Notes under the pieces: generated by a model
Databases searched by the model: none
Told to the model about the DNA's origin: nothing
Seen by the model: only the letters and a program-made list of their open reading frames with translations
Shown: piece after piece, positions 1 through 64,000 of the stretch
Layout of the letters: every line of letters starts with the position of its first letter
Numbering within the stretch: the first letter of the stretch is position 1
NCBI GenBank assembly: GCA_022750115.1
Contig: JAKIWI010000003.1
Location: 175,948 to 239,947 of the forward strand
Source of the DNA: Thermoplasmata archaeon
Lineage (GTDB): Archaea > Thermoplasmatota > Thermoplasmata > Lutacidiplasmatales > UBA184
DNA length: 64,000 bases
Reading direction: 5' to 3'
Made by a program: the position numbers and the translations under genes

Positions 1-1
1 C

Positions 2-1651
2 GCGCGGCAGAAGCGCGAGACGCTCACGACGATCGCCCACGAGATCGCCCACCAGTGGTTCGGCAACCTGGTCACGATGCGGTGGTGGACCGACATCTGG
101 CTGAACGAGAGCTTCGCGACGTTCATGGAGGAGAAGATGATCGAGCGGCTCCACCCGTCGCTCGGCCTGTTCGACGATTTCCTCCTCGATTGGGGCTCGT
201 ACGCCCGCCTCGGCGACTCGCTCGAGTCGACGCACCCGATCCACGTGCCGGTCCACCACCCGAACGAGATCGGCGAGATCTTTGACGAGATCTCCTACGG
301 GAAGGGCGCGAGCGTGCTCCGGATGGTCGAAGCGCTGCTCGGCGAGGAGGAGTTCCGCGCGGGCGTCTCCGAGTATCTCAAGCAGCACGCCTACGGGAAC
401 GCGAGCAGCGAGGACCTGTGGGCGGCGCTCGAGCGCTCCTCGGGCCAACCGGTCGCCCCGCTCCTTTCCGAATGGGTCCGCCGCCCGGGCCTGCCGCTCC
501 TCGAGGCCGACTCGGTCGGCGACGACGTCGTCGTCCGGCAGAGGCGGTTCCGGATGAGCGGCGAGCACAGCGACGAGACCTGGCCGGTGCCCCTCGGGGT
601 GTACCGCGACGGCGTCGTAGAGCGCAAGCTGTTCTCGACCCACGAGACGACGGTCCCACGGAACGGAGCGACGCCGTTCCACCTCAATCCGGGGGGTCTC
701 GGGTTCTACCGGGTCCGCTACGACGCGAAACTTCTGGGAGAGCTTCTGGAGGCGTTCCCCGGGCTACCTCCGATCGACCGCTGGGCGGTCCTGGTCGACC
801 TGTACGCGTTCGTCATCTCGGGGGACGCCACCCTGGAGGAGTACCTCCGCTTCGTCTCCGCGAGCCGCGACTCGACGGACTACCTGATCGTCCACGAGCT
901 CGCGAATCAGATGGCGTCCGTCCGGCCGACCCGGATCACTCCCCTGGGCGCGCTGATCGCCGACACCGAGCCGTTCCAACGCCACGGCCTCGGATTCTTC
1001 CGGGCGCAGAACGAGCGGCTCGGCCTCGCTTCGCTCTCCGGCGAACCGGACACCGACGGGATCCTGCGGGAGCGCGTGGCGCTCGGGCTGTTGCCCTACG
1101 ACGATGCCTTCGCCCGCCGGCTGGCCGGCCATTTCGACGAGTACGACCGACTCGACCCGAATCTCCGCGAGCCGGTCGCCTACGCCTACGGCCGCGTCGG
1201 CGGAGCGAAGGCGCGGTCCGTCCTGCTCGACCGGATCCCGGTCGCGCGGAACGAGGGCGACCAGATGAAGCTCGAACGCGGGCTGGCCGGGCCGACCGAC
1301 CCCGCGCTCCTGCGCGGCGCGCTCGACGCCCTCGAATCTTCGACGATCAACCGCGCCCACGTCTCGGTCCTGGTCTACCAGGTCGCTCTGAATCCGGCGG
1401 GCCGCGCCGTCGCCTGGGAGTGGATCACGCGCCGGCTGCCCGAGCTCGCCCCGTCCTATCGGGGGACCGGGCTCGTCAGCGAGATTCTCCAGTGGGCGTT
1501 CCCGTTCGCGAGCTTGGACCTCTCGGATGCCGACGCTCGGGCGCCGTTCGAGGCGAAGCCGCTGCCGGAAGGCGAGCGGGGTCTTCGGAAGGGGCTCGAA
1601 TGGCGGCGTCTCTTCCGCCAGGTCCGGCGGCGCCTCCACCCCAGCGACTAA
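2..1651 (+). CDS. M1-family zinc aminopeptidase (aminopeptidase N / tricorn-interacting-factor-like), 5'-truncated by window edge
   Basis: Reading frame open from position 2; translation begins ...TIAHEIAHQWFGNLVTMRWWTDIWLNESFATF = HExxH(x18)E gluzincin motif of M1 peptidases; long C-terminal ERAP-like helical domain; ORF runs to stop at 1651. Confidence 0.85.
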   Translation, partial: ARQKRETLTTIAHEIAHQWFGNLVTMRWWTDIWLNESFATFMEEKMIERLHPSLGLFDDFLLDWGSYARLGDSLESTHPIHVPVHHPNEIGEIFDEISYGKGASVLRMVEALLGEEEFRAGVSEYLKQHAYGNASSEDLWAALERSSGQPVAPLLSEWVRRPGLPLLEADSVGDDVVVRQRRFRMSGEHSDETWPVPLGVYRDGVVERKLFSTHETTVPRNGATPFHLNPGGLGFYRVRYDAKLLGELLEAFPGLPPIDRWAVLVDLYAFVISGDATLEEYLRFVSASRDSTDYLIVHELANQMASVRPTRITPLGALIADTEPFQRHGLGFFRAQNERLGLASLSGEPDTDGILRERVALGLLPYDDAFARRLAGHFDEYDRLDPNLREPVAYAYGRVGGAKARSVLLDRIPVARNEGDQMKLERGLAGPTDPALLRGALDALESSTINRAHVSVLVYQVALNPAGRAVAWEWITRRLPELAPSYRGTGLVSEILQWAFPFASLDLSDADARAPFEAKPLPEGERGLRKGLEWRRLFRQVRRRLHPSD

Positions 1652-2169
1652 GGGGACCGGGCGCGCGTCCCGGGAGTCGGGCGCTTCGACCAGGTGCCAT
1701 CGCCCTTCGCCCAAATGTACCACGTGCCGTGCGCCTGGCTGAGGCGGACCCCGTCGCCGTCGTAGAGGTTCCCCTCGGCGAACGCGAGGTGTCGGCCGCG
1801 GCGAACGACCTCCCCCCGCGCCCGGAGGCGCGCGCCCTTCACGGCGGGCCGCAGGAACTCGATGTACAGGCTGGTCGTCGCCGTGACCTCGTCGTCCCGC
1901 AGCGTCGTCACGACGGCGCCGCCCATCGCGGTGTCGAGGATCGTCGCGTAGACGCCGCCGTGCACGACGCCGTTAACGTTGAGGTGGCGTGCCTTCACTT
2001 CGCCGGAGACGACGCAGATGCCCGCACCGGTGCCGACCGGGTCGACGGCGAAGCCGACCGACTTGTGGAACCCGCCGAGGCCGCCGGGGGTGAGCCAGCT
2101 GGGCGGCGGACGGACCGGCTTCGGTTCGGGAGCGGACCCGCTGGCCATCGTTCGCCGACGAAGCTCCAC
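1648..2169 (-). CDS. hotdog-fold acyl-CoA thioesterase (PaaI/YbgC-like)
   Basis: 173-aa ORF; core HLNVNGVVHGGVYATILDTAMGGA resembles PaaI/4HBT thioesterase motif; 4-bp overlap with upstream convergent gene end. Confidence 0.65.
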   Translation of the reverse strand: MELRRRTMASGSAPEPKPVRPPPSWLTPGGLGGFHKSVGFAVDPVGTGAGICVVSGEVKARHLNVNGVVHGGVYATILDTAMGGAVVTTLRDDEVTATTSLYIEFLRPAVKGARLRARGEVVRRGRHLAFAEGNLYDGDGVRLSQAHGTWYIWAKGDGTWSKRPTPGTRARSP

Positions 2170-2204
2170 GGCTGATAAGTAGTCCGTTCCGTGGTCCGCC
2201 CTCG

Positions 2205-3221
2205 ATGGCGCGCCGGCCGGTGGAGGCGTCGTTCGAGGCGGCGCCGAACATCGCGCTCGTCAAGTACTGGGGGGTCCGGGACGAAGCGCTCGGGCTTCCC
2301 TACAACAGCTCGCTGTCGGTCACGCTCAACCGGCTGAGGACCCGGACGACGGTCCGCTTTGACCCGAAACTTTCCAGCGACCGGTTCCTCCTCGACGGCG
2401 AGGCGCAGTCGGGCGGTCCCCTCACGTCGGTCAGCGGCTTCCTCGACACCGTCCGGGCGATCGCGCGATTCGAGACCCACGCGCTCGTCCGCTCCACGAA
2501 CAACTTCCAGACGGCGAGCGGCCTCGCGAGCAGCGCGAGCGGGTTCGCCGCGCTCGCAGGAGCCGCCTCGCTCGCGGCCGGCCTCCATCTCTCGCCCGCC
2601 GACCTTTCGCGGCTCGCCCGGCTCGGGTCGGGCAGCGCCTCGCGCTCGCTGTTCGGTGGCTTCGTGGAGTGGCGCGCCGGGACGCGCTCCGATGGGCGGG
2701 ACTGCTTCGCTCGCCCGCTCCATCCGCCGTCGCACTGGCCGAGCCTCGTCGACCTGGTCGCGATCATCGCGGACGCGCCGACGAAGCCGGTCCGTTCGTC
2801 GGTGGCGATGCAACGGACCGTGGCGACGTCCCCGACCTACGCCCAACGGCAGCGCGAACTCCCGCGGAGACTGCGAGCGATGAAGCGGGCGATCGCCGTG
2901 CGAGACGCGCCGACGCTGTTCGACCTCACGATGGAGGAGTGCGATAGCTTCCGGAACGTCTGCGAGACGACCGTCCCGACGCTCGACTACCTCGTGCCGG
3001 CCTCGCGGGCGGTGCTCGCGGACGTGAGGGCCGCGAACGAGGAGAACGGTACGACGCTCGCGGGCTACACCCACGATGCGGGCGCGCACGTCCACGTGTT
3101 CACACTCCAACGTCACGCCGGAACGCTCCGGCGCCGTCTCGCCCGCATCCACGGGGTCGCGAAGGTGCTCGCACTCTCGCCGGGGCGCGGTGCCCGCCCG
3201 ATCCGCCGGTGGCGCGCCTAG
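2205..3221 (+). CDS. GHMP-kinase-family mevalonate (di)phosphate decarboxylase homolog (MVD/PMD/mevalonate-3-kinase family)
   Basis: N-terminal APNIALVKYWGVRDE and ATP-binding SGLASSASGFAALAGAAS motifs typical of diphosphomevalonate decarboxylase family; 338 aa. Confidence 0.8.
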   Translation: MARRPVEASFEAAPNIALVKYWGVRDEALGLPYNSSLSVTLNRLRTRTTVRFDPKLSSDRFLLDGEAQSGGPLTSVSGFLDTVRAIARFETHALVRSTNNFQTASGLASSASGFAALAGAASLAAGLHLSPADLSRLARLGSGSASRSLFGGFVEWRAGTRSDGRDCFARPLHPPSHWPSLVDLVAIIADAPTKPVRSSVAMQRTVATSPTYAQRQRELPRRLRAMKRAIAVRDAPTLFDLTMEECDSFRNVCETTVPTLDYLVPASRAVLADVRAANEENGTTLAGYTHDAGAHVHVFTLQRHAGTLRRRLARIHGVAKVLALSPGRGARPIRRWRA

Positions 3222-3691
3222 GCCGGCCGCCGCTTCGCCTTCTTGGAGGCGCCCTTCGACCCGCGCTTCTTCTTCTTCCCGCGCTTCGGGACCGTGTAGA
3301 CCTCGAGGACGATGTCGTCGGGGTCAACCCACGTCGCGCTGACGTAGCCCGGGGCGAACTCCGGGTGCTCCTCGGTGCGGAAGATCGGATAGAGCTCCGA
3401 CTTGGCGAGCCGGTCCTCGACGGCCTGCACGCGCTCCGCCGACTCGACGTGGAACGCGAGGTGCTCGGCGATAACCTCCTCCTCCCCGGTCGGGGCCCGT
3501 CGCTTGACGCGGGGCGAGCGTTCGTGGATCAGCCAGACGGTGAGGTCGCCGTCCGTGTAGGCGACGTACCCGGTGTCCTGGACGAACCGTCGGAACCCGA
3601 GCTCTCCGAAGAACCGGTCGTAGAACCACGTCGTTCGGGCGACGTCGCTGACCTCGAGGGAAACGTGACGGAGAGCGGCGGTGGGCGCCAT
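3218..3691 (-). CDS. VOC/glyoxalase-family protein with Lys-rich C-terminal tail
   Basis: HVSLEVSDVARTTWFYDRFFGELGF start is typical of glyoxalase/bleomycin-resistance fold; KRGKKKKRGSKGASKKAKRR tail. Confidence 0.55.
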   Translation of the reverse strand: MAPTAALRHVSLEVSDVARTTWFYDRFFGELGFRRFVQDTGYVAYTDGDLTVWLIHERSPRVKRRAPTGEEEVIAEHLAFHVESAERVQAVEDRLAKSELYPIFRTEEHPEFAPGYVSATWVDPDDIVLEVYTVPKRGKKKKRGSKGASKKAKRRPA

Positions 3692-3738
3692 CGCCCGGCA
3701 GACCCCCCGGGGCTCTTAACGGCGGAGCGCGGCCGCGT

Positions 3739-4035
3739 TCAGCCGAAGCAGTTCAAGAACAGTACGGCGAGCAGGAGAAGACCGGGGGCGTTGTTGGCGA
3801 GGTCCCCCGATGCCCCGGACTCGGCGATGACCCCGAGGATCTGGAGGAGGAGCGCGAGCCCGGCGAGGACGAGGAACAGCCGACGGCGCGCCGGCCCGAG
3901 GGGACGCGCGGCCGGGTCCCACCATCGCGAGGTCAGGACAACGATCGCGACGACGGGCGCGAGGACGACCGCGTCGAACGCGAACGGCAGGAGGAGTCCC
4001 TTGACGTCGATGAGGAACCCGACCAGGTAGACCAT
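3739..4035 (-). CDS. small hypothetical membrane protein (3 predicted TM segments)
   Basis: 98-aa ORF, strongly hydrophobic segments; no recognisable family. Confidence 0.35.
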   Translation of the reverse strand: MVYLVGFLIDVKGLLLPFAFDAVVLAPVVAIVVLTSRWWDPAARPLGPARRRLFLVLAGLALLLQILGVIAESGASGDLANNAPGLLLLAVLFLNCFG

Positions 4036-4161
4036 CGTTAGCCCCGAGACGACGAGCCGGACCGTCTGCGGCTGAAGCCATCTCGGTGGCGGCGGGGGTG
4101 CGTCGGAATTCCCCTCGGGATCCGGCTTCGGCGCGCCGCGCGCGCTCAGGGGCCCGGCCCC

Positions 4162-4998
4162 CTACAGGATGTGCCGGTCGAAGTCGGACGGCGGAAGCTC
4201 GAGGCCCATAGCGTTCGTGAGGGGCGTGACCTCCTGAATGAACCGCTCCCGCGCCTCTTCGTTGGTCCAACGCTTGAGGCCGAGGGCGATCGCTTTGCGG
4301 CTCGTCTCCGAGTTGGAGTGGCCGAACATGTCGAGGGCGCGCGGGTACCACTTGTTGACGGCGGCCTGGGCCTCGGCCTTGTCGCCGTAGTACTTCGCCT
4401 CGTCTTTCGCGATGCGCCGCAGGACGGACGCGCCGAAGTTGAGGTGGAGCTGCTCCTCCGAGAGCATGAGCGGCATCGCGCGAGCGAGCGGCCCGTACGA
4501 GCATTCTTGGAACGCCCGCAGCTGGTAGACGCCGACCCGGTCGACGAAGCAGGTGAACGCGCCGACGTCGCTCCAGCGGTCGAACTTCATGTTGAACGCG
4601 TCGAGCTTGTGGTGGCCTTCCTCCTTCCCGAGGAGCTCGTCGATCATCTTCTGGCCCTCCTCGCCAAAGTCGCGGAGGATCCGGCACGCCTGGAGCCCGT
4701 GGCGGGCCTCGTCGGCAACGATCCGCGCCTCGATCCACCGGTCTTCGAGGGTCGGGGCCCGGTCGAGCCAGGGCCGGTGCTGTTGGATGGAGGCGAACTC
4801 GGTGTCCGCCTGGACGACCATGAGCTTCACGAGAAGCTTCCACATGTCGGCGGGGACCTCCTCGGCGGTCTCGTACTTGCGGACCCCCGCGGCGCTGCCC
4901 CACAGGATCTCGCGAACCGGTTCGATGGTGCCGCCGTCCTTCAGCGACTTCGGGACCGGGGCGCCCAGGTCCGTGCGCGGCCCGTCCGACTTCGCCAT
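4162..4998 (-). CDS. ferritin-like diiron oxygenase, PaaA-like (phenylacetyl-CoA 1,2-epoxidase subunit A family)
   Basis: Two ExxH diiron motifs (DEARHGL, EEQLHLNFG) in a ~280-aa four-helix-bundle-type protein; DTEFASIQQHRPW region resembles PaaA/PaaC. Confidence 0.6.
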   Translation of the reverse strand: MAKSDGPRTDLGAPVPKSLKDGGTIEPVREILWGSAAGVRKYETAEEVPADMWKLLVKLMVVQADTEFASIQQHRPWLDRAPTLEDRWIEARIVADEARHGLQACRILRDFGEEGQKMIDELLGKEEGHHKLDAFNMKFDRWSDVGAFTCFVDRVGVYQLRAFQECSYGPLARAMPLMLSEEQLHLNFGASVLRRIAKDEAKYYGDKAEAQAAVNKWYPRALDMFGHSNSETSRKAIALGLKRWTNEEARERFIQEVTPLTNAMGLELPPSDFDRHIL

Positions 4999-5018
4999 GC
5001 GGTGCGACCTTCTCTAGA

Positions 5019-5801
5019 CTACCGGCCCTTAAAGCTCGGTTTCCGCTTTTCGACGAACGCGGCGAGACCTTCCTTCGCGTCCTCGGTGACGAACAGGCGG
5101 TTCTGCAGCTCGCGCTCGAGCGCGAGGCCGCCGGTGAGCGGGAGTTCGACGCCCTCGAGGACCGAGCGCTTGATCAGGCTCACCGCGCGCGAAGGCCCAT
5201 GTGCCAGGGCCACGGCGTACGCGTGGACGTCCTTGACGAACGATTCCTTGGGGTACACGTAGTTCACGAGGCCGATCTGGAGCGCCTCGTCGGGGGTGAT
5301 CAGCTTGCCGGTGATCATCATGTCGAGGGCGCGGGACGTCCCGATGAGGCGGGGCAGACGCTGCGTGCCGCCGGTGCCCGGGAGCACGCCGAGGGTGACC
5401 TCGGGAAGCCCGAGCTTTCCGGAGTCCTTCGCCATCATCCGCAGGTCGCAGGAGAGCGCGATCTCGAGCCCGCCACCGACCGTGTGGCCATTGAGGGCCG
5501 CGATGACGACCTTCGGGGTCTTCGCGAACTTGTCGAGCGTCTCCTGCCAGTAGAGGCAGAAGTTCGCCTTGAAGTTCGGCTCGCTCGCCTTGAGCATCTC
5601 GATGTCGGCGCCGGCGCTGAAGAATCCGGGGGTTCCGCTCGCCAGGATGAGGACCCGGGCGTTGTCGTCGAACCGGAGCTCCTCGATCGCCTGGTCGAGC
5701 TCCTGGCGCATCTCGTTGTCGTAGGTGTTCGCCTTGCCCTTCGCGATCTCGATGTAACCGACGTGGTCCTCAACGCGCGTCCGGATGTACTTGCCTTGCA
5801 T
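5019..5801 (-). CDS. enoyl-CoA hydratase/isomerase (crotonase family)
   Basis: GFFSAGADI oxyanion-hole motif and NGHTVGGGLEIALSCD second motif; 260 aa. Confidence 0.8.
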   Translation of the reverse strand: MQGKYIRTRVEDHVGYIEIAKGKANTYDNEMRQELDQAIEELRFDDNARVLILASGTPGFFSAGADIEMLKASEPNFKANFCLYWQETLDKFAKTPKVVIAALNGHTVGGGLEIALSCDLRMMAKDSGKLGLPEVTLGVLPGTGGTQRLPRLIGTSRALDMMITGKLITPDEALQIGLVNYVYPKESFVKDVHAYAVALAHGPSRAVSLIKRSVLEGVELPLTGGLALERELQNRLFVTEDAKEGLAAFVEKRKPSFKGR

Positions 5802-5879
5802 CGATGTCTCGCTCCGAGAGGGGTCGGGCCAACGGAGTGCCCGCGATAAAGCTGACGCGCGCGACGCGCACCCCCGAAC

Positions 5880-6587
5880 TCAGCGCGACCCGCGCGCCCG
5901 CCGCTCTTCGACGGAGCCGTCGGGTCGGCCGATCAGGACCGTATTCGCGAGGCCGACGAAGAGACCCGTCTCCACGACCCCCGGGAACCCGTGGAGCTCG
6001 GCGTCGAGGCGACCGGGGTCCTCGAGCACCCCGGACGGACGCACATCGAGCACTTCGAGCCCATTGTCGGTGCGGAACGTTCCCTTCCCGTCGGCGGCCG
6101 GCCGGACCGTTGCGGGGAGTCCGCGGCCGTTCAGTTCGGCGAGGAGCGAGTCTCGGGCGTACGGCACGACTTCGACCGGGATCGCCGAGCGGGACCCGAG
6201 GTGCTCCACGAGCTTGCTCGGGTCGACGATAACCAGGAACTGTTGCGAGCGTCGTGCCAGGTACTTTTCCCGGAACAGCGCCCCTCCACCACCCTTGGTC
6301 AGCGACAACGACGGGTCGACCTCGTCGGCGCCGTCAATCATGAGGTCGAAGCGATCTCCCGCGGCCAGCGCGCGGATTGGGACGTGGAGTTCCCGGGCGA
6401 GGGCCTCCGTCCGCTCCGAGCTGGCGACGCAGGTGAGGCCCCCTCCGTCCGGGAACCGGGCGGCGAGCGCGGAGACCGCGTGGGCAGCCGTGGTGCCCGT
6501 TCCGAGGGCGACGCGCATCCCGGGTTGAACCCGACCGACGGCCGCCCGGGCAGCGGCCGCCTTCTCCGCCTCGTGCGGGTCGACCAT
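5880..6587 (-). CDS. rpiA: ribose-5-phosphate isomerase A
   Basis: VALGTGTTAAH, DGADEVD, TKGGGGALFREK motifs; start taken at internal ATG (6587) rather than the long GC-extended ORF start at 6725. Confidence 0.8.
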   Translation of the reverse strand: MVDPHEAEKAAAARAAVGRVQPGMRVALGTGTTAAHAVSALAARFPDGGGLTCVASSERTEALARELHVPIRALAAGDRFDLMIDGADEVDPSLSLTKGGGGALFREKYLARRSQQFLVIVDPSKLVEHLGSRSAIPVEVVPYARDSLLAELNGRGLPATVRPAADGKGTFRTDNGLEVLDVRPSGVLEDPGRLDAELHGFPGVVETGLFVGLANTVLIGRPDGSVEERRARGSR

Positions 6588-6714
6588 CGGCCGGACGGGG
6601 GTGGAATGCCCTATAAGCGGTTCGTCGGCCGGAGGAGGCCAGCCGCCGACACCCCAGACGCGAACGAGAGTGCGGCGCCAAAGTTGAAGGGACTCCTCCG
6701 TGTGGGCCGCGACC

Positions 6715-7428
6715 ATGGGCGCCACCGACCAGCCGGGTCCTCGCCCGGTCGTACTGTCGGTCGGCGGCTCGGTGATCTTGAGCGCGGACAGCGCCTCCGA
6801 TGCCCCCTACCTCACTGAACTGGCCGACGTGCTCCGGGAGTTCGGGCGGACCACCCCGCTCGCGGTCACGACTGGCGGTGGCCGGATCGCCCGGGAGTAC
6901 ATCCGGCTCGGACGCTTGCTCGGCCTCACGGAAGTAGAGCTCGATGAGGTCGGGATCGCGGTGACGCGAATCCATGCGCGATTGCTCGCCGCGCGCATCG
7001 GCCCGCCGACTCCGCTCACCCCCGCCGTGACGACCGAACAGGCGGCCCATGAGCTCCACCGCGCCTCGCCGGTCGTCCTCGGCGGCACCGAACCCGGGCA
7101 CACCACCGACGGCGTCGCCGCGATGTTGGCGGTTCGACTAAGAGCGGCCCGGCTCGTTAACGCGACCAGCGTCGCCGGCCTTTACGACCACGACCCACGG
7201 ACCCATCCGGACGCGCAGCGGCGGGAGCGTCTCGGCTGGGAGGAGTTCCGGGCGATCGTCCACGAGTCGGCCGGAGAGCACGCCGGCCAGGAGTTCGTCT
7301 TCGACCGGTTCGGGGCCGACCAGCTCCGCCGCGCCGGCATCCCGCTCGCGATCGTGGACGGGCGCGATCTGCCGAACCTTCGGAAGGCGCTCGCGGGGAA
7401 GCCGTTCCTCGGCACTTCCGTCGAGTAA
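6715..7428 (+). CDS. pyrH: UMP kinase (archaeal type)
   Basis: VLSVGGSVI...TTGGGRIAREYI amino-acid-kinase fold motifs; ~237 aa; alternative GTG start at 6700. Confidence 0.8.
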   Translation: MGATDQPGPRPVVLSVGGSVILSADSASDAPYLTELADVLREFGRTTPLAVTTGGGRIAREYIRLGRLLGLTEVELDEVGIAVTRIHARLLAARIGPPTPLTPAVTTEQAAHELHRASPVVLGGTEPGHTTDGVAAMLAVRLRAARLVNATSVAGLYDHDPRTHPDAQRRERLGWEEFRAIVHESAGEHAGQEFVFDRFGADQLRRAGIPLAIVDGRDLPNLRKALAGKPFLGTSVE

Positions 7429-7485
7429 GGCGGCCGGCCGTCTCCTCCGCACAAGGGTTTTCCCTTCCCGTCGGTCGGCGCGCGC

Positions 7486-8124
7486 ATGGTCCGCATCGTC
7501 CTCCTCGGCCCGCCGGGCGCTGGGAAGGGGACGCAGGCGAAGCAGCTCGCGAAGCGGCTCGGGATCCCCCACCTCTCCACGGGGGACCTTCTCCGCGAAG
7601 CCGTCCGGGCCAAGACCCCTCTCGGGCTCGAAGCGGACGACTACATGCGGGCGGGCAGGCTCGTCCCTGACGACCTCGTCCTCCGCATCCTGCGCGAACG
7701 TCTCGCGCGCCCGGACGTCGGGCCCGGGTTCATCCTCGACGGGTATCCCCGAAACGTCGCGCAGGCGAACGAACTCGCTCGCATCTCCCCCGTCGACCGG
7801 GTCATCTCCTTCGACATCCCCGAGGGGGTGCTCGTCGAGCGGCTCACGATGCGTCGCTCGTGCCCGGCCTGCGGCACGGTGTACAATCTCTCGACGCGGC
7901 CCCCGCAAACCGCGGGGGTCTGCGATAACGACCAGACCGCCCTCCTCCAGCGCTCGGACGATACGGCCGAGGCGGTCCGCACCCGGCTCGGAGTCTACCG
8001 GGCGGAGACCGCACCGTTGCTCGAGCATTTCCGGCGGCTCGGGCTCTTGGCTCCGATCGACGCGACCGGGACCCCCGAGCAGGTCGCGGAACGCCTTCGT
8101 TGGGCCCTCGAATCGCGGTCCTAA
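7486..8124 (+). CDS. adk: adenylate kinase (long bacterial-like form with Cys4 LID zinc knuckle)
   Basis: P-loop GPPGAGKGTQ; LID domain CPACGTVYN...CDNDQ; 212 aa. Confidence 0.9.
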   Translation: MVRIVLLGPPGAGKGTQAKQLAKRLGIPHLSTGDLLREAVRAKTPLGLEADDYMRAGRLVPDDLVLRILRERLARPDVGPGFILDGYPRNVAQANELARISPVDRVISFDIPEGVLVERLTMRRSCPACGTVYNLSTRPPQTAGVCDNDQTALLQRSDDTAEAVRTRLGVYRAETAPLLEHFRRLGLLAPIDATGTPEQVAERLRWALESRS

Positions 8125-8174
8125 CGAGGCCCGCGCGCGAAGCCTTATAGTCCGAGCCTCCGTCGACCCGGCAT

Positions 8175-8280
8175 CCCGGCTTAGCTCAGTGGTAGAGCGG
8201 GGGACTGTAGTCAGGACCGTCGAAGTTCGGCGGCCCCCGTAGATATCCTCAGGTCGCCTGTTCGAGTCAGGCAGCCGGGA
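8175..8280 (+). tRNA. tRNA-Tyr(GTA) with ~34-nt intron after position 37
   Basis: Acceptor CCCGGCT/AGCCGGG, D-arm GCTC-AGTGGTA-GAGC, anticodon stem GGGGA/TCCTC with loop CTGTAG|intron|A, T-arm GCCTG-TTCGAGT-CAGGC; intron position canonical for archaeal BHB splicing. Confidence 0.7.
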
Positions 8281-8312
8281 CCTGAGGTTCCGCGGCCGGT
8301 CGGGCGCCGGCC

Positions 8313-8720
8313 CTACTTAGCGGCCTTCTTCAGCGGGGAGGTAAGTTCGACGATGTTCCCGTCCGGGTCGAACACCTGGGAATTCCGAAGACCCATCCGG
8401 GGCCGGTCGGTCGGGGGCGAAGCGATGGCGACTCCCTTGGCCTTGACGCGCTGGTACTCTTGGTCGGCATCCTTCATCTGGACCGCCAAGCCGAGGCCCT
8501 CGCGTTTCCACGCCCGCGGGGTCGGTCCTGCGAGCCCGCCGACCGTCCTCCCGAAGGCGTGGTCGAGGATCACGAGGACGCTCTTTCCGCCCGTGAACTC
8601 GGCGTAGGGGTTCTCCCCGTCACCCTTCATGCCGAGCGTGTCGCGGTAGAACGAAAGCGACGCCTCGAAGTCGCGCACGTTCAGCATCGGACCGAAGAAC
8701 TTCGGAGCAGCGGCCTTCAT
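8313..8720 (-). CDS. VOC/glyoxalase-family protein
   Basis: MLNVRDFEASLSFYRDTLGM start, 135 aa, glyoxalase-like βαβββ pattern. Confidence 0.55.
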   Translation of the reverse strand: MKAAAPKFFGPMLNVRDFEASLSFYRDTLGMKGDGENPYAEFTGGKSVLVILDHAFGRTVGGLAGPTPRAWKREGLGLAVQMKDADQEYQRVKAKGVAIASPPTDRPRMGLRNSQVFDPDGNIVELTSPLKKAAK

Positions 8721-8765
8721 CGGACCGACGAGCCGACCGGGCTATTTCTACCGGCCGTTCCGTAC

Positions 8766-9200
8766 ATGAGTCAACAACACTTGGGAACACCCTCGACGAT
8801 GGCCGCCTGGCGTCAGCGTCGGCGCGACACGGCGATGCGCGCCGCCCGACGCGCGGAGGGGATCGACTGGCTCGCGGCAGGACTGACGAACGCCGAGGTG
8901 GCCGCCCGGTTGGGAGTGAGTCGCGCGGCCGTGTCTCACTGGGTGCGACGCGCGAACCTTGGGGGGCCGGAGGGCGTTCGGCCCATTCCTCGGAGGGGGC
9001 GCCCTCCGAAGGTCGCCCGCGCGATCTCGTCCACGCTTCCTCGGTTGCTCGCCCGGGGTCCGCGTCGATTCGGGTTCTCCAGCGATAACTGGAGCCGGAT
9101 CTGGATCCCGGAAGCGGCTTCGGCGGCTTGGGGGGTCCGATACTCCCGCGGGACGAGGCACCGTCTCCTCCTGGCCCAAGGATTCCGATGGCGTCGCACC
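8766..9200 (+). pseudogene. IS630/Tc1-mariner-family transposase N-terminal (HTH) remnant, DDE domain missing
   Basis: Translation LTNAEVAARLGVSRAAVSHWVRRANLGGPEGVRPIPRRGRPPKV...FGFSSDNWSRIWI...AWGVRYSRGTRHRLLLAQGFRWRR matches the paired-HTH N-terminus of IS630 transposases; frame then degenerates into Arg/Gly-rich nonsense running antisense into the next gene; no DDE motifs. Confidence 0.55.
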
Positions 9201-9336
9201 GGCGGGGGATCCGCCCCGGTCGTGCAAGGGGCGGGCGACCGTGGATCCGGATGGTCGCCGGGTCCCCGCGTGTTGCGGCTGCTGCGGCCCCACCGTCGGA
9301 TCGCCCGAGGCGGGCGGCGCCGTTCCGGGACGACCG

Positions 9337-10023
9337 TCACCAAGGAACGCGGAGCGCCCCGGCGAGGAACCGGTTCACCGGATCGGTCCGGAGGGCGGCG
9401 TCGAGGAACTTCTTCCGGAAGCCCGGCGCCGTCACCTCCGCGTCGGAGAACTTCAGGGACGTGACGAAGTCCTTGCGGCGAAGGTCGTCCGCGAACTCGT
9501 GGTTGGCATCGTAGCCAGCGGGGACGCGGACGTACGCCTCCTCCGACGTGAGCGGGGCTTGGAGGATTGCCCGTGACCAGTCCTTCGGCTTCGCGACGAT
9601 GCGGTCCCGGATCTGCCCGAGCCCCGCGGCGGACGGCTGCCAGACGCCGGCCGAGACCATGCTCTCCCCCGGCTCGAGGTGAAGGTAGACGCCCGGGAGG
9701 TGCTCCTCCGAACTCACGGACTCCGCGTGGGCAAAGTGGATGCCCACATTGGTCCGGTAGGGGGACTTGTCCCGAGAGAAGCGAACATCGCGGTAAATCC
9801 GGGAGACGGAGCCGCCGTACGGTCGGGCGTCGGCGACGATGTGCGGGCTCATCTTGGCCATGCCGGGTTCGACCTCCTTCACGAACCGTACCGCCGGCTC
9901 GAGCACCGTCGACTCGTAGCGCGGCTTGTTCGACTGGAACCACGCGCGATTGTTGTGGCGTTCGAGATCGCGGAAGAATCGGAACAGGTCCGGCGAGAAC
10001 GAGGGGGCCGAGGTCGCGGTCAT
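9337..10023 (-). CDS. DUF2461 (TIGR02453) family conserved hypothetical protein
   Basis: FFRDLERHNNRAWFQSNKPRYE...IYRDVRFSRDKSPYRT pattern typical of DUF2461; 228 aa. Confidence 0.6.
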   Translation of the reverse strand: MTATSAPSFSPDLFRFFRDLERHNNRAWFQSNKPRYESTVLEPAVRFVKEVEPGMAKMSPHIVADARPYGGSVSRIYRDVRFSRDKSPYRTNVGIHFAHAESVSSEEHLPGVYLHLEPGESMVSAGVWQPSAAGLGQIRDRIVAKPKDWSRAILQAPLTSEEAYVRVPAGYDANHEFADDLRRKDFVTSLKFSDAEVTAPGFRKKFLDAALRTDPVNRFLAGALRVPW

Positions 10024-10090
10024 GGTCGTTGCCCGCCAGACCGGGGGTCCTTTTCTGCCTGCCGAGGGGGCGCGAGGCGATAGGCCCGGA

Positions 10091-10162
10091 TGCGGTTGTC
10101 GGGATTTGAACCCGAGTAGGTAGCTTGGGAAGCTACCGTCCTAACCACTAGACCACAACCGC
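10091..10162 (-). tRNA. tRNA-Gly(CCC)
   Basis: Reverse complement GCGGTTGTGGTCTAGTGGTTAGGACGGTAGCTTCCCAAGCTACCTACTCGGGTTCAAATCCCGACAACCGCA folds as canonical cloverleaf, anticodon loop TTCCCAA. Confidence 0.8.
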
Positions 10163-10210
10163 GCAGCGGCGGGGGAGCGGCCGCGGCTCTTGAGATTTGT
10201 CGAGCGGAGA

Positions 10211-10699
10211 TTACAGGAGGAGGCCGACCGACTCGGAGGGGATGGCGGGCGAGCGCGCCACGAGATCGGCGTTCGTGATCAGCCGCTCCGCCTTCTCGCT
10301 CACGAACCCCGCTTCCTCGAGCACCCGCCGGGCCCGTCGGACATCGTCCGTGGCGATGGCGGCGAGGATCCGAGACCCCTCTCGGGCGACCAGGATGGCG
10401 ATGCTCTCCACGTTGACGCGAGAGGCGGCGAGGATCTCGAGCACCTTCAGGAAGCTCCCGGCCCGGTCCTCGAGGTGGACGACGATCGTCTCGTGGAGGT
10501 CCACGGTGAATCCGGCGTCCTCGAGGATCCGGAGCGCCCGGTCGGGGCGGTCGGTGATCAATCGGACGTTCGAGCGGGACCCGCTCGAGTCGAGCGAGAT
10601 GGAGGCGATGTTGACCTTCTGCTCCGCGAGGAGCCGCGCGATCCGGGCGATCTGCCCCGGGCGGTTCGGCATCCGGAGCGCGATCTCTTTCAGTGCCAT
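10211..10699 (-). CDS. tandem ACT-domain protein
   Basis: Two repeats of ACT-like βαββαβ (MALKEIALRMPNRPGQIARIARLLAEQKVNI... and TIVVHLEDRAGSFLKVLEILAASRVNV...); start at internal ATG 10699. Confidence 0.55.
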   Translation of the reverse strand: MALKEIALRMPNRPGQIARIARLLAEQKVNIASISLDSSGSRSNVRLITDRPDRALRILEDAGFTVDLHETIVVHLEDRAGSFLKVLEILAASRVNVESIAILVAREGSRILAAIATDDVRRARRVLEEAGFVSEKAERLITNADLVARSPAIPSESVGLLL

Positions 10700-10808
10700 G
10701 GCGGGCCGTTCCGGCTCGTCCGAGCGCGCCGGACCCAATACCCTTGCGTCTGTACCGGAGGAACGGGGCGCAGAATCGCCGTCGTCGCCGCGCGCTCCTC
10801 CGAGCCTA

Positions 10809-10814
10809 TTTATA
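10809..10814 (+). promoter_or_regulatory. candidate archaeal TATA box (TTTATA) upstream of pilin-like gene
   Basis: Only AT-rich hexamer in GC-rich spacer, ~57 bp upstream of ATG 10871. Confidence 0.3.
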
Positions 10815-10870
10815 CCGGGAGCCGGCTAAATTCCGCATGCTTGGGGCGTTCCGTCCTAGGCCGGTCCGCC

Positions 10871-11803
10871 ATGGGGGTTCCATATGCTTCACTTCGTCGC
10901 CGGCGGTACCGCCGAAGGCTGCGGGGTAACCAGCGCGGCGTGGTCGCGGTCATCGGGACCCTCCTCGCGCTACTGGTATTCTTCGCGCTGTTCGGCGTGT
11001 TCCTCACCCAGTACCTTCCGCTGTGGATGAACGAGAACGAGGTCGCCTTCACGAACTCCGCGGAGGCGTCGTTCGCCGAGCTGAAGTCGAACATCGACCT
11101 CCAGACGGCGCTCGGCTCGCCCCCCGTGTTCCAGACGCCGTTCACGATGAACTCCCAGGGCGTCCCGCTCATCGCCCAGCCGACGATCGGCGTGCTGTCG
11201 TTCATCCCGTTCACCCCGGGCGTGTTCGCCAACGTCTCGATGAACCCGGGCCCGGGCAACAGCCACCTGTTCTGGCAGAACGTAACCCTCGGCACCGTCT
11301 CGATGTACCTGCCGAACCGGTACTTCACGCCCCAGATGTTCTCCTACGAGGACGACGCGGTCGTCCAGGAGCAGACGGACACCACCCAGATCCTCGCCTT
11401 CCCGCCGACGCTGACCGTCAACCAGACGGGCAACCAGATCGCCGTGACGATGTCGCTCGTCCAGCTCCTCGGGAACGCCTCCCAGGTGATCACGACCGGC
11501 ACCCAGCAGGTGTCGAGCCACTTCGTCTTCACCCAGACCTACGCGAGCAACGGCACGGGCCTCCCCGGCTCGCTGAACGCTTCGTTCGCGATCGGCACGC
11601 ACTACCCGTGCGCCTGGGCGTCGTACCTCAGCCAGACGCTCTCGCAGTCGAACATCGCCGCGAGCCACTTCGCGCTGACCCCCAGCACGTGCATCGCCTC
11701 CGGCGGGAACGTGGTTCCCGTTTCCCTCACGTTGACCGCCATCAGTTCGTTCACCCTCGTCTTCGCCGAGCTGAACATCGTCGCTGGCGTCGGGGTCGAA
11801 TGA
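10871..11803 (+). CDS. large type-IV-pilin-like protein with class III (prepilin) signal peptide, N-glycosylation-sequon rich
   Basis: N-terminus MGVPYASLRRRRYRRRLRGNQRG|VVAVIGTLLALLVFFALFGVFL: basic stretch, RG then hydrophobic helix = archaeal class III signal; >12 NxS/T sequons (NVS, NVT, NQT, NAS, NGT); first gene of pilus locus. Long GC-extended ORF (10190) rejected upstream of this ATG. Confidence 0.6.
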   Translation: MGVPYASLRRRRYRRRLRGNQRGVVAVIGTLLALLVFFALFGVFLTQYLPLWMNENEVAFTNSAEASFAELKSNIDLQTALGSPPVFQTPFTMNSQGVPLIAQPTIGVLSFIPFTPGVFANVSMNPGPGNSHLFWQNVTLGTVSMYLPNRYFTPQMFSYEDDAVVQEQTDTTQILAFPPTLTVNQTGNQIAVTMSLVQLLGNASQVITTGTQQVSSHFVFTQTYASNGTGLPGSLNASFAIGTHYPCAWASYLSQTLSQSNIAASHFALTPSTCIASGGNVVPVSLTLTAISSFTLVFAELNIVAGVGVE

Positions 11804-11813
11804 GGGACGATCG

Positions 11814-13472
11814 GTGAGCGCTGCGTCCTACCGGGTGAAAGTCCCGCGGGCGGCGCCCCGGGCCGCCGAGAACCCGCTCGCCGCCCCGCGGACCCAGGCC
11901 GAGGAGAGCCCGTCGTCCGAGCTTCCGGGGACGTTCATCACCGCGATGCCGGCGCTCGCGGACCGCGACATGCGCGAGCTCGAGGTGACGGCGGTCAACC
12001 CGCCGTACAGCTACGCGCGGATCAGCTACCACGAGCAGAAGAAGGAGTATCTGTACGAGGTCATCGAGCCCCAGCTCTCCCAGCACGAGCGCGAGCTCGT
12101 CACCCACCTGAAGGGGACGCTCACGCGGATCCTCGGCTCGGAGGTCGCCGACCTCTCGATCACCGACAAGCGCACCTACCTCCGGGGCGAGGTCGAGGGC
12201 TACCTCAAGAGCCGCCAGATCAGCCTCTCGCCGATCTCGACCGAGCGGGTCGTCTACTACATCGTCCGCGACTTCGTCGGCTACGGCCCGATCGACGCGC
12301 TGATCCTCGACATCCAGGTCGAGGACATCAGCTGCGACGGCGTCGGCGTGCCGCTGTTCATTTTCCACGGAAAATACGAGAGCGTGAAGACGAACGTCGT
12401 CTTCGACGACGAGGACCAGCTCAACTCGTTCATCGTCGCGCTCGGCCAGCGCTGCGGGAAGGCCGTCTCCGTCTCGAACCCGATTCTCGACGGCACGACG
12501 CCCGAGGGCCACCGGGTCCAGGCGACGTACGCCCGCGAGATCACCACGCGCGGCGCGAGCTTCACAATCCGGCGGTTCAAGGAGCGACCGTTCACGCCCG
12601 TCGACCTGGTCCTGACGGGGAGCGCGTCGGAGGAGATGATCGCCTACTTCTGGCTCGCCGCCGAGCAGGGCGAATCGCTGATCATCTGCGGCGGCCCCGC
12701 CGCCGGGAAGACGAGCACGCTCAACGCGATCGCGCTGTTCATCCCGCCGACGTCGAAGATCGTCTCGATCGAGGACACCCGCGAGGTGAACCTCCCGCAC
12801 GAGAACTGGATCCCCGGCGCGACGCGGAGCGGCACCGGCGACCGCGGCGCCGACGGGAAAGCCGCCGGAGAGGTCGACATGTTCGACCTCGTGCGCGCCG
12901 CGTTGCGGCAGCGCCCGAACTACATCATCGTCGGCGAGGTCCGCGGCCGCGAGACCTATACAATGTTCCAGGCGATGGCCACGGGCCACACGACCTACTC
13001 GACGATGCACGCGGACAGCGTGAAGTCGATGGTCAACCGCCTCGAGAACCCGCCGATCAACACGCCACGGATTCTCCTCTCGGCGCTCAATAACGTCATC
13101 ATCCAGGTCCAGGCGCGCACCGACAAGGGCGTGGTCCGCCGGTTGAAGCAGGTGCTCGAGATCGTCGGCTTCGAGCCCGAAACGAACGAGCTGATCACCA
13201 ACACGGTCTACGAGTGGGACCCCGGCACGGACAAGTTCGTGTTCAAGGGCCACTCGTTCCTGTTTGACAAGATCATGGAACTTCGGAACTTCACCCACGA
13301 CGAGATGGAGGCCGAGTTCCAGCGCCGCGTCGCCGTCGTGAACTACCTCGCGAAGAACAAGGTCAACGACTACCGCCAGCTCTGGAAGCTCGTCTCGGCC
13401 TACTACAAGGACCCGAAGGACGTCATGGCGCGCGTCGAGTCGAACGCGGTCATCGTGCCGGGGGCGGCGTAG
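11814..13472 (+). CDS. type IV filament assembly ATPase, FlaI/TadA/VirB11 superfamily (paralog 1)
   Basis: Walker A GGPAAGKTST, Walker B/Asp box, His box, ASFTIRRF and ENWIPGATRSG conserved blocks of archaeal FlaI/ArlI-like ATPases; 552 aa. Confidence 0.85.
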   Translation: MSAASYRVKVPRAAPRAAENPLAAPRTQAEESPSSELPGTFITAMPALADRDMRELEVTAVNPPYSYARISYHEQKKEYLYEVIEPQLSQHERELVTHLKGTLTRILGSEVADLSITDKRTYLRGEVEGYLKSRQISLSPISTERVVYYIVRDFVGYGPIDALILDIQVEDISCDGVGVPLFIFHGKYESVKTNVVFDDEDQLNSFIVALGQRCGKAVSVSNPILDGTTPEGHRVQATYAREITTRGASFTIRRFKERPFTPVDLVLTGSASEEMIAYFWLAAEQGESLIICGGPAAGKTSTLNAIALFIPPTSKIVSIEDTREVNLPHENWIPGATRSGTGDRGADGKAAGEVDMFDLVRAALRQRPNYIIVGEVRGRETYTMFQAMATGHTTYSTMHADSVKSMVNRLENPPINTPRILLSALNNVIIQVQARTDKGVVRRLKQVLEIVGFEPETNELITNTVYEWDPGTDKFVFKGHSFLFDKIMELRNFTHDEMEAEFQRRVAVVNYLAKNKVNDYRQLWKLVSAYYKDPKDVMARVESNAVIVPGAA

Positions 13473-14435
13473 ATGGCGATCGACCCGCGCCCGGTCGAGG
13501 TCGCCGCGGTCGAGGGGACCCGGACGATTCGCCTCAAGAAGGGCGAACAGCCGACCCATTCCCCCCTCACCCCGTTCGAGTCCTGGGCGTGGAAGACCTT
13601 CCGCGAGCGGGTGACGAACCGCCCACCCGACCCGCTCCTCGATGAGCAGCTCCTCAAGGCCCACATGCGGATCCGCGGCGACGAGTACCTCGCGAAGGTC
13701 TACGCGACGACCGTCGTCGCGGTGATCGCCCTCGCCGCCGTCGGCATCGTCCTCGCCGTCCTCCTCAGCACCGCGGGCCTCGCGTTCCTCGGCATCGGGC
13801 TCGCCATCGTGCTCCCCGTCCTCGGGGGAATCGGCTCGTTCTTCGCCCTCAAGGGTGCCCCGGGCGGCAAAGCGAAGTCGCGCGGCAAGGCGATCGACCG
13901 AAAGATCTCCTCGTCGATGAGCTTCGTCAGCGCGATGGCGTCGGCCGACGTCAACATCGACGCCATCTTCAAGGAGCTCGCGCGCCAGAAGATCTACGGG
14001 GAGGTCGCCGAAGAGGCGGCCTGGATCACCCGCGACACCGAGCTCCTCGGGCTCGACATCCTGACCGCGATCCGCAACGGCGCGACCCGCACGCCGTCGA
14101 AGCGGTTCCAGGACTTCCTGCAGGGCGTCGTCACGACCGCCACGAGCGGCGGCCAGCTGAAGCCCTACTTCCTCGCGAAGGCCGAGCAGTACGAGCGCGA
14201 GAACAAGCTCGAGCTCCTCCAGCGCGTCGAGACGATGGGTCTCCTCGCCGAGACGTTCGTGACCGTCGTCGTGGCGTTCCCCCTGTTCCTCGTGATCATC
14301 ATCGCCATCTTCGCGATCATCGGCGGCGGCGGGGCGTTCATGATCACCGTGCTCTACGGGATCATCCTCGGCATGATCCCGATGTCGCAGATCGGGTTCA
14401 TCTTTTTCATGTATTCGCTGGCGCAGGAGGCCTAG
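13473..14435 (+). CDS. half-size pilus platform membrane protein (TadB/TadC/FlaJ-like, T2SS-F domain), copy 1
   Basis: 320 aa, TM helices flanking a cytoplasmic T2SSF-like domain (SMSFVSAMASADVNIDAIFKELARQKIYGEVAEEAAWITRDTELLGLDILTAIRNGAT); start ATG abuts stop of ATPase 1. Confidence 0.7.
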   Translation: MAIDPRPVEVAAVEGTRTIRLKKGEQPTHSPLTPFESWAWKTFRERVTNRPPDPLLDEQLLKAHMRIRGDEYLAKVYATTVVAVIALAAVGIVLAVLLSTAGLAFLGIGLAIVLPVLGGIGSFFALKGAPGGKAKSRGKAIDRKISSSMSFVSAMASADVNIDAIFKELARQKIYGEVAEEAAWITRDTELLGLDILTAIRNGATRTPSKRFQDFLQGVVTTATSGGQLKPYFLAKAEQYERENKLELLQRVETMGLLAETFVTVVVAFPLFLVIIIAIFAIIGGGGAFMITVLYGIILGMIPMSQIGFIFFMYSLAQEA

Positions 14436-15394
14436 TGGCGACGGCGACGGTCCTCAAGCCCGCTCAGTTCGCGGACAAGCTGGGCGACGTCAGCGAAGAG
14501 GCGACGATCCCCAAGGAGACTCTCGTCCTCATCGTCGGGCTGATCGCCGGCATCGCCCTGATGGTCGTCGGCGCGATGGACTACCTCGGCGCGCTGAACG
14601 TCCAGGTCCGCCCCGGGGAAGGGGCTGGCACGAACCCCGCCCTCGACTTCCTCGTCCTCGGCATCTCCGCGATCTTCGGGCCGTACGGCTTCGTCATGAC
14701 GGCGAAGCTCCGGAGGATCCAGAAGATCGAGGAGCGCCTCCCCGACTTCCTCCGCGACGTCTCCGAGGCCGGGCGCTTCGGGATGACGCTCCCGGACGCC
14801 ATCATCGTCGCCTCGCGCGGACGCTACGGCCTCCTCACCGAGGAGATCAAGAAGATGGCGAGCCAGCTCGAGTGGGGCGTCCCGGTGGCCACGGCGCTCC
14901 GTCTCTTCGAGGAGCGCGTGCCCACGCCGCTCGTCAAGCGCGTCGTCTCGATCATCACCCGCGCGAACGAGGCGGGCGGGAACGTCGCCGACGTCCTGAC
15001 GATGGTCGCGCACGACACGCGGGAAGTGCAGCTCTCCTACCAGGCGCGCCAGATCTCGATGCTGACCTACGTGACGGTCATTTACATCTCGTTCTACGTC
15101 TTCCTCGTCACGATCTACATCATGGCGGCGGTGTTCCTGCCGCAAATGGTCGTCGCGGGCCAGGGGATTTCCTCGAGCAGCCTCGCCGGCGCCGGGGCCG
15201 TCAACCTCCAGTTCAGCTTCGTCCCGGTGCTGTTCATTGCCTTCATGCTCGCCGTCATCGTCCACGCCGTCGGCGACGGGATCATGGCGGGGGTGCTGTT
15301 CTCCGGACGCCTCAGCGAGGGGCTCCAGCACGCGACGATCATGCTGCTGTCGGGATGGGCGATCATGCGCTTCGTCGTCCCGCCGCTCTCCTAG
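14435..15394 (+). CDS. half-size pilus platform membrane protein (TadB/TadC/FlaJ-like, T2SS-F domain), copy 2
   Basis: 319 aa, GTG start overlapping preceding stop; T2SSF-like block LPDFLRDVSEAGRFGMTLPDAIIVASRGRYGLLTEEIKKMASQLEWGVPVATAL; TM helices at both ends. Confidence 0.7.
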   Translation: MATATVLKPAQFADKLGDVSEEATIPKETLVLIVGLIAGIALMVVGAMDYLGALNVQVRPGEGAGTNPALDFLVLGISAIFGPYGFVMTAKLRRIQKIEERLPDFLRDVSEAGRFGMTLPDAIIVASRGRYGLLTEEIKKMASQLEWGVPVATALRLFEERVPTPLVKRVVSIITRANEAGGNVADVLTMVAHDTREVQLSYQARQISMLTYVTVIYISFYVFLVTIYIMAAVFLPQMVVAGQGISSSSLAGAGAVNLQFSFVPVLFIAFMLAVIVHAVGDGIMAGVLFSGRLSEGLQHATIMLLSGWAIMRFVVPPLS

Positions 15395-15402
15395 AGGTTC
15401 CG

Positions 15403-17160
15403 ATGGCCAGCGAATCCGTGCAGCGAACGACCTCCGACGTACCGGGCCGCAAGGCCGCGCCGCGGCGGAAATCGACCGGGACGTTCTCCCCGTGGCTCAA
15501 GATCGGCGCCGCGCTTCGCAAGGGGACGAGCGAGCCGCGTCCGGTCAAGCTCGCGCGCCTCGGCGTCTCGGGCCAGGGGGCCGAGGGGCTCGTCACGCCG
15601 ATCCCCCCGCTCGACGACCCGGCGCTCCAGCTCCTCGAGCTCGACCCGATCCGGGAAGGGTTCTCCTACGTCCGCATCACGTTCCACAACCAGCGGAACG
15701 AGCACCTCTACGAGGTGATCGAGCCGCCGCTGTCCGAGATCGAGAAAGAGCTCCTCGAACGCCTCAAGGTCCTCCTCGTCGACCAGTTCGAGCCGCTCCC
15801 CGAGCTCGACATCGATACGAAGCGCCGCGAGCTCCGCCGGATGGTCGACGACCAGTTCCACGAGTGGGAGATCTCCCCGAGCCCGACGACGAAGGGACGG
15901 ATCATCTACTACCTCGAGCGCGAGTTCACCGGCTACGGCGTCGTCGACGCGCCGATGACCGACAGCGAGGTCGAGGACATCAGCTGCGACGGGGTCGGCA
16001 TCCCGCTCTACATCTACCACCGCAAGTACGGCTCGATCCGCTCGAACCTGAAGTTCGAGGATGCGCTCCGCCTCGACAGCTACGTCGTCTGGCTCGCGCA
16101 GCGTTCGGGCAAGCACATCTCCGTCGCGAACCCGATGCTCGACGCGACCGTCCCGGACGGCTCGCGTCTCCAGGCGACGCTCGGGATGCACGTCACGAAG
16201 CGCGGGAGCTCGTTCACGATCCGGCGCTTCCGCGACAACCCGTTCACGCCGGTCGACCTGCTGAAGTTCCGGACGATGAGCCCGGACATGATGGCCTACC
16301 TGTGGATCGCCATCGAAGCGGGCCAATCGATGATGGTCTGCGGGGGAACGGCGTCCGGCAAGACGACGACGCTCAACGCGACGCTCCTGTTCATCCCGCC
16401 CCAGATGAAGATCGTCTCGATCGAGGACACGCGGGAGCTCAACCTCCCCCACGAGAACTGGGTCCCGTCGCTCACGCGCGCCGGGTTCGGCGCGAAGAAC
16501 CTCGTCAGCGGGAAGGCCCCGGGCGAGATCGACATGTTCGACCTCCTCGCCGCGGCCCTCCGTCAGCGCCCGCAGTACCTGATGGTGGGGGAGGTGCGAG
16601 GTGCCGAGGCGTTCATCGTCTTCCAGGCGATGGCGACCGGCAAGACCTGCTACACGACGTTCCACGCCGAGAGCGTGAGCGCGATGGTCCACCGGATGGA
16701 GAACCCTCCGATCTCGCTCCCCCGCTCGCTCGTCTCGGCGCTGAACCTGGTGCTCCTCCAGCGCCAGGTGAAGGTCGGGAACAAGATGACCCGCCGCGTC
16801 CAGAGCCTCACCGAGATCGTCGGCCTCGACCCGGAGACGAACGAGCTGATCACCAACTCGGTCTACTCGTGGAACCCGGGCGACGACACGTTCCTCTTCT
16901 CGGGCCACTCCTACGTCTACGAGCGCGTCGCGATCGTGAAGAACCTCACGATGAAGGAGATGGAACGGGAGGTCCGCCAGCGCGTCGAGATCCTCGAGTA
17001 CCTGAAGTGGCTCGAGGCGCGCAGCACGCGCCAGAACCCGTTCACGCACCGCGAAGTAGGCCGGCTCGTCTCCTTCTACTACAAGGAGCCTCAGCAGGCG
17101 CTCGCCGAGGCCCGCGCCGCCGCCGCCTCCGGAAAACCGCCATCGAAGCCGGGCGCGTAG
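15403..17160 (+). CDS. type IV filament assembly ATPase, FlaI/TadA/VirB11 superfamily (paralog 2)
   Basis: Walker A GGTASGKTTT; same conserved blocks as paralog 1 (SSFTIRRF, ENWVPSLTRAG, MVGEVRGAEAF); start at ATG 15403 not the GC-extended ORF 14872. Confidence 0.85.
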   Translation: MASESVQRTTSDVPGRKAAPRRKSTGTFSPWLKIGAALRKGTSEPRPVKLARLGVSGQGAEGLVTPIPPLDDPALQLLELDPIREGFSYVRITFHNQRNEHLYEVIEPPLSEIEKELLERLKVLLVDQFEPLPELDIDTKRRELRRMVDDQFHEWEISPSPTTKGRIIYYLEREFTGYGVVDAPMTDSEVEDISCDGVGIPLYIYHRKYGSIRSNLKFEDALRLDSYVVWLAQRSGKHISVANPMLDATVPDGSRLQATLGMHVTKRGSSFTIRRFRDNPFTPVDLLKFRTMSPDMMAYLWIAIEAGQSMMVCGGTASGKTTTLNATLLFIPPQMKIVSIEDTRELNLPHENWVPSLTRAGFGAKNLVSGKAPGEIDMFDLLAAALRQRPQYLMVGEVRGAEAFIVFQAMATGKTCYTTFHAESVSAMVHRMENPPISLPRSLVSALNLVLLQRQVKVGNKMTRRVQSLTEIVGLDPETNELITNSVYSWNPGDDTFLFSGHSYVYERVAIVKNLTMKEMEREVRQRVEILEYLKWLEARSTRQNPFTHREVGRLVSFYYKEPQQALAEARAAAASGKPPSKPGA

Positions 17161-17203
17161 GCGCGCGGCGTCGTACTTTTCCCCCGCTCCCCTTAGCCCG
17201 GCG

Positions 17204-18280
17204 ATGCCGGGCCCGGTCCCGTTCGCGCGCCTCGTCGGCCCGAACGGCGCCCCCGTCGTCCTGTACGAGGCCGACTCGGTCCGGACGCTCCCGAAGCTCC
17301 TCGCGAAGGGATCGGTCGACTGCGTCGTCACCTCACCTCCGTACAACCGCAAGGTCGCCTACGGGAGCTACGACGACGACCGGCCGCGGGCCGAGTACCT
17401 CCGGTGGATCGGCACAGCCGCCGACTCGGTGCGGCGGGTCCTATCGCCCGCCGGGTCGTTCTTCCTCAACGTCGGCGGCTCTCCCACCGACCCGTGGCTC
17501 CCCTGGGATGTCGCCCGCGAGGTCGGCCGGCGCTTCGCGCTCCAGAACGTCGTGCACTGGGTGAAATCAATCGCCATCGACCGGGAGCTCGCGGGGAAGG
17601 ACGCCGGGCTCACGCGCGATCTTGCGGTCGGGCACTACAAGCCGCTCAACTCGAAGCGCTACCTGCACTCGGGCCACGAGTACGTCTTTCACTTCACCCA
17701 CCGCGGCGACGTCGAGCTCGACCGGCTCGCCGTCGGCGTCGCCTATCAGGACCCCTCGAACGTGGACCGGTGGCGCTCGAGCGGGTCGAACCGTCGCTGC
17801 CGGGGCAACACATGGTTCCTCCCGTACCGGACGATCCGCTTCCGCTCGAAGGACCGCCCGCATCCGGCGGCGTTCCCCGTCGAGTTGCCCGAGCGTTGCT
17901 TCCGATTGCACGGCGTCGGGCGCCTGCGCCTCGCCGTCGACCCGTTCGTCGGGATCGGCTCCTCCGCCGTCGCCGCGGTGCGGCTCGGGATCCCGTTCGT
18001 CGGCTTCGACGTCGACCCCGAGTACCTCGCCACAGCGGAGACCGCTCTGCGGGCGGCCGGCGCCATTGTCCCGCCGCCGACCCCTTCGACCGTCGGCGAA
18101 CGCCGCCGAAACCCGAGCCTTAAGTACGCCGGACCCGAGTTTCCCCTTGGAGCGACGTCGTCCGGATGGCAAGCCCCGCGCGAACCCGGCCGGGCCCGGA
18201 CTCCACCGGCCGCCAGCCGTCGTCCCCGGCCGAACGGGAAGCGCTCGACTACCTTGGCCGCGAGATCCGGCCAGTTCTGA
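17204..18280 (+). CDS. DNA methyltransferase, beta-class amino-MTase (N4-cytosine or N6-adenine), apparently orphan
   Basis: Motif IV SPPY (VVTSPPYN) precedes motif I FxGxG (DPFVGIGSS) = circularly permuted beta architecture; catalytic fold ends ~18080, remainder of ORF is low-complexity read-through. Confidence 0.75.
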   Translation: MPGPVPFARLVGPNGAPVVLYEADSVRTLPKLLAKGSVDCVVTSPPYNRKVAYGSYDDDRPRAEYLRWIGTAADSVRRVLSPAGSFFLNVGGSPTDPWLPWDVAREVGRRFALQNVVHWVKSIAIDRELAGKDAGLTRDLAVGHYKPLNSKRYLHSGHEYVFHFTHRGDVELDRLAVGVAYQDPSNVDRWRSSGSNRRCRGNTWFLPYRTIRFRSKDRPHPAAFPVELPERCFRLHGVGRLRLAVDPFVGIGSSAVAAVRLGIPFVGFDVDPEYLATAETALRAAGAIVPPPTPSTVGERRRNPSLKYAGPEFPLGATSSGWQAPREPGRARTPPAASRRPRPNGKRSTTLAARSGQF

Positions 18281-18564
18281 GCCGGGGCGAGCACCGCGTG
18301 CTCGCGCGCGCCGTCACGACGGCGGTGACCTCGGGCTCGGTCAGCGACCTGGCACGATTGGGGGAGCGGCAGCGGCGCGAACTCCTCGATACGATCGAAC
18401 AGCGTCTGTCCCGGGGTCGGCCGGCCCCAACCGCCCGAGCCCTCGTTCGGCTCACGTCAGTCATTTCGGCCGCCCCGAACCCCGACGGTCCTCGCATGCG
18501 CGTCGTCGCGTCGCCCGCTCGGTAGTCCCGGGTTCGCCCCCAAGGGGCTCCGTCCCCGACCTGC

Positions 18565-18848
18565 GTTCGCTCGACGGCGATCGTGTTCGTCTTCGCCGCC
18601 TCGTGCCGGAGCGCGAGGACCGGGGTGCACGGGAGCGAGCCGTACTATGCCCGCACGGCGTCCATCGTCGGAAACTCGAGCCGGACCACGCGCGACGGGT
18701 TCCAACCCCCGTCGAGGACGACCGGCGGACCTTGGACGGCGAGCGTTTTCCCGCCGAACTTCTCCCGCGCCGGGCCGAACAGCGTCCGGTCTTCGTTCGC
18801 CTTCTTCTCGTCGTGCCGGTCGATCTCGGTGATCACATAGGCGGGCAA
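18565..18848 (-). pseudogene. DUF1330-family gene interrupted by in-frame TAG at conserved Trp codon
   Basis: MPAYVITEIDRHDEKK...RLEFPTMDAVRA-TAG-YGSLPCTPVLALRHEAAKTNTIAVE: similarity to DUF1330 C-terminus (AWY.S.EY..AR.LR..A......VE) continues past the stop at 18645-18647. Confidence 0.5.
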
Positions 18849-19134
18849 TCCGGGGGCCTAGACTCCCGCGGCGCTACGCCGCGATTGCATTCGAGCGGAG
18901 CGGCGGCCGTCCGAAGTATCCGGTCCTTCCTAGACCGCTCTTGGGGGCCTTCAAACCGAACTCCGGCGACGATGGGCCGCCGGTCGGGTCGAGGATCGCG
19001 CCGAGCCGGATTCTTGACGAGTGGGGGGGGCATCAGTTCGCCGGCCGAACGGGCGGCGAGGGGATTCGCGACGTCACCCCACGACGGACTCGCGCGGAGG
19101 AACGACTTTCCCCTCAGTGACCGCTGGCCCGCCG

Positions 19135-19554
19135 ATGCGCCCAGTTCGATTGGCCCTGATCTCGGTTCTGGTCGCCGGCCTCGTGGTCGTGGCGGTTACC
19201 ACGGCCGCGCTCTGGCCGAAACCCGTCAGCTGCGGATCTGGTGGTGGGGCTCAATCGAACGGCGGTCCCCTGCCGGGTGGCGGAAGCTGGGCGAACGCGA
19301 GTGTGGCGACCGTCATGTTTCCGGGAGGAGCCCACGTCTCCTTCAACTGGTCGACCCCGGACGGGTCGGTCGCGACGTTCCGGGTGGTTTCCCCCGCGGG
19401 CGCTCAACTGTACGGCGTGACCGCGGCGAGTGGCTCGGGGACGTTCACCGCCGGCTCCTCCACTGGATCTGATGGGGGCTACGGGTTTGGAATTGGGTTG
19501 ACCCCAGCGAATGAGACCGTCGACTACGAGTATGCCTGCACCACGCTCAAATGA
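19135..19554 (+). CDS. small secreted/anchored Gly/Ser-rich hypothetical protein
   Basis: MRPVRLALISVLVAGLVVVAVTTAALW signal/anchor; NAS, NWS, NET sequons; stop overlaps start of next gene (ATGA). Confidence 0.45.
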   Translation: MRPVRLALISVLVAGLVVVAVTTAALWPKPVSCGSGGGAQSNGGPLPGGGSWANASVATVMFPGGAHVSFNWSTPDGSVATFRVVSPAGAQLYGVTAASGSGTFTAGSSTGSDGGYGFGIGLTPANETVDYEYACTTLK

Positions 19555-21011
19555 CCGACATGACCCCCGCCGGAGCCGACGCCGGTTCGTCGGCGCGGGA
19601 GGCTCGGGAGGCAGCGCCGGCAGCTCGGGAATCCGAGCCGGACCGAGACTCGGCATTCCGCCAACTGGAGGCGAATGAGCGCGACCTCCATTCTGCGCTC
19701 CTCGGGATTCTAGCGTTTGTCGTCGTCTATGCGTCGCTCGCGATGCTCGAGTGGATCGCGTGGGCGTGGGGAACGGGACTGTACGCCCTCCAATCCGAGC
19801 TGCCATTCCTGGTCTTCTTCGAGCTGGCGATCGTCTGCCTCGTCGTCGCCGGACTTTCGATGAGCCACCGACGTCGCCTCGAGTTGGAGCATATTCGCCG
19901 GCAGCTTCTGCATGGCCAGGAGGGGGGTCGGGGTTTCCACTCCCCTCTGGCGCACGCGGAGATGAACGCCGGCGTACTCCGCGGCCTCTCGCGCCAAGTG
20001 GACTCGCTCCTGCTCTGGCTGCCGTTTGCCATCGTCATGACCGTATGGATTGGACTGATCCTGTTGGGGAACCTGCTGGCCAGAGCGACGAACTCGACAC
20101 CGCTGGACCGGACGCTGGGCTTGGCCATCATCCTCATTGGGGTCCCACTCGCGGTAGCGATCTTCGGAGTGGGAGTTCTACTCGCAATCCGCAACTCGAC
20201 CCGGCGCCAAGTCCGCCTCTCGCGAGTTTCCCTCGAGTGGTGGAACGCGGAACCTCCAACCCCCGGAACCGGACCGGCCACCCAGGGCTCTGAAGTCCCG
20301 GGTGGCTCCACTCACCTGATTCCCATCCACCCATCCTTCGCCGTCGCGAGACTTCGGCGGCGTCGGAGTGAGGAGCGGCGGGCCGTCCTCGTAACCGCGG
20401 GGGGGGCCCTCCTCGCGATGGCCGCATTGGCTGGCGTCGCGGCTGGCTTGAGCTCCTACATCGCCGGCCCCCGCGACTGCTGCTGGGGTCTGTATGCTCC
20501 ATTCACGGGGGTCGTTTTCGGAATCCTGCTGGCGGGCTTCCTACCGCCTGCCTACGTGGGGATCCTCGTCCTCCGCCGAGCTTCGGACCCTCGTTCGACC
20601 GGCGGCGGGCGGGACGAAGTCGGATTGGCCGGCAACCGGATCTCAGACACCATCGCCTGGTTCGTCCAAGCGGAAACCCTCCGAGGTGGGCTCCGCGAGG
20701 ACGCACGAGACGCACTCTGGCTGGCCTGGTTCGCGACGGCGTGGTCGATCGGCGGTCTGTTCCTTCTTTGGACCTTCGGCATTCAGCCGGTCCGGATTTT
20801 TCCCGAGGGGGTCCCTGGTCTCGAAACGGGCCCGTTGGCTGCACTCGTCATCGGGGAGTCCGTCGTCGCTCTGGTGCCACTCGCCCTCGCAGCGTTCGCC
20901 ACAGCGCTGTGGATGCGCCGACGTCGGGATGATCTGGCCTCCGAGGACGAGTCCCGGTCCGTGCTCCAGGCATACGCCGCCCTCGAGCAGGGCTTTTGGG
21001 AACGGTTCTAA
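19551..21011 (+). CDS. polytopic hypothetical membrane protein
   Basis: 486 aa with ≥8 hydrophobic helices; translationally coupled to upstream small gene. Confidence 0.5.
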   Translation: MTDMTPAGADAGSSAREAREAAPAARESEPDRDSAFRQLEANERDLHSALLGILAFVVVYASLAMLEWIAWAWGTGLYALQSELPFLVFFELAIVCLVVAGLSMSHRRRLELEHIRRQLLHGQEGGRGFHSPLAHAEMNAGVLRGLSRQVDSLLLWLPFAIVMTVWIGLILLGNLLARATNSTPLDRTLGLAIILIGVPLAVAIFGVGVLLAIRNSTRRQVRLSRVSLEWWNAEPPTPGTGPATQGSEVPGGSTHLIPIHPSFAVARLRRRRSEERRAVLVTAGGALLAMAALAGVAAGLSSYIAGPRDCCWGLYAPFTGVVFGILLAGFLPPAYVGILVLRRASDPRSTGGGRDEVGLAGNRISDTIAWFVQAETLRGGLREDARDALWLAWFATAWSIGGLFLLWTFGIQPVRIFPEGVPGLETGPLAALVIGESVVALVPLALAAFATALWMRRRRDDLASEDESRSVLQAYAALEQGFWERF

Positions 21012-21020
21012 GGAGCCTGA

Positions 21021-21299
21021 TTGCCGGACCCACTCGAACGTCCAGACCTTTGGGTCGTGGCCCGACTGTTGGAGGCACTCACCGAGGGTGGAAGCCGGAT
21101 GAAGCGCACGCCGCTCCAGATGGCGACGGGCGTCAACTACACGGTCTTCAGCCGCTACCTTTCCTGGATGGCGCTTCGGGGCCTCGTGGATGTATCCTCA
21201 GAACCCGACGGCGCATCGTGGGTGACCCTCACCCCGAGAGGTGCGGCGGCGTATCGCTACCTCCGCGAGGGCATCGACAGGCTCGTCGGCGCAACGTGA
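21021..21299 (+). CDS. small winged-helix DNA-binding protein (putative transcription regulator)
   Basis: 92 aa; MKRTPLQMATGVNYTVFSRYLSWMALRGLV helix-turn-helix followed by wing; 9 bp after membrane-protein stop. Confidence 0.5.
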   Translation: MPDPLERPDLWVVARLLEALTEGGSRMKRTPLQMATGVNYTVFSRYLSWMALRGLVDVSSEPDGASWVTLTPRGAAAYRYLREGIDRLVGAT

Positions 21300-21354
21300 C
21301 ACAACCGCGTATCCTGTTGCCGGCCCGCTCGTCGGGGTAGAACCGGCCCGTCGC

Positions 21355-22638
21355 CTACGACCGTTCGAGCGTCGCCGTGAGGCAGTGGGCCCCGCCATAC
21401 GCTCCCGTGAGGTTCTCGAGGGGAACCTGCGTCGAGTCGACCGCGAGGTCCCGGAACTCGGGCTTGTTCGGGAAAAAGCTCCCTTCGGCCCTGAGCTGAG
21501 AGAACTCCCGGGCCGCTCGCAGGTAGAGGCGGCCGTAGCGCGCCGGCTGGCGCTCCGCCGCCCTCCGGAGGTTCGCAAGGACCCGCTCGGCGTTCCGCCC
21601 CACGTCGGGCACGACGATGGTGCGGTCCTTCGTGGTCAGGAAGTTCGTGGCGTAGCACAGCTGTTCGAGGGTGGAGATGCCGACGACCCGGAAGCCGTGC
21701 GTCTCCTCCAGGTACGGGAGGAGCCGGGTCTCCCGGGACCTATGGTAGGCGCCCCCCTCGCGGAGGTAGATCTCGACCCGCGCGGCCTCGAGCATCTCGC
21801 GGTGCCCGACGGCGATCCCCTCGCCCGGGAAGTTGAGGTAGGTGTCGAGATGCATGTTCACCATCGGGTCCGGCGTCGGGAGGAGCGGGTGCCGCGGCTG
21901 GTGGACGACGCCGACCTCGGGGAAGCCGAGGCCGTGCTCGAGCACCTCGCGAACTCCGGTGGCGTTCGTGCGGTCGCCCGTTCCGAGGAGCGCGAACTCC
22001 CCCGCCGGTAGGAAGTCGCCCCCCTCGAACGTCCCCTTCACGACCTGGGCGACCGGCCGCTCGCCGGCGGCCCGCCACACGAAGGAGGTGATCTCGGTCT
22101 CCCCGCGCCGCTGGGGCTTGGCGAGCCGCCCGATCACGATCCCGCGGTCGGTGACCGCCTGCTGGTCCCGGAGGAAGAACAGGTTGGTGAGCGGCTTTCG
22201 CAACGTCGGGAAGGAGGAGACGGACCGGGTCCCGCGACCCCGCTCGAACCGGATCGTCGGGGAGAGGACGAGGATCTGGACGAGCTGCTCGCGGTCGAGC
22301 AGGCGGACGTTCTCGCGGAACTCCCGCCGCGCGCGGTCGGAGCCGGGGCCGTTGAACCGGACGGTCGCGAGCACCCGGTCGACGAGCTCGCGCGCCACCT
22401 CCGCGCGGCGTCCCGCCGCCTCGAGCAGCAGCTCGTCCGGGTTCAGGACGTGTACGCCGAAGCCGGTCCGGAGCGTGTGGACGAGCTCCTCGTGTTCCCG
22501 GCGGGCCTTTTGCAGGCTGAACACGCGCTCGTAGAGGCTCGTGTACGGCTCGAGAAGCCCGAAGAACGCCTCGAGACCGGGGGGACGCGCTGCCACCCGT
22601 CGGAGCGGGTGCCACTCGGCGAGCGCCCGGGCGGTCAC
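21355..22638 (-). CDS. amidinotransferase-superfamily enzyme, arginine-deiminase-like
   Basis: 427 aa; C-terminal catalytic GGAHCLT cysteine motif typical of arginine deiminase/ amidinotransferase fold; internal His/Asp/Glu spacing consistent. Confidence 0.6.
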   Translation of the reverse strand: MTARALAEWHPLRRVAARPPGLEAFFGLLEPYTSLYERVFSLQKARREHEELVHTLRTGFGVHVLNPDELLLEAAGRRAEVARELVDRVLATVRFNGPGSDRARREFRENVRLLDREQLVQILVLSPTIRFERGRGTRSVSSFPTLRKPLTNLFFLRDQQAVTDRGIVIGRLAKPQRRGETEITSFVWRAAGERPVAQVVKGTFEGGDFLPAGEFALLGTGDRTNATGVREVLEHGLGFPEVGVVHQPRHPLLPTPDPMVNMHLDTYLNFPGEGIAVGHREMLEAARVEIYLREGGAYHRSRETRLLPYLEETHGFRVVGISTLEQLCYATNFLTTKDRTIVVPDVGRNAERVLANLRRAAERQPARYGRLYLRAAREFSQLRAEGSFFPNKPEFRDLAVDSTQVPLENLTGAYGGAHCLTATLERS

Positions 22639-22752
22639 GTCGACCTGAGTCGTATCCGTCCCGGGGGCGCATATAGATGTCCCGGACCGCTCCCCGTCGC
22701 CGAGACGCGGCGGATCGCCCGGGCCGGCCGCGTCCGGGTGCCCGCGGCGCGC

Positions 22753-25722
22753 CTAGGGCTCCGACTCGGGGGATTCGACGATCTCGCCCTCGAGGGCAGC
22801 CGAGGGAGGGCCGCGGCGGGAGCGCAGCACCAGCGCGAGCGCCGCGATCGCGAGGATCCCGACGATCGCGACCACCGCGACCCCCTCCTCCAGGGCCGAG
22901 AGGCCCGCGCTGGGGGGGCCAAAGTTGGTCGGGGGCGCTATGATCGTGAGATTGGCGAACGCCGACATCGTCGTGCCGGCAAACGTGCCGTTCACCTCGA
23001 CCTCGACGACCCCGGCGGTCGAGCCCCCGACGACCGAGACGACGCCCCCGCTGCTGCGGTTCAGCGACCCGAGCGCGGCGGGGGCGAGGGACCATTCGAA
23101 CGACACGCCGGTGAGCGCGTGGCCCGTGGAGTCGGTCGCGCTCGCCGCGAACTGGGCGCTCGCGCCGAAGTCGACGGTCGCGGTCGTCGGGGAGACCGTG
23201 ACCCTGCCGAGCATCACCGGGCCCGTCGTGACGTTCAGCGAGAGCACGGCGCTGGTGACGCGGTTCGCCCCGGCGTCGGAGACCGTGACCGTCACGTCGA
23301 AACTGCCAGCGGCGCTCGGTCGACAGGCGTCCTGGGTCGCGTTCGCGCTCGCGCAACCGGTCGGCAGCCCGTTCCAGACGATTGCGTAGGGGACGACCCC
23401 GCCGGAGATCGTGACCGAAAGTGTCGTGTTCGAGCCCGCGGCCACCGGATTCACGGTCGCTGTCGGGGCGCTCACGAGTAACGGGACCGGCACGCTCACC
23501 GCACCAAGCGCCCACCAGCTCCCCGTGCCGAACCCGCCTCCCTCGCCGGGCGCGTCGAATCCAAACTCGTAGCCGTCGGAGCGGTCATCGACGAACGCGA
23601 CGCCCGCGCCGTTCGTCGGCCCGGGCCCCACGAGCGAGGTTACGTTCGTCCAGACGCCGGATCGGTACGTCCACGTGTCCGCGAGCTCAATCTGGTTGCA
23701 CGATGTGAAGTTCGGGCCGCTGATGCAGTGGTACCCGTAGCCGCCGAACAGGACGTCCGCCCCGAATGCGGGGCTGTAAACCGCCCCCGCCGTAGCGCGG
23801 ATGGGTGGGCTGTGGGCGACGGCATGGAGGCTCCACGCCCCGGCCACCCAGGTCCACGTGTCGTTGCAGAGCCCCCCGATGCTCGACCGGCTGCAGACGC
23901 CGCCGAACAGGACGACGCCGAGGTCGGTGGGGTCGTCCGCCATCGTCGCACCGCTCCGGGTGGAGGGGGAGAAACCCACCGGCGTCGCGTTCGTCCATTT
24001 CCCGGCATGGAACGACCAGGTGGCGTTGAAGTCCGAGATTCGCGCGGCCCCGCCGAAGAGGACAACTTGCTGGCTCGTGGAGTCATAGGCGGCGGACGCG
24101 GAGACGGCCCCCGAGGGTCCTCCCGCGCTCGAGGTGAGGTTCGTCCAGGTCCCGTTCGCCCAGGTCCAGGTGTCGTTGTAGTAGACCACCCCGAGAGGGC
24201 CTCCGACGATCGCCTCCCCGCCCCACAGGACGAGCTCGTGGTCGGCCGGGTCGTCGGTCAGGACCCCGGCCACACGACCCGGGGGACTTCGGGACGGATG
24301 GAGCAGCGTCCACGCTCCGTGCGCGTAACTCCAGGTGTCGTTGAGACCGGAGCCTCCGAACAGGATCACGCCGTCGGTCGCCGTGTCGTACGCCATCATC
24401 GGAGCGAGACGTGGCGTCGGGGAACTGGCGTTCCCGGCGGGCGTCCACGTCCCCGCGACGAGGGTCCAGGTGTCGTTGAACGGGGTCTGGTTGAACTGGT
24501 CGTACCCCCCGAAGAGGAACACACCCCCGATGCCGGGGTCGTCCGCCATCGCCGGGATGACCCGCGAAGAGGGCGCGGTCGCGCCGGTCGCGAGGCGTGC
24601 CCAGGTTCCGTTGTGGAATCGCCAGGTGTCGCGGGGCTCGGCGGGTAGGAGCGTGCCGTTCGGAGGGGGGAGGTACCCGCCGAACACCACCGCGCCGCCG
24701 TCCGTCGAGTCCGTGGTGATCCCCCCATCGATCCGGGGTCCAGGGGTGCCGACCGCGACGGAGGTGAGGTTCGTCCAGCGGTTGCCGGTGAACGTCCAGG
24801 TCTGGTTCGGGTAGGACTGAGCCGCCACTCCGCCGGAGAACAGCACGACGCCGCCGCTGCCCGCGTCGGCGGCCATCAGGGGGTAAGAGCTCGCGGCGGG
24901 GGAGGAGGTCTGGTTGCCCGTGACGTTCGACCAGCGGCCCGCGACGAGCTCCCAGGTCCCGTTCACCGCGGCGTTGGTTCGGTTGAAGCCTCCGAACAGA
25001 ACGGCCGCGGAGTCGTTGGCATCGTAGGCGAAACCCCCGCCGTAGCGGGGAGGCGGAGCCGGGCCGAGGCCCGCTCCGATCTGGGTCCAGGCTCCTCCCC
25101 GGAACGACCAGGAGTCGTTCGCGACCGTGAAGTTCGTCGAGACGAGGACCGCTCCACCGAACAGGACGACCGCGCCGAGAGCGGGGTCGTAGGTCATCGA
25201 ACCGAGCTCCCGGGCCGGGGGCGATGCGGTCAGCGAACTTGTCCGGTTCGTCCACGTTCCGTTCGCGTACGTCCACGTCGAGCCGGGGTCGAACAAGCCC
25301 CCGAAGCTCAGGACGAAGCCATCGACCGGGTCGTAACACATCGAAGGACCGTAGCGGACATCAGTCCGGCCGAGCTGATGCCACCCGCCCAGTACGGACG
25401 GAGCGGCGTTGCCCATCGCGCGGGGGGTCTCGCACGTCAGGGGGTCCCAGCAGCCGATCCGAGCCGGCCAGCCCTCCGGGAGCGGCGCGCGCTGCGCCGG
25501 TCCCCCGCCGTCGGCCAGCGACCGTTGCGCGGCGCCCAGCCGCTCCGCCGCGATCGCGGCCGAATCGGCAGACGGGGACGCGGGTGCGAACGCACCGGCC
25601 GAGGTGGGGACGACGGCGCCGGAACCATGGCTGGCGACGTGGGTCCCTGCGAGCCCGGAAACGAGGAGGAGGAGAAGAACGACGACCGCGAACGGCGCCC
25701 GGAAGGTCGGATGGCCCGGCAC
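22753..25722 (-). CDS. giant surface protein: signal peptide, Kelch-type beta-propeller repeats, PKD/Ig-like domains, C-terminal TM anchor
   Basis: 989 aa; N-term MPGHPTFRAPFAVVVLLLLLVSGLAG signal; recurring VLFGG...W.F....W Kelch blades; GGVVPYAIVW PKD-like block; C-terminal GVAVVAIVGILAIAALALVL anchor; many NxS/T sequons. Confidence 0.7.
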   Translation of the reverse strand: MPGHPTFRAPFAVVVLLLLLVSGLAGTHVASHGSGAVVPTSAGAFAPASPSADSAAIAAERLGAAQRSLADGGGPAQRAPLPEGWPARIGCWDPLTCETPRAMGNAAPSVLGGWHQLGRTDVRYGPSMCYDPVDGFVLSFGGLFDPGSTWTYANGTWTNRTSSLTASPPARELGSMTYDPALGAVVLFGGAVLVSTNFTVANDSWSFRGGAWTQIGAGLGPAPPPRYGGGFAYDANDSAAVLFGGFNRTNAAVNGTWELVAGRWSNVTGNQTSSPAASSYPLMAADAGSGGVVLFSGGVAAQSYPNQTWTFTGNRWTNLTSVAVGTPGPRIDGGITTDSTDGGAVVFGGYLPPPNGTLLPAEPRDTWRFHNGTWARLATGATAPSSRVIPAMADDPGIGGVFLFGGYDQFNQTPFNDTWTLVAGTWTPAGNASSPTPRLAPMMAYDTATDGVILFGGSGLNDTWSYAHGAWTLLHPSRSPPGRVAGVLTDDPADHELVLWGGEAIVGGPLGVVYYNDTWTWANGTWTNLTSSAGGPSGAVSASAAYDSTSQQVVLFGGAARISDFNATWSFHAGKWTNATPVGFSPSTRSGATMADDPTDLGVVLFGGVCSRSSIGGLCNDTWTWVAGAWSLHAVAHSPPIRATAGAVYSPAFGADVLFGGYGYHCISGPNFTSCNQIELADTWTYRSGVWTNVTSLVGPGPTNGAGVAFVDDRSDGYEFGFDAPGEGGGFGTGSWWALGAVSVPVPLLVSAPTATVNPVAAGSNTTLSVTISGGVVPYAIVWNGLPTGCASANATQDACRPSAAGSFDVTVTVSDAGANRVTSAVLSLNVTTGPVMLGRVTVSPTTATVDFGASAQFAASATDSTGHALTGVSFEWSLAPAALGSLNRSSGGVVSVVGGSTAGVVEVEVNGTFAGTTMSAFANLTIIAPPTNFGPPSAGLSALEEGVAVVAIVGILAIAALALVLRSRRGPPSAALEGEIVESPESEP

Positions 25723-25834
25723 GAGAGGGTCGAGTGGCAGGCTCCCCTTTAGGGTTCAGGAGCGGCCCGGTCCGCAGTACAGTGGAAAATGGCGGGTCCG
25801 GTTCCCACCAGGAGGAGGCGGGGCCAGCCGATCC

Positions 25835-26272
25835 TCAGGGAGGGGATTCGGGCTCGTTCCCCGGGGAGTGCCACTGCTTCATCGGAGTGCGGCGGACGCC
25901 GGCGATCCGCGCCGCGGCGTTCTTCGTCCCTTCGACCGCCCGGGCTCCGGCGGATTCGATCGCATCACCCGTGGCGTTCGCGAAACGGCTCGACGCCGAA
26001 CCGATCGCTCCGCCGGCCCTCGAGACGGCCGAGCCGACCTGGTGCGGAAGCGCGTGCAGTTCGTGGTCGATGGACCGGCTGAGCGCGGTGAAGTCGTCTC
26101 GGATGTCCTCCATCGCGTACTTCGCATCCTTCGAGGTGAGCTTCCCGAGCCGGTCGATCTTCTCGTCGATCGTGCTGATCTCGGTCGCGAAATCGCGGCC
26201 GAGGCCCCCGACGGCTCGGCGCATCTCTTTCAGGTGCTCGCGGAACTGGACCTGCTCGTCGGTGTCGGGCAT
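25835..26272 (-). CDS. hypothetical helical protein downstream of the vWA gene in the AAA+/vWA/coiled-coil unit
   Basis: 145-aa ORF in same orientation immediately downstream of vWA gene; helical/coiled-coil-like composition. Confidence 0.4.
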   Translation of the reverse strand: MPDTDEQVQFREHLKEMRRAVGGLGRDFATEISTIDEKIDRLGKLTSKDAKYAMEDIRDDFTALSRSIDHELHALPHQVGSAVSRAGGAIGSASSRFANATGDAIESAGARAVEGTKNAAARIAGVRRTPMKQWHSPGNEPESPP

Positions 26273-26342
26273 CGTCGGAACTCCAAGGATTTTACCCCGA
26301 CCATCGGGTATAACCCTATGTCCCGAGTGGAAGGGGGAGTCG

Positions 26343-27917
26343 CTACCCGCCCATTCGTCGGTCGGACTTCCGTCGGCGGCCCTTCGCCGTGGCGGCTCCG
26401 GGCGCGGGCGATGCCGCCACCGGCCGCGGCGCGGGGAGCGGGTTCACCGGCTGACGGATCGTCTCCGAGGTTCCGATCCACCGGACGAGGAGCTCGACGC
26501 CGAGACGATTCGGGTCGGTCACGACCATCGTGCCTTCGAGCGTCCGGGTGATCTCCCTCGCCGCGGCCTCGTACTCCGGATGCTCGGACCGGATCAGGAT
26601 CAGGGAGAACTTCAGGGGACGAACGGTCGCGAGCTCGCGCGCGCGGCCGAGCGCGGCCTCCATCGCCATCGGGAGGTTGCCCGAGCGGACCGAGCCGTCC
26701 GAGTCGGTGTACGCCTCCGGCAGACCGTCGGTGACCAGGTACACCTCGCGCCGGGTCGCGCGCGAGGCGCGCAGGAGGAGGAACGCCGTGCGGAGCGCCT
26801 CCGCCGTGTTCGTGAACGCCCCGGGCGTGCACTCCCACAGCTCGACGAGGTCGAGCAGGTCGACGCGGTTGTCGAACGCGACGACGTCGATCGTGGCGTC
26901 GGGGTGCCGCCGGCGGATTGCCACGTAGAGCGCGAGCAGCGCCTTCTTCGCCGCCGGGAGCTTCTCTCCCTCGGCCATGCTGCCGGAGCGGTCGAACGCG
27001 AGCACGACGTGCACGCGCTCGCTCGTCACCTCCCGATAGACGTAGCTCGTCGATTCGTCGATGTGCCGCAGCCCGGCTTGGCGAGCCGCGAGGATCGAGC
27101 TGGGGAGATCCAGGTGGGCGATCTCCTCCGGTTGACGGAGCCGCGCCTTCTCGTAGACCCCGGTCGACGCACCGCCGGCGAGCGAGAGGCGCGCGTCGGC
27201 GGGGAGCTGGCGGGTCTCCTCCTCGAGCACGAGGCGGGCGAACCGCTCGACGAGGCCGTACGTGACGGCGAGGGTGCCGTCCTTCTCGGTCACGAACCCG
27301 CGCTCCTTCATCTCGCGCTCGAGACGGCGGGACTCGGCGTCGCGGACGCGACCCCGTTCCTCCTCCTCGGCCCTCCGGCGGGCTTCCTCCCGCTCGGCGG
27401 CGAGGGCGCGGCGCTGCTCCTCGGCTTGGCGGCGCTTCTCCTCCGCCTCGCGCCGGAGGTCGCGCTCGCGGGCGCTGAGGGTCTGGTCGACCCGTTCGGT
27501 GAGCTGCTGCCGTTCGTCCGGAGTCAACCGGGCGATCGCCTCCCCGAGGTCCGAGGAACCGATCGACCGACCGCCCTCCCCCAGACGGGCGAAGACCACC
27601 GACCGCGCGCCCCGAACTTTCGGGGCGCGGGTCGGCGTTCGGCCGAACAGCGACCGGAACCAAGCGATGAGGCGAGCGAACCACGCGCGCAGTCGTGCGA
27701 CGAACGAGGGCTTCTCCGGTTGCATCCACGGAGCGTCGGGGAGCAGAAGCGCGCTGCGGACATCGTCGACGAACCCGTCGTCGATCTTCGACCAGTCGAG
27801 CCCCCGGGCGCGGCGACGCCGATCCTCGGCGTTCGCGAGCTCCGCCGCCAGCTCCGCCTCGGTCCTTCGCCGGACCGTCTCGAGCTCGCCCTCGCGCCGG
27901 TCGTACTCGCCCATCAC
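26343..27917 (-). CDS. vWA-domain protein with N-terminal charged coiled-coil region
   Basis: C-terminal VLAFDRSGSM (DxSxS MIDAS) ... DATIDVVAFDNRVD ... TNTAEAL vWA motifs; Arg/Glu-rich helical N-terminus; chosen over overlapping frame 26230..27729. Confidence 0.7.
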   Translation of the reverse strand: MMGEYDRREGELETVRRRTEAELAAELANAEDRRRRARGLDWSKIDDGFVDDVRSALLLPDAPWMQPEKPSFVARLRAWFARLIAWFRSLFGRTPTRAPKVRGARSVVFARLGEGGRSIGSSDLGEAIARLTPDERQQLTERVDQTLSARERDLRREAEEKRRQAEEQRRALAAEREEARRRAEEEERGRVRDAESRRLEREMKERGFVTEKDGTLAVTYGLVERFARLVLEEETRQLPADARLSLAGGASTGVYEKARLRQPEEIAHLDLPSSILAARQAGLRHIDESTSYVYREVTSERVHVVLAFDRSGSMAEGEKLPAAKKALLALYVAIRRRHPDATIDVVAFDNRVDLLDLVELWECTPGAFTNTAEALRTAFLLLRASRATRREVYLVTDGLPEAYTDSDGSVRSGNLPMAMEAALGRARELATVRPLKFSLILIRSEHPEYEAAAREITRTLEGTMVVTDPNRLGVELLVRWIGTSETIRQPVNPLPAPRPVAASPAPGAATAKGRRRKSDRRMGG

Positions 27918-28146
27918 CCGCTGGACGCGCCGCGACGCCTGGCGACGCAGGCGCTCGCGGAGCGCCGCGATCCGCGCGGCGAGCGTGCTGTCGCGGGCCG
28001 CCTGCTCGGCGACGAGCGCCTTCGCGGCGTCGACGCCGCCCTCGGCGAGGGCGCGGACCAGCGCCGCCCGGTCGACGAGGTCGAGGATGTCGGTCGAGCC
28101 GACGTCCTCGGGGAACTGGGTGCAGTCCGGGAGCTCGATCGCGGTC

Positions 28147-29721
28147 TCAGAGGCGGGCGTCGTCGTCCGCGTCCTCTTCCGAGCAGGTGAACAAGGAGTA
28201 CCGCTCGAGAAGCTCGAAGGTCCGGAGGGCGGCGTCGACCGGCCGCAGCCCGGGCGGACGACGGCCCCGCTCGCCGACGTAGGAGGTGAACGCCCGGAAC
28301 TTCGGGAACTCGTTCCCCGGCACGGCGACGGTGTCGACCAGGGCCGGGTCGTTCTTCAGTCGCCGACCCTCGGAGACGACGGCCTCGCCGTCGGACTTGT
28401 TCTGCTTCAGGACGTTGCCGTAGAACCGGCACCAGTAGACGCCGCTCGAGCGCTTCAGCGCCGGCTCCAGATGCTGCTCGACGAACTCGCGCACGCGCCG
28501 CTCGTTCTGGTCGAACGAGTCGCCGCTGCGGGCGCGGATGCGGCCCCGCATGGCGTGGAGAAGTCCCGCCTGGACGTCCTCGACGCCCGCGACCGGGTGG
28601 TCGTGGAGGCTCGCGATGGCGGCGGTACGCGCCGCAATGTCGATGAGCGTCCGGTTCGACCCGACCTCCCCGATGTCGGGGTTGTCGTCGGACGCCTTCT
28701 GGCGCCACGTCTCGATGACGCGCACACCGGCGTCGACGAGGATCTCGGGGACGAAGCTCGTCCCGTCGATCGCGGCGGCCAGCTGCACGATGCGGCGGTT
28801 GGCGGCGTGCGAGGCGTTGTAGGTGACGTGGAGGCTCGTCAGGCGGTCGGAGAGCGGGTCGTTGATGTTGTCGAGGTCCGAGAGGTTCGATGTACCGACG
28901 GCGACGAACATCCCGGGGAAGCTCTCCCGGGACTTGGACGGGGTGACCGTCCCCTCCTGCAGCGCCTGGAGGAGCACGTTCTGCGTTCCGAGCGGGAGCT
29001 TGCCGATCTCGTCGACGAGGAGGAGGCCGCGGTTCGCCTGCAGGAGCTTCCCCGGCTCGAGCACGAGCGGGCTCATCGGGTCGCCGATCTCCTCGAGCCG
29101 TCGGAGGTTGATGTTGCCCGTCAGGTGGTCCGGGAACACTTCGCTGCTCCCCTGCAATCGGGCGAAGCCGTAGCCCTCGCGGAGGCGGACCTGCTCCGCG
29201 GGCACCTTCGTCGGGTCGATGGAGGCCGGGTCGAACGCCGAGACGTCGTTGCCCGGCGCGAACCGGCGGCGGCAGATCGGGCACGGGGGGAACCGCTCCG
29301 CCGCCTTCGGGTCGACGATCGAGAGGGGATGGTCGAGGACGGGGCAGTTCGGGACGACCCAGGCGTCCTTCGGGAACAGTTCCCAGACCTCCTTCGCGAG
29401 GTTCGTCTTGCCGGCGCCGGACGGGCCGAAGAAGAGGACGTGGGACCCAGCGACCAGCGCGGTCGTCAGGTCTTCGTAGGTGTTGGACGGGAGGACCGTC
29501 CGCGGGAACAGCGCCGCGGTCGCTTCCTCGCGGCTCATGCCGCCGCGCCGGCCGGCGTCGAGGCGCCGGAAGATCTCGGTGCGCAGGCGCTCGTTCGGGG
29601 TCTCGACCGCGACGCCCCGCTCCTTCAGCTGCTGGGCCGTCGCCTTCGTCCCGGCCGGGACGGACGACCTCGGGGCGGCACCGCTCGCCGTCGACACGCG
29701 CGGCCGAGCGAGGCACGCCAT
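28147..29721 (-). CDS. AAA+ ATPase (MoxR/ChlI-like clade) with Cys4 zinc-ribbon insertion
   Basis: Walker A GPSGAGKT, Walker B LLLVDEIGKL, sensor-1 VAVGTSN, insert CPVL...CPIC between A and B; chosen over overlapping frame 27914..29716. Confidence 0.75.
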   Translation of the reverse strand: MACLARPRVSTASGAAPRSSVPAGTKATAQQLKERGVAVETPNERLRTEIFRRLDAGRRGGMSREEATAALFPRTVLPSNTYEDLTTALVAGSHVLFFGPSGAGKTNLAKEVWELFPKDAWVVPNCPVLDHPLSIVDPKAAERFPPCPICRRRFAPGNDVSAFDPASIDPTKVPAEQVRLREGYGFARLQGSSEVFPDHLTGNINLRRLEEIGDPMSPLVLEPGKLLQANRGLLLVDEIGKLPLGTQNVLLQALQEGTVTPSKSRESFPGMFVAVGTSNLSDLDNINDPLSDRLTSLHVTYNASHAANRRIVQLAAAIDGTSFVPEILVDAGVRVIETWRQKASDDNPDIGEVGSNRTLIDIAARTAAIASLHDHPVAGVEDVQAGLLHAMRGRIRARSGDSFDQNERRVREFVEQHLEPALKRSSGVYWCRFYGNVLKQNKSDGEAVVSEGRRLKNDPALVDTVAVPGNEFPKFRAFTSYVGERGRRPPGLRPVDAALRTFELLERYSLFTCSEEDADDDARL

Positions 29722-29831
29722 ATGTAATTTGGGGACGCCACCGACGGTGGCGAACCGGTTTTCTCTCGGCGGCGGATCGTCCGCGCCGCCAGCATTAAGT
29801 AGGGAACGCGGGTCGGCGGCCCGCGCGACCG

Positions 29832-30551
29832 ATGGCCGAGAAGGAGGCCCAGCCGAAGAAGACGACGCTCGCCCGGACCGTCAAGGACAAGTGGCGGTCC
29901 AAGCACTGGTTCGTCGTCCGGGCGCCGTCGCTGTTCAACCACGCCGAGATCGGCGAGACGATGGCGAGCGAGCCCGAGCAGATCATCGGCCGGACGCTCG
30001 AGACCACCCTCCAAGAGATCACCGGCGGCGCCGACGTTGGCAAGGCGCACATCAAGCTCAAGTTCCAGATCGAGCGGGTCTCCGGGGAGAAGACCGCCGA
30101 GAGCCGATTCATCGGCCACGAACTCACGACCGATTACGTGCGGCGGCTCGCACGGAGGAAACGGTCCAAGATCGACACCTCGCTGATGGTGACGACGAAG
30201 GACGGGGTCCAGATCATCGTCAAGCCCGTCGCGGTCGGCGAGCAGCGCCTGCAGACACGCCTCCAGGCGGAGCTCCGCCTGCGCCTCCGCTCCCTCCTCA
30301 CCGAGGAGGCCGCGAAGAAGACCGGCGCCGAATTCGTGCGGGAGATGCTGGGCGGCGAGCTGGGCAAGATCCTCGCCCACGGCCTCAAGTCGCTCTATCC
30401 GCTCAAGAAGATCGAGATTCGTCGCTCCGTCGTGCTGGGGACCATCGAGGTCACCGCGCCCGGCGAGCTCGCTTCCGAGGCGGTCGGTGGCCCCACCCCC
30501 GAAGTCCCGATGGCGGTCGAGACGGCCCCGAGCACGCCCGCGGACGCTTGA
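29832..30551 (+). CDS. rps3ae: 30S ribosomal protein S3Ae (eS1)
   Basis: KDKWRSKHWFVVRAPSLFNHAEIGET N-terminus and overall ~240-aa length characteristic of eS1. Confidence 0.85.
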   Translation: MAEKEAQPKKTTLARTVKDKWRSKHWFVVRAPSLFNHAEIGETMASEPEQIIGRTLETTLQEITGGADVGKAHIKLKFQIERVSGEKTAESRFIGHELTTDYVRRLARRKRSKIDTSLMVTTKDGVQIIVKPVAVGEQRLQTRLQAELRLRLRSLLTEEAAKKTGAEFVREMLGGELGKILAHGLKSLYPLKKIEIRRSVVLGTIEVTAPGELASEAVGGPTPEVPMAVETAPSTPADA

Positions 30552-30597
30552 ATCGGAGTCCGGGATGGTCCCCAGGGCCCCCGCCGTTCTCCCCCGT

Positions 30598-30699
30598 GTC
30601 GGGGTGGCTCAGCCTGGTAGAGCACGGGACTCATAGCGGGACGGCCACGCCGTTCCGGGAGAGATCCTGGGGCCGGGGGTTCAAATCCCCCCCCCGACA
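30598..30699 (+). tRNA. tRNA-Met(CAT) with ~28-nt intron after position 37
   Basis: Acceptor GTCGGGG/CCCCGAC, D-arm GCTC-AGCCTGGTA-GAGC, anticodon stem CGGGA/TCCTG, loop CTCATA|intron|A, T-arm GGGGG-TTCAAAT-CCCCC. Confidence 0.7.
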
Positions 30700-30894
30700 C
30701 CCACGGCGGTTTCTTCGTCGAGAGACCGGGCCCGGACGATCGGGAATCCGTCGGGGGAGGAACCAACCGGACGGGCTCCCGGGCCGGGACCTCTCCCGGC
30801 GCCGATACCGACCGCGACCGAGAAACCCTGGGGCGGGCCGGGACACCGATTCTAATAGTTTCCGACTCCATTCTATCCTTGTCCGGCCCGAAAC

Positions 30895-31947
30895 ATGTTC
30901 GCCCATGGCGCCCTCCATTCGGAATCCCGCCTCTGGAACCAGGGAGCCTCCGAGGTTCGCGTCAGTTCGGAGCTCCACTACGGGCGCCCGATCCCTTCGG
31001 TTTGGCGGGACCGGGGCGACCAGCAAAAGACTCGGCAGAACGGGCCGAGAACTTCCGGGGAAGAAAGCAGCGGGCTGGCCGCGAGTTTTCCCCTAATCTT
31101 CTTCGGTGCCGGACTGACGTTCGTGGGTTTCTACCTCCGGTCCGAGGACCCCGGTGCCTACCTCGCGCGGCTCCCGGTATGGGTCCCCTTCCTGCTTCTC
31201 GGGCTCATCGCCCTGGGTGGCGGAATTCTCTCCGTCTTCGCGAGGCCGAGCGACATTCCGGGCACCGTTCGCGACGACGGGCCAGTACGGGACCGCGGTC
31301 CGAGCCGGGACCGCGACCCTCCTGCCATTCCGGCACGACGGTCAACACGGCCAGGGTGGCGATTCGAGAATCCCCCGACACGGTCTCGCTCGCCGGTGAG
31401 CGCCGCACCGGTGGACCGACCCAGCCGACGAGCGTTCGCTCCGGCCGATGGTGCCGGCGGACCAGAATCCCGGCGCGCCGCAAGGCCCGAGGACAACTCC
31501 GGGCCCCAGTTCGATTTCTCGTCCCTGCTCCAGGAGCTCGAATCCATCGATGCCGAACTGCGCGGTGCTCCAGCTGGGCGGCCGCCTTCGCCGCGGAGAC
31601 CTGCCGTCGAATCTCCGGACGATTCCGACGGCGGGCCAGCGGAATCCCTTCCGGAGGGGGCAATCAGCCAGACCAACGAAGCCCCCAGCGTTCCCCGGAT
31701 GGCCCCCAACCGACCCGCGAGGGTGCCCCCACCCCTCCCGAACCTCAACTGCGTCGGGTGTGGTTCGGCAATCACCGAGGTTTCGCCGGGCGCCGTCTGT
31801 GGGGGGTGCGACCAGCCCCTCTGCTCGGAGTGCCGAGGTCGGGCGGAGGCGGAGGGCATGCCAGTTCGGTGTCCGTTCTGTTCCGCACTCGATACCCTCG
31901 ACGCCCCGGCACTGAAGGCCGTGGTCCCCGCGCGCGATCGCCTGTGA
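30895..31947 (+). CDS. membrane protein with C-terminal double zinc-ribbon (4x CxxC)
   Basis: Two TM helices (FPLIFFGAGLTFVGFYL, VWVPFLLLGLIALGGGILSVF), long Pro/Arg-rich linker, C-terminal NCVGCGSAI...CGGCDQPLCSECRG...CPFCSAL. Confidence 0.45.
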   Translation: MFAHGALHSESRLWNQGASEVRVSSELHYGRPIPSVWRDRGDQQKTRQNGPRTSGEESSGLAASFPLIFFGAGLTFVGFYLRSEDPGAYLARLPVWVPFLLLGLIALGGGILSVFARPSDIPGTVRDDGPVRDRGPSRDRDPPAIPARRSTRPGWRFENPPTRSRSPVSAAPVDRPSRRAFAPADGAGGPESRRAARPEDNSGPQFDFSSLLQELESIDAELRGAPAGRPPSPRRPAVESPDDSDGGPAESLPEGAISQTNEAPSVPRMAPNRPARVPPPLPNLNCVGCGSAITEVSPGAVCGGCDQPLCSECRGRAEAEGMPVRCPFCSALDTLDAPALKAVVPARDRL

Positions 31948-32118
31948 CCGGGTGCGGATTCTGTACCGGTTCGACCCTACCCTAGCGTTTTCGTCCCCGC
32001 AGCTCCGACCCGAGCGAGCGCGTGGCCCCGCCGTGGAAGAGCGGCGCGCGACACGGCGCGCGCTGGGTGGAAGAAGGGGTTGGCTGCGGCGGCTAGTTCC
32101 CCCGGGGCTCGTGCGGCC

Positions 32119-32619
32119 CTAGTCCCCCGTAATCCCTACGTTGGAGGTGGTCGAACTCGCGGACGTCCCGACTTCGTAGAACACGTTGGTCGTGATCGCG
32201 TGGGTTACCGTCGTCGTCAGGGAAACGGTGAACAGAACCGGGGCGTTGGTGCCGACCGTCACGGCGAAGTTGTCGATGGGGTTGGCGAAGAGGGCGGTTC
32301 CGGGGAACGTGAGTTCCTCGAACCAGTCCGGAGTGGCAGTCTGGCAAGCCACGGGGCCCGCGACGAACGCGTTGGCCGTCGGGCCGACGGAGGTGACGCT
32401 TCCGCTCGCGGTGCAGGTCGTCGCCGTTGTCCACACCAGATTCACGGTGGGCGTGCCGGTGGCGTACGACGTGCCGGTCGCCGAGGTGACGCTGTAACCG
32501 TTCTGTCCCCCGGTGGTGATGGTGGAAACGAACGACGCCAACGCCAGGCCGCCGACCATGGCGAGCATGACGGCGATCGTCCCGGTGTAGACCGTTCTCC
32601 GGCGCAGTTTCAGTCCCAT
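32119..32619 (-). CDS. small Thr/Ser-rich secreted or pilin-like protein
   Basis: N-term MGLKLRRRTVYTGTIAVMLAMVGGLALA basic stretch then hydrophobic helix; remainder ~35% Thr/Ser; flanked by AT-rich island. Confidence 0.45.
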   Translation of the reverse strand: MGLKLRRRTVYTGTIAVMLAMVGGLALASFVSTITTGGQNGYSVTSATGTSYATGTPTVNLVWTTATTCTASGSVTSVGPTANAFVAGPVACQTATPDWFEELTFPGTALFANPIDNFAVTVGTNAPVLFTVSLTTTVTHAITTNVFYEVGTSASSTTSNVGITGD

Positions 32620-33027
32620 TGTTCTTCCTTAGCACCAGACAGGGGTCCGTGCGAAATAATACTCGATTCGAGTGGTATAAGAATCCCCTAGGCGGAGACG
32701 CACCGTCCCCGAATATCCCCCGACATGGGCGGGCGGCTCCCAGCGCCGTGGACCACCGACGGCGCCCTGGAGCCGGAGAGGTGTCCGGCCCACCTGGAGC
32801 GGACACGATCCGATGGATGGACCTGATCGCACCGGCGATCGTGAGTCGGGCCAAGGAGAGACGTCAGACGACCGTCTCACCCTGTGAGGGAGGCGTCGCC
32901 ACGGAACCACGAATGGCTGCTTTCCGCCGAATCGGTGGAGCGGGATGGCCCCGATCGGCCCGCCGGAGCCGGCCGCAGCACCGACCGGCCTCGAACGCTG
33001 GGTTGCTAGGTGCTTCGACAGCCTAAT

Positions 33028-33072
33028 TAGATTACTAAATGTGTAATGTTTGCACTATTTAGAATACTAAAA
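33028..33072 (+). promoter_or_regulatory. AT-rich promoter island with two 13-bp direct repeats (TAGATTACTAAAT / TAGAATACTAAAA) and TATA-like TTTAGAATA
   Basis: Seen directly in sequence; repeats 32 bp apart; ~50-90 bp upstream of ATG 33124; surrounding DNA is GC-rich. Confidence 0.4.
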
Positions 33073-33123
33073 AGACGACCGCTTATGTAGGGTCCGCCCC
33101 TGGTGGGCCTTGAGTGAGGCCCC

Positions 33124-33837
33124 ATGTTGCTCAACGGAAAGACGGCAGTGATCTACGGCGCCAACAACCCGACCGGAGCATCGGTCGCACGCGCGTTCGC
33201 GAGGGAGGGGGCGACGGTGTACTTGGCCGGTCGCTCGAGGGAGCGGCTGGAGCCGGTGGCCCGCGAGATCGTGGCGGCCGGCGGGGCGGCGGAGTTCGCC
33301 GAAGTCGACCCGCTCGACCTGAAGTCGGTCTCCGACCACCTCCACCAGGTCGCCGTCGATCACGGGACGGTCGACATCAGCCTCAACTTGGCGTTCGTCG
33401 GGATGGAGGGCGCCGCTCGCCTCTGCAACCTCACCCACGAGCAGTTCGACGCCGCGACGTTCACCCGGATTCGCTCGAATTTCGTGACCTCCGCCGCCGC
33501 GGTGAAGGTGATGGCCTACCAGGGCGGGGGAACGATCCTCGCGACCGCCGTGCCCGAGAAGCCCTCCCCCTTCGGCACGTCCGCGGGCCAGGCGATCGGC
33601 AGCGCCGCCATCGGGGCGCTCTGCGAACAGTTGCGCCTCGACGTCGGGTCCTTCGGGGTCCAGATCGTCTACGTACCCGATGTCGCGGCCTCCGAGGAGG
33701 AGCTGATCGAGAAGCTCTTCGTGGTCCTCGCGGGGCGGCCGACCACCTCCCCGTCCCCCAGTGGGATGCTGATGGGGCCCGCTGCCTCGACCGATTCCCC
33801 GCAAACGGAAGCGCCCGCCGGCGCGGCGACCGGCTAG
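33124..33837 (+). CDS. short-chain dehydrogenase/reductase (SDR) family oxidoreductase
   Basis: N-terminal Rossmann KTAVIYGANNPTGASVARAF; ~237 aa. Confidence 0.7.
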   Translation: MLLNGKTAVIYGANNPTGASVARAFAREGATVYLAGRSRERLEPVAREIVAAGGAAEFAEVDPLDLKSVSDHLHQVAVDHGTVDISLNLAFVGMEGAARLCNLTHEQFDAATFTRIRSNFVTSAAAVKVMAYQGGGTILATAVPEKPSPFGTSAGQAIGSAAIGALCEQLRLDVGSFGVQIVYVPDVAASEEELIEKLFVVLAGRPTTSPSPSGMLMGPAASTDSPQTEAPAGAATG

Positions 33838-34110
33838 GCGGGCTGGCACAACGATCGACCCGCGACCGATAGACGGCCCCGCATCCCGAACACGGTCTCT
33901 CGACTCCCTTCCGGGTCGTGGGGCAACCTCTTCCGACCAAGTTCGACCCACCGCTCCGGATCCGAATTTTTCGTCCGAGCAACCCCCGACACGCCAGGTC
34001 GGTTCACCCCCCACGCGCCCCGTAGGTGAGCGTGGGACCACGCGTCCGAGTGCCGTCCGCGTCGCAACGCTGTGACCCCGTCGCTCCGGGCACGACCGGG
34101 TTGGCGGCCG

Positions 34111-37100
34111 ATGCACTCTTTGCTACGGGCCCCTGGCTTCCCCAACGCGATGGGAGCGGCCGGGGCCCGAAGCGATGCCCCGACCTCGGACCTCGCGCGC
34201 TTCCGGCATCGCGGCGTGCTCTGGGCCGTCTTGTTCGTAGCCGCCGCCGGAACGATGGGCCTCCCGGCGGGATTGTCGGGGATCGTGGACGCAACGGCGT
34301 CCGCGAATTCCCTCGCGGGCGTTCCCGTCCCTCCACCCGGCCGCGCTCTCGGCGCACCCCCGTCGGCCATCACCCCCACGCTCCCTTCGGGCGCCGCAGG
34401 TCACGCGGTCGAGTCGATGGCCGCTGCGAGCGCGAACGCCAGCGCGTGGTGGCCGTGTCGGTTGTGCGGGCCTCCCGCGCGAGCCAACTTCACGCTCGTC
34501 TCCGACCCGCGGAACGGGGAGCTCGTCCTCCAGGGCGGGTACGCTAGGGCGACCGGCTACTCGCCAGATGTCTGGACGTCCCGCAACGGCCACTGGACCG
34601 AGTCGTTCGCCTACCCGAACATCGGTCGTCGGCAAGGCGCGGCGGCGGCCTACGATCCCGCCATCGGTGAGACGGTCCTCTTTGGTGGGCTCTACGGATG
34701 GGACTACAGCGACACTTGGCTGTTCGACGGCACCAACTGGACCCAGCCGGCGTGCTCCTCGACCTGCCCGCCCCCCGCGCGGTTCGGGGCGAGCATGGCG
34801 TACGACGCTCAGGACCAGTACCTGCTGATGTTCGGTGGTCGCGCCTGCGTCGATTTCTCGTGTCCCCTCAACTCGAGCTTGTCCAACGACTCGTGGATGT
34901 ACCGCGCCGGCGCCTGGACGCAGCTCGCGCCGCCCGTCTCCCCCTCGCCCCGGGCGTGGGCGTCCATGGTCTACGATGCCCGCGACGGCTACGTGGTCCT
35001 GTTCGGCGGAGAGAACGGCGGCCTCCTTTCCGATACGTGGACCTTCCGATCCGGAATCTGGACCAATGTCACCTCACTCGCCGGAGGGGCACCCGCCGCT
35101 CGGGCGTACGCCAGCGCCACCTACGACCCGATCGGGGGGCGGGTCGTCCTCTTCGGCGGCCGGACCGCCATCGGCCCCACCAATGACCTCTGGCAGTTTG
35201 CCGGGGCCGCATGGAATCCTCTACCGGTCCTGCCCGGTCCGATTCCGGCACCTCGAACCGGTGCGGGACTGGCGTACGACCCTACCGCCGGGGACCTGGT
35301 TCTGGTGGGCGGCGCCGCCGGAGGGGGCGCCAAGGATCTCGGAGACTTCTGGGAGCTTCGGGGGGATCGATGGACCGTGTCCCCGGTCCACCAGTCGGCC
35401 TCCAGCGGCCAGGTGATCGCCTACGACGCCAAGGACCACGAGCAGGTCCTCTTCGGGGGTGGCACGATCGGCCTGCTCGGGGACGCGACTTGGAGGTTCC
35501 AAAACGGGGCCTGGAAGGACATCTCGAACCTGAGCCCCACACTCCCGAACCCTCGATTCTCCACCCAAATGACCTACGACGCCCGGGACGGCTACGTGCT
35601 CCTGTTCGGGGGGTACGGCTGCTTTTCTCCGGGCTGCACCGGCGGCATCTTTGGGCAGGGCCCGCTCAACGACACCTGGTCGTTCTCGGGGGGAAACTGG
35701 TCCCCGATCACGACTCCCGTCGCTCCCCCGACGACCGAAAACGGCGGGTTGACCTACGACTCGACGGACCAGGAGGTGGTTCTCCTGACCGAGTGCTCGT
35801 GCAGCGTTTCCTCACCGGTCACGGAGACCTGGACGTACGCGGCCGGGGTCTGGACGAACGTGACCGCCAACCAATCCGTCCAACCCTCGTTCGGCAGCGG
35901 GGGTGTTTCCATCGCGGACTCCCCGTGGGACAAGGGTGTCATCCTGTTCGGCGGTCAAGGGTTCAACTCGACCTGGCTGTTCTCCAACGGAAGTTGGAGC
36001 AATATCACGGGTACCGTCGGTCCGGGTCCGGCCTCCCGGTACGACGCGGGCTTCGCGTTGGATTCGACGGAGGGCTCCCCGGTGCTCTTCGGCGGGTTCC
36101 TTCAACCCGTGTGCTCGACCTGCTTGCCGACCGTGAACGACACGTGGGTGTTCCATCACGGCAGGTGGGTCAACGCGTCGGGCGGTTGGGCTCCCACTCC
36201 GCGCGGCACCGGTCAGGTGGCGGACGACCCGGCCGACCGCGGCGCCCTGCTATGGGGCGAATCCGGGGGACTGAACGCCGCCGACACTTGGTGGTACGGC
36301 CCCCCGCCGAACCTGACGGTCGACCCCCGGGCTTCGCCCCCGGTGGTCGATGCCTCGCTGCCGGTCCAGCTCTTCGCGGGGGAGTCGGGGGGAGTTCCGC
36401 CCTACCTGCTCAATTGGACCCAAGGAAACCGAACCTTGGGCTCGACACCCACGCTGACGGAGCAGTTCGGAGCCCCCGGGCACTACGTCGTCGGGATCAA
36501 CGCCTCCGACCGCAACAACCACTCGGCGAACGCAACGACCTCCGTCGACCTCGTCGCCAACCTGACCGAGACCGCCAACGCCTCGTCGACTCAAGACGCG
36601 GCGGGCGTCGCGATCCAGTTCGCGGGGTCCCACAACGGCGGCGTGGCGCCGTTCCTGACGATCTGGCGCTTCGGGGACGGTGCCTGGAGCAACCGCTCGA
36701 ATTGCTCGCACGTTTTCCAAACGTCCGGCTCGTACACCGTCTGGTTCTGGACGAACGACAGCGCCGGCGCCTCCGTCGGCACGCCCATCGCGCTGACCGT
36801 GACTGCGGCCATCTCCACCGCCGTCACGGAGTCGGCGAACGTCACGGATGTCGGAGTGGCGGTCGTCTTCAACGCGACCGCGATGGGCGGCGTGCCCCCG
36901 ATCCAGTCCTCGTGGAATTTCGGAGACGGCGCGACCGCGATCGGTCCATCGGCATCGCACATCTTTCTCGCCCCCGGACACTACGTCGTGCAGTCCTGGG
37001 CGAACGACAGCGTCGGCGGCTCCGTGACGGCGTCGATCGCCCTGACGGTGAATGCTCGACCCGTCGTCTCTCTGGTGAGCAGCGGACCGCTCGACCTGGG

Positions 37101-38106
37101 GCAGACCCTCGGCCTGCAAGCCAGCTCGGTCAACGGCTCCGGGACGATCGGCTACTCGTGGCAGGGATTGCCCACGGGGTGCGGGACGTCGCCGCTCGCT
37201 CGGATCTACTGTGCTCCCTCGACCGCCGGCGGCTTCGTTGTGGTGGTGACCGGGACCGATGCCGTCGGCGTATCGGTGGCTTCTCCCGCCGTTGCTGTGA
37301 CGGTGTTTCCGATCCTGAACGCCACGCTTCACCTCGCACCCACCTCGATCGACCTGGGGCAGGCCGCCAGCCTCTCGGTGAATGTCTCGGGAGGGGCGCC
37401 GCAGGATGCGATCACGTTCAGCGGCCTTCCGTCGGGCTGCCCGAGTGAGAATGCCACCTCGATCCGCTGTGTCGCCGGGGCACAGGGAACTTTCCACATC
37501 CGGGCCCACGTCACCGATTCCGTCGGCGGCAGCGCAAACGGCTCGGCGTCCCTCGTGGTCAACCCGGGACTCGCCGTGTCGGGGTTCTGGGTCAACACCT
37601 CGTTCATCAATCTCGGCGACAACGTGACGTTCACGTTCGCCGCCATCGGCGGGAGCGGCGCCCGATCGTACTCGTACACGGCCCTGCCCCCGGGGTGCGC
37701 CTCGTCCAACACCTCCCTCCTCTCGTGCCGCCCCTCAGCCGCCGGAAATTTCACTGTGGACGCCCTCGTGGCCGACGCGGCCGGAGAACACGCGGGCGCG
37801 AACGTTTCGCTGTTGGTGTTGCCCGCACCCGGCGGTGGGACGACGGCGACCGGTCTCTCCGGAGCGATACCGTACGAGCTCCTGGGCGCAGTCGGAGCGG
37901 CCATCCTCGCGGTACTGCTCGTTTGGCGGCGATATCGCCGACCCCCGACGGGCACGACGGGCGCCAGGACGGAGGCGGAGCAGGACCGGGAGGTGGGGCA
38001 CGATCCGGGCGTTGCGGAAGCGCACCTGGATTCGGAACCCACGGAACGCGGGAGCCCGCTCGATCATCCCAATCGGGGTCGTTCCCGTCGGCCTGCGACC
38101 GGATAG
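34111..38106 (+). CDS. giant surface protein: Kelch-type beta-propeller region followed by multiple PKD domains and C-terminal TM anchor
   Basis: ~1330 aa; repeated VLFGG / WxF blades in first ~600 aa; PKD hallmarks GGVPPYLLNW, GGVAPFLTIWRFGDGAWSN, GGVPPIQSSWNFGDGAT; anchor AILAVLLVWRRYRR; abundant NxS/T sequons; start could be a later in-frame Met. Confidence 0.7.
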   Translation: MHSLLRAPGFPNAMGAAGARSDAPTSDLARFRHRGVLWAVLFVAAAGTMGLPAGLSGIVDATASANSLAGVPVPPPGRALGAPPSAITPTLPSGAAGHAVESMAAASANASAWWPCRLCGPPARANFTLVSDPRNGELVLQGGYARATGYSPDVWTSRNGHWTESFAYPNIGRRQGAAAAYDPAIGETVLFGGLYGWDYSDTWLFDGTNWTQPACSSTCPPPARFGASMAYDAQDQYLLMFGGRACVDFSCPLNSSLSNDSWMYRAGAWTQLAPPVSPSPRAWASMVYDARDGYVVLFGGENGGLLSDTWTFRSGIWTNVTSLAGGAPAARAYASATYDPIGGRVVLFGGRTAIGPTNDLWQFAGAAWNPLPVLPGPIPAPRTGAGLAYDPTAGDLVLVGGAAGGGAKDLGDFWELRGDRWTVSPVHQSASSGQVIAYDAKDHEQVLFGGGTIGLLGDATWRFQNGAWKDISNLSPTLPNPRFSTQMTYDARDGYVLLFGGYGCFSPGCTGGIFGQGPLNDTWSFSGGNWSPITTPVAPPTTENGGLTYDSTDQEVVLLTECSCSVSSPVTETWTYAAGVWTNVTANQSVQPSFGSGGVSIADSPWDKGVILFGGQGFNSTWLFSNGSWSNITGTVGPGPASRYDAGFALDSTEGSPVLFGGFLQPVCSTCLPTVNDTWVFHHGRWVNASGGWAPTPRGTGQVADDPADRGALLWGESGGLNAADTWWYGPPPNLTVDPRASPPVVDASLPVQLFAGESGGVPPYLLNWTQGNRTLGSTPTLTEQFGAPGHYVVGINASDRNNHSANATTSVDLVANLTETANASSTQDAAGVAIQFAGSHNGGVAPFLTIWRFGDGAWSNRSNCSHVFQTSGSYTVWFWTNDSAGASVGTPIALTVTAAISTAVTESANVTDVGVAVVFNATAMGGVPPIQSSWNFGDGATAIGPSASHIFLAPGHYVVQSWANDSVGGSVTASIALTVNARPVVSLVSSGPLDLGQTLGLQASSVNGSGTIGYSWQGLPTGCGTSPLARIYCAPSTAGGFVVVVTGTDAVGVSVASPAVAVTVFPILNATLHLAPTSIDLGQAASLSVNVSGGAPQDAITFSGLPSGCPSENATSIRCVAGAQGTFHIRAHVTDSVGGSANGSASLVVNPGLAVSGFWVNTSFINLGDNVTFTFAAIGGSGARSYSYTALPPGCASSNTSLLSCRPSAAGNFTVDALVADAAGEHAGANVSLLVLPAPGGGTTATGLSGAIPYELLGAVGAAILAVLLVWRRYRRPPTGTTGARTEAEQDREVGHDPGVAEAHLDSEPTERGSPLDHPNRGRSRRPATG

Positions 38107-38280
38107 GAGCGGCCTCGGGAGAGGCCCGAGTCGCAACCGGACCGAGGTATCGCGAGCCGTATCGCGGCTAAGGTTGAAGAGCGGCAGCCCTGTGCGCCGG
38201 CACGGTGGCCTGGCCCACCCCTACGGGGGGTGGTCCGGTACGCCATACGGACCGGGGACTCGGGGGCGCGCGCAGTGTCG

Positions 38281-41200
38281 ATGTCGTACCGACGGTTCCC
38301 AGGGATCCGGTGGATTCCGATCAGCGTCGTTCTCCTCGTGCTCCTGACGGGGAACGGGTTCGCCTTGTCTCCCCCGGGGAGCGCGCCTCATTCGCCGGGC
38401 ACCGCGACCTCGGGCGCAACGGAGCTACGTGCGGTCGGCCCCGCCACGTCGCCGCCCGTCAACGTGACCCTCACGATCGGGAACCGGGCCGCGAACATCT
38501 CGAGCCAGTTCTTCGGCACCACGGTGAACAACGAAGTGCGGATGTTCCGCGGCGAAGCGACCGCGGTGAACGCCACCCCGGCGCGGGTCCTGGTCTGGCC
38601 CGGCGCCATGGCGGGCGAAGACTACGACCCGCTCACCCAGACCCACTACGACACGTATTCCGGAATTCCCAAGCACGCCCTCACGAACGAGAGCCAGTTC
38701 GTGCAATTGTGCAAGGCCACCCACTGCACCGCGATCGTCCAGGTCCCCGCCGAGATCGACAACGCCAGCTTCGCCGAGGCCGTCGTGAACTACACCGAGG
38801 TCAACCTGAGCTTCACCCCGGCCTACTGGATGATCGGCAACGAACCGGAGCTCTGGTCGCATTGGAAGCTCCCGTGGAAGGACTGGGCGACCCAGTCCAG
38901 CGGAGGCCCCGACCCGACCCAGTTCGGGCACGAGGTCGTCGCCTACGTGAAAGCGATCCGGGCGGTGGACAGCACGACCCCGATCCTCGGCCTGCCCGCC
39001 TCCGGCTGCACCTGCGGCTCGTGGACGTTCCCGCAGTGGATCTCGGGCGTCCTGAACGTCACCGGCTCGAAGATCCAGTCCGTGGCGTTCCACGAGTACC
39101 CCGCCGGCTGGCTTGGGACCGGGGACGGGAGCCTCGAGGACTTCTACGGGACGATCCAGAGCGCCGCGGGCATTCCGCCCCGGCTCGTCGCAGCCCGCGC
39201 CGCGGTCACGTCGTCGTGCCCCGGTTGCAACGTCTCGGTCTTCATCAGCGAGCTCGGCGCGGCGCTGTCCTGGTCGGCGTACGGCCAGTATTCGATTGGC
39301 TTCTCCGGGCCGTTGAGCCTCGCTTCCCAGATCACCCAGTCGATGGACCTGAACCTCACGAACGTCGACCTGTTCGCGACGGAGCTCACGACCACGAACT
39401 CGTGGTTCAACAACACCGGCCACGCCCGCGTGGACTACTCCCTCTACACCGGGATCCTGAACCACCTCGGCACCGAGGCCTTCCCCGTCAACATCACCGG
39501 GCTCGGGAACACGATCTACGGGATCGACACCATCGCTCCGGGCGATCACGGCCGCCGGGACCTGATGGTCGTGAACGACAACATCACCCATTCGATCTCC
39601 TTCGCCCCTCGATTCGCTGAGTCCTCGGTGAGCGCGCCCGTCGAGGCGTGGAGCTGGAACGGTTCGATCCACGCGACCGCCGGAAACGGAACCACCTGGG
39701 TGGAGCCGTACACCCCGCAGCCGGTCCCGCACGAGTTCTCCGACGGGCTGCCCGGGAACTACACGCTGCCGCCGCAGAGCCTGGTCCTGTTCGAGATGTA
39801 TCCGTCGGGCGCGACGTACGTCCGCGTCCTCGAGAACGGGGTGCCGGCCCCGACGGCCTGGTACGCCAGCGTCGGCCCGCAGTTCTACGGGACGACCGCC
39901 GACAACATCTCGCTCCTGCTCCCCGCGGGGTCGTACCCCGTCGCCTCGGTGCCCATTCCCCTCCCGATCGGCGGGCGCGAGCGCACCCCGATCGAGCAGC
40001 TGGCCCCCAACGCTCCCTCGCCGTTCCAGGTGAGCGGCTCCCACGCGAACGTCACCGTCACCTTCCTCACGCAGTGGGCCGTGAACGCCTCCGCCTCCCC
40101 CGCCATCGGGGGCACCGTCGCGCCGAACGTCGGGTGGTGGAACTCGAACGAGTCGTTGAACCTCACGGCCACGCCGACGCTCGGCTACGCCTTCGTCGGC
40201 TGGAGCGGATTTGGTCCGGGAAACTACAGCGGGGGGGGACGGACGGCCACCCTCACCCCGACCGGTCGGGTCTCCGAGAAGGCGCGGTTCGTGGTGGGCA
40301 ACCAAGTCGTCTTCGAAGAGTCCGGGCTGACCGCGGGGACGCCGTGGTCGGTGGACGTCCGCAGTTTCACGTCGACCTCCATCTCCAACCTCCTTACGGT
40401 CTACGAGCCGAACGGCCACTTCGGATTCTCCCTGAGCAATGTCGCGGGATTCCGGACGATCCCTCGGAACGGCAGCTTCAGCGTCGCGGGCGGGTGGAGC
40501 CTCGTCCACGTGCGGTACGACCCGATCACGCCGCCCCAACCGCAGTACCAGGTGACGTTCCAGATCGCGGGCCTCCCGTCCTCGATGACGGTCGCGATCA
40601 CCGTGCGGAACGTGACCGAGACCACCGGCTACTTCGTTCCCCAGTACCAGCTCGGGAACGGCACCTACGCCTACCGTGTGGGCGCCGAACCGGGGTACCA
40701 CGTCGCGGTGCCGGACAAGACGTTCGTCGTGAACGGCGGCTCGCTCGTCGTCACGGTCCCGTTCGTTCCGACCGTCTACACGGCGACCTGGGAGGCGGCG
40801 GGAACCCACCCCGGACTGAACTGGAGCGTCGTCGTCAACGGCTTGACCATCGTCGCGAGCTCGGCGTGGGTGTCGACCTCGTTGCCGAACGGCACCTACC
40901 CGTACGCGATCGTGTTCCCCGCCAACTACACCGCGAGCCCCTCGACGGGGGTCCTGTCGATCGGCGGCTCCGGGGTCCAGCAGCCGCTCGCGTTCTCCCT
41001 CGCGGAGTACCGAACCTGGTTCGACGCTTCGGGCCTCGGCTCGACGACCGCCTGGTCGGTACGGCTCGGGAACTCGACGCAGGGAACCTCGACCAACCGG
41101 ACGGCGTTCCTGGCGGCCAACGGCACCTACACCTTCGACGTGCACGCCCCGACCGGCTACTACGCGGTCCCCTCGCACGGGACCCTGACGATCTCCGGGT

Positions 41201-41364
41201 CGATGCCGTCGACCCACATCCAGTTCTATCCCGTCTCCGAACTGCCCTCGGCGGCCCTGGTCGCCGCCCTGAGCTCGGGCGCCCTCATGACCTCGATCTG
41301 GATCGGCGGGTCGATCTTCGTCGGGTTTGCCGCCGTCCGCGGGCTGCGGCGCCGGGACGGTTGA
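38281..41364 (+). CDS. surface-anchored protein with N-terminal clan GH-A-like (TIM-barrel) glycoside hydrolase domain, beta-sandwich repeats and C-terminal TM anchor
   Basis: Signal peptide MSYRRFPGIRWIPISVVLLVLLTGNGFALSPP; WMIGNEPELW (NEP acid/base motif of clan GH-A) and ISELG (candidate nucleophile); C-terminal IWIGGSIFVGFAAVRGLRRR anchor; antisense 1119-aa ORF rejected. Confidence 0.55.
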   Translation: MSYRRFPGIRWIPISVVLLVLLTGNGFALSPPGSAPHSPGTATSGATELRAVGPATSPPVNVTLTIGNRAANISSQFFGTTVNNEVRMFRGEATAVNATPARVLVWPGAMAGEDYDPLTQTHYDTYSGIPKHALTNESQFVQLCKATHCTAIVQVPAEIDNASFAEAVVNYTEVNLSFTPAYWMIGNEPELWSHWKLPWKDWATQSSGGPDPTQFGHEVVAYVKAIRAVDSTTPILGLPASGCTCGSWTFPQWISGVLNVTGSKIQSVAFHEYPAGWLGTGDGSLEDFYGTIQSAAGIPPRLVAARAAVTSSCPGCNVSVFISELGAALSWSAYGQYSIGFSGPLSLASQITQSMDLNLTNVDLFATELTTTNSWFNNTGHARVDYSLYTGILNHLGTEAFPVNITGLGNTIYGIDTIAPGDHGRRDLMVVNDNITHSISFAPRFAESSVSAPVEAWSWNGSIHATAGNGTTWVEPYTPQPVPHEFSDGLPGNYTLPPQSLVLFEMYPSGATYVRVLENGVPAPTAWYASVGPQFYGTTADNISLLLPAGSYPVASVPIPLPIGGRERTPIEQLAPNAPSPFQVSGSHANVTVTFLTQWAVNASASPAIGGTVAPNVGWWNSNESLNLTATPTLGYAFVGWSGFGPGNYSGGGRTATLTPTGRVSEKARFVVGNQVVFEESGLTAGTPWSVDVRSFTSTSISNLLTVYEPNGHFGFSLSNVAGFRTIPRNGSFSVAGGWSLVHVRYDPITPPQPQYQVTFQIAGLPSSMTVAITVRNVTETTGYFVPQYQLGNGTYAYRVGAEPGYHVAVPDKTFVVNGGSLVVTVPFVPTVYTATWEAAGTHPGLNWSVVVNGLTIVASSAWVSTSLPNGTYPYAIVFPANYTASPSTGVLSIGGSGVQQPLAFSLAEYRTWFDASGLGSTTAWSVRLGNSTQGTSTNRTAFLAANGTYTFDVHAPTGYYAVPSHGTLTISGSMPSTHIQFYPVSELPSAALVAALSSGALMTSIWIGGSIFVGFAAVRGLRRRDG

Positions 41365-43492
41365 TTCTCCCGATGGCCGGGAGCGGACGCGGGCGACGCG
41401 TACCGCGCCCTCGGGAGCTGTGATCCCCCTGCTCCCGCTCGACAACCTCGAAGACTTCGTCCAGTCGCTCGGGATTCCCGTCGGCGGGATCCTCGTCGGC
41501 CTCGCGCTCGGAGTCGCGTTGTTCGCGACGGCGGATTGGCTCCGCCATCGTCCTGCGAAGTCGGTCGTCGGCACCGTGCCGATCCGGATCGTCCCGGACC
41601 CCTCCGAGGCCGCCGCGACCCCCCCCGGAACCTCGGCCGTCCCGTCCGCGCCCGTCACGGTGTCGTCTGCGGAGGGGTCACGTACCGTGTTCCTGCGGGG
41701 GGCGGGGCTCTCGCCGAACGCCCCCCTCCCCCGGGCGCGCCGGTTCATCGCAATTCTAGTGGGGTCGTTCGTGGCCCTTTCCACGATCGAGCTCGCGCTG
41801 TTCTCGCGGCTGTTCCTTCCGTACGACCATCTCGTCGGCTATGCCGGCACCGCTCTGTTCTGGCCGACGCCGTGGCCGGGGGTGTACGCGGTAAACTCGG
41901 CGTCGCAGCTCGTTCCCGACTACATCTTCCCGATGTACCTCGCCGCGATGGCAGCGTTCGTCATCGCGAGCGGCCTCCTCTACCGCCGCCCCGCGCTCCC
42001 GCGGTACCGCCGGGCGCTGGCGGTCGGGCTGATCCTCCTCTACGTCGGCGTCGAGGTGATCTTGGACGCGGTGTTCTTCACCGTCCCGGGTCAGAGCGTC
42101 AAGAACTTCGCCATCGTCGTCCGCACGATGACCGGTGGGGTGTTCCTCTCCGGCCTCGCCTTCTGCGCGCTGTTCCTGCCGACGCCGCAGCGGGTGAAAC
42201 CTCGATTCCGTCGCGACCCGAACGCGCTGCTCCAGTTCTTCGGGACGGGGATCATCGCCATCGCGGTCGCGGGCGCGGCCTTGATCCTCGTCGACCGCTA
42301 CCTCGGGGACGATGGAGTGCTGCTGCCGTTCACGCTCCTCCTGCTCCTGCCGCTGGTGACGCTCGAGACGTTCATCGCCCTCAATCGACCGCAGTACTTC
42401 CGCCAGCTCCGCCGCCGTCCGCTCCCGCCGCTCTCCCGCTACCATCCGCCGGTGTCGATCGTCATGCCGGCGTACAACGAGGAGCGGTGGATCGCCGAGG
42501 CGATCCGGTGCGCCGACGTCGCCGCGGGCAAGTACCCGGGTCCCGTCGAGATCATCGTCGGCAACGACGGCTCGACGGACCGGACCTCGGAGATCGCCCG
42601 CACCGCGATCCTGGGCCTTCAACACGCGAAGGGGATGGTCGTCGACCTCCCGCACGCCGGGAAGTCGAACGGGCTCAACGGCGCGCTCGCGCTCGCGACG
42701 GGGGACATCGTGATCCGGCTCGACGCCGACACGTTCGTGTCCGAACGCTTCGGGTTCGCCGCGATCATCCCGCACTTCGCGGACCCGCAGATCGGCGGGG
42801 TACAGGGTTCGATCCACCCCCGCCAGCGCACGGGGTGGACCCGCAAGCTCCGCGCGCTCGAGATCGCCTGGGGCCACTACTTCCAGCGACCGGCCGTGAT
42901 GGGGGCCCGCTCGGGCGAGGTGATCGACGGCCTGTTCTCCGCCTTCCGCCGCAAGGACCTCGTCTCGCTCGGCGGCTGGGTCCCGTGGAACGGCGAGGAC
43001 ACCGAGCTGTCGATGCGGATCCAGCGGCTCGGCTACCGGGTCCGGATGGAGTTCGGGGCGCGGGCCTACGAGGACGTCCCCGAGAACTACGAGGCGCTCC
43101 GGCGGCAGCGCGTCCGATGGGCCCGCGGCATGCTGATGGCCAACGGCCAGCACTACCCCTCGCTCGTCGGGAACACCCCCGAGTTCGCCGGCCTCGGCGT
43201 GTTCCTCTGGTTCCTCACCTTCGCGCGCTCGGGCGTGCGCAGCCTCGTCTACGTGTTCCTGGTCCTGCTGCTGCTGCTACTGGGCGTCCACGCGCTCATC
43301 GACGTCGCCTACCTGCTGCTGCTCGCGCTCGTGCTCCGCGCCGTCCCGCTCGCCTACTTCCTCGGGAAGATGGGGCGCTGGGACATGCTGGTCTGGATTC
43401 CGTTCTTCCCGATCGCGAGCGTGATCAAACAGTCGTTCCGGTTCGAGGCGTTCGGGCTGATGGGCCCCGAGGCGAATCACGAGTACGCCTGA
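41327..43492 (+). CDS. processive family-2 glycosyltransferase (cellulose/chitin/hyaluronan-synthase-like) with N- and C-terminal TM bundles
   Basis: SIVMPAYNEERWI, GNDGSTDRT, DAD (DxD), QRVRWARG (QxxRW) motifs; ~8 N-terminal and ~4 C-terminal TM helices; alternative GTG start at 41420 avoids overlap with upstream gene. Confidence 0.8.
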   Translation: MPPSAGCGAGTVDSPDGRERTRATRTAPSGAVIPLLPLDNLEDFVQSLGIPVGGILVGLALGVALFATADWLRHRPAKSVVGTVPIRIVPDPSEAAATPPGTSAVPSAPVTVSSAEGSRTVFLRGAGLSPNAPLPRARRFIAILVGSFVALSTIELALFSRLFLPYDHLVGYAGTALFWPTPWPGVYAVNSASQLVPDYIFPMYLAAMAAFVIASGLLYRRPALPRYRRALAVGLILLYVGVEVILDAVFFTVPGQSVKNFAIVVRTMTGGVFLSGLAFCALFLPTPQRVKPRFRRDPNALLQFFGTGIIAIAVAGAALILVDRYLGDDGVLLPFTLLLLLPLVTLETFIALNRPQYFRQLRRRPLPPLSRYHPPVSIVMPAYNEERWIAEAIRCADVAAGKYPGPVEIIVGNDGSTDRTSEIARTAILGLQHAKGMVVDLPHAGKSNGLNGALALATGDIVIRLDADTFVSERFGFAAIIPHFADPQIGGVQGSIHPRQRTGWTRKLRALEIAWGHYFQRPAVMGARSGEVIDGLFSAFRRKDLVSLGGWVPWNGEDTELSMRIQRLGYRVRMEFGARAYEDVPENYEALRRQRVRWARGMLMANGQHYPSLVGNTPEFAGLGVFLWFLTFARSGVRSLVYVFLVLLLLLLGVHALIDVAYLLLLALVLRAVPLAYFLGKMGRWDMLVWIPFFPIASVIKQSFRFEAFGLMGPEANHEYA

Positions 43493-43514
43493 GGCGCGGT
43501 CGCCGTCGGCGCGC

Positions 43515-43943
43515 CTACGACCGACCGCTCGCCGCCGCCGAAACGCGGCCGACGGTGGAGACCATCGGCACGGGATGCAGCGAGTTCCGCGTGGACCAGC
43601 CCTCGAGGGCGCGGAATAGTTCTCCGAGCTCCGCGGTCTTGGCCGTCGGATGGTACTCGACGCGGGGGGGGATCTCGCTGAACGCCTGGCGGGCAAGGAA
43701 CCCCATGTCCACGAGCGTCTTCAGTCGGTCCGAGAGCGTCTTGGGCGAGATGCCGAGCCGGGTTTGCAGCTGTCCGAACCGGATCGGGGCACCACCGGAC
43801 TCGGCGAAGGCGTGCAGGATGTCGAGCATGCGCGGGCGCCCGAGGACCGAGAACAACTCGGCCACATGACAGCCGCCCGACCCGCGGGCGGACGGTGCCT
43901 CGCCCGAGCGCGTGGGTGCCGGGGCGCGGCGCGGTGCGGGCAT
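43515..43943 (-). CDS. HxlR-family winged-helix transcriptional regulator
   Basis: MLDILHAFAESGGAPIRFGQLQTRLGISPKTLSDRLKTLVDMGFLARQAFSEIPPRVEYHPT matches HxlR-type HTH; start may be the internal Met. Confidence 0.7.
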   Translation of the reverse strand: MPAPRRAPAPTRSGEAPSARGSGGCHVAELFSVLGRPRMLDILHAFAESGGAPIRFGQLQTRLGISPKTLSDRLKTLVDMGFLARQAFSEIPPRVEYHPTAKTAELGELFRALEGWSTRNSLHPVPMVSTVGRVSAAASGRS

Positions 43944-44098
43944 CTTGGACCCAGTATAGAAAGGGAAGCATTAGAAGTTTCGTATCGTGGCAATGCAGAG
44001 GGTGCGGGCCGCCGCGCCTTGAAACTATCCCGATGGTTAGCGACTTTCATAGTATCCAGTGGGTAGTCTAAATACTTCATATTGTATAGTATTGGTCG

Positions 44099-44770
44099 AT
44101 GTCCGCTGCGTCCCCCGCCGCCGCATTGCGCTCCCCTGGGCCGAGCGACCCCGCCGCGATTCTCCGCTTCGGAGAGCTCGCCTCCGAGGAGCGGCTCCGC
44201 ACCGCCGTCGTCGCCCTCGAGCAGAACGGCATCTCCACCACCGTCGTCTCCACGCGCGCCGAGGCGGTCCAGGCCGTGCTCGACCGGATCCCCTCCGGCT
44301 CCGAGGTCCTCGATGCCCCGTCCCAAACGCTGGTCGCGTTGGGGCTCGACGTCGCCCTCGCCGATCCCGCGCGCTTCCACGACATCCGAGCCGAATTGAT
44401 GCGGCTTCGGGAGGAGAAGAAGTCGGACGCCCAGCGGAAGCTCGGCGCCTCCCCCGACGTGATCGTGGGAAGCGTCCACGCGATCACCGAGAAGGGACAG
44501 GTCGTCATCGCCTCCGCGACCGGGAGCCAGCTCGCGCCGTACGTCTCCGGCGCGGGGAAGGTCATCTGGGTCGCCGGCACCCAGAAGATTGTCGCGGATC
44601 TCGACGCCGCCTTCCAGCGGGTCCAGGAGTACACGCTCCCGCGCGAAAGCGAGCGGGCGATGAAGGCGTACGGATTCCCCTCGTTCGTCGCGAAGTTGCT
44701 CGTCGTGAACCGCGAGTTCACCCCCGGGCGCATCCACCTCGTGCTGATCCGCGAGAACCTCGGCTTCTAG
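44099..44770 (+). CDS. LUD-domain (LutC/YkgG-like) protein
   Basis: 223 aa; overall pattern of DUF162/LUD domain (…IVGSVHAITEKGQVVIASATGSQLAPY…VIWVAGTQKIV). Confidence 0.6.
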   Translation: MSAASPAAALRSPGPSDPAAILRFGELASEERLRTAVVALEQNGISTTVVSTRAEAVQAVLDRIPSGSEVLDAPSQTLVALGLDVALADPARFHDIRAELMRLREEKKSDAQRKLGASPDVIVGSVHAITEKGQVVIASATGSQLAPYVSGAGKVIWVAGTQKIVADLDAAFQRVQEYTLPRESERAMKAYGFPSFVAKLLVVNREFTPGRIHLVLIRENLGF

Positions 44771-44789
44771 GCGTCTCCGACCGGGTGAG

Positions 44790-46043
44790 CTAGTCCGCGG
44801 GAACGGTCGATTCCGAGCGGAGCGCGACCTCGAGCCGGTCCTTGAAGCCCGCCGGGCCGACACGCCCCAGCCGGACCGTCGCGCCGCCCAAAGTGGCGAG
44901 GGTACGCCGAATCCCCCGGGCGAGGGGAACGACAACGGTCGCGAGGTCGACGCCGCGCTCCCACCACGCCCGCTCGAGGCAGAGCGCCCCCGCTGTCCGG
45001 TCGAACGTCGGCTCGATACGTCCGACCAATCGGTCCCCGACGAGGACGGGGAGTACGTAGTACCCCCAGCGTCGGTCCGCCGCCGGCTTGTACACTTCCC
45101 AGAGGTACTCGAAGTCAAACAGGGTCCGGGCCCGTTCCCGGCCCGCGACGACGTCGAGGGGTGCCACGAAAACCGCCTCGGTCTCGGCGGTGAGTGGTTT
45201 CCAAAACTTCGGAGTTCCGCCGCTCTCGACCTCCTCCAGGATGGGCTGCCATTCCGTCGGAAGCACGGCGGGCGTCCGATCTCCTTCGACCTCCACCTCG
45301 ACGAGGCGGCCGGCCTCGACGAGCCGTTGACGGATCTGCGCCTTGGTGAGCTTCGACCGCCCGCGCCCGTCCTCCTGGGTCCGCAGGTACGCGATCCCGT
45401 ACTTGCCCGTGAGACCGAGCCAACGAAGGGTCTCCAGGGCGCCTTCGTCCCGCGTCACGTCCCGTGGGAGGGGCTCGGCCATCGCCCCGAACATCCGCTC
45501 CGTCCGGTCGTAGAACTTTCGATTCCCTTCCCGGTGGTGGACGAGAACGTCGAGCTTTCGCCAGAGGTAGTAGAGGGCGAGACCCTCGAGCCGACCGGCA
45601 CGGTAATCGGCCGTTCGCGCCCCCTCGGGGTAGTCACGGGATTCGTGGGGGCCGTTGCGGTCGATGTCGGCGAGGACCCGGCGGACGACGGCCGCATTCT
45701 CCCGGCCCCACGTCTCCCATCGGACGGGGAGTCCCTCGTTCTGCACCCACGACCAGTGGAGCCCGAGCCGCGCGCGCGGCCAGATTGACATCGCCCCCCC
45801 GTGCTCGAAGGCGATTCGCTCGCCGTAGAGCAGCGCCTCGAGGTCTCCCGCTCGGTAGCCCGCGACCCGGCTCGCGAGCACCAGGTCTTGATTGCGGCCG
45901 ACGACGTCGAGCGGGTCGACCTGAATTCGGCGGGTCTCCACCAAGGCGGAGCGGACCCCTTCTCGCCCCCGCCAGCGTCGGCCGGGCCAGAGCCCTTGAA
46001 GCCCCAAAACCATCCGGCGCTCCGTGATTTTCGAGACTTTCAT
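44790..46043 (-). CDS. winged-helix DNA-binding protein of the YcaQ/AlkZ (DUF1006) family, putative DNA glycosylase
   Basis: 417 aa; C-terminal RRWGYYVLPVLVGDRLVGRIEP block typical of DUF1006/HTH_42. Confidence 0.5.
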   Translation of the reverse strand: MKVSKITERRMVLGLQGLWPGRRWRGREGVRSALVETRRIQVDPLDVVGRNQDLVLASRVAGYRAGDLEALLYGERIAFEHGGAMSIWPRARLGLHWSWVQNEGLPVRWETWGRENAAVVRRVLADIDRNGPHESRDYPEGARTADYRAGRLEGLALYYLWRKLDVLVHHREGNRKFYDRTERMFGAMAEPLPRDVTRDEGALETLRWLGLTGKYGIAYLRTQEDGRGRSKLTKAQIRQRLVEAGRLVEVEVEGDRTPAVLPTEWQPILEEVESGGTPKFWKPLTAETEAVFVAPLDVVAGRERARTLFDFEYLWEVYKPAADRRWGYYVLPVLVGDRLVGRIEPTFDRTAGALCLERAWWERGVDLATVVVPLARGIRRTLATLGGATVRLGRVGPAGFKDRLEVALRSESTVPAD

Positions 46044-46096
46044 GACGCGCCGATTCGGGGACGGCCGACCATGGCGATAAGGCGACCCGGGCGGCG

Positions 46097-46648
46097 GTGC
46101 CCCGATTCATTAGGCGATGCGAGGTTCGTCCGGCCGTGTTCGCACCGGTCGACATCCGCGAGATCACGGCCTACAATCGCGCCGTGCTCGCCCGCTACGA
46201 GCGGGCGCTCCGACGCCTCACCTGGAAAGAGTCCGGTAAGGACCGTGGGACAGGTCACCTCTCGCTGCGCGACACCTACGTGCACATCGTCCAGGTCCAC
46301 GACGGCTGGCTCAACTTCGTCGTGCCGGCGCGGTTCGGCGACATGGAGGGGCGGCCCGACCCGTTCGAGTTCCACTCCTGGAAGGAGATCGGCGCATGGG
46401 CGGATTCCGTGTTCCGGGAAATCCAGGCGCGAACCGCTGCCCTGACCGCACGTGAGCTCCGTCGCGTCGTCCGCGCCCCGTGGATGCCCGGCCGATACAC
46501 CGTGTCGGACGCCTATCTCCAGGTGACCATGGAGCAGGCGCACCATCTCGGCGAGATCATCGCGGCGTTCTGGCAGATGGACCGGGCTCCGCCCGACATG
46601 ACCTGGATCGACACGCGCCGGAATCTTACCCGCCGACGGCCGCGGTGA
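46097..46648 (+). CDS. DinB/YfiT-superfamily metal-dependent protein
   Basis: Four-helix DinB-like His pattern (…RDTYVHIVQVHDGW… EQAHHLGEI). Confidence 0.55.
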   Translation: MPRFIRRCEVRPAVFAPVDIREITAYNRAVLARYERALRRLTWKESGKDRGTGHLSLRDTYVHIVQVHDGWLNFVVPARFGDMEGRPDPFEFHSWKEIGAWADSVFREIQARTAALTARELRRVVRAPWMPGRYTVSDAYLQVTMEQAHHLGEIIAAFWQMDRAPPDMTWIDTRRNLTRRRPR

Positions 46649-46669
46649 CGGGACGGGGGAAGGGTCGTT

Positions 46670-47005
46670 CTACCGGGGAGCGGGTCCCGACCGGCCCTCG
46701 AGGCGCTCGAGCTTGCCCGTGCGACCCACGCTGATCTGCGGACGGCCGCGGTAATCGGAGACCCACCCTTCCACGATTCGGATCCGGTCGCCCACCGCGA
46801 CGCTGTCGACCTCGGTCCCCCAGAGAACGAGCGAGATCTCCCCGGTGGCGTCCTTCAGCCGCGCGTTCCGGACCCGCTTCGGCGTCCCTTCGCGCGTCGC
46901 GACGTCGCGGACCGCCTCGAGCTCCGAGACCGTCGCCTCGATCGTCGCGACCCGCGACGGTCGGAGGTCGGAGATGAACGTCGCCGGCGGTCGGCTCTCC
47001 GGCAT
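46670..47005 (-). CDS. OB-fold nucleic-acid-binding protein (RPA/SSB-like single OB domain)
   Basis: ~111 aa from internal Met; ATIEATVSEL…ARLKDATGEISLVLWG…GDRIRIVEGWVSDYRGRPQISV matches OB-fold anticodon/ssDNA-binding topology. Confidence 0.45.
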   Translation of the reverse strand: MPESRPPATFISDLRPSRVATIEATVSELEAVRDVATREGTPKRVRNARLKDATGEISLVLWGTEVDSVAVGDRIRIVEGWVSDYRGRPQISVGRTGKLERLEGRSGPAPR

Positions 47006-47102
47006 CGCGAATCGGAATGGTTCAACGCACTTAAGGCGTGGACGCGACACGGCGTTCCGAACGCCGGAGGCGAAGGGTGGACTCCTCCGAACGACACGCC
47101 CG

Positions 47103-47789
47103 ATGACGACGCTCCGAACCCTCGCGGTCCACGACATCGTCCAGCGGGCGTACCCGCGGCCGCCCCCGGAAGAGAAGGAAGAGGTCGCGATGGCGACCGG
47201 CCGGGCGATCGATGGAGCGCTGACGGAGCTCGCCTACGAGCTGCGGCAGGGCCGTCGCCCCGGCGGGAGCGCGATGGTCGCCCGGGCCGGTACGATCCTG
47301 GACGACGCCCTGGCGGACGCCGCCGTGACGATACCGGCCGAGGAGCGGGACCGAATCCTCGGGCAAGTGCGGGGCGTCCTCAAGGTCTACCGGGAGAGCG
47401 AGATCTTCGGACTCGCCCGGCCGAGGACCCGCGTGATCGTGATCGGGAACCGGGTCGGCATCTACGCGCAACCGGATTTCTGGGACGGGCGAAGCCGGTT
47501 TTTCGAGTTGAAGAGCTACCGAGCGATCCCGATGCCGCCGGACGTCGCCCTCCAGATGCGACTGTTCCAACTCGCCTACCCAGGGTTCGAGTCCGTCCTG
47601 CTCTGCCTCAACCGGCACACCACGCCGGTCGAGGTCACGTCGGCCCGCATCTCCCCGGCGAGCGAGTCCGAGGCGGCCGCGGCGATCCGACTCGCCTACG
47701 ACCTCGGCCTCGAGTTCGGCGAGGAGAAGGTGCGGGAGTACATGACCGGACCGTTCGTGCCGTACGAGCCGCCGCTCCCGTCCGGATAA
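47103..47789 (+). CDS. hypothetical PD-(D/E)XK-nuclease-fold protein
   Basis: GIYAQPDFWDG...FFELKSY = D…(D/E)xK signature. Confidence 0.4.
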   Translation: MTTLRTLAVHDIVQRAYPRPPPEEKEEVAMATGRAIDGALTELAYELRQGRRPGGSAMVARAGTILDDALADAAVTIPAEERDRILGQVRGVLKVYRESEIFGLARPRTRVIVIGNRVGIYAQPDFWDGRSRFFELKSYRAIPMPPDVALQMRLFQLAYPGFESVLLCLNRHTTPVEVTSARISPASESEAAAAIRLAYDLGLEFGEEKVREYMTGPFVPYEPPLPSG

Positions 47790-47822
47790 CGCCTCGCGAG
47801 CGTCCCGAGACGTACCGGAGGA

Positions 47823-48461
47823 TTGCCAGACTACAGCATGACTCGTCGGAGGAGTGTCTTTGACCTCGGAGCCGGTGACCTCGACGAGAATTCTATGACC
47901 GCAACCAACGCAACAGGCTCGGGGACTGGGAACTGGTGGGCGGAGAACGCGGTCTGGTTGAAGACGGTCTTCCGGATCGTGTTCGGGGTCATCTGGCTCA
48001 TCGACGGCTCGCTCAAGTTCGCGCCGGGGTTCGTCGACTCGTTCGCCGGGAGCATCTCGCCCGACGGCCAGCCCGGGTGGCTCGCGCCCTGGTTCAACTT
48101 CTGGGCGTCGCAAGTGGACACGAACACCGCGTTCTACGTCTACTTCGTCGGCAGCCTCGAGCTCGCCCTCGGGCTCGCGCTCGTCTTCGGGTTCATGCGG
48201 AAGGTCGCCTACGCGGGCGGGGCGATCCTCAGCCTGTTCATCTGGTCGGTCCCGGAAGGGTTTGGCGGACCGTACGGTCCCGGCTCGACCGACATCGGGA
48301 CGGGCGCGATGTACGCGCTCCTGTTCCTCGCGCTGATCGTGATCAACGCGACCTACGGCCCGAGCCGCTTCAGCCTCGACGCCCTCGTCGAGCGGAAGTT
48401 CCCGAGGTGGCGGATGCTCGCGGAGTTGGGTCCGGCGCGATTCGCGCCGGGCCGCGACTGA
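47823..48461 (+). CDS. DoxX-family membrane protein
   Basis: Four TM helices with DoxX-like pattern (…VFRIVFGVIWLIDGSLKF…); true start probably an internal Met. Confidence 0.55.
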   Translation: MPDYSMTRRRSVFDLGAGDLDENSMTATNATGSGTGNWWAENAVWLKTVFRIVFGVIWLIDGSLKFAPGFVDSFAGSISPDGQPGWLAPWFNFWASQVDTNTAFYVYFVGSLELALGLALVFGFMRKVAYAGGAILSLFIWSVPEGFGGPYGPGSTDIGTGAMYALLFLALIVINATYGPSRFSLDALVERKFPRWRMLAELGPARFAPGRD

Positions 48462-48479
48462 GCGAACGGCGGCGCCCGC

Positions 48480-49181
48480 CTACGAGGGGGGCGAGTCGGG
48501 CCGGCGGGGCAGCCGGACCGGCCGTTCCCCCGTGACCAGGTAGACGACCCATTCCCCGATGTTGACGGCGTGGTCGCTGAGGCGCTCGAGGTAGCGGTTG
48601 ATCAGGATGCACTCGGCGCCGGTCCTCGGCGTGACGCTCCGACGCGCCATCCCCTCGATGATCAGCTGGAACAGCTCGTCGTGGAACCGGTCGACCGCAT
48701 CGTCGTCGGCGTGGATGTGCGACACGCTCGTCGAGTCCCCCGCGAGGTAGGCGTTCACCGCCGTCCGGATCATCCCGACCGTGAGGTTGCCCATCTCGCG
48801 GAGCTTCGGGAGGCTCTCGCGCCCGTCCCCTTCGCGGTGGAGTTCGTGGGCCGACTCCGCGATGTCCTTGGCGTAGCGGCCGATCCGGTCGAGGTCGGTC
48901 GTGACCTCGAGCGCGACGGTGATCGTCCGCAGGTCCTTCGCCACCGGCGCGTGGAGCGCGATCGTCTCGACGCAGTTGCGGACGATCCGCTCCTTGAGCC
49001 CGTACACCTCGCGGTCGATCGCGCTCACGTCGCCGACGACGCCCGGGTCCGGGGCATCGAGCCCGGCGACGGCGCGCTCGATCGCCTGCACGCTCAACGT
49101 CGCGATCGTCGTCATGTTCTCGCGGAGCGTGTTCAGCTCCTCCGAGAGCGCCTTGCGCTCCACCCGCCCGCCCATCGTCAT
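48480..49181 (-). CDS. phoU: phosphate transport system regulator PhoU
   Basis: Two PhoU repeats with D-x-x-ER motifs (DREVYGLKERI, DDDAVDRFHDEL, NRYLERLSDHAVNI); last gene of pst operon. Confidence 0.8.
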   Translation of the reverse strand: MTMGGRVERKALSEELNTLRENMTTIATLSVQAIERAVAGLDAPDPGVVGDVSAIDREVYGLKERIVRNCVETIALHAPVAKDLRTITVALEVTTDLDRIGRYAKDIAESAHELHREGDGRESLPKLREMGNLTVGMIRTAVNAYLAGDSTSVSHIHADDDAVDRFHDELFQLIIEGMARRSVTPRTGAECILINRYLERLSDHAVNIGEWVVYLVTGERPVRLPRRPDSPPS

Positions 49182-49936
49182 TACCCGAACCTCCCCGTGA
49201 TGTAGCTCTCCGTGAGCTTCTCCGCCGGCCGCTCGAACAGGTCGCGCGTCGGCGCGACCTCGACGAGCTTGCCGAGGTAGAGGAACGCCGTCCGGTCGGC
49301 GACGCGCGCCGCCTGTTGCATGTTGTGCGTGACGATGACGACCGGCACCTGGTTCTTCAGATCGAAGATCAGGTCCTCGATGCGCGCCGTCGAGATCGGG
49401 TCGAGGGCGCTCGCGGGCTCGTCCATCAGCAGCACCTCCGGCTGGACCGCGAGGGCGCGCGCGATACAGAGCCGCTGCTGCTGGCCGCCCGACAGCTGGA
49501 GCGCGCTCTGGTCGAGCTTCTCCTTGACCTCCTCCCAGAGGGCGGCCTTCTTGAGGCTCTCGATCACGAGCCGGTCCATCTCGTCGTGCGAGTAGCCGCC
49601 ATGGAGCTTCAGCCCCGCCGCGACGTTCCCATAGATCGACATCGTCGGGAAGACGTTCGGGCGTTGGAACACCATCCCGATCTTCCGCCGGATCTCGGTC
49701 GGGTCGTCGGCGTAGACGTCCGCGCCGTCGAGGAGCACCTTCCCCTCGGCGCGCGCCTTCGGCTGGGTCTCGTGGATCCGGTTGAGGCAGCGGATAAACG
49801 TCGATTTTCCGCAGCCGGAGGGGCCGATGATCGCCGTAGCGCGCTTGTCCGGAAACGACAGCGAGATGTCCTGGACGGCGTGGGTCTTCCCGTACCACGC
49901 GTTCAGGTTCTCCACCACGAGCTTGTCGCCGGTCAT
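49181..49936 (-). CDS. pstB: phosphate ABC transporter ATP-binding protein
   Basis: Walker [10 protein letters not shown], signature LSGGQQQRL, Walker [12 protein letters not shown]; 251 aa. Confidence 0.9.
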
Positions 49937-50832
49937 GCCGTCCTCCCCCCGAACTTGTTGCGCAGCGCGAGCCGCGCGCCCACGCTGATGAGGAGCATAA
50001 TGAGGACGAGCATGAGCGCCGCGCCCCAGGCGAGCTGCGTCGTGTTCGCATACCCCCCCGCGGCGGAGTAGTAGATCAGCACCGGCAGCGACGGCGTCCA
50101 TCCGGAGAGGCCGGTGATGGCCCCCGTCGTGAATCCGGCGGTGAGGAGGAGGGGGGCGGTCTCGCCGCCCGCGCGGGCGACCGCGAGCAGAGCGCCCGTG
50201 ATGACCCCGCCGCGGGCGGCGGAGAGGACGATCCGAAGGATCGTGCGGTGGCGCGGGATCCCAAGCGCGAGCGACGCCTCGCGGATCGACACCGGCACGA
50301 GGCGCAGCGCCTCCTCGCAAGTCCGCGCGACGACGGGGATCATGATCACGGCGAGCGCGACCGCCCCCGTGTAGCCCGAGGTAATCGAAAACGAGCTGAT
50401 CCATCCCTGCTCGGCGAAGAACAGGAAGATCCCGAAGACGAACACCCCGATGACGATCGACGGGATGCCGGTCATGACGTCGGCGAGGAACCTCGCCGGG
50501 CGCGCGAGCGGCCGGTCCTGGAACTCGGAGAGGTAGATCCCCCCGAGGATCCCGACGGGGAGCGCGATCAGGGAGGCGACGACGACGAGCAGCAGTGTCC
50601 CGAGCAACGCGTCCTGGATCCCGCCCACGGGGCAAGGGGTCGTCGGCCCGGGGTTGCACGGTGGCGGCGGATTCTGCAAGAAGAAGGCCGGGGTGATCGC
50701 CCCCGCGCCGTTGACGAAGCACTCGAGGAGGATGCTCGCGAGCGGGAGGAGCGTGATCAGGACAGCGGTCGCGCAGAGGCCGAGGAGTACCGCGCTCTTC
50801 ACGCGGCGGCGCAGTCGCTTCGGGGGCCTCAC
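49933..50832 (-). CDS. pstA: phosphate ABC transporter permease PstA
   Basis: 6 TM helices, EAA-loop [16 protein letters not shown]; GTG start overlapping pstC stop (ATG alternatives further in); long GC-extended ORF 49933..51396 rejected. Confidence 0.75.
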
Positions 50833-51878
50833 GGCGCCGATCCCCCCATCCGGGTCATCGACCGCAGCATCAGCCGGGCCGCGACGTTCACGAGCAGCGA
50901 GAGCCCCATCAGGATCAGGCCGAGCTCGATCAGGGCGGACTTCTCGAGCGGGAGCGCGTTCCCGAAGTTGATCGCGATCTTGCTCGACAGGGTCTGGCCG
51001 GGGTCGAACAGCGAGGTGGCGAAGTTGTCCGAGTTGCCGATCGTCATCGTTACGGCCATCGTCTCCCCCATCGCCCGGCCCAGCCCGAGGATCGCCGCCC
51101 CGAAGATCCCCGAGCGGGCGTAGGCGAGCGGGCCGAGGCGCGTCGCCTCCCAGCGGGTCGCGCCCAGGCTCAGCGCGGCCTCCCGCTGGCTGTCCGGCGT
51201 CGCGCGGAGGGCTTCCCGGCTCACCGAGGAGATCGTCGGGAGGATCATGATCGCGAGGATGATCGACGCCGTCAGGACGCTCACTCCGCTCTGGCTCCCG
51301 GCGTGCGAGGCGAACAGGGGGGTCCAGCCGAGGTAGTGGACGAGCGCCGGGTCGACGTTCGAGCGCATGTACGGGACGAGGACGTAGAGGCCCCACAGCC
51401 CGAACACGACCGACGGCACGGCCGCGAGGAGGTCGACGACCGAGGCGACGGGCGCCCGCAGCCAGTCGGGCGCGAGCTCAGCAAGGAAGATCGCCGCGCC
51501 GATCGACAAGGGAACCCCGATGAGCATCGCGATGACGCTCGTCTCGAGCGTCCCGGCGACGAACGGCGCCGCGCCGAACGTGATCGGGGAGGTCGGGGAG
51601 GCGCTCGGGACCCAGAACTGGCCGATGACGAACCCGGGGCCGAATCGTACAATCGCCCGCCACGAGGCTTGGGTGATGATGACGATCAGCAGCGCCGGGA
51701 GCGCGATGAGTACGAGGGCGGCGAGGGTCGAGAGACCCCCGAAGAACCGGTCGACCACCCCGGTAAAGCTCCGTCGCCGGTCCGGACCCTGCGACGGGGA
51801 AGGGGTTGCTCCGGCCGGCTCGGCGGGACCCGTCGCGGGGAGGGGGTCCGTGCCGGTGCCGACCGGTGGTTCTGCCAT
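50829..51878 (-). CDS. pstC: phosphate ABC transporter permease PstC
   Basis: 6 TM helices, EAA-loop [15 protein letters not shown]. Confidence 0.85.
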
Positions 51879-51903
51879 GCCGAGGCCTTCCGACGTGGTT
51901 CCC

Positions 51904-53106
51904 CTAGTGCGACGTCAGCGCATGACCGTTGTAGGTGATGCTGCCGATCGCCGCCTCGTCGAGCGTCACCACGTTCGACGGCAGCGGCACGTAGGAGAGA
52001 CCGACCGAGTACGTCTGACCCGTCGTGACCAGCCACCAGAGGAACGCGACGGTGCCCTGCGCGTGCGCCTGGCTCTCGCTCGAGCCGTAGACCGCGCCGA
52101 GGTCCAGGTAGACCATCAGGTAGGAGAACGTCGCGATCGGGTAGGTCGTCGCTCCCACCTCGTTGAGGAGGGAGACGCTGTCCCAGCCGGCCTCGGCGTT
52201 CGCCGCCGGGAGGCCCGCCACGCTCGCCGCGGCCGCCGCGGTGTTCGTCTCGTTCGGCAGGATGTAGTTGCTCGCGGGGTTCTGGACGGCCGCGTACGCG
52301 AGGTTGTTGGTGATCGCGTAGGCGAGGTCGACGTAGCCGATCGAGTCCGGGTTCGTCTTGACGTCGCCAGCGACGCCGAGCGAGCCGCTGCCCTTGATCC
52401 CGACGGGCCAGGTGACGGAGGTGCCCGAGCCGACCTTCGTCTTCCACGAGGAGTTCTCGAGCGTGAGCCAGCTCGTGAAGACGTACGTCGTGCCGCTCGA
52501 GTCCGCGCGCTCCACGACCGTGATGTTCGCGCTCGGGAGCTTCGTAACGGGGTTCAGCGCGACGATCGAAGGGTCGTTCCACGTCTTGATCGTGCCGAGG
52601 TAGATCCCGGCGAGGACCGTGCCAGAGAGGTTGAGCCCCTTCGCGAGCCCGTTGTTGTAGATGATCGAGACGCCCGCGACGACCTCGGGGATCGTGAGGA
52701 CGGTCGAGCCACCCGGTAGCGTGCTCACCTGGGTCGCCGAGAGCGGGGCATCGGATGCCCCGATGTCGACGGTCTTTTGGCTGAGGTCCGTGACGCCGGC
52801 TCCGCTGCCGACGCCGTTGTAGTTCACTTGGCCGCAGGAGTACTGGGCCGACCAGAGCGTCATCAGCGGCTGCACGAGCGTCGAGCCCGCCGCTTGGACC
52901 GTCTGCCCGGTCCCACCGGGGCACGGGCCGCTCGACTTCTTCGGCGAGAGCCACCCGGCGGAGGCTCCGTACGCGAGCACCACCACCACGATCACCACGA
53001 CCACGATCACCGCGTACATCGCGGCGTGGCTCGACGATCGCTTCGGGAGCTTGCTCTTGTCGGCGTCGGTCGGCGCGTTCGTTCCGTTTGCGTTGTTCGC
53101 ACTCAT
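51904..53106 (-). CDS. pstS: phosphate ABC transporter substrate-binding protein PstS (membrane-anchored)
   Basis: N-terminal anchor MYAVIVVVVIVVVVLAYGASAGW; periplasmic-binding-protein type II fold with GSGAGVTDLSQKTVDIGASDAPLS phosphate-binding block. Confidence 0.8.
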   Translation of the reverse strand: MSANNANGTNAPTDADKSKLPKRSSSHAAMYAVIVVVVIVVVVLAYGASAGWLSPKKSSGPCPGGTGQTVQAAGSTLVQPLMTLWSAQYSCGQVNYNGVGSGAGVTDLSQKTVDIGASDAPLSATQVSTLPGGSTVLTIPEVVAGVSIIYNNGLAKGLNLSGTVLAGIYLGTIKTWNDPSIVALNPVTKLPSANITVVERADSSGTTYVFTSWLTLENSSWKTKVGSGTSVTWPVGIKGSGSLGVAGDVKTNPDSIGYVDLAYAITNNLAYAAVQNPASNYILPNETNTAAAAASVAGLPAANAEAGWDSVSLLNEVGATTYPIATFSYLMVYLDLGAVYGSSESQAHAQGTVAFLWWLVTTGQTYSVGLSYVPLPSNVVTLDEAAIGSITYNGHALTSH

Positions 53107-53133
53107 TCCGTTTTTTCCTCCTCGGGGAGTTTC

Positions 53134-54282
53134 CTACTTGGGGAGAGGGAGGTCGGCGGCCCGGCTGTCGGAGGCGAGCGTGGGGCGCACGGTCACGCGG
53201 TCCGACGGCGGGACGGCCAACTGGGCGATGTCCTGGGCGTAGGCGGTGATCCGGTCAAGCGACTCGATGAGCAGCCCGAGGTTCGCGATGACGCTCGGTG
53301 GCATCGGGGTCGCGAGCCCGCGGCTCCAGAACCGCTCGCGCAGCGCCGCGGCGGTCTCATGCAGCGCCTCGCCGGCGTCGACGACGAGGTTCGCGTCGGT
53401 CGGGTCGCGGGCCTCGGCGACCCGGCAGGCGAGCTCGAGGTGGTTCGCGACCTGCGCGTGGTAGGACGTGAGGGATCGGTAGGTCGAGTCGGGGAGGTTC
53501 GCCTCGCGCAGGCGCGCCCCGCGCTCGGCGATCAGGACGGCGTGGTCGGCCGCGCGTTCGAGCGCCCGAGAGAGGAACAGCGGCGCGAACGTCTCCGACA
53601 ACGCCGAGGGAAATCCGCTCGAGCCGGCGTCCGGCCACGGGCGCAGAACGAGGATCCGCTCAATCAGCCAGGCGTGGCGGTCGACCTCGTCGTCGCGCTC
53701 CCGCCAGTCGCTCGTCCGGGCCGCGGCGTTCGAGTCGACCCACGAGCGTCCGGCGTTGCGGATGCGGTCGAGGACGACCTGCGCCATGCGGCGGAGGACC
53801 GGCCCGACCGCCAGGTCCGCGCCGCGGCTGACATCGGCGACGACGATCAGCTCGCCGTCGTCGCTCACGACCTCGGGGCGGATGGTCCGTCGCACGAACT
53901 CGATCACCGCGCCACGGGTCTCGGCGGTGAGCGGCCCATCCTCCCGGACCTCGAACCGGTGAGCGCCGGACAGGTAGGCGCGGAGCAGCTGGCGGAACAG
54001 GTGTTCCGGCGAGCCGCCGGGGGGGACGTGGAGTTGCGCCGTGGCGAGGGCCGGCAGCTCGCGGCCGTCGCGGACCAGGATGGTCCCGTCGGGGCGGGTG
54101 GAGACGAACACCGCCCCGCCGCTGGTGAGACCGCGGCGCGCGACCCACTGGCGCGGAAGGGCGATCCCGACGCTCACCGAGCCGAGGCGGTGGAGCTTCC
54201 GCTCCTCAACCTCCGACCCGAGCTCGGCCACCGCGGGGCGGGCCGGGCGGGTCGTCGTCGACGTCGTCGCGGCTCGGGCCAT
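53134..54282 (-). CDS. phosphate-uptake regulator, N-terminal AbrB/SpoVT swapped-hairpin DNA-binding domain fused to PhoU-like domain
   Basis: VEERKLHRLGSVSVGIALPRQWVARRGLTSGGAVFV (AbrB-like) then PhoU-like helical repeats; start moved to ATG 54282 because sequence 54300-54380 is AT-rich non-coding. Confidence 0.6.
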   Translation of the reverse strand: MARAATTSTTTRPARPAVAELGSEVEERKLHRLGSVSVGIALPRQWVARRGLTSGGAVFVSTRPDGTILVRDGRELPALATAQLHVPPGGSPEHLFRQLLRAYLSGAHRFEVREDGPLTAETRGAVIEFVRRTIRPEVVSDDGELIVVADVSRGADLAVGPVLRRMAQVVLDRIRNAGRSWVDSNAAARTSDWRERDDEVDRHAWLIERILVLRPWPDAGSSGFPSALSETFAPLFLSRALERAADHAVLIAERGARLREANLPDSTYRSLTSYHAQVANHLELACRVAEARDPTDANLVVDAGEALHETAAALRERFWSRGLATPMPPSVIANLGLLIESLDRITAYAQDIAQLAVPPSDRVTVRPTLASDSRAADLPLPK

Positions 54283-54310
54283 CGACGGGGGGAGTCGCTC
54301 GGGGGGATAT

Positions 54311-54376
54311 ATAGAATTATGATTTAGGCTATAGACGCATCCATAGGACGATAGAGTCCGCCATATCTCATAGAGG
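54311..54376. promoter_or_regulatory. AT-rich divergent promoter region with five ATAG(A/G) direct-repeat motifs
   Basis: Seen in sequence: atagaatt, atagacgc, ataggacg, atagagtc, atagaggc within ~65 bp; lies between regulator (minus) and paralog-A gene (plus). Confidence 0.35.
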
Positions 54377-54445
54377 CCACGGTCCGCGGCGGCCCCTCGG
54401 TTCTCGAGCGGGACGCTTTGACCGCGTTCCTCCCTGCCGAGAGCC

Positions 54446-55159
54446 ATGGGCACGCCCATCGCGGGAACCTACCCCCCGCCGCTCGCCTCGGGCGACCGCG
54501 ACGTCAAGGCGTTCGCGTTCAGCCCCTGGCCGCTCCGCTCCCGCCACTTTCCGAACGAGGTCCGACAAACGTTCGAGGGTTGGCCGAGCGCAACGTTTCG
54601 GACCCGGACGAAAGAGGCGATGGAGCGGCTGGGGTTCAGTGTCGCCGCCGAATCCGCCATCCCGCTCTTCCACGCCAAGGCGCCGCGGGAGGGCCACGCT
54701 CCGAAGCCGCTCGTTGGTGTCTGGGTCGGCGAGAGGAACCTGCGCCTGGACCTCACCTTACGGAAGCGCGCCGACCTCAGGATGGCGGGGTTGGCCGTCC
54801 TCGCCGTCGCGCTCGTGGTCGTCACGCTCGCCGTCTCGCCTCTGCGACCGTACCTTGTTCTGGCCGCCCTGGCGGGCGGCATGATGTTCGCGGGCGTGAT
54901 CAGCGCCTATACCGGTCGGGGGGCGTTCGACAGCGACATCGTCTACGTGGTCGCGGAGACCTCGCCGAACCTGGCGCCGGGAACGACGCTGACCCCCGAC
55001 GATCCTCTCACCCTCGAGGTTCGGTCCGGTTCCGCAAGGGTCACGACCGCGAACTGGGCGGCCAAGCACTCGAGCGGTCGTTCTCTCAAGAAAGTGAATC
55101 CTGCCGACCTCGGGCTCACCGGAACCCCGTCCGAACTGCTGAAGCTGATCCGCGGCTGA
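54446..55159 (+). CDS. hypothetical membrane protein, tandem paralog A (unassigned family)
   Basis: 237 aa, two central TM helices; shares blocks GER(N/D)LRLDLxLRK, GRGAFDSD(I/L)(V/I)Y(V/L)V.ET.PN.P.GTTLT, GSARV..ANW.AKHS.GR with downstream gene. Confidence 0.45.
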   Translation: MGTPIAGTYPPPLASGDRDVKAFAFSPWPLRSRHFPNEVRQTFEGWPSATFRTRTKEAMERLGFSVAAESAIPLFHAKAPREGHAPKPLVGVWVGERNLRLDLTLRKRADLRMAGLAVLAVALVVVTLAVSPLRPYLVLAALAGGMMFAGVISAYTGRGAFDSDIVYVVAETSPNLAPGTTLTPDDPLTLEVRSGSARVTTANWAAKHSSGRSLKKVNPADLGLTGTPSELLKLIRG

Positions 55160-55196
55160 ATCCGGCCCCCGCCGAAACCTTTGTCGCCAATCGCGG

Positions 55197-55922
55197 GTGT
55201 CCCAACTCATGGCGACCCCCCTCCCGACCGGGACTCCGAGCGCCCCGGCTCCGCCCCAACTCGGTGCCACTCCGTACCAGTTCATGGCCGGGTCCGTCAC
55301 CCAAAAGCACCTGCCGAACGAGGCGCGCGATCGCCTCGAAGCGTGGTCGTACTCGATGTTGGTGGCGCGGGCGAAGGACGCCCTGGTGGGGCTCGGGTAC
55401 ACGCTCTCGGCGTTCGACCCGATCGAACTCCCCACGACGGTGAAGGTCGCGAAGCACCCGCGGACGCTCTACGGGACGATGGTCGGCGAGCGCGACCTGC
55501 GCCTCGACCTCGCTCTCCGCAAGGCCGCGGGCCAACGCGCGGTCGTCCTCTTCCTCATCGCCGTCGGCCTCGGCGCGATCGGGATCTTCGCCGTTCTCTC
55601 CTACGGGCGCCCGTACGCGGCACTGAGCCTGATGGGTGCCGCGATCGTCGGTGTCGCGGGTGTGATCAGCTTCTCCGGCCGGGGTGCGTTCGACAGCGAC
55701 CTGATCTATCTCGTGTTCGAGACCACGCCGAACGCCCCGGAGGGCACGACCCTCACGAGCGAGACGCCGTTCACGTTCGACATCTGGGCGGGAAGCGCCC
55801 GGGTCTCGAGCGCGAACTGGACCGCCAAGCACTCGAACGGGCGGGACTTCCGCGCGATCCTCGCTTCGGCGTCGCCGCCGTCGGCGACCCCCCACGACCT
55901 GTTCCAACGGATCCGCGGCTGA
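55197..55922 (+). CDS. hypothetical membrane protein, tandem paralog B (unassigned family)
   Basis: 241 aa; same conserved blocks as paralog A. Confidence 0.45.
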   Translation: MSQLMATPLPTGTPSAPAPPQLGATPYQFMAGSVTQKHLPNEARDRLEAWSYSMLVARAKDALVGLGYTLSAFDPIELPTTVKVAKHPRTLYGTMVGERDLRLDLALRKAAGQRAVVLFLIAVGLGAIGIFAVLSYGRPYAALSLMGAAIVGVAGVISFSGRGAFDSDLIYLVFETTPNAPEGTTLTSETPFTFDIWAGSARVSSANWTAKHSNGRDFRAILASASPPSATPHDLFQRIRG

Positions 55923-55938
55923 ACGCGCCGCTCCGCGT

Positions 55939-57609
55939 TCAGACCGCGAGGAGCAACTGCTCCAGGAGGCCGACTGGCGGGGCGCCGGTGGAGAGGAGCC
56001 GGTCGTGGAACGCCCGCTGGGAGCCGTGGAAGGTGGAGGCGAGCAGCCGGCGGCGCGCGTCGAGGATCCGCAACTTCCCGAGGGTGTAGCAGTAGTACTC
56101 CGGGTTGAATGTGCCGCGGATCGCCTCGCGTTCGGCGGGCAGGCGCTCGAAGTGCGCCCGGTCGATGAACAGCTGCGTCGCCTCCTCCACCGACATCCCG
56201 CCCGTGTGGAGCCCGATCGATGCGAGGAGCCGGCAGTCGCGCAGCAACGCGTCGTGGAGCTGGGCCGCCTCCGCCTGCCAGCCGCCGGCGTCGAGGCCGG
56301 CCTCGATCGCGAGCTGCTCGCAGTAGTGCGCCCACCCTTCCGTGAACGACGGGGAGAGGTACACCTTCCGAGCGAGGGAGCCCGTCGAGTGCCGGAAGTG
56401 CAGGAACTGGAGGTAGTGGCCCGGGAACACCTCGTGGATGGTGATGTTCTTCAGCATCGGCCGGTTCAGCGAGCGCAGCCACTCCTCCTGGCGCGCGGGG
56501 GTCCAGGCGGCGTCGACCGGAGTCACGTAGTAGATCCCCTCCTCCCCGCCCACATCGAACGGGCCGGGCGGGTTCATGCTCGCGGTGGAGAGCGCGCGAC
56601 CGTACGACGGCGTCTCCTCGACCCGGCAGATCGCAGGTTCGGGGATCGTGACGAGGTCGTGGGAGCGGACGAACTCCTTCGCCTCCGCGACGAACGCCTG
56701 CGCCGTCGGGATGAGCTCGGCCGCGCTCGAATGGTCGAGGAACAGCGTCTCGAACCGCGCATGGACGTTCGCGGCGCCCCCCGAGATCTCCTCGAGGCGC
56801 GCCTGGTTGCGCAGCCGGTCGGCCTCTCCCTCCCGCCGGATCTCCTCGAACGGCGTGCGAATGCCCTCGCGCACCCACAGGAGCCGCTGGTAGCGCTCCG
56901 GGCCTAGCGCGAAGTCGTCCGTCGCCTTCGGGAGCCACTCGTTCCGGATCCGGTCGAGGAAGTCGGTGACGGCCGCCTCCGCTGGCTCGCGGGCCCGCTT
57001 CACAGCGTCGCCGAGGGCCGGAGAGGACGAACGCGCGAAGGCCTCGGCCTCCGCGAAATGGGTCGGTAGCCCGCCGCCGATGGCGAGCGAGAGCGTCAGG
57101 AACGGCTTCGGGAGCGCGACCTCGAGCCGTCGACGGCCGTCGTCGAGGAGCCGCGGGGCGGCCTCGAGGGTGCGGACGATCGCGCCGACCCGGTCGGCGA
57201 CCGGCGCATAGGCCCGGACCATGTACGAGGTGAGCGAGATGCCGCCGACGTAGACCATCGGGTTCCGGTCGAGGTCGCGGCTCTCGAGGATGTCGAACCG
57301 GGGCGACTCGAGCAGGAGCTCGAGCAGCATTCGGTCGATCGCACGGGCCTCGGACAGCTCGGTCGCCGGCGTGCCGCGGAGTCGGGCGAGGAGGCGGTCG
57401 ACGCCCTCGACCCATCGGTCGGTCGCGGTCCGCGAGAGCTCCGGGACGCGCCCGTCGTAGTCGTGGAGGCCGAGGAAGACGGCGTAGCCGGGCTGGAGGG
57501 TGAAGAAGTGATCGACGACGTCGCGCTCGAGCCGGTCGAACTCCGTCGACGTCCCGCCCGCCCCCTGGTGCTCGGCCATGCTGAGGGGAGAACGGAAGGG
57601 GCACTCCAT
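55939..57609 (-). CDS. DUF885-family metallopeptidase-like protein
   Basis: HEVFPGHYLQF (HExxxGH-type zinc motif) in a ~550-aa alpha-helical protein; chosen over overlapping frame 55706..57604. Confidence 0.6.
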   Translation of the reverse strand: MECPFRSPLSMAEHQGAGGTSTEFDRLERDVVDHFFTLQPGYAVFLGLHDYDGRVPELSRTATDRWVEGVDRLLARLRGTPATELSEARAIDRMLLELLLESPRFDILESRDLDRNPMVYVGGISLTSYMVRAYAPVADRVGAIVRTLEAAPRLLDDGRRRLEVALPKPFLTLSLAIGGGLPTHFAEAEAFARSSSPALGDAVKRAREPAEAAVTDFLDRIRNEWLPKATDDFALGPERYQRLLWVREGIRTPFEEIRREGEADRLRNQARLEEISGGAANVHARFETLFLDHSSAAELIPTAQAFVAEAKEFVRSHDLVTIPEPAICRVEETPSYGRALSTASMNPPGPFDVGGEEGIYYVTPVDAAWTPARQEEWLRSLNRPMLKNITIHEVFPGHYLQFLHFRHSTGSLARKVYLSPSFTEGWAHYCEQLAIEAGLDAGGWQAEAAQLHDALLRDCRLLASIGLHTGGMSVEEATQLFIDRAHFERLPAEREAIRGTFNPEYYCYTLGKLRILDARRRLLASTFHGSQRAFHDRLLSTGAPPVGLLEQLLLAV

Positions 57610-57666
57610 ATCAGTCCGAGCCCCGCGGTGTCCGATTGGACACCGAATCGACGCCGGCTGGGGTCC

Positions 57667-58140
57667 CTAGTCGTTCCAGGTCATCCGACACGTCGGGCAG
57701 AACGACCCGCTCATCTCGGAGCCACAGAGGAAGCATCGCGTGGACCCGGCCAGAGGACGATGGGACGAGCCGCCCGCGGCCACATCGGCCTCGGGAAGTC
57801 GGGGCGGGGGCCCGATGGAGAGAGGTAGTTCAAGCGAGGGGCCGTCGAATGCGGGAGTCAGGGCGGGAGTCTCGGCCGAGGCCTGGGACTCCGCTCCTTC
57901 CGGGGACGACATCTCCTGGGCCGTCGAGGGTGACGTGGGTCCGAACTCCGACTCGGCATCGTCGGTCTCGGCCGGTTCCGGCTCACCGACGATGTCCGGG
58001 TCCCCATCGACTTCGGGCGCGCGGTGGGGGTAGATGTCGGGATCTCCGGAAGCCTCCTCGCCAACGGGTTCGCCCGCCCCGGCCTCCTCGCCCTCCTCCT
58101 TCGGCTTCCGGAGACGTAGCCGTCGGAACAGGCCGGCCAT
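57667..58140 (-). CDS. acidic hypothetical protein with C-terminal zinc ribbon
   Basis: Glu/Asp/Pro-rich body; C-terminal CFLCGSEMSGSFCPTC. Confidence 0.4.
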   Translation of the reverse strand: MAGLFRRLRLRKPKEEGEEAGAGEPVGEEASGDPDIYPHRAPEVDGDPDIVGEPEPAETDDAESEFGPTSPSTAQEMSSPEGAESQASAETPALTPAFDGPSLELPLSIGPPPRLPEADVAAGGSSHRPLAGSTRCFLCGSEMSGSFCPTCRMTWND

Positions 58141-58237
58141 CGGCCGCGGAATGTCCCTCGGAGTTTAGCGGCTTCGTTCGAGCTGCGCCTTCCATAGGAC
58201 AGCAGGCTTTTCTCGGCGCTCCGGGTCGCGCGCCTCG

Positions 58238-58702
58238 ATGCCGACCGGTCCGAGCGAGAAGTTGCGCGAGCTCGGGATCGCTCTTCCCCCACCGCCGAAA
58301 CCCGTCGGAGCCTACCGTCCGGTCGCCGTCGACGGAGACCACGCTTGGGTCTCCGGACAGATCCCGGTGGTCGACGGTCAGCCGCTCCACCCCGGCGTGG
58401 TCGGCCGCGACGTCACGGTCGATCAGGCGAAGGCGGGCGCGGAGCGCGCCGCCCTCCAGGCCCTGAGCGCCCTCCAGCACGAGCTCGGGGATCTCGACCG
58501 GGTCCGCCGGATCGTCCGCGTCGGAGTCTACGTGGCCTCGGCCCCCGATTTTGTCCGCCATGCCGACGTCGGGAACGGCGCGACAGAGCTCCTGGTCCGG
58601 GTGTTCGGCGACGACGGGCGGCCGGCCCGGGTCTCGATGGGGCTCGCCTCGCTCCCGCTCGGCGCCTGCGTCGAGGTCGAACTCCTCGCCCGAATTGCGT
58701 GA
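58238..58702 (+). CDS. RidA/YjgF-family protein
   Basis: 154 aa; LPPPPKPVGAYRPVAVDGDHAWVSGQIP N-terminus and C-terminal ...RVSMGLASLPLGACVEVE pattern of YjgF/chorismate-mutase-like fold. Confidence 0.7.
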   Translation: MPTGPSEKLRELGIALPPPPKPVGAYRPVAVDGDHAWVSGQIPVVDGQPLHPGVVGRDVTVDQAKAGAERAALQALSALQHELGDLDRVRRIVRVGVYVASAPDFVRHADVGNGATELLVRVFGDDGRPARVSMGLASLPLGACVEVELLARIA

Positions 58703-58712
58703 GGGTCGAGCG

Positions 58713-59363
58713 GTGGACGCGACGGAGTGGCCGGGCGTCTACCGCATCGGCCGCGACCTCTACACGCGGAACGCCGTCCCCGGCGAGTCCGTGTACGGCG
58801 AAGACCTCCGCTCCGAATCCGGCACCGAGTACCGTCGGTGGGATCCGTGGCGCTCGAAGCTCGCGGCGTACCTCGCGAACGGCGCCCCGGCGCCGCTCTG
58901 GCCCGGCGTTCGGACGGTCCTCTACCTCGGCGCGGCGCATGGGACGACGGTGAGCCACCTTTCCGATGCGCTCCCGGACGCGATGGTGTTCGCCGTCGAG
59001 AAGAGCCCGCCCGTGTTCGCTCCACTGCTGGCGCTCGCCCGACGCCGCCGCAACATCGTGCCGATCCTCGCCGATGCGCAGCTTCCCGAGCGCTACGCCG
59101 CGGACGTGGGACCGGTCGACCTCCTCGTCCAGGACGTCGCGCAACGCGACCAGAGCCGCATCTACCGGGAGAACGCTGCGGCGTGCCGGGCCAAGCGCGG
59201 AATCCTGATGTTGAAGATCCGGTCCGTCACCCAGCGGCTCCCTCCGAACCGGGTCGTCCGGCAGTCGCGCCACGAGCTCGATGCGGCGGGGCTCAAGGTC
59301 GGCGAGGGAGTCGACCTGGGACCGTTCTCGCGCGAGCACGTCGCCCTGTCGACCGGCGTCTAG
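58713..59363 (+). CDS. flpA: fibrillarin-like rRNA/tRNA 2'-O-methyltransferase
   Basis: YRRWDPWRSKLAA, VLYLGAAHGTTVSHLSD, VFAVEKSP, NIVPILADAQLPERYA, LLVQDVAQRDQ blocks align with archaeal fibrillarin; GTG start assumed after RidA stop. Confidence 0.85.
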   Translation: MDATEWPGVYRIGRDLYTRNAVPGESVYGEDLRSESGTEYRRWDPWRSKLAAYLANGAPAPLWPGVRTVLYLGAAHGTTVSHLSDALPDAMVFAVEKSPPVFAPLLALARRRRNIVPILADAQLPERYAADVGPVDLLVQDVAQRDQSRIYRENAAACRAKRGILMLKIRSVTQRLPPNRVVRQSRHELDAAGLKVGEGVDLGPFSREHVALSTGV

Positions 59364-59426
59364 CCATCGTTCATCGTTCGGCCGGAGGTTCCGGTCAAAG
59401 TAGTTCCTTCCCCGCTCGGTTCGACG

Positions 59427-61217
59427 GTGGTTGCTGTGCGAACGCTCTCGTCGCGCACCGTGGACGTCTCTGTCGCCGCAATGGTCGTCGCGCTCCTGAC
59501 CCTCTCCGGGGGTCTCGGGATCGATCCCTCGTCCTCGGGTCTCCCGACCCATCGCGGGAGCTCGGCGCCGAACTCCCCGGTCGACCTTCCTCCTCCGCAT
59601 TCTCCGCAAGCTCCACCGACCAGCTCGGCGGGGATCGCTCTACCGACCGCTCGATCAACGTCCGCTCGCGCCCTGCCGATGTCGCGCGACCTCGCGGCGA
59701 GCGGCCAGTCGAGTGACGGGTTGACCGTCGCCATCGTCCGGCCACCGGTCGACATCGACGTTCGGGCGAACGTCACGCTCACCGGAGTCGCGCTCGGCGG
59801 CGTGGGGCCGTACGACGCGTTCTGGAGCATGGCGACGGGCGAGGTCAGCCCGGGCTGGTCGATCGGATGGACCGCGCCCGACCAGCCCACCCGGGTGTTC
59901 GCCCTGTTCGAGGTTCGCGATCACCAAGGCTCCGTGGCGGAGGTCCAAGCACCGATCTCCGTGGTGGCGACCCCGTTCCTGGAGCTGTCCGGGCTCGGCG
60001 CGGTCGGGGACGTCGGAGTCCCGTTCCTCTTCTCGGTGAACGTCACCGGAGGGGTCGGTCCGTTCGATGTGACGTGCTCCGTCGTCGATGGAGCGTCGAA
60101 CGAGACCACCGCCGCTCCCTCCGACGGCCGGTTCACGGCCGCCGTGGTACCCGACACACCGGGACCGGTGTGGGTCGTCGGAACGGTCACCGACGCCGAC
60201 GGTCGCAGCTTCTCGGCCGTGACGCCGATCGGCCGCGCGACGCCCCCTCCGGTGCTGTCGATGGCGAATGTCCCGTTCGCGGAGGTCGGTTACGTTACGT
60301 CCCTCCCACTCGCGGTCGCCGAAGGGACCCCCCCGTTCGCGTGGTCAGTCACGGTCGCCCCGGGGGTCTCGGCGGTCACGCCCGCGACCGGGACCCTCGC
60401 CTCCGACGGCGCGATCCCGCTCTCCGCGACGTTCGATGAGGTCGGGCTCTTCTCGATCCCAGTCGCCCTCGTGGATGCGTCCGGCGTGTCGGTCGCGACG
60501 AACCTGACCGTGAACGTCTCGGCCGGCCTCAACCTCACGATCGCTCCCGGCGCGAGCCCCTCGGTCGTCGGGTCGCCCCTCCCGCTCCGGGCCACGATCT
60601 CCGGTGGTCTTCCTCCCTACGAGTACCGGATCGCCCTGTCGGACAACGAGCTCTCCGAAGGGAACATCTCGCAGGTCGGTCCGATCGATTGGACGGCGAC
60701 GCCGGTCGTCGCGGGCTACCTCACCGTGCATGCCTCGGTCCGGGACAGCACCGGTCGGGTCGCGAACGTCACCTTCACCGTTTACGTCGCTCCGGCCGGC
60801 GCGGTCCTCTCCGGTGTCGCTCCCGGATCGGCGACGGGGACGCTCGCCGCGCTCGCGGCCGCCGGAGGCTCCGTCGCCGCACTCGTTGGCGCCTTCCTGT
60901 TCCGCCGCTGGTGGCACCGCCGGTCGCCCAACTTGCCCAAACCCTCGCCGGATGGGCCGGGCCATACCGTCGTTCGGGAGCTCCTCGCGGAGGCCGAGGA
61001 CGGGCTCGACCGCTCCACGCTCGAGCTCCTCGCCGAGGAGCGCCACATCTCCGCTGCGGAGCTCACCGCCGGGATCGCCGCCTGGCAGCGCGCCGGCCGC
61101 GTCCGGGTCGACGACGACGGGGACGGGCGCCAGGTCGTCCGGTGGGTGCCGCCAACGGCCTCCGACCCGGACCTGGGCTCGGCCCCCGCCGGGAAGGCGG
61201 ACGAGGAGGCGCTGTGA
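59427..61217 (+). CDS. surface protein with signal peptide, 4+ PKD/Ig-like repeats, TM anchor and ~100-aa cytoplasmic helical (winged-helix-like) tail
   Basis: GGVGPYDAFWS, GGVGPFDVTCSV, EGTPPFAWSVTV, GGLPPYEYRIAL repeat cores; anchor LAALAAAGGSVAALVGAFLF then RRWWHRR; tail ...TVVRELLAEAEDGLDRSTLELLAEERHISAAELTAGIAAWQRAGRVRV. Confidence 0.6.
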   Translation: MVAVRTLSSRTVDVSVAAMVVALLTLSGGLGIDPSSSGLPTHRGSSAPNSPVDLPPPHSPQAPPTSSAGIALPTARSTSARALPMSRDLAASGQSSDGLTVAIVRPPVDIDVRANVTLTGVALGGVGPYDAFWSMATGEVSPGWSIGWTAPDQPTRVFALFEVRDHQGSVAEVQAPISVVATPFLELSGLGAVGDVGVPFLFSVNVTGGVGPFDVTCSVVDGASNETTAAPSDGRFTAAVVPDTPGPVWVVGTVTDADGRSFSAVTPIGRATPPPVLSMANVPFAEVGYVTSLPLAVAEGTPPFAWSVTVAPGVSAVTPATGTLASDGAIPLSATFDEVGLFSIPVALVDASGVSVATNLTVNVSAGLNLTIAPGASPSVVGSPLPLRATISGGLPPYEYRIALSDNELSEGNISQVGPIDWTATPVVAGYLTVHASVRDSTGRVANVTFTVYVAPAGAVLSGVAPGSATGTLAALAAAGGSVAALVGAFLFRRWWHRRSPNLPKPSPDGPGHTVVRELLAEAEDGLDRSTLELLAEERHISAAELTAGIAAWQRAGRVRVDDDGDGRQVVRWVPPTASDPDLGSAPAGKADEEAL

Positions 61218-61591
61218 GCGCCTTCGGCGGATCGGTCGGCCTGCTGCTCGTCAGCGTCGTTCTGTTGGCCGGATTCGCCCCGCTGGGCGGGACCGGCGCC
61301 CCACGGTCGGCGCCCCCGAACGAGCTCCGCTCCGCCGTGTCGAACGGTTCGGCGGTCGGCAACTTCTCCGCGGTCGTCGCCCGCATCGTCGTCCTGCTCG
61401 GCGCCGCGGGCGGCGGCCTGCTCGCGATCGTCTGGGCACGCGTGGCGCTGTCGTGGTTCTCGAACGATGTGACGAAGAAGATCCAGGCGAAGGACCGCGC
61501 CCGCGACGCGCTCGTCGGGACCCTCCTGTTCTCGGCGGCGCTCTCCGGGCTCATCTGGGGGCTCGCCCGCTGGGTGCTGACCGGCAGCTAG
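61214..61591 (+). CDS. small membrane protein (signal/TM + two TM), VirB2/TrbC/CedA1-like by architecture only
   Basis: 125 aa; GTG start overlapping upstream stop; hydrophobic segments GGSVGLLLVSVVLLAGFAPLGG, IVVLLGAAGGGLLAIVWARVALSWF, LVGTLLFSAALSGLIWGLARWVL. Confidence 0.4.
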   Translation: MSAFGGSVGLLLVSVVLLAGFAPLGGTGAPRSAPPNELRSAVSNGSAVGNFSAVVARIVVLLGAAGGGLLAIVWARVALSWFSNDVTKKIQAKDRARDALVGTLLFSAALSGLIWGLARWVLTGS

Positions 61592-61603
61592 CGGGGGTCG
61601 AGC

Positions 61604-62740
61604 ATGACCTCCGTCTCGGACGCCGTCAACGCGGTCCTGTTCGCGCTGTTCGCCGCGCTGACGGCGGCGCTGTGGGCCGTGACGCTCCCGACCTACAACG
61701 ACCTCCTGGTTCCGGAGATGCAGCCGTCGTCCCTCTACCCTCCGCTGCTCGGCGGCGGGGCGGGGGGGAGCTCGTTCCTCGCCCTCGCGGCGCCGTTCTC
61801 CGCGTACCTCGTCGCGAACGTCGTCGACCCGTCGGTCGCGCTCGTCGTGCTCGCCCTCGGGGCGGTCTACCTCGCGCGGGCGGTGACGACGACGACCCGC
61901 GCGCGCCTCGAGGGACTCCTCCCGCGCCTCGTCGTCGCGGTCGTGCTCGCGAACGTCGTGGTGCCCGTCGCCGCGGCGATCCTCGACGTCGCGGGAGCGA
62001 TGTACCCCGTCGTCGCGAACTTCGACGGCGGTGCCTGGGAGTCGTGGGGCAACCTCGCCGGTACGGGCGGGCTGCGGTTTTCCTGGGACAACGGGCTCCT
62101 CGCCTTCGTCGTCTCGTTCGCGTTGTTCTCGCTCGTGCTGCTCCTCGCCTTCGCCGTCGCGGCGCGCGATGCGCTGCTCGCCGTGCTGATCGTCCTCCTC
62201 CCGCTGTTCACCCTCCTCGGCCCGATCCCCCCGCTCGCGCCGCTCGCCCGGCGGTCGTGGATCCTGTTCGGCGAGCTCGCCTTCGTGCCGATCGTCGTCG
62301 TCGTCCCGCTCGAGCTCGCCGTCGGCGCGCCGTCGATCCTGTTGCTCGTCGCCTACCTCGGCGTCGCCGTCGGAGCGCCGTCGCTCCTCAGCGTCGCCGG
62401 CACCCAACTCGGCCGGCTCGGGTTCCCGTCCGGCGGCTCCGCCCTCACGGGGGGCGTCGAGCGGGGGCTGGGAGCGGCGTCGGTCGGAGTGACCTCGCTC
62501 GCGCGACCGTTCGGCTCCGTCGTGCGCTCCTCGCCCCGCGGGAAGGTCGCGGTCGACGCGGGCCGCGCCCTCGCGCGCGTCCCGATCCCGTACGCCGCCC
62601 CGCTGCTCGCCGCCGAAGGGCTGGGACGCGGCGCGGAAGCGCTGTTCCGGCACATCTCCGACGCGCGCCTCTCGCTCGCGTCCCACCGGTTCGGCGGGGT
62701 TGACGCCGGCCATCCCGAACACCTGTCGGACCACCGGTGA
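61604..62740 (+). CDS. polytopic membrane protein (VirB6/TrbL/CedA-like by architecture only)
   Basis: 378 aa, ~7-8 TM helices, Ala/Leu/Val-rich; 12 bp after previous gene. Confidence 0.45.
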   Translation: MTSVSDAVNAVLFALFAALTAALWAVTLPTYNDLLVPEMQPSSLYPPLLGGGAGGSSFLALAAPFSAYLVANVVDPSVALVVLALGAVYLARAVTTTTRARLEGLLPRLVVAVVLANVVVPVAAAILDVAGAMYPVVANFDGGAWESWGNLAGTGGLRFSWDNGLLAFVVSFALFSLVLLLAFAVAARDALLAVLIVLLPLFTLLGPIPPLAPLARRSWILFGELAFVPIVVVVPLELAVGAPSILLLVAYLGVAVGAPSLLSVAGTQLGRLGFPSGGSALTGGVERGLGAASVGVTSLARPFGSVVRSSPRGKVAVDAGRALARVPIPYAAPLLAAEGLGRGAEALFRHISDARLSLASHRFGGVDAGHPEHLSDHR

Positions 62741-63512
62741 GATCGTGGCCGACGGAGTCTCCCCGAGCGTTTCGATCCCGCTCCCCCGGCCGGTCGACCG
62801 ACGTCTCCACCTCGGGCCGTTCCCCTCGGCGCGCGACGCGCTAAAGTTCGCCGGCTACGCCTGCGCCGGCCTGGTCGCCGTCCCCTTGGCGGGCCCCGCG
62901 GCCGTCGTCCCGTTCGCCGGGCTCGGGTTCCTCCTGGCGGTCTACCGGCGGGACGGGCGCGCGCTCGACGACCGGGTCGCCGGCTACCTCGCCTGGCGAT
63001 GGCGGCGCCGGTTGCGCCACCGACCCTCGGGGGACGCCGGGTCGACCTCGGCCGGCGCCACCGCTCTCGTCGGCGGCGGCCGGGTCGCGGCCGTCGTGCG
63101 GGCGGGGGGAGTGCCGGTCGCGTTCCTCCCGCCGGACGACGCCCGGTCGTTGTTCGAGGGGACCCGTCGGTGGCTCGATGCGCTCGACGGAGGGGTCTAC
63201 CTCGTCGCCGACGCGACGCCGTTCCGGGCGGCGCCGTTCCGGCCGAAGGCGGCGGCGGGACCCGCCGACCGCGCGGCGCGCGACGGCTACGACGAGGTCG
63301 TCCGACTCCTCCTGCGTCGCCGCCGGGCGCGACGGGTCGCGGTCGTGCTCTGGGAGCCGGCCGACCCCGCCGGCGTCGCGCGACTGGAGGGGCGGGTCCA
63401 GGCGACCAGCGAGGCGCTGCGGGGGCTCGGACTAGCGACCGAGCGGCTTCGGGGCGCGGAACTCCGGTCGGACCTGGCGCGACTTGCGCTCTCGGGGGGG
63501 AACGGACGGTGA
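62700..63512 (+). CDS. hypothetical protein with N-terminal TM hairpin and Arg-rich soluble domain
   Basis: TTG/ATG start ambiguity; FAGYACAGLVAVPLAGPAAVVPFAGLGFLLAVY TM hairpin; overlaps previous gene by ~40 nt. Confidence 0.35.
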   Translation: MTPAIPNTCRTTGEIVADGVSPSVSIPLPRPVDRRLHLGPFPSARDALKFAGYACAGLVAVPLAGPAAVVPFAGLGFLLAVYRRDGRALDDRVAGYLAWRWRRRLRHRPSGDAGSTSAGATALVGGGRVAAVVRAGGVPVAFLPPDDARSLFEGTRRWLDALDGGVYLVADATPFRAAPFRPKAAAGPADRAARDGYDEVVRLLLRRRRARRVAVVLWEPADPAGVARLEGRVQATSEALRGLGLATERLRGAELRSDLARLALSGGNGR

Positions 63513-63859
63513 AGTGGATCGCGGCGTTGCATCTCCCCACCGGCATCGATGCCGTCGCCACGGCCGGCCTGTTCGGCGCGGTCGCCGGCGCGGCCTCGGT
63601 CGTCGAACCGTACTGGACGGGCCTCTCGGAGGCCCTCGCCACGGTCGCGGCCGTCGGATGGGTCGCCCGGGCCCGGACGGAGGCCGGCGTCCGGCGTCGG
63701 ACGTGGGTTCCGCCCGCGATCGCCGGCGTCGCGGTCGCCTTCGCCCTCGTCGCCCCCTCCCCGTGGAACGTCGGGCGCGGCCTCGGATTCGGCGGGGCGG
63801 CGGCTGTACTCGCCTGGGGCGCGCGGCGGGGCGTCCGGTTCGGGGAGGACGGAGCATGA
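63509..63859 (+). CDS. hypothetical small membrane protein
   Basis: GTG start overlapping stop; 3-4 hydrophobic segments; followed at 63856 by a new ORF start (MRDPPTHESPSFVV...) truncated by window end. Confidence 0.3.
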   Translation: MKWIAALHLPTGIDAVATAGLFGAVAGAASVVEPYWTGLSEALATVAAVGWVARARTEAGVRRRTWVPPAIAGVAVAFALVAPSPWNVGRGLGFGGAAAVLAWGARRGVRFGEDGA

Positions 63860-64000
63860 GGGACCCACCGACCCACGAGTCTCCGAGCTTCGTCGTCCGC
63901 CGCGGACGACTCGACGGACCCGTGCTCGTCCGCGTTCTCCCGAAGGAGGTGCCGTTCGGCTTCCTCTCCCGCCTCCTCCCGACGAGCAGGTCGTTCGAGG

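Follow-up and report, generated by a model that had tools for sequence, protein, structure and literature searches.

Gene content and organisation of the locus

Five co-oriented, abutting genes, encoding a pilin-like protein, an ATPase (E1), two halves of a platform protein (Fa and Fb), and a second ATPase (E2), were identified on the plus strand of the window, i.e., the whole 64-kb stretch of DNA that was analysed (Table 1). The spacings between consecutive genes are 10, 0, −1, and 8 nt, in this order, and a DNA methylase gene lies 3′ of the E2 gene. The TATA-box-like hexamer upstream of the first gene is the sole occurrence of TTTAWA on both strands of the window, with none found by a motif search within the gene string (10871–17160), and it may act as a promoter. 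Taken together, the spacing and this single TATA-like motif suggest that the five genes are transcribed as one operon. The initial annotation had placed the start of the locus at position 10739, which falls in the upstream intergenic region, whereas the end that it proposed, 17160, stands.

Table 1. Predicted genes and promoter-like element of the pilus locus (positions refer to the window)
Feature	Coordinates	Strand	Remarks
TATA-box-like hexamer TTTATA	10809..10814	+	56 nt 5′ of the pilin-like ATG; putative operon promoter
Pilin-like protein, 310 aa	10871..11803	+	Class III signal; ATG start
ATPase E1, 552 aa	11814..13472	+	GTG start; Pfam T2SSE and PilB3_C; upstream paralogue, CdiPE1 orthologue group
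Platform half Fa, 320 aa	13473..14435	+	Pfam T2SSF, one domain; counterpart of the N-terminal half of FlaJ/TadC; CdiPFa homologue
Platform half Fb, 319 aa	14435..15394	+	Pfam T2SSF, one domain; counterpart of the C-terminal half of FlaJ/TadC; CdiPFb homologue
ATPase E2, 585 aa	15403..17160	+	Pfam T2SSE; downstream paralogue, CdiPE2 orthologue group

We thus predict that the locus is an intact operon for an archaeal type IV pilus, in which a split platform lies between two motor ATPases that look active. Gene calls and Pfam assignments bear out the proposal, made in the initial annotation, of a type IV filament locus, apparently a single operon, in which two intact paralogous ATPases of the GspE/FlaI type bracket two platform genes.

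The two ATPases

E1 and E2 align over 503 residues with 51% identity. The blocks ASFTIRRF/SSFTIRRF and ENWIPGATRSG/ENWVPSLTRAG, already recognised as common to the two paralogues, lie inside this alignment. Both proteins scored above the Pfam T2SSE cutoff of 24.9 bits (E1, 109.1 bits, E-value 2.5e-31; E2, 116.8 bits, E-value 1.2e-33). The best matches of E1 among PDB structures were Archaeoglobus fulgidus GspE (afGspE, 2oap; 7e-125), FlaI (1.6e-83), and CpaF (2e-44), and the same proteins were found for E2 (2.8e-123, 3.5e-87, and about 1e-38, respectively). A public Thermoplasmata MAG encodes a protein 100% identical to E2, and the 120 matches listed, out of at least 8000 scored, all reach at least 80% identity.

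Both ATPases retain an intact Walker A motif (GGPAAGKTS in E1 and GGTASGKTT in E2), Asp box (SIEDTRE), Walker B motif (VGEVRG), and His box, and these motifs are invariant in both orthologue groups. More generally, catalytic residues are invariant among 67 orthologues of E1 and 74 orthologues of E2: the G, G, K, and T of Walker A, the E/T/R/E of the Asp box, the G-E-R of Walker B, the T and H of the His box, and the conserved Arg residues all show 100% conservation in both groups. Mean pairwise identity is also similar, 0.56 for E1 and 0.57 for E2. Both ATPases are therefore predicted to be catalytically competent and under comparable constraint and, since both have been kept in this state, they would be non-redundant.

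Four positions discriminate between the groups. E1 is derived at three of the four (G227, H233, and V360), while E2 holds the outgroup state at those three; the derived substitutions of E1, found in all Thermoplasmata groups sampled, are located beside a conserved Arg and in Walker A.

The split platform

Fa covers positions 5–244 of 555 in the NCBIfam ArlJ model, while Fb covers C-terminal halves of ArlJ models, positions 193–445 of 465 in its best-scoring model and 315–536 of 555 in the model matched by Fa. The two proteins share merely 28% identity over 121 residues. Since they correspond to opposite halves of ArlJ and have low mutual identity, Fa and Fb appear to be two halves of one platform rather than duplicates. 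A comparison with the platform proteins of Cuniculiplasma divulgatum, whose sequences were read from a published supplement (PMC12448462) and may carry OCR errors, revealed 34% identity between Fa and CdiPFa over 286 aligned residues (E-value 6e-44) and 32% identity along the full length of Fb and CdiPFb, which also have the motif RLPDFLRD in common.

The pilin-like protein

The N-terminus of the first gene product, RRRLRGNQRG/VVAVIGTLLALLVFF, fits a class III signal, with a short charged leader, Gly at position −1, and about 20 hydrophobic residues following the predicted cleavage site (…RGNQRG/VVAVIGTLLALLVFFALFGVF). In the AlphaFold2 model (pLDDT 85.7), a 60-residue N-terminal helix (residues 22–81) is followed by a beta-rich head, and fold matches of the protein were weak. 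None of the curated pilin families in Pfam and NCBIfam matched it. Rather than the main filament subunit, the 310-aa protein probably represents a minor or accessory pilin. No small protein with a class III signal was found within the 64-kb window, and the main filament pilin, as well as the prepilin peptidase, may be encoded elsewhere in the genome.

Conservation of the gene order and origin of the ATPase pair

A scan of species-representative genomes yielded 74 loci in Thermoplasmata. The order E1-Fa-Fb-E2 was observed in 67 of the 68 loci having both flanks, and the six further loci cut by contig ends still show Fb-E2; neighbouring genes abut or overlap by 1–4 nt. The predicted layout is therefore conserved in nearly all Thermoplasmata loci sampled and is not confined to Cuniculiplasma. 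Loci of ANME-2 (Methanocomedens) and Methanoregula comprise only ATPase-Fa-Fb, and one further locus, L049, likewise combines the split platform with one ATPase.

On the neighbour-joining tree, the upstream ATPases form a clade with 70% bootstrap support, plus 26% with L049 included, while the downstream ATPases are not monophyletic (1 of 100 bootstraps). Reciprocal profile scoring separated the two sets in both directions: downstream ATPases scored 44 to 110 bits higher with the downstream profile, and upstream ATPases were displaced by 11 to 77 bits towards the upstream profile, which identifies them as separate orthologue groups. The single-ATPase outgroups and afGspE scored nearly equally on both close-group profiles, no more than 12 bits apart. 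Synteny and profile scores, rather than the neighbour-joining topology, point to the origin of E1 and E2 in one ancient duplication. A single GspE/FlaI-type hexameric ATPase would have duplicated once, before the sampled Thermoplasmata orders split.

Published precedent for two ATPases in one archaeal locus

The general view is that archaeal type IV filaments use one multifunctional ATPase, and the layout found here, as the initial annotation stated, is atypical of characterised archaeal systems. The further suggestion that such an arrangement had not been described did not hold, given its presence in 67 of 68 Thermoplasmata loci and three published accounts of two-ATPase loci in archaea. Two distinct ATPases in one locus were reported for Aciduliprofundum boonei (Makarova 2016; PMC4858521). 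The order ATPase-TadC-TadC-ATPase was then described for C. divulgatum (CSP5_0712–0715), with orthologues placed in arCOG01817 (ATPase) and arCOG01808 (TadC), and was said to resemble the arrangement in Aciduliprofundum (Golyshina 2016; PMC5155288). Recently, these genes were named CdiPE1, CdiPFa, CdiPFb, and CdiPE2, the second ATPase being termed "enigmatic" (Gaines 2025; PMC12448462). According to the same study, the structure of the C. divulgatum pilus has been solved, its pilins are encoded about 500 kb from the machinery genes, and RNAseq of the operon showed that the machinery genes did not change with growth phase (PMC12448462).

Possible roles of the two ATPases

On balance, we lean towards a CdiP-type operon, arisen through one ancient duplication, whose non-redundant motors alternate as separate hexamers on a shared platform. 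Fa and Fb would form one heteromeric platform, and hexamers of E1 and hexamers of E2 would dock on it by turns; motor exchange of this kind has precedent throughout this ATPase superfamily. The ancestral-looking E2 could be the general polymerisation motor, while the derived E1 could drive a specialised step, for example, minor-pilin priming or disassembly and turnover.

It is also conceivable, although rather unlikely, that the Fa/Fb platform is driven by a single obligate hexamer built from both E1 and E2, such as an alternating ring. The two genes occur together almost without exception, both active sites are intact, and the platform itself would be a heteromer of two unlike halves; moreover, the abutting or slightly overlapping genes suggest coupled, near-equimolar synthesis. 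For such tight translational coupling and the near-equal evolutionary rates, a mixed ring would be no worse an explanation than separate hexamers, and the subunits in the afGspE crystal are reportedly alternately open and closed. Against this, the split platform is accompanied by only one ATPase in the outgroup loci and in L049, and we know of no mixed ring in the GspE/PilB/PilT/FlaI/VirB11 superfamily. A ring of this kind, if real, would give the GspE/PilB/FlaI superfamily its first heteromeric motor.

PilB and PilT provide a precedent for two hexameric ATPases on one platform, and a similar split, with one ATPase extending the pilus and the other retracting it, would agree with the presence of two active-looking motors and with the derived substitutions of E1 noted above. 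We regard it as quite improbable, since neither paralogue is PilT-like (45.5 bits for E1 and 38.2 bits for E2 with TIGR01420, against a cutoff of 319.1, which excludes both from PilT/PilU) and both are full-length proteins with the same N-terminal domain and 51% mutual identity, unlike the short PilT/PilU lacking N1. Tad pili use a single ATPase for extension and retraction. A report on the Sulfolobus Aap pilus likewise describes one ATPase as enough for retraction in addition to extension (PMC11178785), so that a second motor would not be needed for pilus dynamics. The PilB/PilT analogy has been weighed for the CdiP genes in a study in which no twitching of C. divulgatum was seen (PMC12448462), which leaves a retraction role without support. 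Taken jointly, an obligate mixed E1/E2 hexamer or a true archaeal extension/retraction pair evolved independently of PilB/PilT is somewhat unlikely; either one, if true, would be ancestral to the sampled Thermoplasmata orders and not a peculiarity of Cuniculiplasma.

Interchangeable isoforms serving different conditions or pilin sets would recall the proposal that paralogous ATPase/TadC modules may share pilins and be regulated differently (Makarova 2016). This appears highly improbable here: differential regulation is unlikely for genes packed into one string behind a single promoter-like element, and redundant copies, each with its own orthologue-specific signatures, would not persist across 67 of 68 lineages. 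Finally, although each ATPase adjoins one platform gene, it is hardly credible that two minimal systems (pilin-E1-Fa and Fb-E2) were fused head to tail, given that Fa and Fb are the N- and C-terminal halves of a single FlaJ/TadC and that the two halves occur together with one ATPase in outgroup loci, or that one ATPase is a degenerate regulatory subunit, given the invariant catalytic residues of both.

Comparison with known systems

The ATPases and platform proteins belong to the same superfamilies as FlaI/ArlI and ArlJ of the archaellum, and FlaI is the second-best solved match. With the FlaI equivalog model NF058587, E1 and E2 scored 406.7 and 402.2 bits, below the cutoff of 550, and no ArlH, C, D, F, G or archaellin genes were found among the ORFs of the window. 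In bacterial Tad systems the platform is likewise split into two single-domain proteins, but there is one ATPase, and CpaF resembles E1 (about 1e-44) and E2 (about 1e-38) much less closely than afGspE or FlaI does. Scores with the Tad model TIGR03819 (139 bits for E1 and 141 bits for E2) were below its cutoff of 373. The locus also differs from both Tad and PilB/PilT systems in having no secretin or any other outer-membrane part.

The best solved homologue of both ATPases, afGspE, aligns over almost the full length, including the N-terminal domain, but it has no paralogue partner and lacks an insertion of 8–9 residues preceding GEIDMFDL that is common to E1 and E2. The ANME-2 and Methanoregula loci have a homologous split platform (30–38% identity) and an ATPase whose best match in the window is E1 (46–48% identity), with approximately equal scores on the E1 and E2 profiles; having one ATPase only, they would reflect a condition that preceded the duplication or never underwent it. 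The A. boonei locus, compared by its published description, resembles the one studied here in combining two distinct ATPases with a pilin gene.

The closest counterpart is CdiP. The gene order (ATPase, N-terminal platform half, C-terminal platform half, ATPase) is the same, Fa and Fb are full-length homologues of the CdiP proteins (34% and 32% identity), the two ATPases are assigned to the position-specific orthologue groups of CdiPE1 and CdiPE2, and AapX and archaellum accessory genes are absent. Among the loci scanned, C. divulgatum is represented by the closely similar L068, which has the order E1-Fa-Fb-E2 and matches the published CdiPFa and CdiPFb at 97–98% identity. Differences include the sequence divergence of the ATPases (39% identity to L068 for E1 and 43% for E2), the DNA methylase gene after E2, and the 310-aa pilin-like gene heading the operon, whereas the C. 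divulgatum pilins are remote. In addition, E1 of the Thermoplasmatales type is further derived, with SIEETRE and the Walker A substitution G294V, both absent from E1 of the window.

Judging from homology and synteny, the locus is the same machinery as CdiP of C. divulgatum, which has been called unique and enigmatic (PMC12448462). It adds another example of the two-ATPase layout and is in itself nothing new in kind; however, the two-ATPase, split-platform layout appears to be ancient and the rule in the sampled Thermoplasmata. Since it is widespread and ancient, with both active sites intact, the second motor would have a real, conserved job. What seemed the oddity of a single acidophile thereby becomes a question for a whole archaeal class, which bears on motor specialisation in type IV filament machines.

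Gene string and its surroundings

The window carries five consecutive genes on one strand, encoding a pilin-like protein, an upstream ATPase (E1), the N-half and C-half platform proteins (Fa and Fb, T2SSF), and a downstream ATPase (E2), separated by intergenic gaps of 10, 0, -1, and 8 nt. The window has a G+C content of about 69%, and the hexamer TTTAWA occurs only once on both strands of its 64 kb, as TTTATA located 56 nt 5' of the pilin-like ATG. Since this sole copy precedes the string and none lies within it, the five genes likely form one operon, as far as can be judged from sequence.

Features of the window discussed in the text
Feature	Position	Strand	Product or remark	Basis
TTTATA	10809-10814	+
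ACT-domain gene			upstream of the string, divergent
Pilin-like gene	10871-11803	+	310 aa	ORF listing and codon-position G+C
ATPase E1	11814-13472	+	552 aa, GTG start	ORF listing and codon-position G+C
Fa	13473-14435	+	320 aa	ORF listing and codon-position G+C
Fb	14435-15394	+	319 aa	ORF listing and codon-position G+C
ATPase E2	15403-17160	+	585 aa	ORF listing and codon-position G+C
N6_N4_Mtase DNA methylase gene	17204-18280	+	43 nt after E2
Arginine deiminase	21355-22638
vWA-domain protein and AAA ATPase (PrkA/MoxR-like)	26343-27917 and 28147-29721	-	adjoining genes
Kelch and PKD-domain protein	first in row within 34072-43492	+	1344 aa
Protein with weak InlB-B-repeat match	second in row within 34072-43492	+	1044 aa
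Family-2 glycosyltransferase	third in row within 34072-43492	+	721 aa

A relative with an 82%-identical E2 (P0105) also shares the flanking genes with the window. The N6/N4 methylase is kept directly after E2 in about 35 closely related loci and has no counterpart there in Thermoplasmatales, Natronoplasma-like, and other distant groups; no restriction enzyme partner for it was seen. Pairs of vWA and MoxR genes have been listed as T4P-associated (Makarova 2016, PMC4858521). In one related locus (L001), the pair seen in the window adjoins the pilus operon, just past the methylase and one small ORF; the window has about 8 kb of further genes, among them arginine deiminase, between the methylase and the pair. 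Three consecutive large genes further downstream may be cell-surface or adhesin genes.

The pilin-like protein has an N-terminal class III signal (…RGNQRG/VVAVIGTLLALLVFF), and its AlphaFold2 model (pLDDT 85.7) shows an N-terminal helix of 60 residues that leads into a beta-rich head. With 310 aa, it probably serves as a minor or accessory pilin and not as the main subunit. A scan of the window detected no further proteins with class III signals, and Pfam annotation of the flanking ORFs in the window revealed no prepilin peptidase.

Family assignment of the ATPases and the platform

Both ATPases matched Pfam T2SSE, and E1 additionally matched PilB3_C. The alignment of the two window proteins (51% identity, 503 residues) takes in the blocks quoted in the initial annotation, whose observation of two intact paralogous ATPases bracketing platform genes is hereby confirmed. 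The best solved homologue of both is Archaeoglobus fulgidus GspE (afGspE, PDB 2oap; 7e-125 for E1 and 2.8e-123 for E2), followed by FlaI of S. acidocaldarius, with CpaF far weaker; an 8–9-residue insertion common to E1 and E2 is missing from afGspE and FlaI. An archaellum is ruled out by scores below the cutoff of the NCBIfam FlaI equivalog (407 and 402 bits for E1 and E2, respectively, vs 550) and by the absence of accessory genes among the window ORFs. Among the matches listed, a public 'Thermoplasmata archaeon' MAG encodes a protein with 100% identity to E2, and JGI metagenome proteins and one protein set from a Candidatus Lutacidiplasmatales MAG reach 89–90%.

Fa and Fb match the N-terminal and C-terminal halves of the ArlJ/FlaJ models, respectively, and resemble each other only weakly; therefore, they are predicted to constitute a single split platform rather than two platforms.

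Distribution of the two-ATPase layout

One genome per species was scanned with an Fb alignment as the query; this yielded 80 loci, which were annotated by BLAST against the window proteins. Thermoplasmata accounted for 74 of them, and the order E1-Fa-Fb-E2 was found in 67 of the 68 Thermoplasmata loci with both flanks present, including one (L015) in which all four genes are present and the order was garbled by the ORF caller. Six further Thermoplasmata loci end at contig ends and retain Fb-E2. The exception among the 68, L049 (7118-10735; MAG SO_2017_GW3_8), has no second ATPase and shows the order pilin-like-ATPase-Fa-Fb. The six loci from outside Thermoplasmata (ANME-2 and Methanoregula) consist of ATPase-Fa-Fb only. 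These outgroup loci, together with the assignment of Fa and Fb to halves of one platform, contradict the idea of two independent systems fused head to tail, a possibility raised in the initial annotation. The pilin-like gene stays adjacent to the module: it precedes E1 in the close group, and a homologue directly follows E2, rather than lying upstream of E1, in Natronoplasma-like and other groups (L040-47 and L050-52). Altogether, the two-ATPase layout holds across the Thermoplasmata sampled, is ancient, and is not unique to Cuniculiplasma.

History and divergence of E1 and E2

A bootstrapped neighbour-joining tree (numpy implementation), tentative in its deep branching, was built from 150 sequences. 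The upstream ATPases of two-ATPase loci formed a clade in it with a bootstrap of 70%, plus 26% with L049 included. The downstream ATPases fell into two groups with very short internal branches between them, so the tree alone does not demonstrate one origin. The basal position of the Thermoplasmatales-type E2 is read as long-branch attraction, because profile scores group these proteins with the other E2.

For reciprocal profiles, the ATPases of the close group (A) and of the Thermoplasmatales-type group (B) were scored on each other's profiles. The downstream profile of A was favoured by 44–86 bits by the downstream ATPases of B, and its upstream profile by 44–77 bits by the upstream ones; conversely, the downstream ATPases of A favoured the downstream profile of B by 75–110 bits and the upstream ATPases its upstream profile by 11–64 bits. 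Single-ATPase outgroups and afGspE scored nearly equally on the two profiles of A. These reciprocal scores and the invariant gene order indicate that the ATPase was probably duplicated once, before the sampled orders diverged. The sole ATPase of L049 scored 782 bits on the E1 profile and 786 bits on the E2 profile and was placed with E2 in the tree; this locus may have lost its second ATPase secondarily, be recombinant, or represent a pre-duplication lineage.

Within the same genome, E1 and E2 are 32–50% identical, and the two ATPase groups are equally conserved, with mean pairwise identities of 0.56 and 0.57. Neither group varies at any catalytic position, which contradicts a degenerate ATPase with damaged Walker motifs, another possibility named in the initial annotation. 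Four positions tell the groups apart throughout the sampled lineages. At three of them E2 carries the outgroup residue and E1 a derived one: G in place of A at 227, H in place of S at 233 (beside a conserved Arg), and V in place of L at 360. The Walker A region is likewise derived in E1 (GGPAAGKTS vs outgroup-like GGTASGKTT). Thermoplasmatales-type E1 (L056-L084) is derived further, with the Asp box SIEETRE (D to E), Walker A G294V, and PPIGMFEL replacing GEIDMFDL, and E2 of the same loci is canonical in its motifs, which hints that E1 may have functionally diverged further in acidophiles. The N-terminal extension of E2 (window 15403-15620) carries the close-group motif F(S/P)PWL(K/R)(I/L)GAA(L/M)RKG…VKLARLGVSGQG, instead of which Thermoplasmatales-type E2 has a short, lysine/arginine-rich N-terminus.

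Possible roles of the two ATPases

The loci compared show a conserved module of a split platform and two intact paralogous ATPases, both kept for a very long time. We infer that the single Fa/Fb platform is served by both E1 and E2, which would be non-redundant. With modest confidence, we favour separate E1 and E2 hexamers that exchange on the platform; the ancestral-like E2 would mainly drive polymerisation, and the derived E1 would serve a specialised step. Separate exchanging hexamers represent, to our knowledge, the only precedent in this ATPase superfamily. The main rival is a mixed E1/E2 ring, which accounts about as well for the tight coupling and the equal rates of the two ATPases. A retraction role for one ATPase, in line with the PilB/PilT analogy drawn for Cuniculiplasma divulgatum by Gaines et al. 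2025 (PMC12448462), is weakened by the fact that twitching was not seen in that archaeon, by the scores of E1 and E2 (45.5 and 38.2 bits) far below the PilT/PilU cutoff of 319, and by the retraction of Aap pili with one ATPase (PMC11178785).

Comparison with described systems

The view that such an arrangement was undescribed in archaea is refuted by earlier work. Two ATPases in one Aciduliprofundum locus were noted by Makarova 2016. Golyshina et al. 2016 (PMC5155288) reported that the C. divulgatum ATPases CSP5_0712 and CSP5_0715 bracket TadC-like J2/J1 (CSP5_0713-14) and compared this layout to Aciduliprofundum. Gaines et al. 2025 solved the structure of the C. divulgatum pilus, named the machinery CdiPE1, CdiPFa, CdiPFb, and CdiPE2, judged the ATPase pair 'unique' among archaeal operons, and termed the second ATPase 'enigmatic'. 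A 2026 preprint on archaeal TFF machineries makes no mention of two-ATPase loci. The interpretation of the initial annotation thus stands as regards a two-ATPase pilus module and falls as regards its novelty, the arrangement being common in a described family. What is added to prior work is the spread and age of the layout in the sampled Thermoplasmata, and the role of the second ATPase becomes a testable question.

CdiPFa and CdiPFb, with query sequences taken from the supplement of PMC12448462 and possibly containing OCR errors, are 34% identical to the window Fa (E 6e-44) and 32% identical to the window Fb over its full length, respectively. A C. divulgatum-like locus in our scan (L068) matched the published CdiPFa/b at 97–98% identity and has the order E1-Fa-Fb-E2; therefore, the published operon and the window share one architecture.

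Follow-up and report, generated by a model that had tools for sequence, protein, structure and literature searches.

The window analysed here, a stretch of 64,000 nucleotides with a GC content of 69.5%, contains among its open reading frames (ORFs) a cluster arranged in the order pilin-like gene, FlaI-like ATPase 1, platform gene A, platform gene B and FlaI-like ATPase 2 (Table 1). The archaeal host named in the preliminary description was confirmed by the presence of a gene coding for ribosomal protein S3Ae (positions 29832-30551) and of two tRNAs of 102-106 nt, which were matched by Rfam with no match from ARAGORN and were read as putatively intron-bearing. The host is an archaeon from an uncultured soil lineage of the Thermoplasmata, represented by a metagenome-assembled genome (MAG). 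A TATA-box-like hexamer upstream of the cluster, AT-rich within this GC-rich window, is a candidate archaeal promoter; the scan for sigma-70 promoters and terminators was uninformative for an archaeal host.

Table 1. Features of the pilus gene cluster; positions refer to the window.
Feature	Position	Strand	Product size	Remarks
TTTATA, TATA-box-like hexamer	10809..10814	+		Read from sequence; about 57 nt 5' of the first cluster gene
Pilin-like protein	10871..11803	+	310 aa	ATG at 10871; class III (prepilin) signal ...RRLRGNQRG / VVAVIGTLLALLVFFALFG
ATPase 1, FlaI/afGspE-type secretion ATPase	11814..13472	+	552 aa	Walker A GGPAAGKT and Walker B IIVGEVR intact
A, platform N-half	13473..14435	+	320 aa	ATG start; stop TAG 14433-14435; CdiPFa homologue
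AGGAGG, Shine-Dalgarno-like	14425..14430	+		Overlaps the final codons of A; 4 nt separate it from the start GTG of B
B, platform C-half	14435..15394	+	319 aa	GTG start 14435-14437; CdiPFb homologue, TadB-like
ATPase 2	15403..17160	+	585 aa	Paralogue of ATPase 1; Walker A GGTASGKT and Walker B LMVGEVR intact
N6/N4-type DNA methyltransferase	17204..18280	+	358 aa	Pfam N6_N4_Mtase 113.8 bits

Each platform gene product carries a single Pfam T2SSF domain (PF00482, gathering threshold 25.2 bits), which spans residues 152-276 of A (53.6 bits, E=2.7e-14) and residues 105-230 of B (66.9 bits, E=2.2e-18). According to hydropathy analysis and an AlphaFold model, A consists of a cytoplasmic N-terminus, a transmembrane (TM) hairpin, the T2SSF helical domain and a second TM hairpin, and B of a short cytoplasmic N-terminus, two TM helices, the T2SSF helical domain and three further TM helices. 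These results agree with the preliminary description of two genes of about 320 codons, each with one T2SSF domain and TM helices on both sides. Since searching A and B against PDB chains by sequence returned nothing useful, with one chance match at E=0.27, structures were compared by means of the AlphaFold model. The modelled cytoplasmic domains superimposed on those of OutF, EpsF and PilC with target-normalised TM-scores of 0.63-0.79 and Foldseek probabilities of 0.97-1.0. A conserved glycine pair tips each bundle of the CpaG/CpaH heterodimer modelled on CpaF (PMC11300603), and a glycine pair is present in both halves here (TSGGQ in A, EAGGN in B). The genomic context is also that of this superfamily, with ATPases on both sides of A/B and, upstream, a gene whose product carries a class III signal. 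A and B are members of the T2SSF / PilC-GspF-FlaJ-TadBC platform superfamily.

The alignment with full-length platforms identified A as an N-half, corresponding to residues 5-244 of the 555 of FlaJ and 12-249 of the 484 of UpsF, and B as a C-half, corresponding to residues 315-536 and 285-456 of the same proteins. Fused platforms (FlaJ/ArlJ, AapF, UpsF and PilC3-type) align colinearly with A+B through both repeats but consist of one polypeptide, and the A/B junction maps to their variable linker of 20-60 aa. P0247 (39% identical) and P0250 (35%), two relatives that occur naturally in fused form and are about 620 aa long, each gave one alignment across the junction, P0247 being colinear over query residues 53-630; at their loci they adjoin a FlaI-type ATPase and pilin-like genes, as the platform genes do here. 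When A and B were artificially fused, AlphaFold2 returned a model with pLDDT 89.7 and pTM 0.86, in which disorder was confined to residues 1-20 and to residues 325-332, the latter being the junction.

The two flanking ATPases share 51% identity. ATPase 1 matched the Pfam families T2SSE (109 bits) and PilB3_C (38.7 bits) and scored 407 bits with the NCBIfam FlaI model, below its cut-off of 550. The best PDB match was 2OAP, afGspE, for both ATPase 1 (421 bits, with FlaI at 284 and CpaF at 155) and ATPase 2 (416 bits, with FlaI at 296 and CpaF at 134). By sequence similarity both ATPases are of the afGspE/PilB3 type, as in the euryarchaeal Clade 2. The order pilin-like gene, ATPase, A, B, ATPase, methyltransferase was found in every related locus examined and in locus L082, which is about 43% identical. 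ATPase 2 was kept at the same position in all related loci reaching it, in L082 and in Aciduliprofundum.

The pilin-like gene was the sole clear class III candidate adjoining the locus in a motif search, and its product matched Pfam DUF7289 weakly (20.6 bits, under the cut-off of 27). It was retained at the same position with 38-79% identity in all related loci reaching that far, and also in L082 and L081. As position, size (310 aa versus 305 aa in Aciduliprofundum) and class III signal agree, this gene is probably the counterpart of arCOG02911, the predicted pilin of Clade 2. At the other end of the cluster, the N6/N4 methyltransferase, which gave weak NCBIfam matches only, to adenine methyltransferase models, occurred at the same position with 57-76% identity in all related loci long enough and in L082, and is a conserved downstream neighbour of the pilus cluster. 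The window ORFs scanned yielded neither a short major pilin nor a prepilin peptidase; the lack of a short pilin fits the situation in Cuniculiplasma divulgatum, where the genes for the major pilins are about 500 kb away from those of the machinery operon (PMC12448462).

A closely related organisation has been described in this latter organism, which produces CdiP pili from a machinery operon containing cdiPFa/cdiPFb and two ATPases (ISME J 2025, PMC12448462). A showed 34% identity with CdiPFa over 286 aa (E=2e-43), residues 33-315 aligning with 37-315 of 322, colinear to both ends, and B showed 35% identity with CdiPFb over 227 aa (E=6e-39), the CdiP reference sequences having been machine-read from a supplementary figure and thus possibly containing errors. 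In both systems an N-half gene and a C-half gene are separated at the equivalent position, two ATPases are present, FlaI/AapE-like in the CdiP operon, and the host belongs to the Thermoplasmata. The two systems differ in that identity is only about one third, the window host is an uncultured, high-GC soil lineage, and the window cluster has the conserved 310-aa pilin-like gene and the methyltransferase.

The same layout was catalogued earlier within Clade 2, defined by the arCOG01817 ATPase, the arCOG01808 TadC and the arCOG02911 pilin (Makarova 2016, PMC4858521). According to that survey, two tadC-like genes occur in many Clade 2 euryarchaea and in Thermoproteales clade 4B, two distinct ATPases can occur in one locus, and the locus of Aciduliprofundum sp. 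MAR08-339 / A. boonei was placed in Clade 2 and not in the Epd Clade 1. The Aciduliprofundum genes are listed in the order arCOG02911 (305 aa), FlaI (545 aa), TadC (332 aa), TadC (290 aa) and FlaI (550 aa) (Table S4, PMC4858521); compared by published order and sizes, the window has the same five-gene order with products of 310, 552, 320, 319 and 585 aa, and differs in having the downstream methyltransferase.

We then considered the junction between A and B, where the one-nucleotide TAG/GTG overlap was found as described beforehand. The frame of B is open from position 13646, and insertion of one base before 14433 would generate a continuous ORF of 639 codons, so that a frameshift was not excludable from the window sequence alone and comparative data were needed. 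In 78 related Thermoplasmata loci, from species-representative genomes of different MAGs and studies, A always ended at a stop codon. Across the related loci this codon was TAG in 38, TAA in 25 and TGA in 16; the start of B fell between -1 and +7 nt relative to the end of A, and all three relative frames occurred, including 19 loci in which A and B share the same frame and the stop codon is their sole separator. Within the clade, identity is 65-100% for both halves, and the start codon and MAT... N-terminus of B are conserved. More than 1,600 homologues of A were present in the database, with lengths of 315-338 aa among the 120 matches listed, and more than 1,700 of B, mostly of 318-334 aa among the matches listed, with two shorter or partial ones of 280 and 292 aa; nearly all of the 120 matches listed for each half had a single T2SSF domain. 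The cassette of two FlaI paralogues and a split platform was recovered in 80 loci of species-representative soil Thermoplasmata genomes.

As the start of B lies on or just after the stop of A and a Shine-Dalgarno-like motif lies in the last codons of A, the two genes are probably translationally coupled; of 79 related loci, 73 have a Shine-Dalgarno-like tetramer in the 18 nt that precede the B start. The same bases of AGGAGG encode a conserved Gln-Glu of A, which makes constraint at the protein and RNA level inseparable, and their conservation may reflect protein-level constraint alone. In C. divulgatum the two platform halves are transcribed at about 2:1 (PMC12448462), which argues against strict 1:1 coupling in that organism. 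A programmed frameshift or readthrough yielding a fused protein was also considered and rejected, as species differ freely in the stop codon used and in the relative frame of the two genes.

The comparative data decide against an artificial split of one FlaJ-like gene of about 640 aa, whether by a frameshift introduced in sequencing or assembly or by a pseudogenising mutation of recent date. The single base that would join the two frames and the existence of natural fused relatives speak for such an event, but it would have to account for the same two-gene structure in 78 independent loci with varied stops, spacing and frames, for the conserved beginning of B, and for the same split in cultured Cuniculiplasma and Aciduliprofundum; we consider its probability negligible, and A and B to be genuinely two genes that are translated separately, the point on which the preliminary description had been cautious. 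It is also very improbable that A/B represents the FlaJ/ArlJ of an archaellum, the archaeal swimming motor, even if JGI labels many homologues 'archaeal flagellar protein FlaJ' and, within NCBIfam, ArlJ/FlaJ ranks highest for the platform halves as FlaI does for the ATPases. The scores are far under the equivalog cut-offs (76 versus 550 for A, about 405 versus 550 for the ATPases), the cluster has no archaellin, FlaF/G, FlaH or FlaC/D/E genes, and the homologous system of C. divulgatum is an adhesive pilus in non-motile cells (PMC12448462).

A further alternative is that the locus belongs to an Epd-like lineage ancestral to bacterial Tad and represents a direct archaeal state of TadB+TadC. In Methanococcus maripaludis, EpdJ and EpdK are half-size platform paralogues, both essential for piliation (PMC4371748), whose genes are co-regulated with the ATPase EpdL (PMC4371748; PMC6668835), and archaeal split platforms were the basis on which the origin of Tad from Epd was argued (Denise et al. 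2019, PMC6668835). A and B share with Epd-like systems and with Tad/Cpa the two contiguous genes with one T2SSF domain each, of about 320 aa in TadB+TadC (CpaG+CpaH), but in its details the locus is not the Tad configuration proposed in the preliminary description. B, in addition, is TadB-like by sequence: its tblastn matches fell in the gene at the TadB position, the first T2SSF gene after cpaF, in 4/4 Tad loci, its HMM scores were 38-57 bits against TadB and 26-32 bits against TadC, and the C-half profile gave hhalign scores of 114 and 81, respectively. For A, neither HMM nor profile-profile comparison separated TadC from TadB, the N-half profile scoring 50.0 with TadB and 48.3 with TadC in a comparison covering four proteobacterial Tad loci. 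TadB and TadC each matched the family of C-halves better than that of N-halves, and they are more alike (hhalign 116) than A and B are (59). The correspondence of TadC with the N-half, published for archaeal platforms with two domains (Denise 2019), was not reproduced for the A/B family.

Other features depart from Epd or from Tad. Epd has one FlaI-type ATPase, a FlaH-like secondary ATPase and short pilins, and belongs to the fast-evolving Clade 1, whereas the window encodes a pair of FlaI paralogues whose affinities are afGspE-like (Clade 2); no FlaH/KaiC-like (arCOG04148) or TadZ-like secondary ATPase follows A/B, the position being occupied by the second FlaI paralogue and then the methyltransferase. 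The adjoining class III candidate, with 310 aa, is not a short pilin, and no other was found near the locus. Tad has one CpaF/TadA ATPase together with TadZ, secretin and Flp pilins, all present in the reference Tad locus L086, but neither TadZ/CpaE, nor the secretin RcpA/CpaC, nor an Flp pilin was found among the window ORFs scanned. The window ATPases are far nearer to A. fulgidus GspE (415-421 bits) and FlaI (284-296) than to CpaF (134-155), and the PilB3_C domain of ATPase 1 is a Clade 2 feature. The gene order is also reversed, the C-half-like TadB coming first in Tad and the TadB-like gene second in the window. With the Aciduliprofundum locus of the same order being assigned to Clade 2, and with A showing no preference for TadC, we regard an Epd/Tad placement as improbable.

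The structure of the genes, their domains, the conserved split, the synteny and the homology with CdiPFa/CdiPFb point instead, with high confidence on our part, to A/B being the split membrane platform of a type IV pilus machine of the archaeal Clade 2/CdiP type, the split being real and of long standing. The PilC/FlaJ fold is internally duplicated; its first repeat is provided by A and its second by B, and each consists of a TM hairpin, then a cytoplasmic T2SSF bundle of six helices, then more TM helices. As the break falls in the poorly conserved inter-repeat linker, predicted to be cytoplasmic, each half could insert in the membrane independently. Consistent with the single-chain model of the artificial fusion, A and B, whose synthesis would be coupled through their abutting stop and start and the Shine-Dalgarno-like motif, may pair into a heterodimer equal to one full-length platform. 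This complex would dock below a hexameric FlaI/afGspE-type ATPase, whose ATP-driven movements would be transmitted to pilins, so that these are raised out of the membrane and added to the filament. A pilus function in the uncultured host is suggested by homology.

The preliminary description had presented a split platform as unusual in an archaeon and as newly informative for the origin of Tad. Such platforms were already known from EpdJ/EpdK, Clade 2, Thermoproteales clade 4B and Cuniculiplasma, and Denise et al. 2019 had already built on the split state (PMC6668835); both split archaeal platforms and their bearing on TadB/TadC origin have been in the literature since 2014-2019, and the split platform with two ATPases was catalogued in 2016 (Aciduliprofundum) and studied experimentally in 2025 (Cuniculiplasma). 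As the same layout has been published for related archaea, the A/B locus is an ordinary new example. To this knowledge the present analysis adds three modest points, the conservation of the cassette across the 80 soil Thermoplasmata loci with a tightly abutting stop/start junction, the mapping of the break to the disordered inter-repeat linker, and the observation that the TadC/N-half correspondence is not reproduced in this family.

The biological question raised by the cluster is the role of the second ATPase, which in the CdiP system was termed enigmatic (PMC12448462). Two paralogous ATPases flank the platform genes, and the cassette might encode a machine with two motors, each engaging the A/B heterodimer differently, for example for extension and retraction, or for pilus assembly and another substrate such as DNA. 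PilT is not known from archaea. We consider this idea unlikely on present data; if true, it would give archaeal type IV pilus systems their first example of a dedicated second motor.

The two loci with fused platforms examined here (L081 and L083) have a single ATPase, as opposed to the two of the window, but the split state and the presence of two ATPases are not strictly linked, since L084 combines a split platform with a single ATPase, in a comparison of four loci only. The L081 ATPase is 48% identical to ATPase 1 and to ATPase 2 alike, and similarity favours neither as its orthologue. In a neighbour-joining tree of C-halves, calculated without support values, split and fused forms interleaved, with P0247 and P0250 placed among the split forms. 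A weaker reading of this pattern is that fission and fusion of the platform may have been recurrent, in which case having the split state in common would say little in favour of an Epd-Tad ancestry.

The platform of the type IV pilus machine is encoded by two half-size genes, ORF A and ORF B, and reading of the sequence showed that they overlap by a single nucleotide, shared by the TAG stop of A and the GTG start of B. Exactly one Pfam T2SSF domain was detected in each ORF, with scores of 53.6 bits for A and 66.9 bits for B (gathering threshold 25.2 bits); coordinates and Pfam results thus confirmed the two separate single-domain genes of the preliminary description. Alignment of the halves to FlaJ, which it had advised, identified A as the N-half and B as the C-half: with the NCBIfam models, A aligned to the N-terminal half of ArlJ/FlaJ (5-244 of 555) and UpsF (12-249 of 484), and B to the C-terminal halves of FlaJ (315-536 of 555) and UpsF (285-456 of 484). 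Similarity between A and B themselves is weak (28% over 121 aa, E=4e-4), a picture that fits the two repeats of ancient origin within a PilC/FlaJ-type protein.

Coordinates of the features discussed, as positions in the window
Feature	Position	Strand	Remarks
tRNA gene	8175-8280	+	Rfam, 106 nt
TATA-like TTTATA	10809-10814	+	read from the sequence
Pilin-like gene, 310 aa	10871-11803	+	class III signal ...RG|VVAVIGTLLALLVFF
ATPase 1	11814-13472	+	upstream of A; PilB3_C domain (Pfam)
ORF A, 320 aa	13473-14435	+	ATG start; TAG stop at 14433-14435
SD-like AGGAGG	14425-14430		upstream of B start
ORF B, 319 aa	14435-15394	+	GTG at 14435-14437
ATPase 2	15403-17160	+	downstream of B
N6/N4 methyltransferase	17204-18280	+	43 nt 3' of ATPase 2
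ORF, 177 aa	19021-19554	+	no Pfam family matched
ORF, 486 aa	19551-21011	+	no Pfam family matched; many hydrophobic segments
vWA-domain protein	26343-27917	-	
AAA+ ATPase	28147-29697	-	PrkA/MoxR/Mg-chelatase-like
Ribosomal protein S3Ae	29832-30551	+	
tRNA gene	30598-30699	+	Rfam, 102 nt
Very long ORF, ~1,300 aa	about 34210-38100	+	N-terminal signal-like hydrophobic segment
1,044-aa protein	38230-41364	+	weak InlB B-repeat match
Family-2 glycosyltransferase, 690 aa	41420-43492	+	
Phosphate-uptake cluster	48480-54282	-	PhoU, ABC ATPase, two permeases, PBP-like binding protein, second PhoU-domain protein

The host is an archaeon, since identical proteins are deposited under 'MAG: Thermoplasmata archaeon', ribosomal protein S3Ae is encoded in the window and two tRNA genes of 106 and 102 nt, recognized by Rfam (54.9 and 56.7 bits respectively) and not detected by ARAGORN, are read as intron-bearing. 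Their length suggests introns in both genes, as is typical for archaea.

The frame of B is open from 13646, and one base inserted before 14433 would yield a single 639-codon ORF, as if a frameshift error had artificially divided one FlaJ-like gene. The window sequence alone cannot decide between such an error and a real split, and the comparative evidence was decisive. For each half, over 1,600 homologues are present in the databases; among the best 120 matches per half, nearly all are 315-338 aa long and carry one T2SSF domain, with 71-100% identity and from many independent metagenomes. A scan of species-representative genomes returned 277 related stretches, and the DNA was read for the best 80 loci. 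In 78 of them the reading frame of A closes with a stop and B starts nearby at a conserved ATGGCG...; the outliers L037 and L042 are only apparent, keeping the usual stop/ATG junction and bearing assembly indels farther downstream. Across 79 loci the stop codon of A was TAG in 38, TAA in 25 and TGA in 16, and the start codon of B was ATG in 72, GTG in 6 and TTG in one. B begins -1 to +7 nt after A, each of the three relative frames is represented, and in 19 loci A and B share the same frame with a stop codon alone between them. A frameshift error could not generate such varied stops, spacings and frames, nor the same-frame loci. The frameshift at the junction (14433-14437), for which the preliminary description had recommended a check, is therefore refuted by comparison with the related loci, whose sequences show that the split is real. 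An SD-like tetramer was present within 18 nt of the B start in 73 of 79 loci, including AGGAGG in the window, which suggests translational coupling of A and B; the same bases also encode conserved residues of A.

The cluster is tight and all its genes lie on the same strand, with intergenic distances of 10, 0, -1, 8 and 43 nt from the pilin-like gene to the methyltransferase. All 80 related loci keep this six-gene order over the part that their contigs cover, and L082, a relative of about 43% identity, keeps it together with the upstream ACT-domain gene. ATPase 1 and ATPase 2 are paralogues (about 50-51% identical, 543 bits) with intact Walker motifs. The nearest solved structure to both was A. 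fulgidus GspE (2OAP; 421 and 416 bits), followed by S. acidocaldarius FlaI (284-296 bits), with the Tad ATPase CpaF far lower (134-155 bits). They are closer to one another than to their positional counterparts in L082 (48% and 420 bits for ATPase 1 against 2308-3852; 44% and 382 bits for ATPase 2 against 5681-7144), and positional orthology still holds; their likeness could stem from gene conversion within the pair or from fast evolution along the L082 lineage. That the ATPases around the split platform make up a two-motor machine appears unlikely; in a small sample of other loci, L084 showed a split platform with a single ATPase.

The methyltransferase follows ATPase 2 in all related loci whose sequence extends that far (57-76% identity), as well as in L082 (7263-8195), and is absent from the Aciduliprofundum locus. 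It scored far under every NCBIfam methyltransferase equivalog cut-off; it may be tied to the pilus machine, for example in DNA uptake, or may just share a conserved neighbourhood.

An artificial A+B concatenation was searched against 1.84 billion representative proteins. Natural full-length relatives were colinear across the junction, among them P0247 (622 aa, 39% identity, query 53-630) and P0250 (620 aa, 35% identity), and the 150 best matches included many full-length proteins as well as many short ones of the N-type and of the C-type. Alignment with 79 full-length relatives placed the A/B boundary in a variable, hydrophilic linker that joins the final TM helix of repeat 1 to the initial one of repeat 2. 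The AlphaFold2 model of the fusion on that alignment was a confident single assembly (pLDDT 89.7, pTM 0.86), disordered only at residues 1-20 and 325-332, the latter being the junction, and superposition of its cytoplasmic bundles on the domains of OutF, EpsF and PilC gave target TM-scores of 0.63-0.79. A glycine pair occurs at corresponding places in A (TSGGQ) and B (EAGGN); in the CpaG/CpaH heterodimer modelled on CpaF, the ATPase contact is a glycine pair at each bundle tip (PMC11300603). Based on the colinear relatives, the linker position and the predicted assembly, the best-supported mechanism is that A and B would enter the membrane separately, form a heterodimer that corresponds to a single FlaJ/PilC protein and, presumably docked on the ATPase, transmit its movements to pilin insertion.

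Split platforms are already known in archaea. The preliminary description had regarded this one as exceptional and newly informative, and it is neither, the Epd, Aciduliprofundum and Cuniculiplasma splits having been published. In Methanococcus maripaludis the two PilC paralogues EpdJ and EpdK are each essential for piliation, and they were likened explicitly to TadB/TadC (PMC4371748). Denise et al. (2019) inferred a fission prior to archaea-to-bacteria transfer on the basis of archaeal split loci (PMC6668835); this hypothesis, which the preliminary description invoked, was already built on such loci. Makarova et al. (2016) reported two tadC-like genes for many euryarchaea of Clade 2 and described Aciduliprofundum with two distinct ATPases in one locus, listed as arCOG02911 pilin (305 aa), FlaI ATPase (545), TadC (332), TadC (290) and FlaI ATPase (550) (PMC4858521, Table S4), with gene order identical to the window and sizes nearly so. 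The machinery of the Cuniculiplasma divulgatum CdiP pilus, whose operon has split platform genes and two ATPases, was examined in 2025; its platform halves are transcribed at about 2:1, twitching was not seen and the second ATPase was termed enigmatic (PMC12448462). Using the CdiPFa and CdiPFb sequences printed in its supplement, machine-read from the figure, A (33-315) aligned to CdiPFa (37-315 of 322) with 34% identity over 286 aa (E=2e-43), and B to CdiPFb with 35% identity over 227 aa (E=6e-39); the match to AapF was weak. These alignments make the locus a homologue of this experimentally studied system, both being divided at the equivalent point. The same paper described the occurrence of two ATPases within an operon for archaeal pili as unique; the 2016 census had the arrangement in two Aciduliprofundum genomes, and here it was found in 80 loci of species-representative Thermoplasmata genomes (the best 80 read of 277 stretches).

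The Tad comparison covered four proteobacterial plasmid loci (L086-L089). In each of them the best bacterial matches of B fell in the TadB/CpaG position, which is that of the first T2SSF gene to follow cpaF, and the C-half profile scored 38-57 bits with TadB vs 26-32 with TadC (114 vs 81 in profile-profile comparison by hhalign). These positions and scores indicate that the correspondence of B to TadB holds, in agreement with Denise et al. With the same four loci, the N-half profile gave 50.0 for TadB and 48.3 for TadC, so that TadC is nearer the C-half family (81) than the N-half family (48.3), TadB scoring 114 vs 50.0; the resemblance of TadB to TadC (116) exceeded that of A-type to B-type (59). 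The identity of TadC with the N-half was thus not reproduced for the Thermoplasmata family with only four proteobacterial loci compared, and a simple fission scenario deriving TadC from the N-half and TadB from the C-half sits awkwardly with profile scores measured against this family. The claim of a Tad configuration stands as regards the real split and the likeness of B to TadB; against it are the lack of N-half preference for TadC, the gene order, N-half then C-half in the window whereas Tad has the TadB-like gene first, and the accessory genes TadZ, secretin and Flp, present in the L086 reference locus and not found among the scanned ORFs of the window. The locus would work like a TadB/TadC pair, yet by the testable features it is placed outside the Tad and Epd-like lineage, and appears to belong to the Clade 2/CdiP type (Clade 2 being the euryarchaeal group of Makarova et al.), not the Epd/Tad type.

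Elsewhere in the window, the vWA and AAA+ genes adjoin that of S3Ae. The same trio lies in L082 (8637-12677) less than 500 bp 3' of the methyltransferase, and about 8 kb (18.3-26.3 kb) separate them in the window; vWA and MoxR-type ATPases are listed as T4P-associated modules (PMC4858521). The two overlapping ORFs of 177 and 486 aa occupy part of the stretch that L082 lacks between its methyltransferase and vWA genes, and base composition around them is not anomalous (GC 0.67-0.71). The three genes from the very long ORF to the glycosyltransferase may form a surface-protein and glycosylation cluster.

Follow-up and report, generated by a model that had tools for sequence, protein, structure and literature searches.

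Organization of the Locus

Two neighboring genes lie on the forward strand at positions 38281-43492 of the window, i.e., the whole 64,000-nt stretch of DNA analyzed. The first encodes a glycoside hydrolase-like (GH-like) protein and the second a family-2 glycosyltransferase (GT2). Both open reading frames have a GC3 of 0.92, as found for real genes of this genome of 69% GC, and together with the invariant motifs described below this places the pattern beyond chance.

The sequence-only reading had the two genes overlapping by about 38 nt unless GTG 41420 is used. An open reading frame beginning at TTG 41327 does overlap the upstream stop codon by 38 nt, but the real start is GTG 41420, which is used in the identical NCBI protein P0024 (690 aa) and matches the N-termini of homologues. 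The overlap is thus an artefact of the TTG start, and a gap separates the genes here as in most orthologous loci, where it is 42-165 nt. The two genes are probably co-transcribed.

Table 1. Features of the gene pair, with positions in the window.
Feature	Residues (aa)	Position (nt)	Strand	Evidence
GH-like gene, 1027 aa		38281..41364	+	Translation, GC3 0.92, sequons, terminal hydrophobic segments, L001 orthologue
Predicted signal peptide	6-32			Hydropathy
Catalytic region, (beta/alpha)8 barrel and beta-sandwich	57-515	38449..39825	+	AF2 model, Foldseek, profile
WMIGNEPELW	183-192	38827..38856	+	
E188, predicted acid/base in GNEP motif, just after barrel strand 182-185	188	38842..38844	+	Invariant in alignments A1 and A4
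ISELG	322-326	39244..39258	+	
E324, predicted nucleophile in FISELG, barrel strand 319-325	324	39250..39252	+	Invariant in alignments A1 and A4
Stalk of beta-sandwich domains	516-985	39826..41235	+	Motif periodicity; four ~77-aa GLxxGTxWSV repeats
C-terminal TM anchor (aa ~990-1019) and basic cytoplasmic tail RGLRRRDG		41248..41361	+	Hydropathy scan
Intergenic spacer, 55 nt		41365..41419	+	GGGAG 2-3 nt ahead of the GTG start
GT2 gene, 690-aa integral-membrane family-2 glycosyltransferase		41420..43492	+	Identical NCBI protein P0024; Pfam; AF2; Foldseek
N-terminal membrane domain, lineage-specific	1-340	41420..42439	+	AF2 secondary structure
Cytoplasmic GT-A catalytic domain		42440..43159	+	DGS, DAD, GED and QRVRW motifs; BcsA alignment
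DGS	383-385		+	
DAD (within LDADT, aa 434-438)	435-437	42722..42730	+	
GED (within NGEDTE, aa 524-529)	525-527	42992..43000	+	
QRVRW (within QRVRWARG, aa 563-570)	563-567	43106..43120	+	
C-terminal helices	591-679	43190..43456	+	AF2 model, hydropathy

The GH-Like Protein

A secretory signal, a NEP motif, the ISELG sequence, beta-sandwich repeats and a C-terminal anchor had been noticed in the first gene product, and all of them were found where they had been placed. The protein carries 31 N-X-S/T sequons against 9.4 expected, a 3.3-fold enrichment, and is predicted to be a surface-anchored clan GH-A-like glycosidase with the topology of a type-I membrane N-glycoprotein. It aligns end to end with an orthologue (L001) at 68% identity. 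In the stalk, GLxxGTxWSV-type motifs occur at aa 682, 764, 841, and 918, i.e., about 77-82 aa apart, and Pfam gave a weak match to Flg_new_2 (InlB B-repeat) at aa 604-648. The number of stalk repeats differs among orthologues, that of L002 being 1391 aa long; the C-terminal anchor and tail are kept in both L001 and L002.

The AF2 model of the catalytic region has eight alternating strand/helix units, with a model confidence that is only moderate (pLDDT 72.5, pTM 0.71). A Foldseek search of the PDB with this model placed GH51 first (6e-19; TM 0.63-0.70), followed by GH79, including proheparanase, and GH44 Cel44A. The family profile run against PDB sequences likewise gave GH51 (5e-6) and GH79 (3.5e-4). 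The TIM barrel of a clan GH-A-like glycosidase, as proposed from the sequence, was thus recovered along with a beta-sandwich. NEP was present in 63/63 alignable GH-like copies from related loci and the glutamate at the candidate nucleophile position in 64/64, as were H271 and Y273 (HxY) of FHEYP, located in the strand preceding that of E324.

Searched on its own against Pfam and NCBIfam, the window protein matched none of the glycosidase models even at E <= 10, GH44 of Pfam (PF12891) included. Since the fold is GH51/79/44-like and yet no Pfam or NCBIfam model matches, we regard the protein as clan GH-A-like but of an unclassified family, outside every family tested in these two collections. 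NCBI calls the identical fragment P0008 a "glycoside hydrolase family 44 protein," which was not borne out. The family was essentially restricted to Thermoplasmata in the searches run. It includes free-standing paralogues away from GT2, located beside thermopsin or Kelch/PKD proteins.

The Glycosyltransferase

The four GT2 motifs were found to be invariant in 86 homologues, also in a distant clade, and DxD, GED/SED, and QxxRW were retained at every locus with that part of the gene on the contig. The family profile aligned residue by residue with BcsA at the motifs (DDGGTD, FDADH, TED, and QxxRW) and through the flanking TM helices. Pfam assigned GT2 families at 1e-22 to 1e-24, with Glyco_tranf_2_3 and Glyco_trans_2_3 at about 1e-24, besides a weak match to Glyco_transf_21 (7e-8). 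The best NCBIfam models were PgaC_IcaA (1.6e-29), NodC (1.3e-14), and BcsA (4e-10); the equivalog scores were all far under the cut-offs, e.g., 103 vs. 422 bits for PgaC, and GT2 is thus not orthologous to any characterized synthase. Dolichyl-phosphate transferase models gave 13-29 bits against cut-offs of 325-529, and the protein is not so classified.

The AF2 model of GT2 was confident (pLDDT 88.9, pTM 0.88). Its top Foldseek matches were HAS, PcManGT, BcsA, and Chs, and 420-490 columns aligned with HAS, BcsA, and Chs1/Chs2, TM helices included. Sequence and model together support GT2 being of the cellulose/chitin/hyaluronan/PNAG synthase type that the sequence-only reading had suggested, and an enzyme of this type would be expected to be processive. 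QxxRW also occurs in members of GT2 and GT21 that do not polymerize or that form oligomers, NodC and ceramide glucosyltransferase among them.

The N-terminal domain begins with a single TM helix, followed by a small beta-hairpin region at aa 56-93 and then about six helices. Only 26 cluster representatives matched it among 1.84 billion proteins, and the near-full-length matches that include the downstream region were all of the size of this GT2 (665-805 aa). The domain has invariant motifs of its own, e.g., PDYIFPMYLAAMAAF, and its alignment to TM helices of BcsA is limited to its last helices. The C-terminal helices align to BcsA TM5-6 and end in an invariant KQxFRFE motif.

Conservation of the Gene Pair

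GT2 was found at 61 loci, 10 of which were cut by contig ends, leaving 51 assessable. The two genes were co-oriented neighbors in 46 of the 51, at loci whose GT2 is 38-91% identical to that of the window. The pairing of a putative synthase gene with a putative hydrolase gene, as first proposed, is conserved; the encoded hydrolase would act on the synthase product. The GH-like gene was located directly upstream on the same strand at 39 of the 61 loci. In one deep clade of seven loci, with GT2 38-47% identical, it was located downstream, again on the same strand. Only five assessable loci lacked an adjoining GH-like gene, and in one of these (L048) sugar-nucleotide genes adjoin GT2 in its place. 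Several genomes have two to three GH-like paralogues flanking GT2.

When the neighborhoods of the loci were compared, no flanking family was conserved besides the GH-like gene and GT2. Within the window, no sugar-nucleotide or export genes were found near the pair, nor is it accompanied by genes for sugar transport or catabolism. The hosts were Thermoplasmata MAGs throughout, save for one short fragment binned as "bacterium." According to the record titles, the MAGs originate from soils and peat, and the organisms are uncultured.

A Putative Surface-Glycan Module

We favor, at a probability of roughly 60%, the reading that the pair is a surface-glycan module, conserved across uncultured Thermoplasmata (Lutacidiplasmatales and relatives), in which a synthase works with a retaining glycosidase or transglycosylase dedicated to it. 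The cytoplasmic GT-A domain of GT2 would bind a nucleotide-sugar, with DGS and DAD holding donor and metal, the aspartate of GED acting as catalytic base and QRVRW gripping the acceptor end of the chain. Repeated addition of sugars with inversion would give a beta-linked chain, which may exit through a channel formed by the TM helices of GT2 itself, as in BcsA, class-I HAS, chitin synthase, and PgaC. The neighboring protein would be exported, heavily N-glycosylated and tethered by its C-terminal TM helix, with the stalk of about 470 aa lifting the retaining barrel (E188 and E324) above the membrane. There the barrel may cleave or transglycosylate the emerging polymer and so control chain length, release or remodeling. 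BcsZ, PslG, the C-terminal domain of PgaB, and PelA have such a role in bacteria. A weak hint that slightly favors a polymer with HexNAc is that PgaC/IcaA gives the GT domain its best score and HAS its closest fold. Since GT2 almost always adjoins the surface-anchored glycosidase, the data suggest that these wall-less archaea make and trim a surface polysaccharide.

GT2 might instead be non-processive and make a polyprenyl-phosphate sugar, a glycolipid or lipoglycan, or a single N- or O-glycan step. It would then help to glycosylate the neighboring surface protein or the envelope, and the GH-like domain would have a separate substrate. We consider this unlikely. The closest solved sequence relative of GT2, and its best PDB sequence match, is PcManGT of Pyrobaculum calidifontis (PDB 6yv7; 23% identity, profile E 7e-23), which is likewise an archaeal, membrane-bound GT-A enzyme. 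PcManGT combines a minimal cellulose-synthase-like fold with a role in N-glycan synthesis, where it is described as transferring mannose non-processively. The 31 sequons of the neighboring protein and the weak GT21 match also fit such a role, and glycolipids and lipoglycans are a known feature of Thermoplasmata. However, PcManGT is only 356 aa long and has WRIRR at the aligned QxxRW position, whereas GT2 has 690 aa, about 11 helices and an invariant QRVRW. Dolichyl- and undecaprenyl-phosphate transferase models matched very weakly and only in the N-terminal half of the GT domain, while the matches to HAS, BcsA, and Chs run through the TM helices. Nor would a glycosylation helper be expected to track one GH family with invariant catalytic residues through an inversion of gene order.

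That the GH-A domain is mainly a transglycosylase, attaching the synthase product to surface glycoproteins or other chains by grafting or cross-linking, appears rather improbable as a separate account; it is a sub-variant of the favored reading and not an exclusive alternative. The outcome would be a fixed glycocalyx or pseudo-wall and not trimming or release. The retaining clan GH-A mechanism allows transglycosylation, the enzyme is predicted to be permanently tethered on a long stalk, paralogues flank GT2 in several genomes, and cultured Thermoplasmata have no classical wall. GPI-anchored fungal GH72 and GH17 enzymes partner glucan synthase in this manner. However, no sequence feature here separates a transglycosylase from a hydrolase.

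It is very improbable that the GH-like protein scavenges environmental plant or microbial polysaccharides (e.g., arabinan, xyloglucan or glucuronate-containing glycans) and that its adjacency to GT2 is functionally meaningless: the mostly degradative nature of GH51, GH44, and GH79, the soil and peat origin and the free-standing paralogues would fit, but the co-oriented linkage outlasts both wide GT2 divergence and gene-order inversion, in a neighborhood with no other conserved genes and with no sugar transport or catabolic genes beside the pair in the window.

Comparison with Known Systems

GH51 (alpha-L-arabinofuranosidase), GH79 (heparanase, beta-glucuronidase, and leech hyaluronidase) and GH44 (endoglucanase and xyloglucanase) share with the GH-like protein the (beta/alpha)8 barrel and beta-sandwich, an NEP-type acid/base after strand 4 and a nucleophile glutamate in strand 7. 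The window protein is only 11-15% identical to them, and members of its family carry a fused repeat stalk and C-terminal anchor.

By structure, class-I HAS matched the GT2 model best; in these enzymes a single protein is synthase and translocator (Xenopus HAS1, 8smp, and Chlorella virus HAS, 7sp7; E 2.6e-13 for HAS1, and to 1e-11; target-normalized TM-score 0.55-0.60; about 450-470 aligned columns). Only 14-16% of residues are identical, the alignment leaves out the N-terminal third of the archaeal protein, and reading the GT2 sequence by eye revealed no HAS-type WGTSGRK gating motif.

In the bacterial BcsA-BcsZ and PgaC-PgaB systems a membrane GT2 with D, DxD, (T/G)ED, and QxxRW is likewise encoded beside an extracytoplasmic glycoside hydrolase, a linkage that is conserved here. 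PslG of the Psl system, a GH39 clan GH-A enzyme, likewise has a membrane-tethered barrel and a beta-sandwich domain. Compared to these systems the host is an archaeon, the pair lacks a PilZ/c-di-GMP module, a BcsB-like partner, a porin, and TPR components, and the glycosidase falls outside GH8, GH153, GH39, and GH166. GT2 in turn has an extra N-terminal membrane domain of about 340 aa that is found in this lineage only.

Conservation of the Gene Pair

The gene for the putative surface-anchored, clan GH-A-like glycosidase (the GH-like protein) and the adjoining gene for a membrane family-2 glycosyltransferase (GT2) were found together on the same strand in 46 of 51 assessable loci. One genome was used per GTDB species, which gave 58 loci, and three loci from metagenomes were added; adjacency was scored with tblastn, ORF clustering and a catalytic-domain HMM. 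The GH-like gene was located immediately upstream of GT2 in 39 loci, with a spacer of mostly 42-165 nt. It was located downstream in seven loci, so that the order is inverted in one clade, where GT2 is 38-47% identical. One gene lies between GT2 and the GH-like gene in five of these seven; in locus L049 it is a separate gene encoding an FN3-repeat protein and clusters with its positional counterpart in L051. Ten loci were cut by a contig end, five of them with the repeat stalk still visible at the edge, and five had sufficient flank and no adjacent GH gene. Clustering of all neighbouring ORFs revealed no other conserved family around the pair.

Apart from L057, the 58 loci all carried one of the labels Thermoplasmata, Thermoplasmatota, Thermoplasmatales and Methanobacteriota. 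L057 is a GT2 fragment of 2.5 kb binned as 'bacterium', and a GH fragment of 71% identity (NCBI protein P0009) was binned as 'Nitrososphaerales archaeon'. Both lie on short contigs (1-2.5 kb); they are probably mis-binned and do not indicate a wider distribution. Among the loci, the closest relative with a name was Candidatus Lutacidiplasma silvani. It is a member of the Lutacidiplasmatales, formerly TMEG, which are found in acidic soils (PMC9287336).

The two genes evolve at different rates. The GH-like protein diverges much faster, as expected for an exposed protein; in L002, for instance, it was 37% identical where GT2 was 60% identical. Several genomes had extra GH-like paralogues beside GT2, and free-standing paralogues were also found elsewhere. 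Among the loci with no adjacent GH gene, L048 has genes for a sugar nucleotidyltransferase, an NAD epimerase/dehydratase and a phosphohexomutase (PGM/PMM) after GT2, and was the sole relative seen with sugar-nucleotide genes in this position, while L058 has a gene for a TrmB-type sugar-specific regulator. An apparent GT2-GH fusion in L062 and L063 was rejected, since the parts are in different frames and the long ORF results from upstream extension, as is common in high-GC DNA. One clade, including L002 and L003, carries a second, shorter GT2 (465 aa, same Pfam families) ~6 kb downstream of the main one. No counterpart of this gene was found in the window.

Gene Models and Genomic Setting

The window has a GC content of 66-76% and encodes the archaeal ribosomal protein S3Ae. 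NCBI lists two proteins identical to window products (P0008 and P0024) under 'Thermoplasmata archaeon'. Both ORFs of the pair are considered real genes, because each has a third-position GC content of 0.92. The sequence-only reading had the two genes overlapping by ~38 nt unless a GTG start is used for the second. The overlap exists if the second ORF is read from the TTG at 41327, but not from the GTG at 41420, which is the start used in an identical NCBI protein and the position at which the N-termini of homologues align. The GTG start leaves a spacer of 55 nt, and GGGAG is located in it just 5' of the start codon. A search of the short spacers for TATA-like promoters and terminators gave nothing convincing, and the 64-kb window was found to contain no sugar-nucleotide genes that might name the sugar.

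The remaining features recorded are listed in the table. The phosphate transporter genes occupy the same relative position in L001, and the wider neighbourhood is thus syntenic with this 82%-identical relative; the AAA ATPase gene likewise has a syntenic counterpart in L001. Two large surface proteins with Kelch beta-propellers are encoded in the window, and the one located upstream of the GH-like gene has 40 N-glycosylation sequons vs 9.6 expected. In 13 related loci, Kelch/PKD proteins are again found near GH-like paralogues. We considered the upstream Kelch/PKD protein as a third component and rejected it, as such a protein was seen in only 13 related loci and had no fixed position.

Coordinates of features in the window and in related loci.
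Feature	Sequence	Coordinates	Strand	Remarks
Type-IV-pilus-like locus	Window	11775-17160	+	
T2SSE/PilB-type ATPases	Window	11775-13472, 14872-17160	+	In pilus-like locus
T2SSF membrane proteins	Window	13473-14435, 14435-15394	+	In pilus-like locus
N6/N4 DNA methylase	Window	17060-18280		After pilus-like locus
Kelch beta-propeller protein	Window	22753-25755	-	
PrkA/MoxR-like AAA ATPase beside VWA-domain protein	Window	26343-29880	-	
Kelch beta-propeller protein	Window	34072-38106	+	PKD domains, C-terminal TM segment
GH-like gene	Window	38281-41364	+	1027 aa
GT2 gene	Window	41420-43492	+	GTG start; 690 aa in identical NCBI protein P0024
Phosphate ABC transporter	Window	48480-54468	-	PstS-like binding protein, permease, ATPase; PhoU-domain genes on flanks
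Right end of window	Window	62001-64000		GC up to 0.76, AT skew down to -0.32
Second, shorter GT2	L002	14456-15853	+	
Second, shorter GT2	L003	9293-10690	+	
Kelch/PKD protein	L004	1251-3479		
Sugar-nucleotide genes after GT2	L048	6686-14393		
TrmB-type regulator after GT2	L058	10184-11380	-	
GH-like subtypes	L049	9729-12917		
GH-like subtypes	L026	7512-9242	-	
GH-like subtypes	L033	6179-7984	-	
GH-like subtypes	L045	5851-7614	-	
GH-like subtypes	L051, L054-L056			

Motifs, Fold and Classification of GT2

The DxD and QRVRWARG motifs noted in the sequence-only reading were found in GT2, the former as LDADT, together with NGEDTE. The motif cores, DGS (residues 383-385), DAD (435-437), GED (525-527) and QRVRW (563-567), were invariant in 86 homologues, and also in the distant clade at every locus with that part of the gene on the contig. 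A profile alignment with the cellulose synthase BcsA paired DGSTD with DDGGTD, DAD with DAD, GED with TED and QRVRW with QQRGRW; it spanned residues 55-433 and included TM helices on both sides. By eye we recognised none of the gating-loop motifs FxVTxK and WGT(R/K) in the GT2 sequence. The homologues share an invariant C-terminal KQxFRFE motif.

Pfam models Glyco_tranf_2_3, Glyco_trans_2_3 and Glycos_transf_2 matched residues ~343-633 at 1e-22 to 1e-24. The best NCBIfam model was PgaC/IcaA (1.6e-29), followed by NodC, with BcsA more distant. All scores fell far short of the equivalog cut-offs (PgaC_IcaA, 103 vs 422 bits; NodC, 54 vs 550; BcsA, 38 vs 992), and GT2, though related to all three groups, is orthologous to none of them. 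The alternative of a polyprenyl-phosphate sugar synthase of the DPM1/GtrB/ArnC/AglJ type, which would have spoken against the sequence-only reading, was not borne out, as QRVRW is present and matches to these models were very weak. ArnC gave 28 vs 529 bits, the haloarchaeal Dol-P-hexose transferase 21 vs 375 and AglJ 15.5 vs 325. Overall, the dolichyl- and undecaprenyl-phosphate transferase models scored 13-29 bits, with most alignments confined to the first ~100 residues of the GT domain.

A confident AlphaFold2 model based on the 86 homologues (pLDDT 88.9, pTM 0.88) starts with a single N-terminal helix and a small beta-hairpin region. About six helices come next and lead to the GT-A domain; past QRVRW there is an interface helix, then four further helices. 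The catalytic domain is thus inserted between helices on both sides. The best Foldseek match was Xenopus hyaluronan synthase HAS1 (2.6e-13), followed by Chlorella virus HAS, the mannosyltransferase PcManGT of Pyrobaculum calidifontis, BcsA and fungal/oomycete chitin synthases (Chs). Alignments to HAS, BcsA and Chs spanned 420-490 columns, which is too many for the soluble domain alone.

Among 1.84 billion proteins the first 347 residues of GT2 retrieved only 26 cluster representatives, and those that were near full length and included the downstream region were of 665-805 aa, all GT2-sized. This makes the N-terminal membrane domain lineage-specific. GT2 has over 230 homologues; the 120 listed were 57-100% identical along the whole length, and the protein is well conserved.

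Architecture and Predicted Catalytic Residues of the GH-Like Protein

The architecture proposed in the sequence-only reading was recovered. An N-terminal hydrophobic leader occupies residues 6-32. A Tat signal based on 'RRF' in the leader was rejected, because RRF is not kept in orthologues. The WMIGNEPELW and ISELG motifs are at residues 183-192 and 322-326, with FHEYP at 270-274. The repeats described as beta-sandwiches correspond to four GLxxGTxWSV-type motifs at residues 682, 764, 841 and 918, spaced by ~77-82 aa, and the C-terminal anchor to a TM segment (residues ~990-1019) followed by RGLRRRDG. The protein has 31 N-X-S/T sequons vs 9.4 expected from its composition, and GT2 has none, which fits an exported N-glycoprotein.

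Residues 1-540 were modelled with AlphaFold2 (pLDDT 72.5, pTM 0.71; core blocks 85-96). The expected TIM barrel was predicted, with eight alternating strand/helix units followed by a beta-sandwich. Foldseek searches of the PDB matched the model to GH51, GH79 and GH44 structures at E 1e-15 to 6e-19 and TM 0.54-0.70. GH51 enzymes ranked first (6e-19, TM 0.63-0.70), and lower matches included human proheparanase, the GH44 enzyme Cel44A, an Acidobacterium GH79 beta-glucuronidase and leech hyaluronidase. These are retaining glycosidases with a TIM barrel plus beta-sandwich; clan GH-A formally includes GH51 and GH79, and GH44 has a matching barrel, beta-sandwich and catalytic layout.

In the model E188 is located just past strand 182-185 and E324 on strand 319-325, which are the canonical clan GH-A positions of the predicted acid/base and nucleophile. 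The GNEP motif with E188, H271, P274 and E324 were invariant in the alignment of relatives. The GH-like copies in related loci retained NEP in 63/63 cases, H..Y in 64/64 and the nucleophile Glu in 64/64. Such invariance is expected of an active enzyme and not of a structural relic.

Family Assignment of the GH-Like Protein

Direct searches of Pfam, NCBIfam and PDB sequences gave no match to the catalytic region, and its affinity was revealed only by a family profile and by the predicted structure. Only 23 relatives, almost all from Thermoplasmata, were found among 5.8 billion proteins. The word-indexed searches for this family were shallow (23 and 19 matches) and missed orthologues that were later exposed by synteny, and the size of the family is therefore better judged from the loci.

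A profile of the relatives' alignment matched GH51 arabinofuranosidases at E 5e-6 and GH79 at 3.5e-4 to 6e-4 (Burkholderia heparanase, 5bwi/7pr9, the latter entry being cited in a heparanase-inhibitor study; PMC9351465), with GH44 more weakly. A second, broader profile search added one outside relative, a GH51-type Phycisphaerales protein (3.8e-5). Membership of GH51 itself was rejected, since there was no Pfam match (e.g., to Alpha-L-AF_C) and the relationship is no more than distant (profile E 5e-6, 13% identity in structural alignments). Membership of GH44 was also rejected. The GH-like protein of the window did not match PF12891 even at E <= 10, PF12891 gave weak matches in five of 17 homologues (best 4.5e-5), and GH44 structures ranked below GH51 and GH79 in both profile and Foldseek searches. 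The identical N-terminal fragment P0008 is named 'glycoside hydrolase family 44 protein' at NCBI while full-length orthologues are 'hypothetical protein', and with no match to the GH44 model this name is not supported and the public annotation is inconsistent. On the profile and model evidence we conclude that the GH-like protein is probably a clan GH-A enzyme, of a family outside the Pfam and NCBIfam models.

Two subtypes were found within this family. The long, anchored subtype has the nucleophile motif F[IV][ST]E[LIV]G and is located upstream of GT2. The short subtype (~560 aa) has L[VA]DE[FV] and is located downstream of GT2 in the deep clade; elsewhere it is found convergently downstream in some genomes that also retain the long form.

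A Candidate Synthase-Dependent Glycan Module

The simplest account of the folds, motifs, topology signals and linkage described here is that GT2 and the GH-like protein form a synthase-dependent glycan module. GT2, acting in the membrane on its own, would both polymerise a chain and export it. It would work processively, translocate the chain and make a beta-linked product. The exported chain would be the substrate of an externally tethered retaining glycosidase or transglycosylase that processes it, and the two genes may be co-transcribed. GT2 fits PgaC and HAS somewhat better than BcsA, which gives only a hint of the sugar identity.

The strongest competitor is that GT2 is a non-processive membrane transferase. 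PcManGT, its best PDB sequence match ahead of BcsA and its closest solved relative (6yv7), is such an enzyme, but the invariant QxxRW, fold matches that include the TM helices and the persistent pairing with a glycosidase of intact catalytic residues make this reading unlikely. A transglycosylase with a wall-building role is a variant of the module, which the data neither favour nor disfavour. That the GH-like protein is purely degradative and its position next to GT2 meaningless is unlikely because of the synteny.

A bolder version of the module can be envisaged, although we consider it improbable. Here, the synthase, whose N-terminal membrane domain is unique, would extrude a beta-glycan, and stalked, membrane-tethered GH-A transglycosylases of a new GH family, often present as two to three paralogues around the synthase, would graft and cross-link it into a fixed, acid-resistant coat or pseudo-wall of a lineage-specific kind. 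If true, this would give Archaea their first defined synthase-dependent system for a cell-surface polysaccharide. PgaC/BcsA-like GT2 genes were noted earlier in archaeal genomes, without partners or function (PMC10086821), and in the literature searched we found no synthase-dependent polysaccharide system of archaea whose partners are defined. The genome paper on the Lutacidiplasmatales reports alpha-glucan GH families only and does not mention this module (PMC9287336).

The pair constitutes a concrete two-gene unit conserved in no fewer than 58 genomes that represent GTDB species; nearly all of these are labelled Thermoplasmata, and many come from metagenomes of soil or peat. Within clan GH-A it adds a candidate for a new glycoside hydrolase family. 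It also provides a synthase whose membrane domain is new, and a route to the surface coat of abundant, uncultured acid-soil archaea. This layer is relevant to acid tolerance, aggregation, virus adsorption and soil carbon. The module is a solid, testable lead and not a surprise in principle. Its expected biology builds on a theme well known from bacteria and eukaryotes and adds no new principle.

Comparison with Known Systems

The module would work in the manner of Bcs, Pga and Psl in bacteria and of eukaryotic or viral HAS and Chs. No PilZ-like c-di-GMP receptor or outer-membrane export component was found in GT2 or its neighbours, and such parts are not expected because the archaeon has a single membrane. 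The glycosidase belongs to a different, unclassified family compared to those of the bacterial systems, and the synthase carries an N-terminal domain that is novel. Together with the equivalog scores below cut-off, these differences indicate that the module is an orthologue of none of these systems. It resembles synthase-dependent EPS operons with a dedicated glycosidase in that the genes for synthase and glycosidase are co-localised (46/51 loci).
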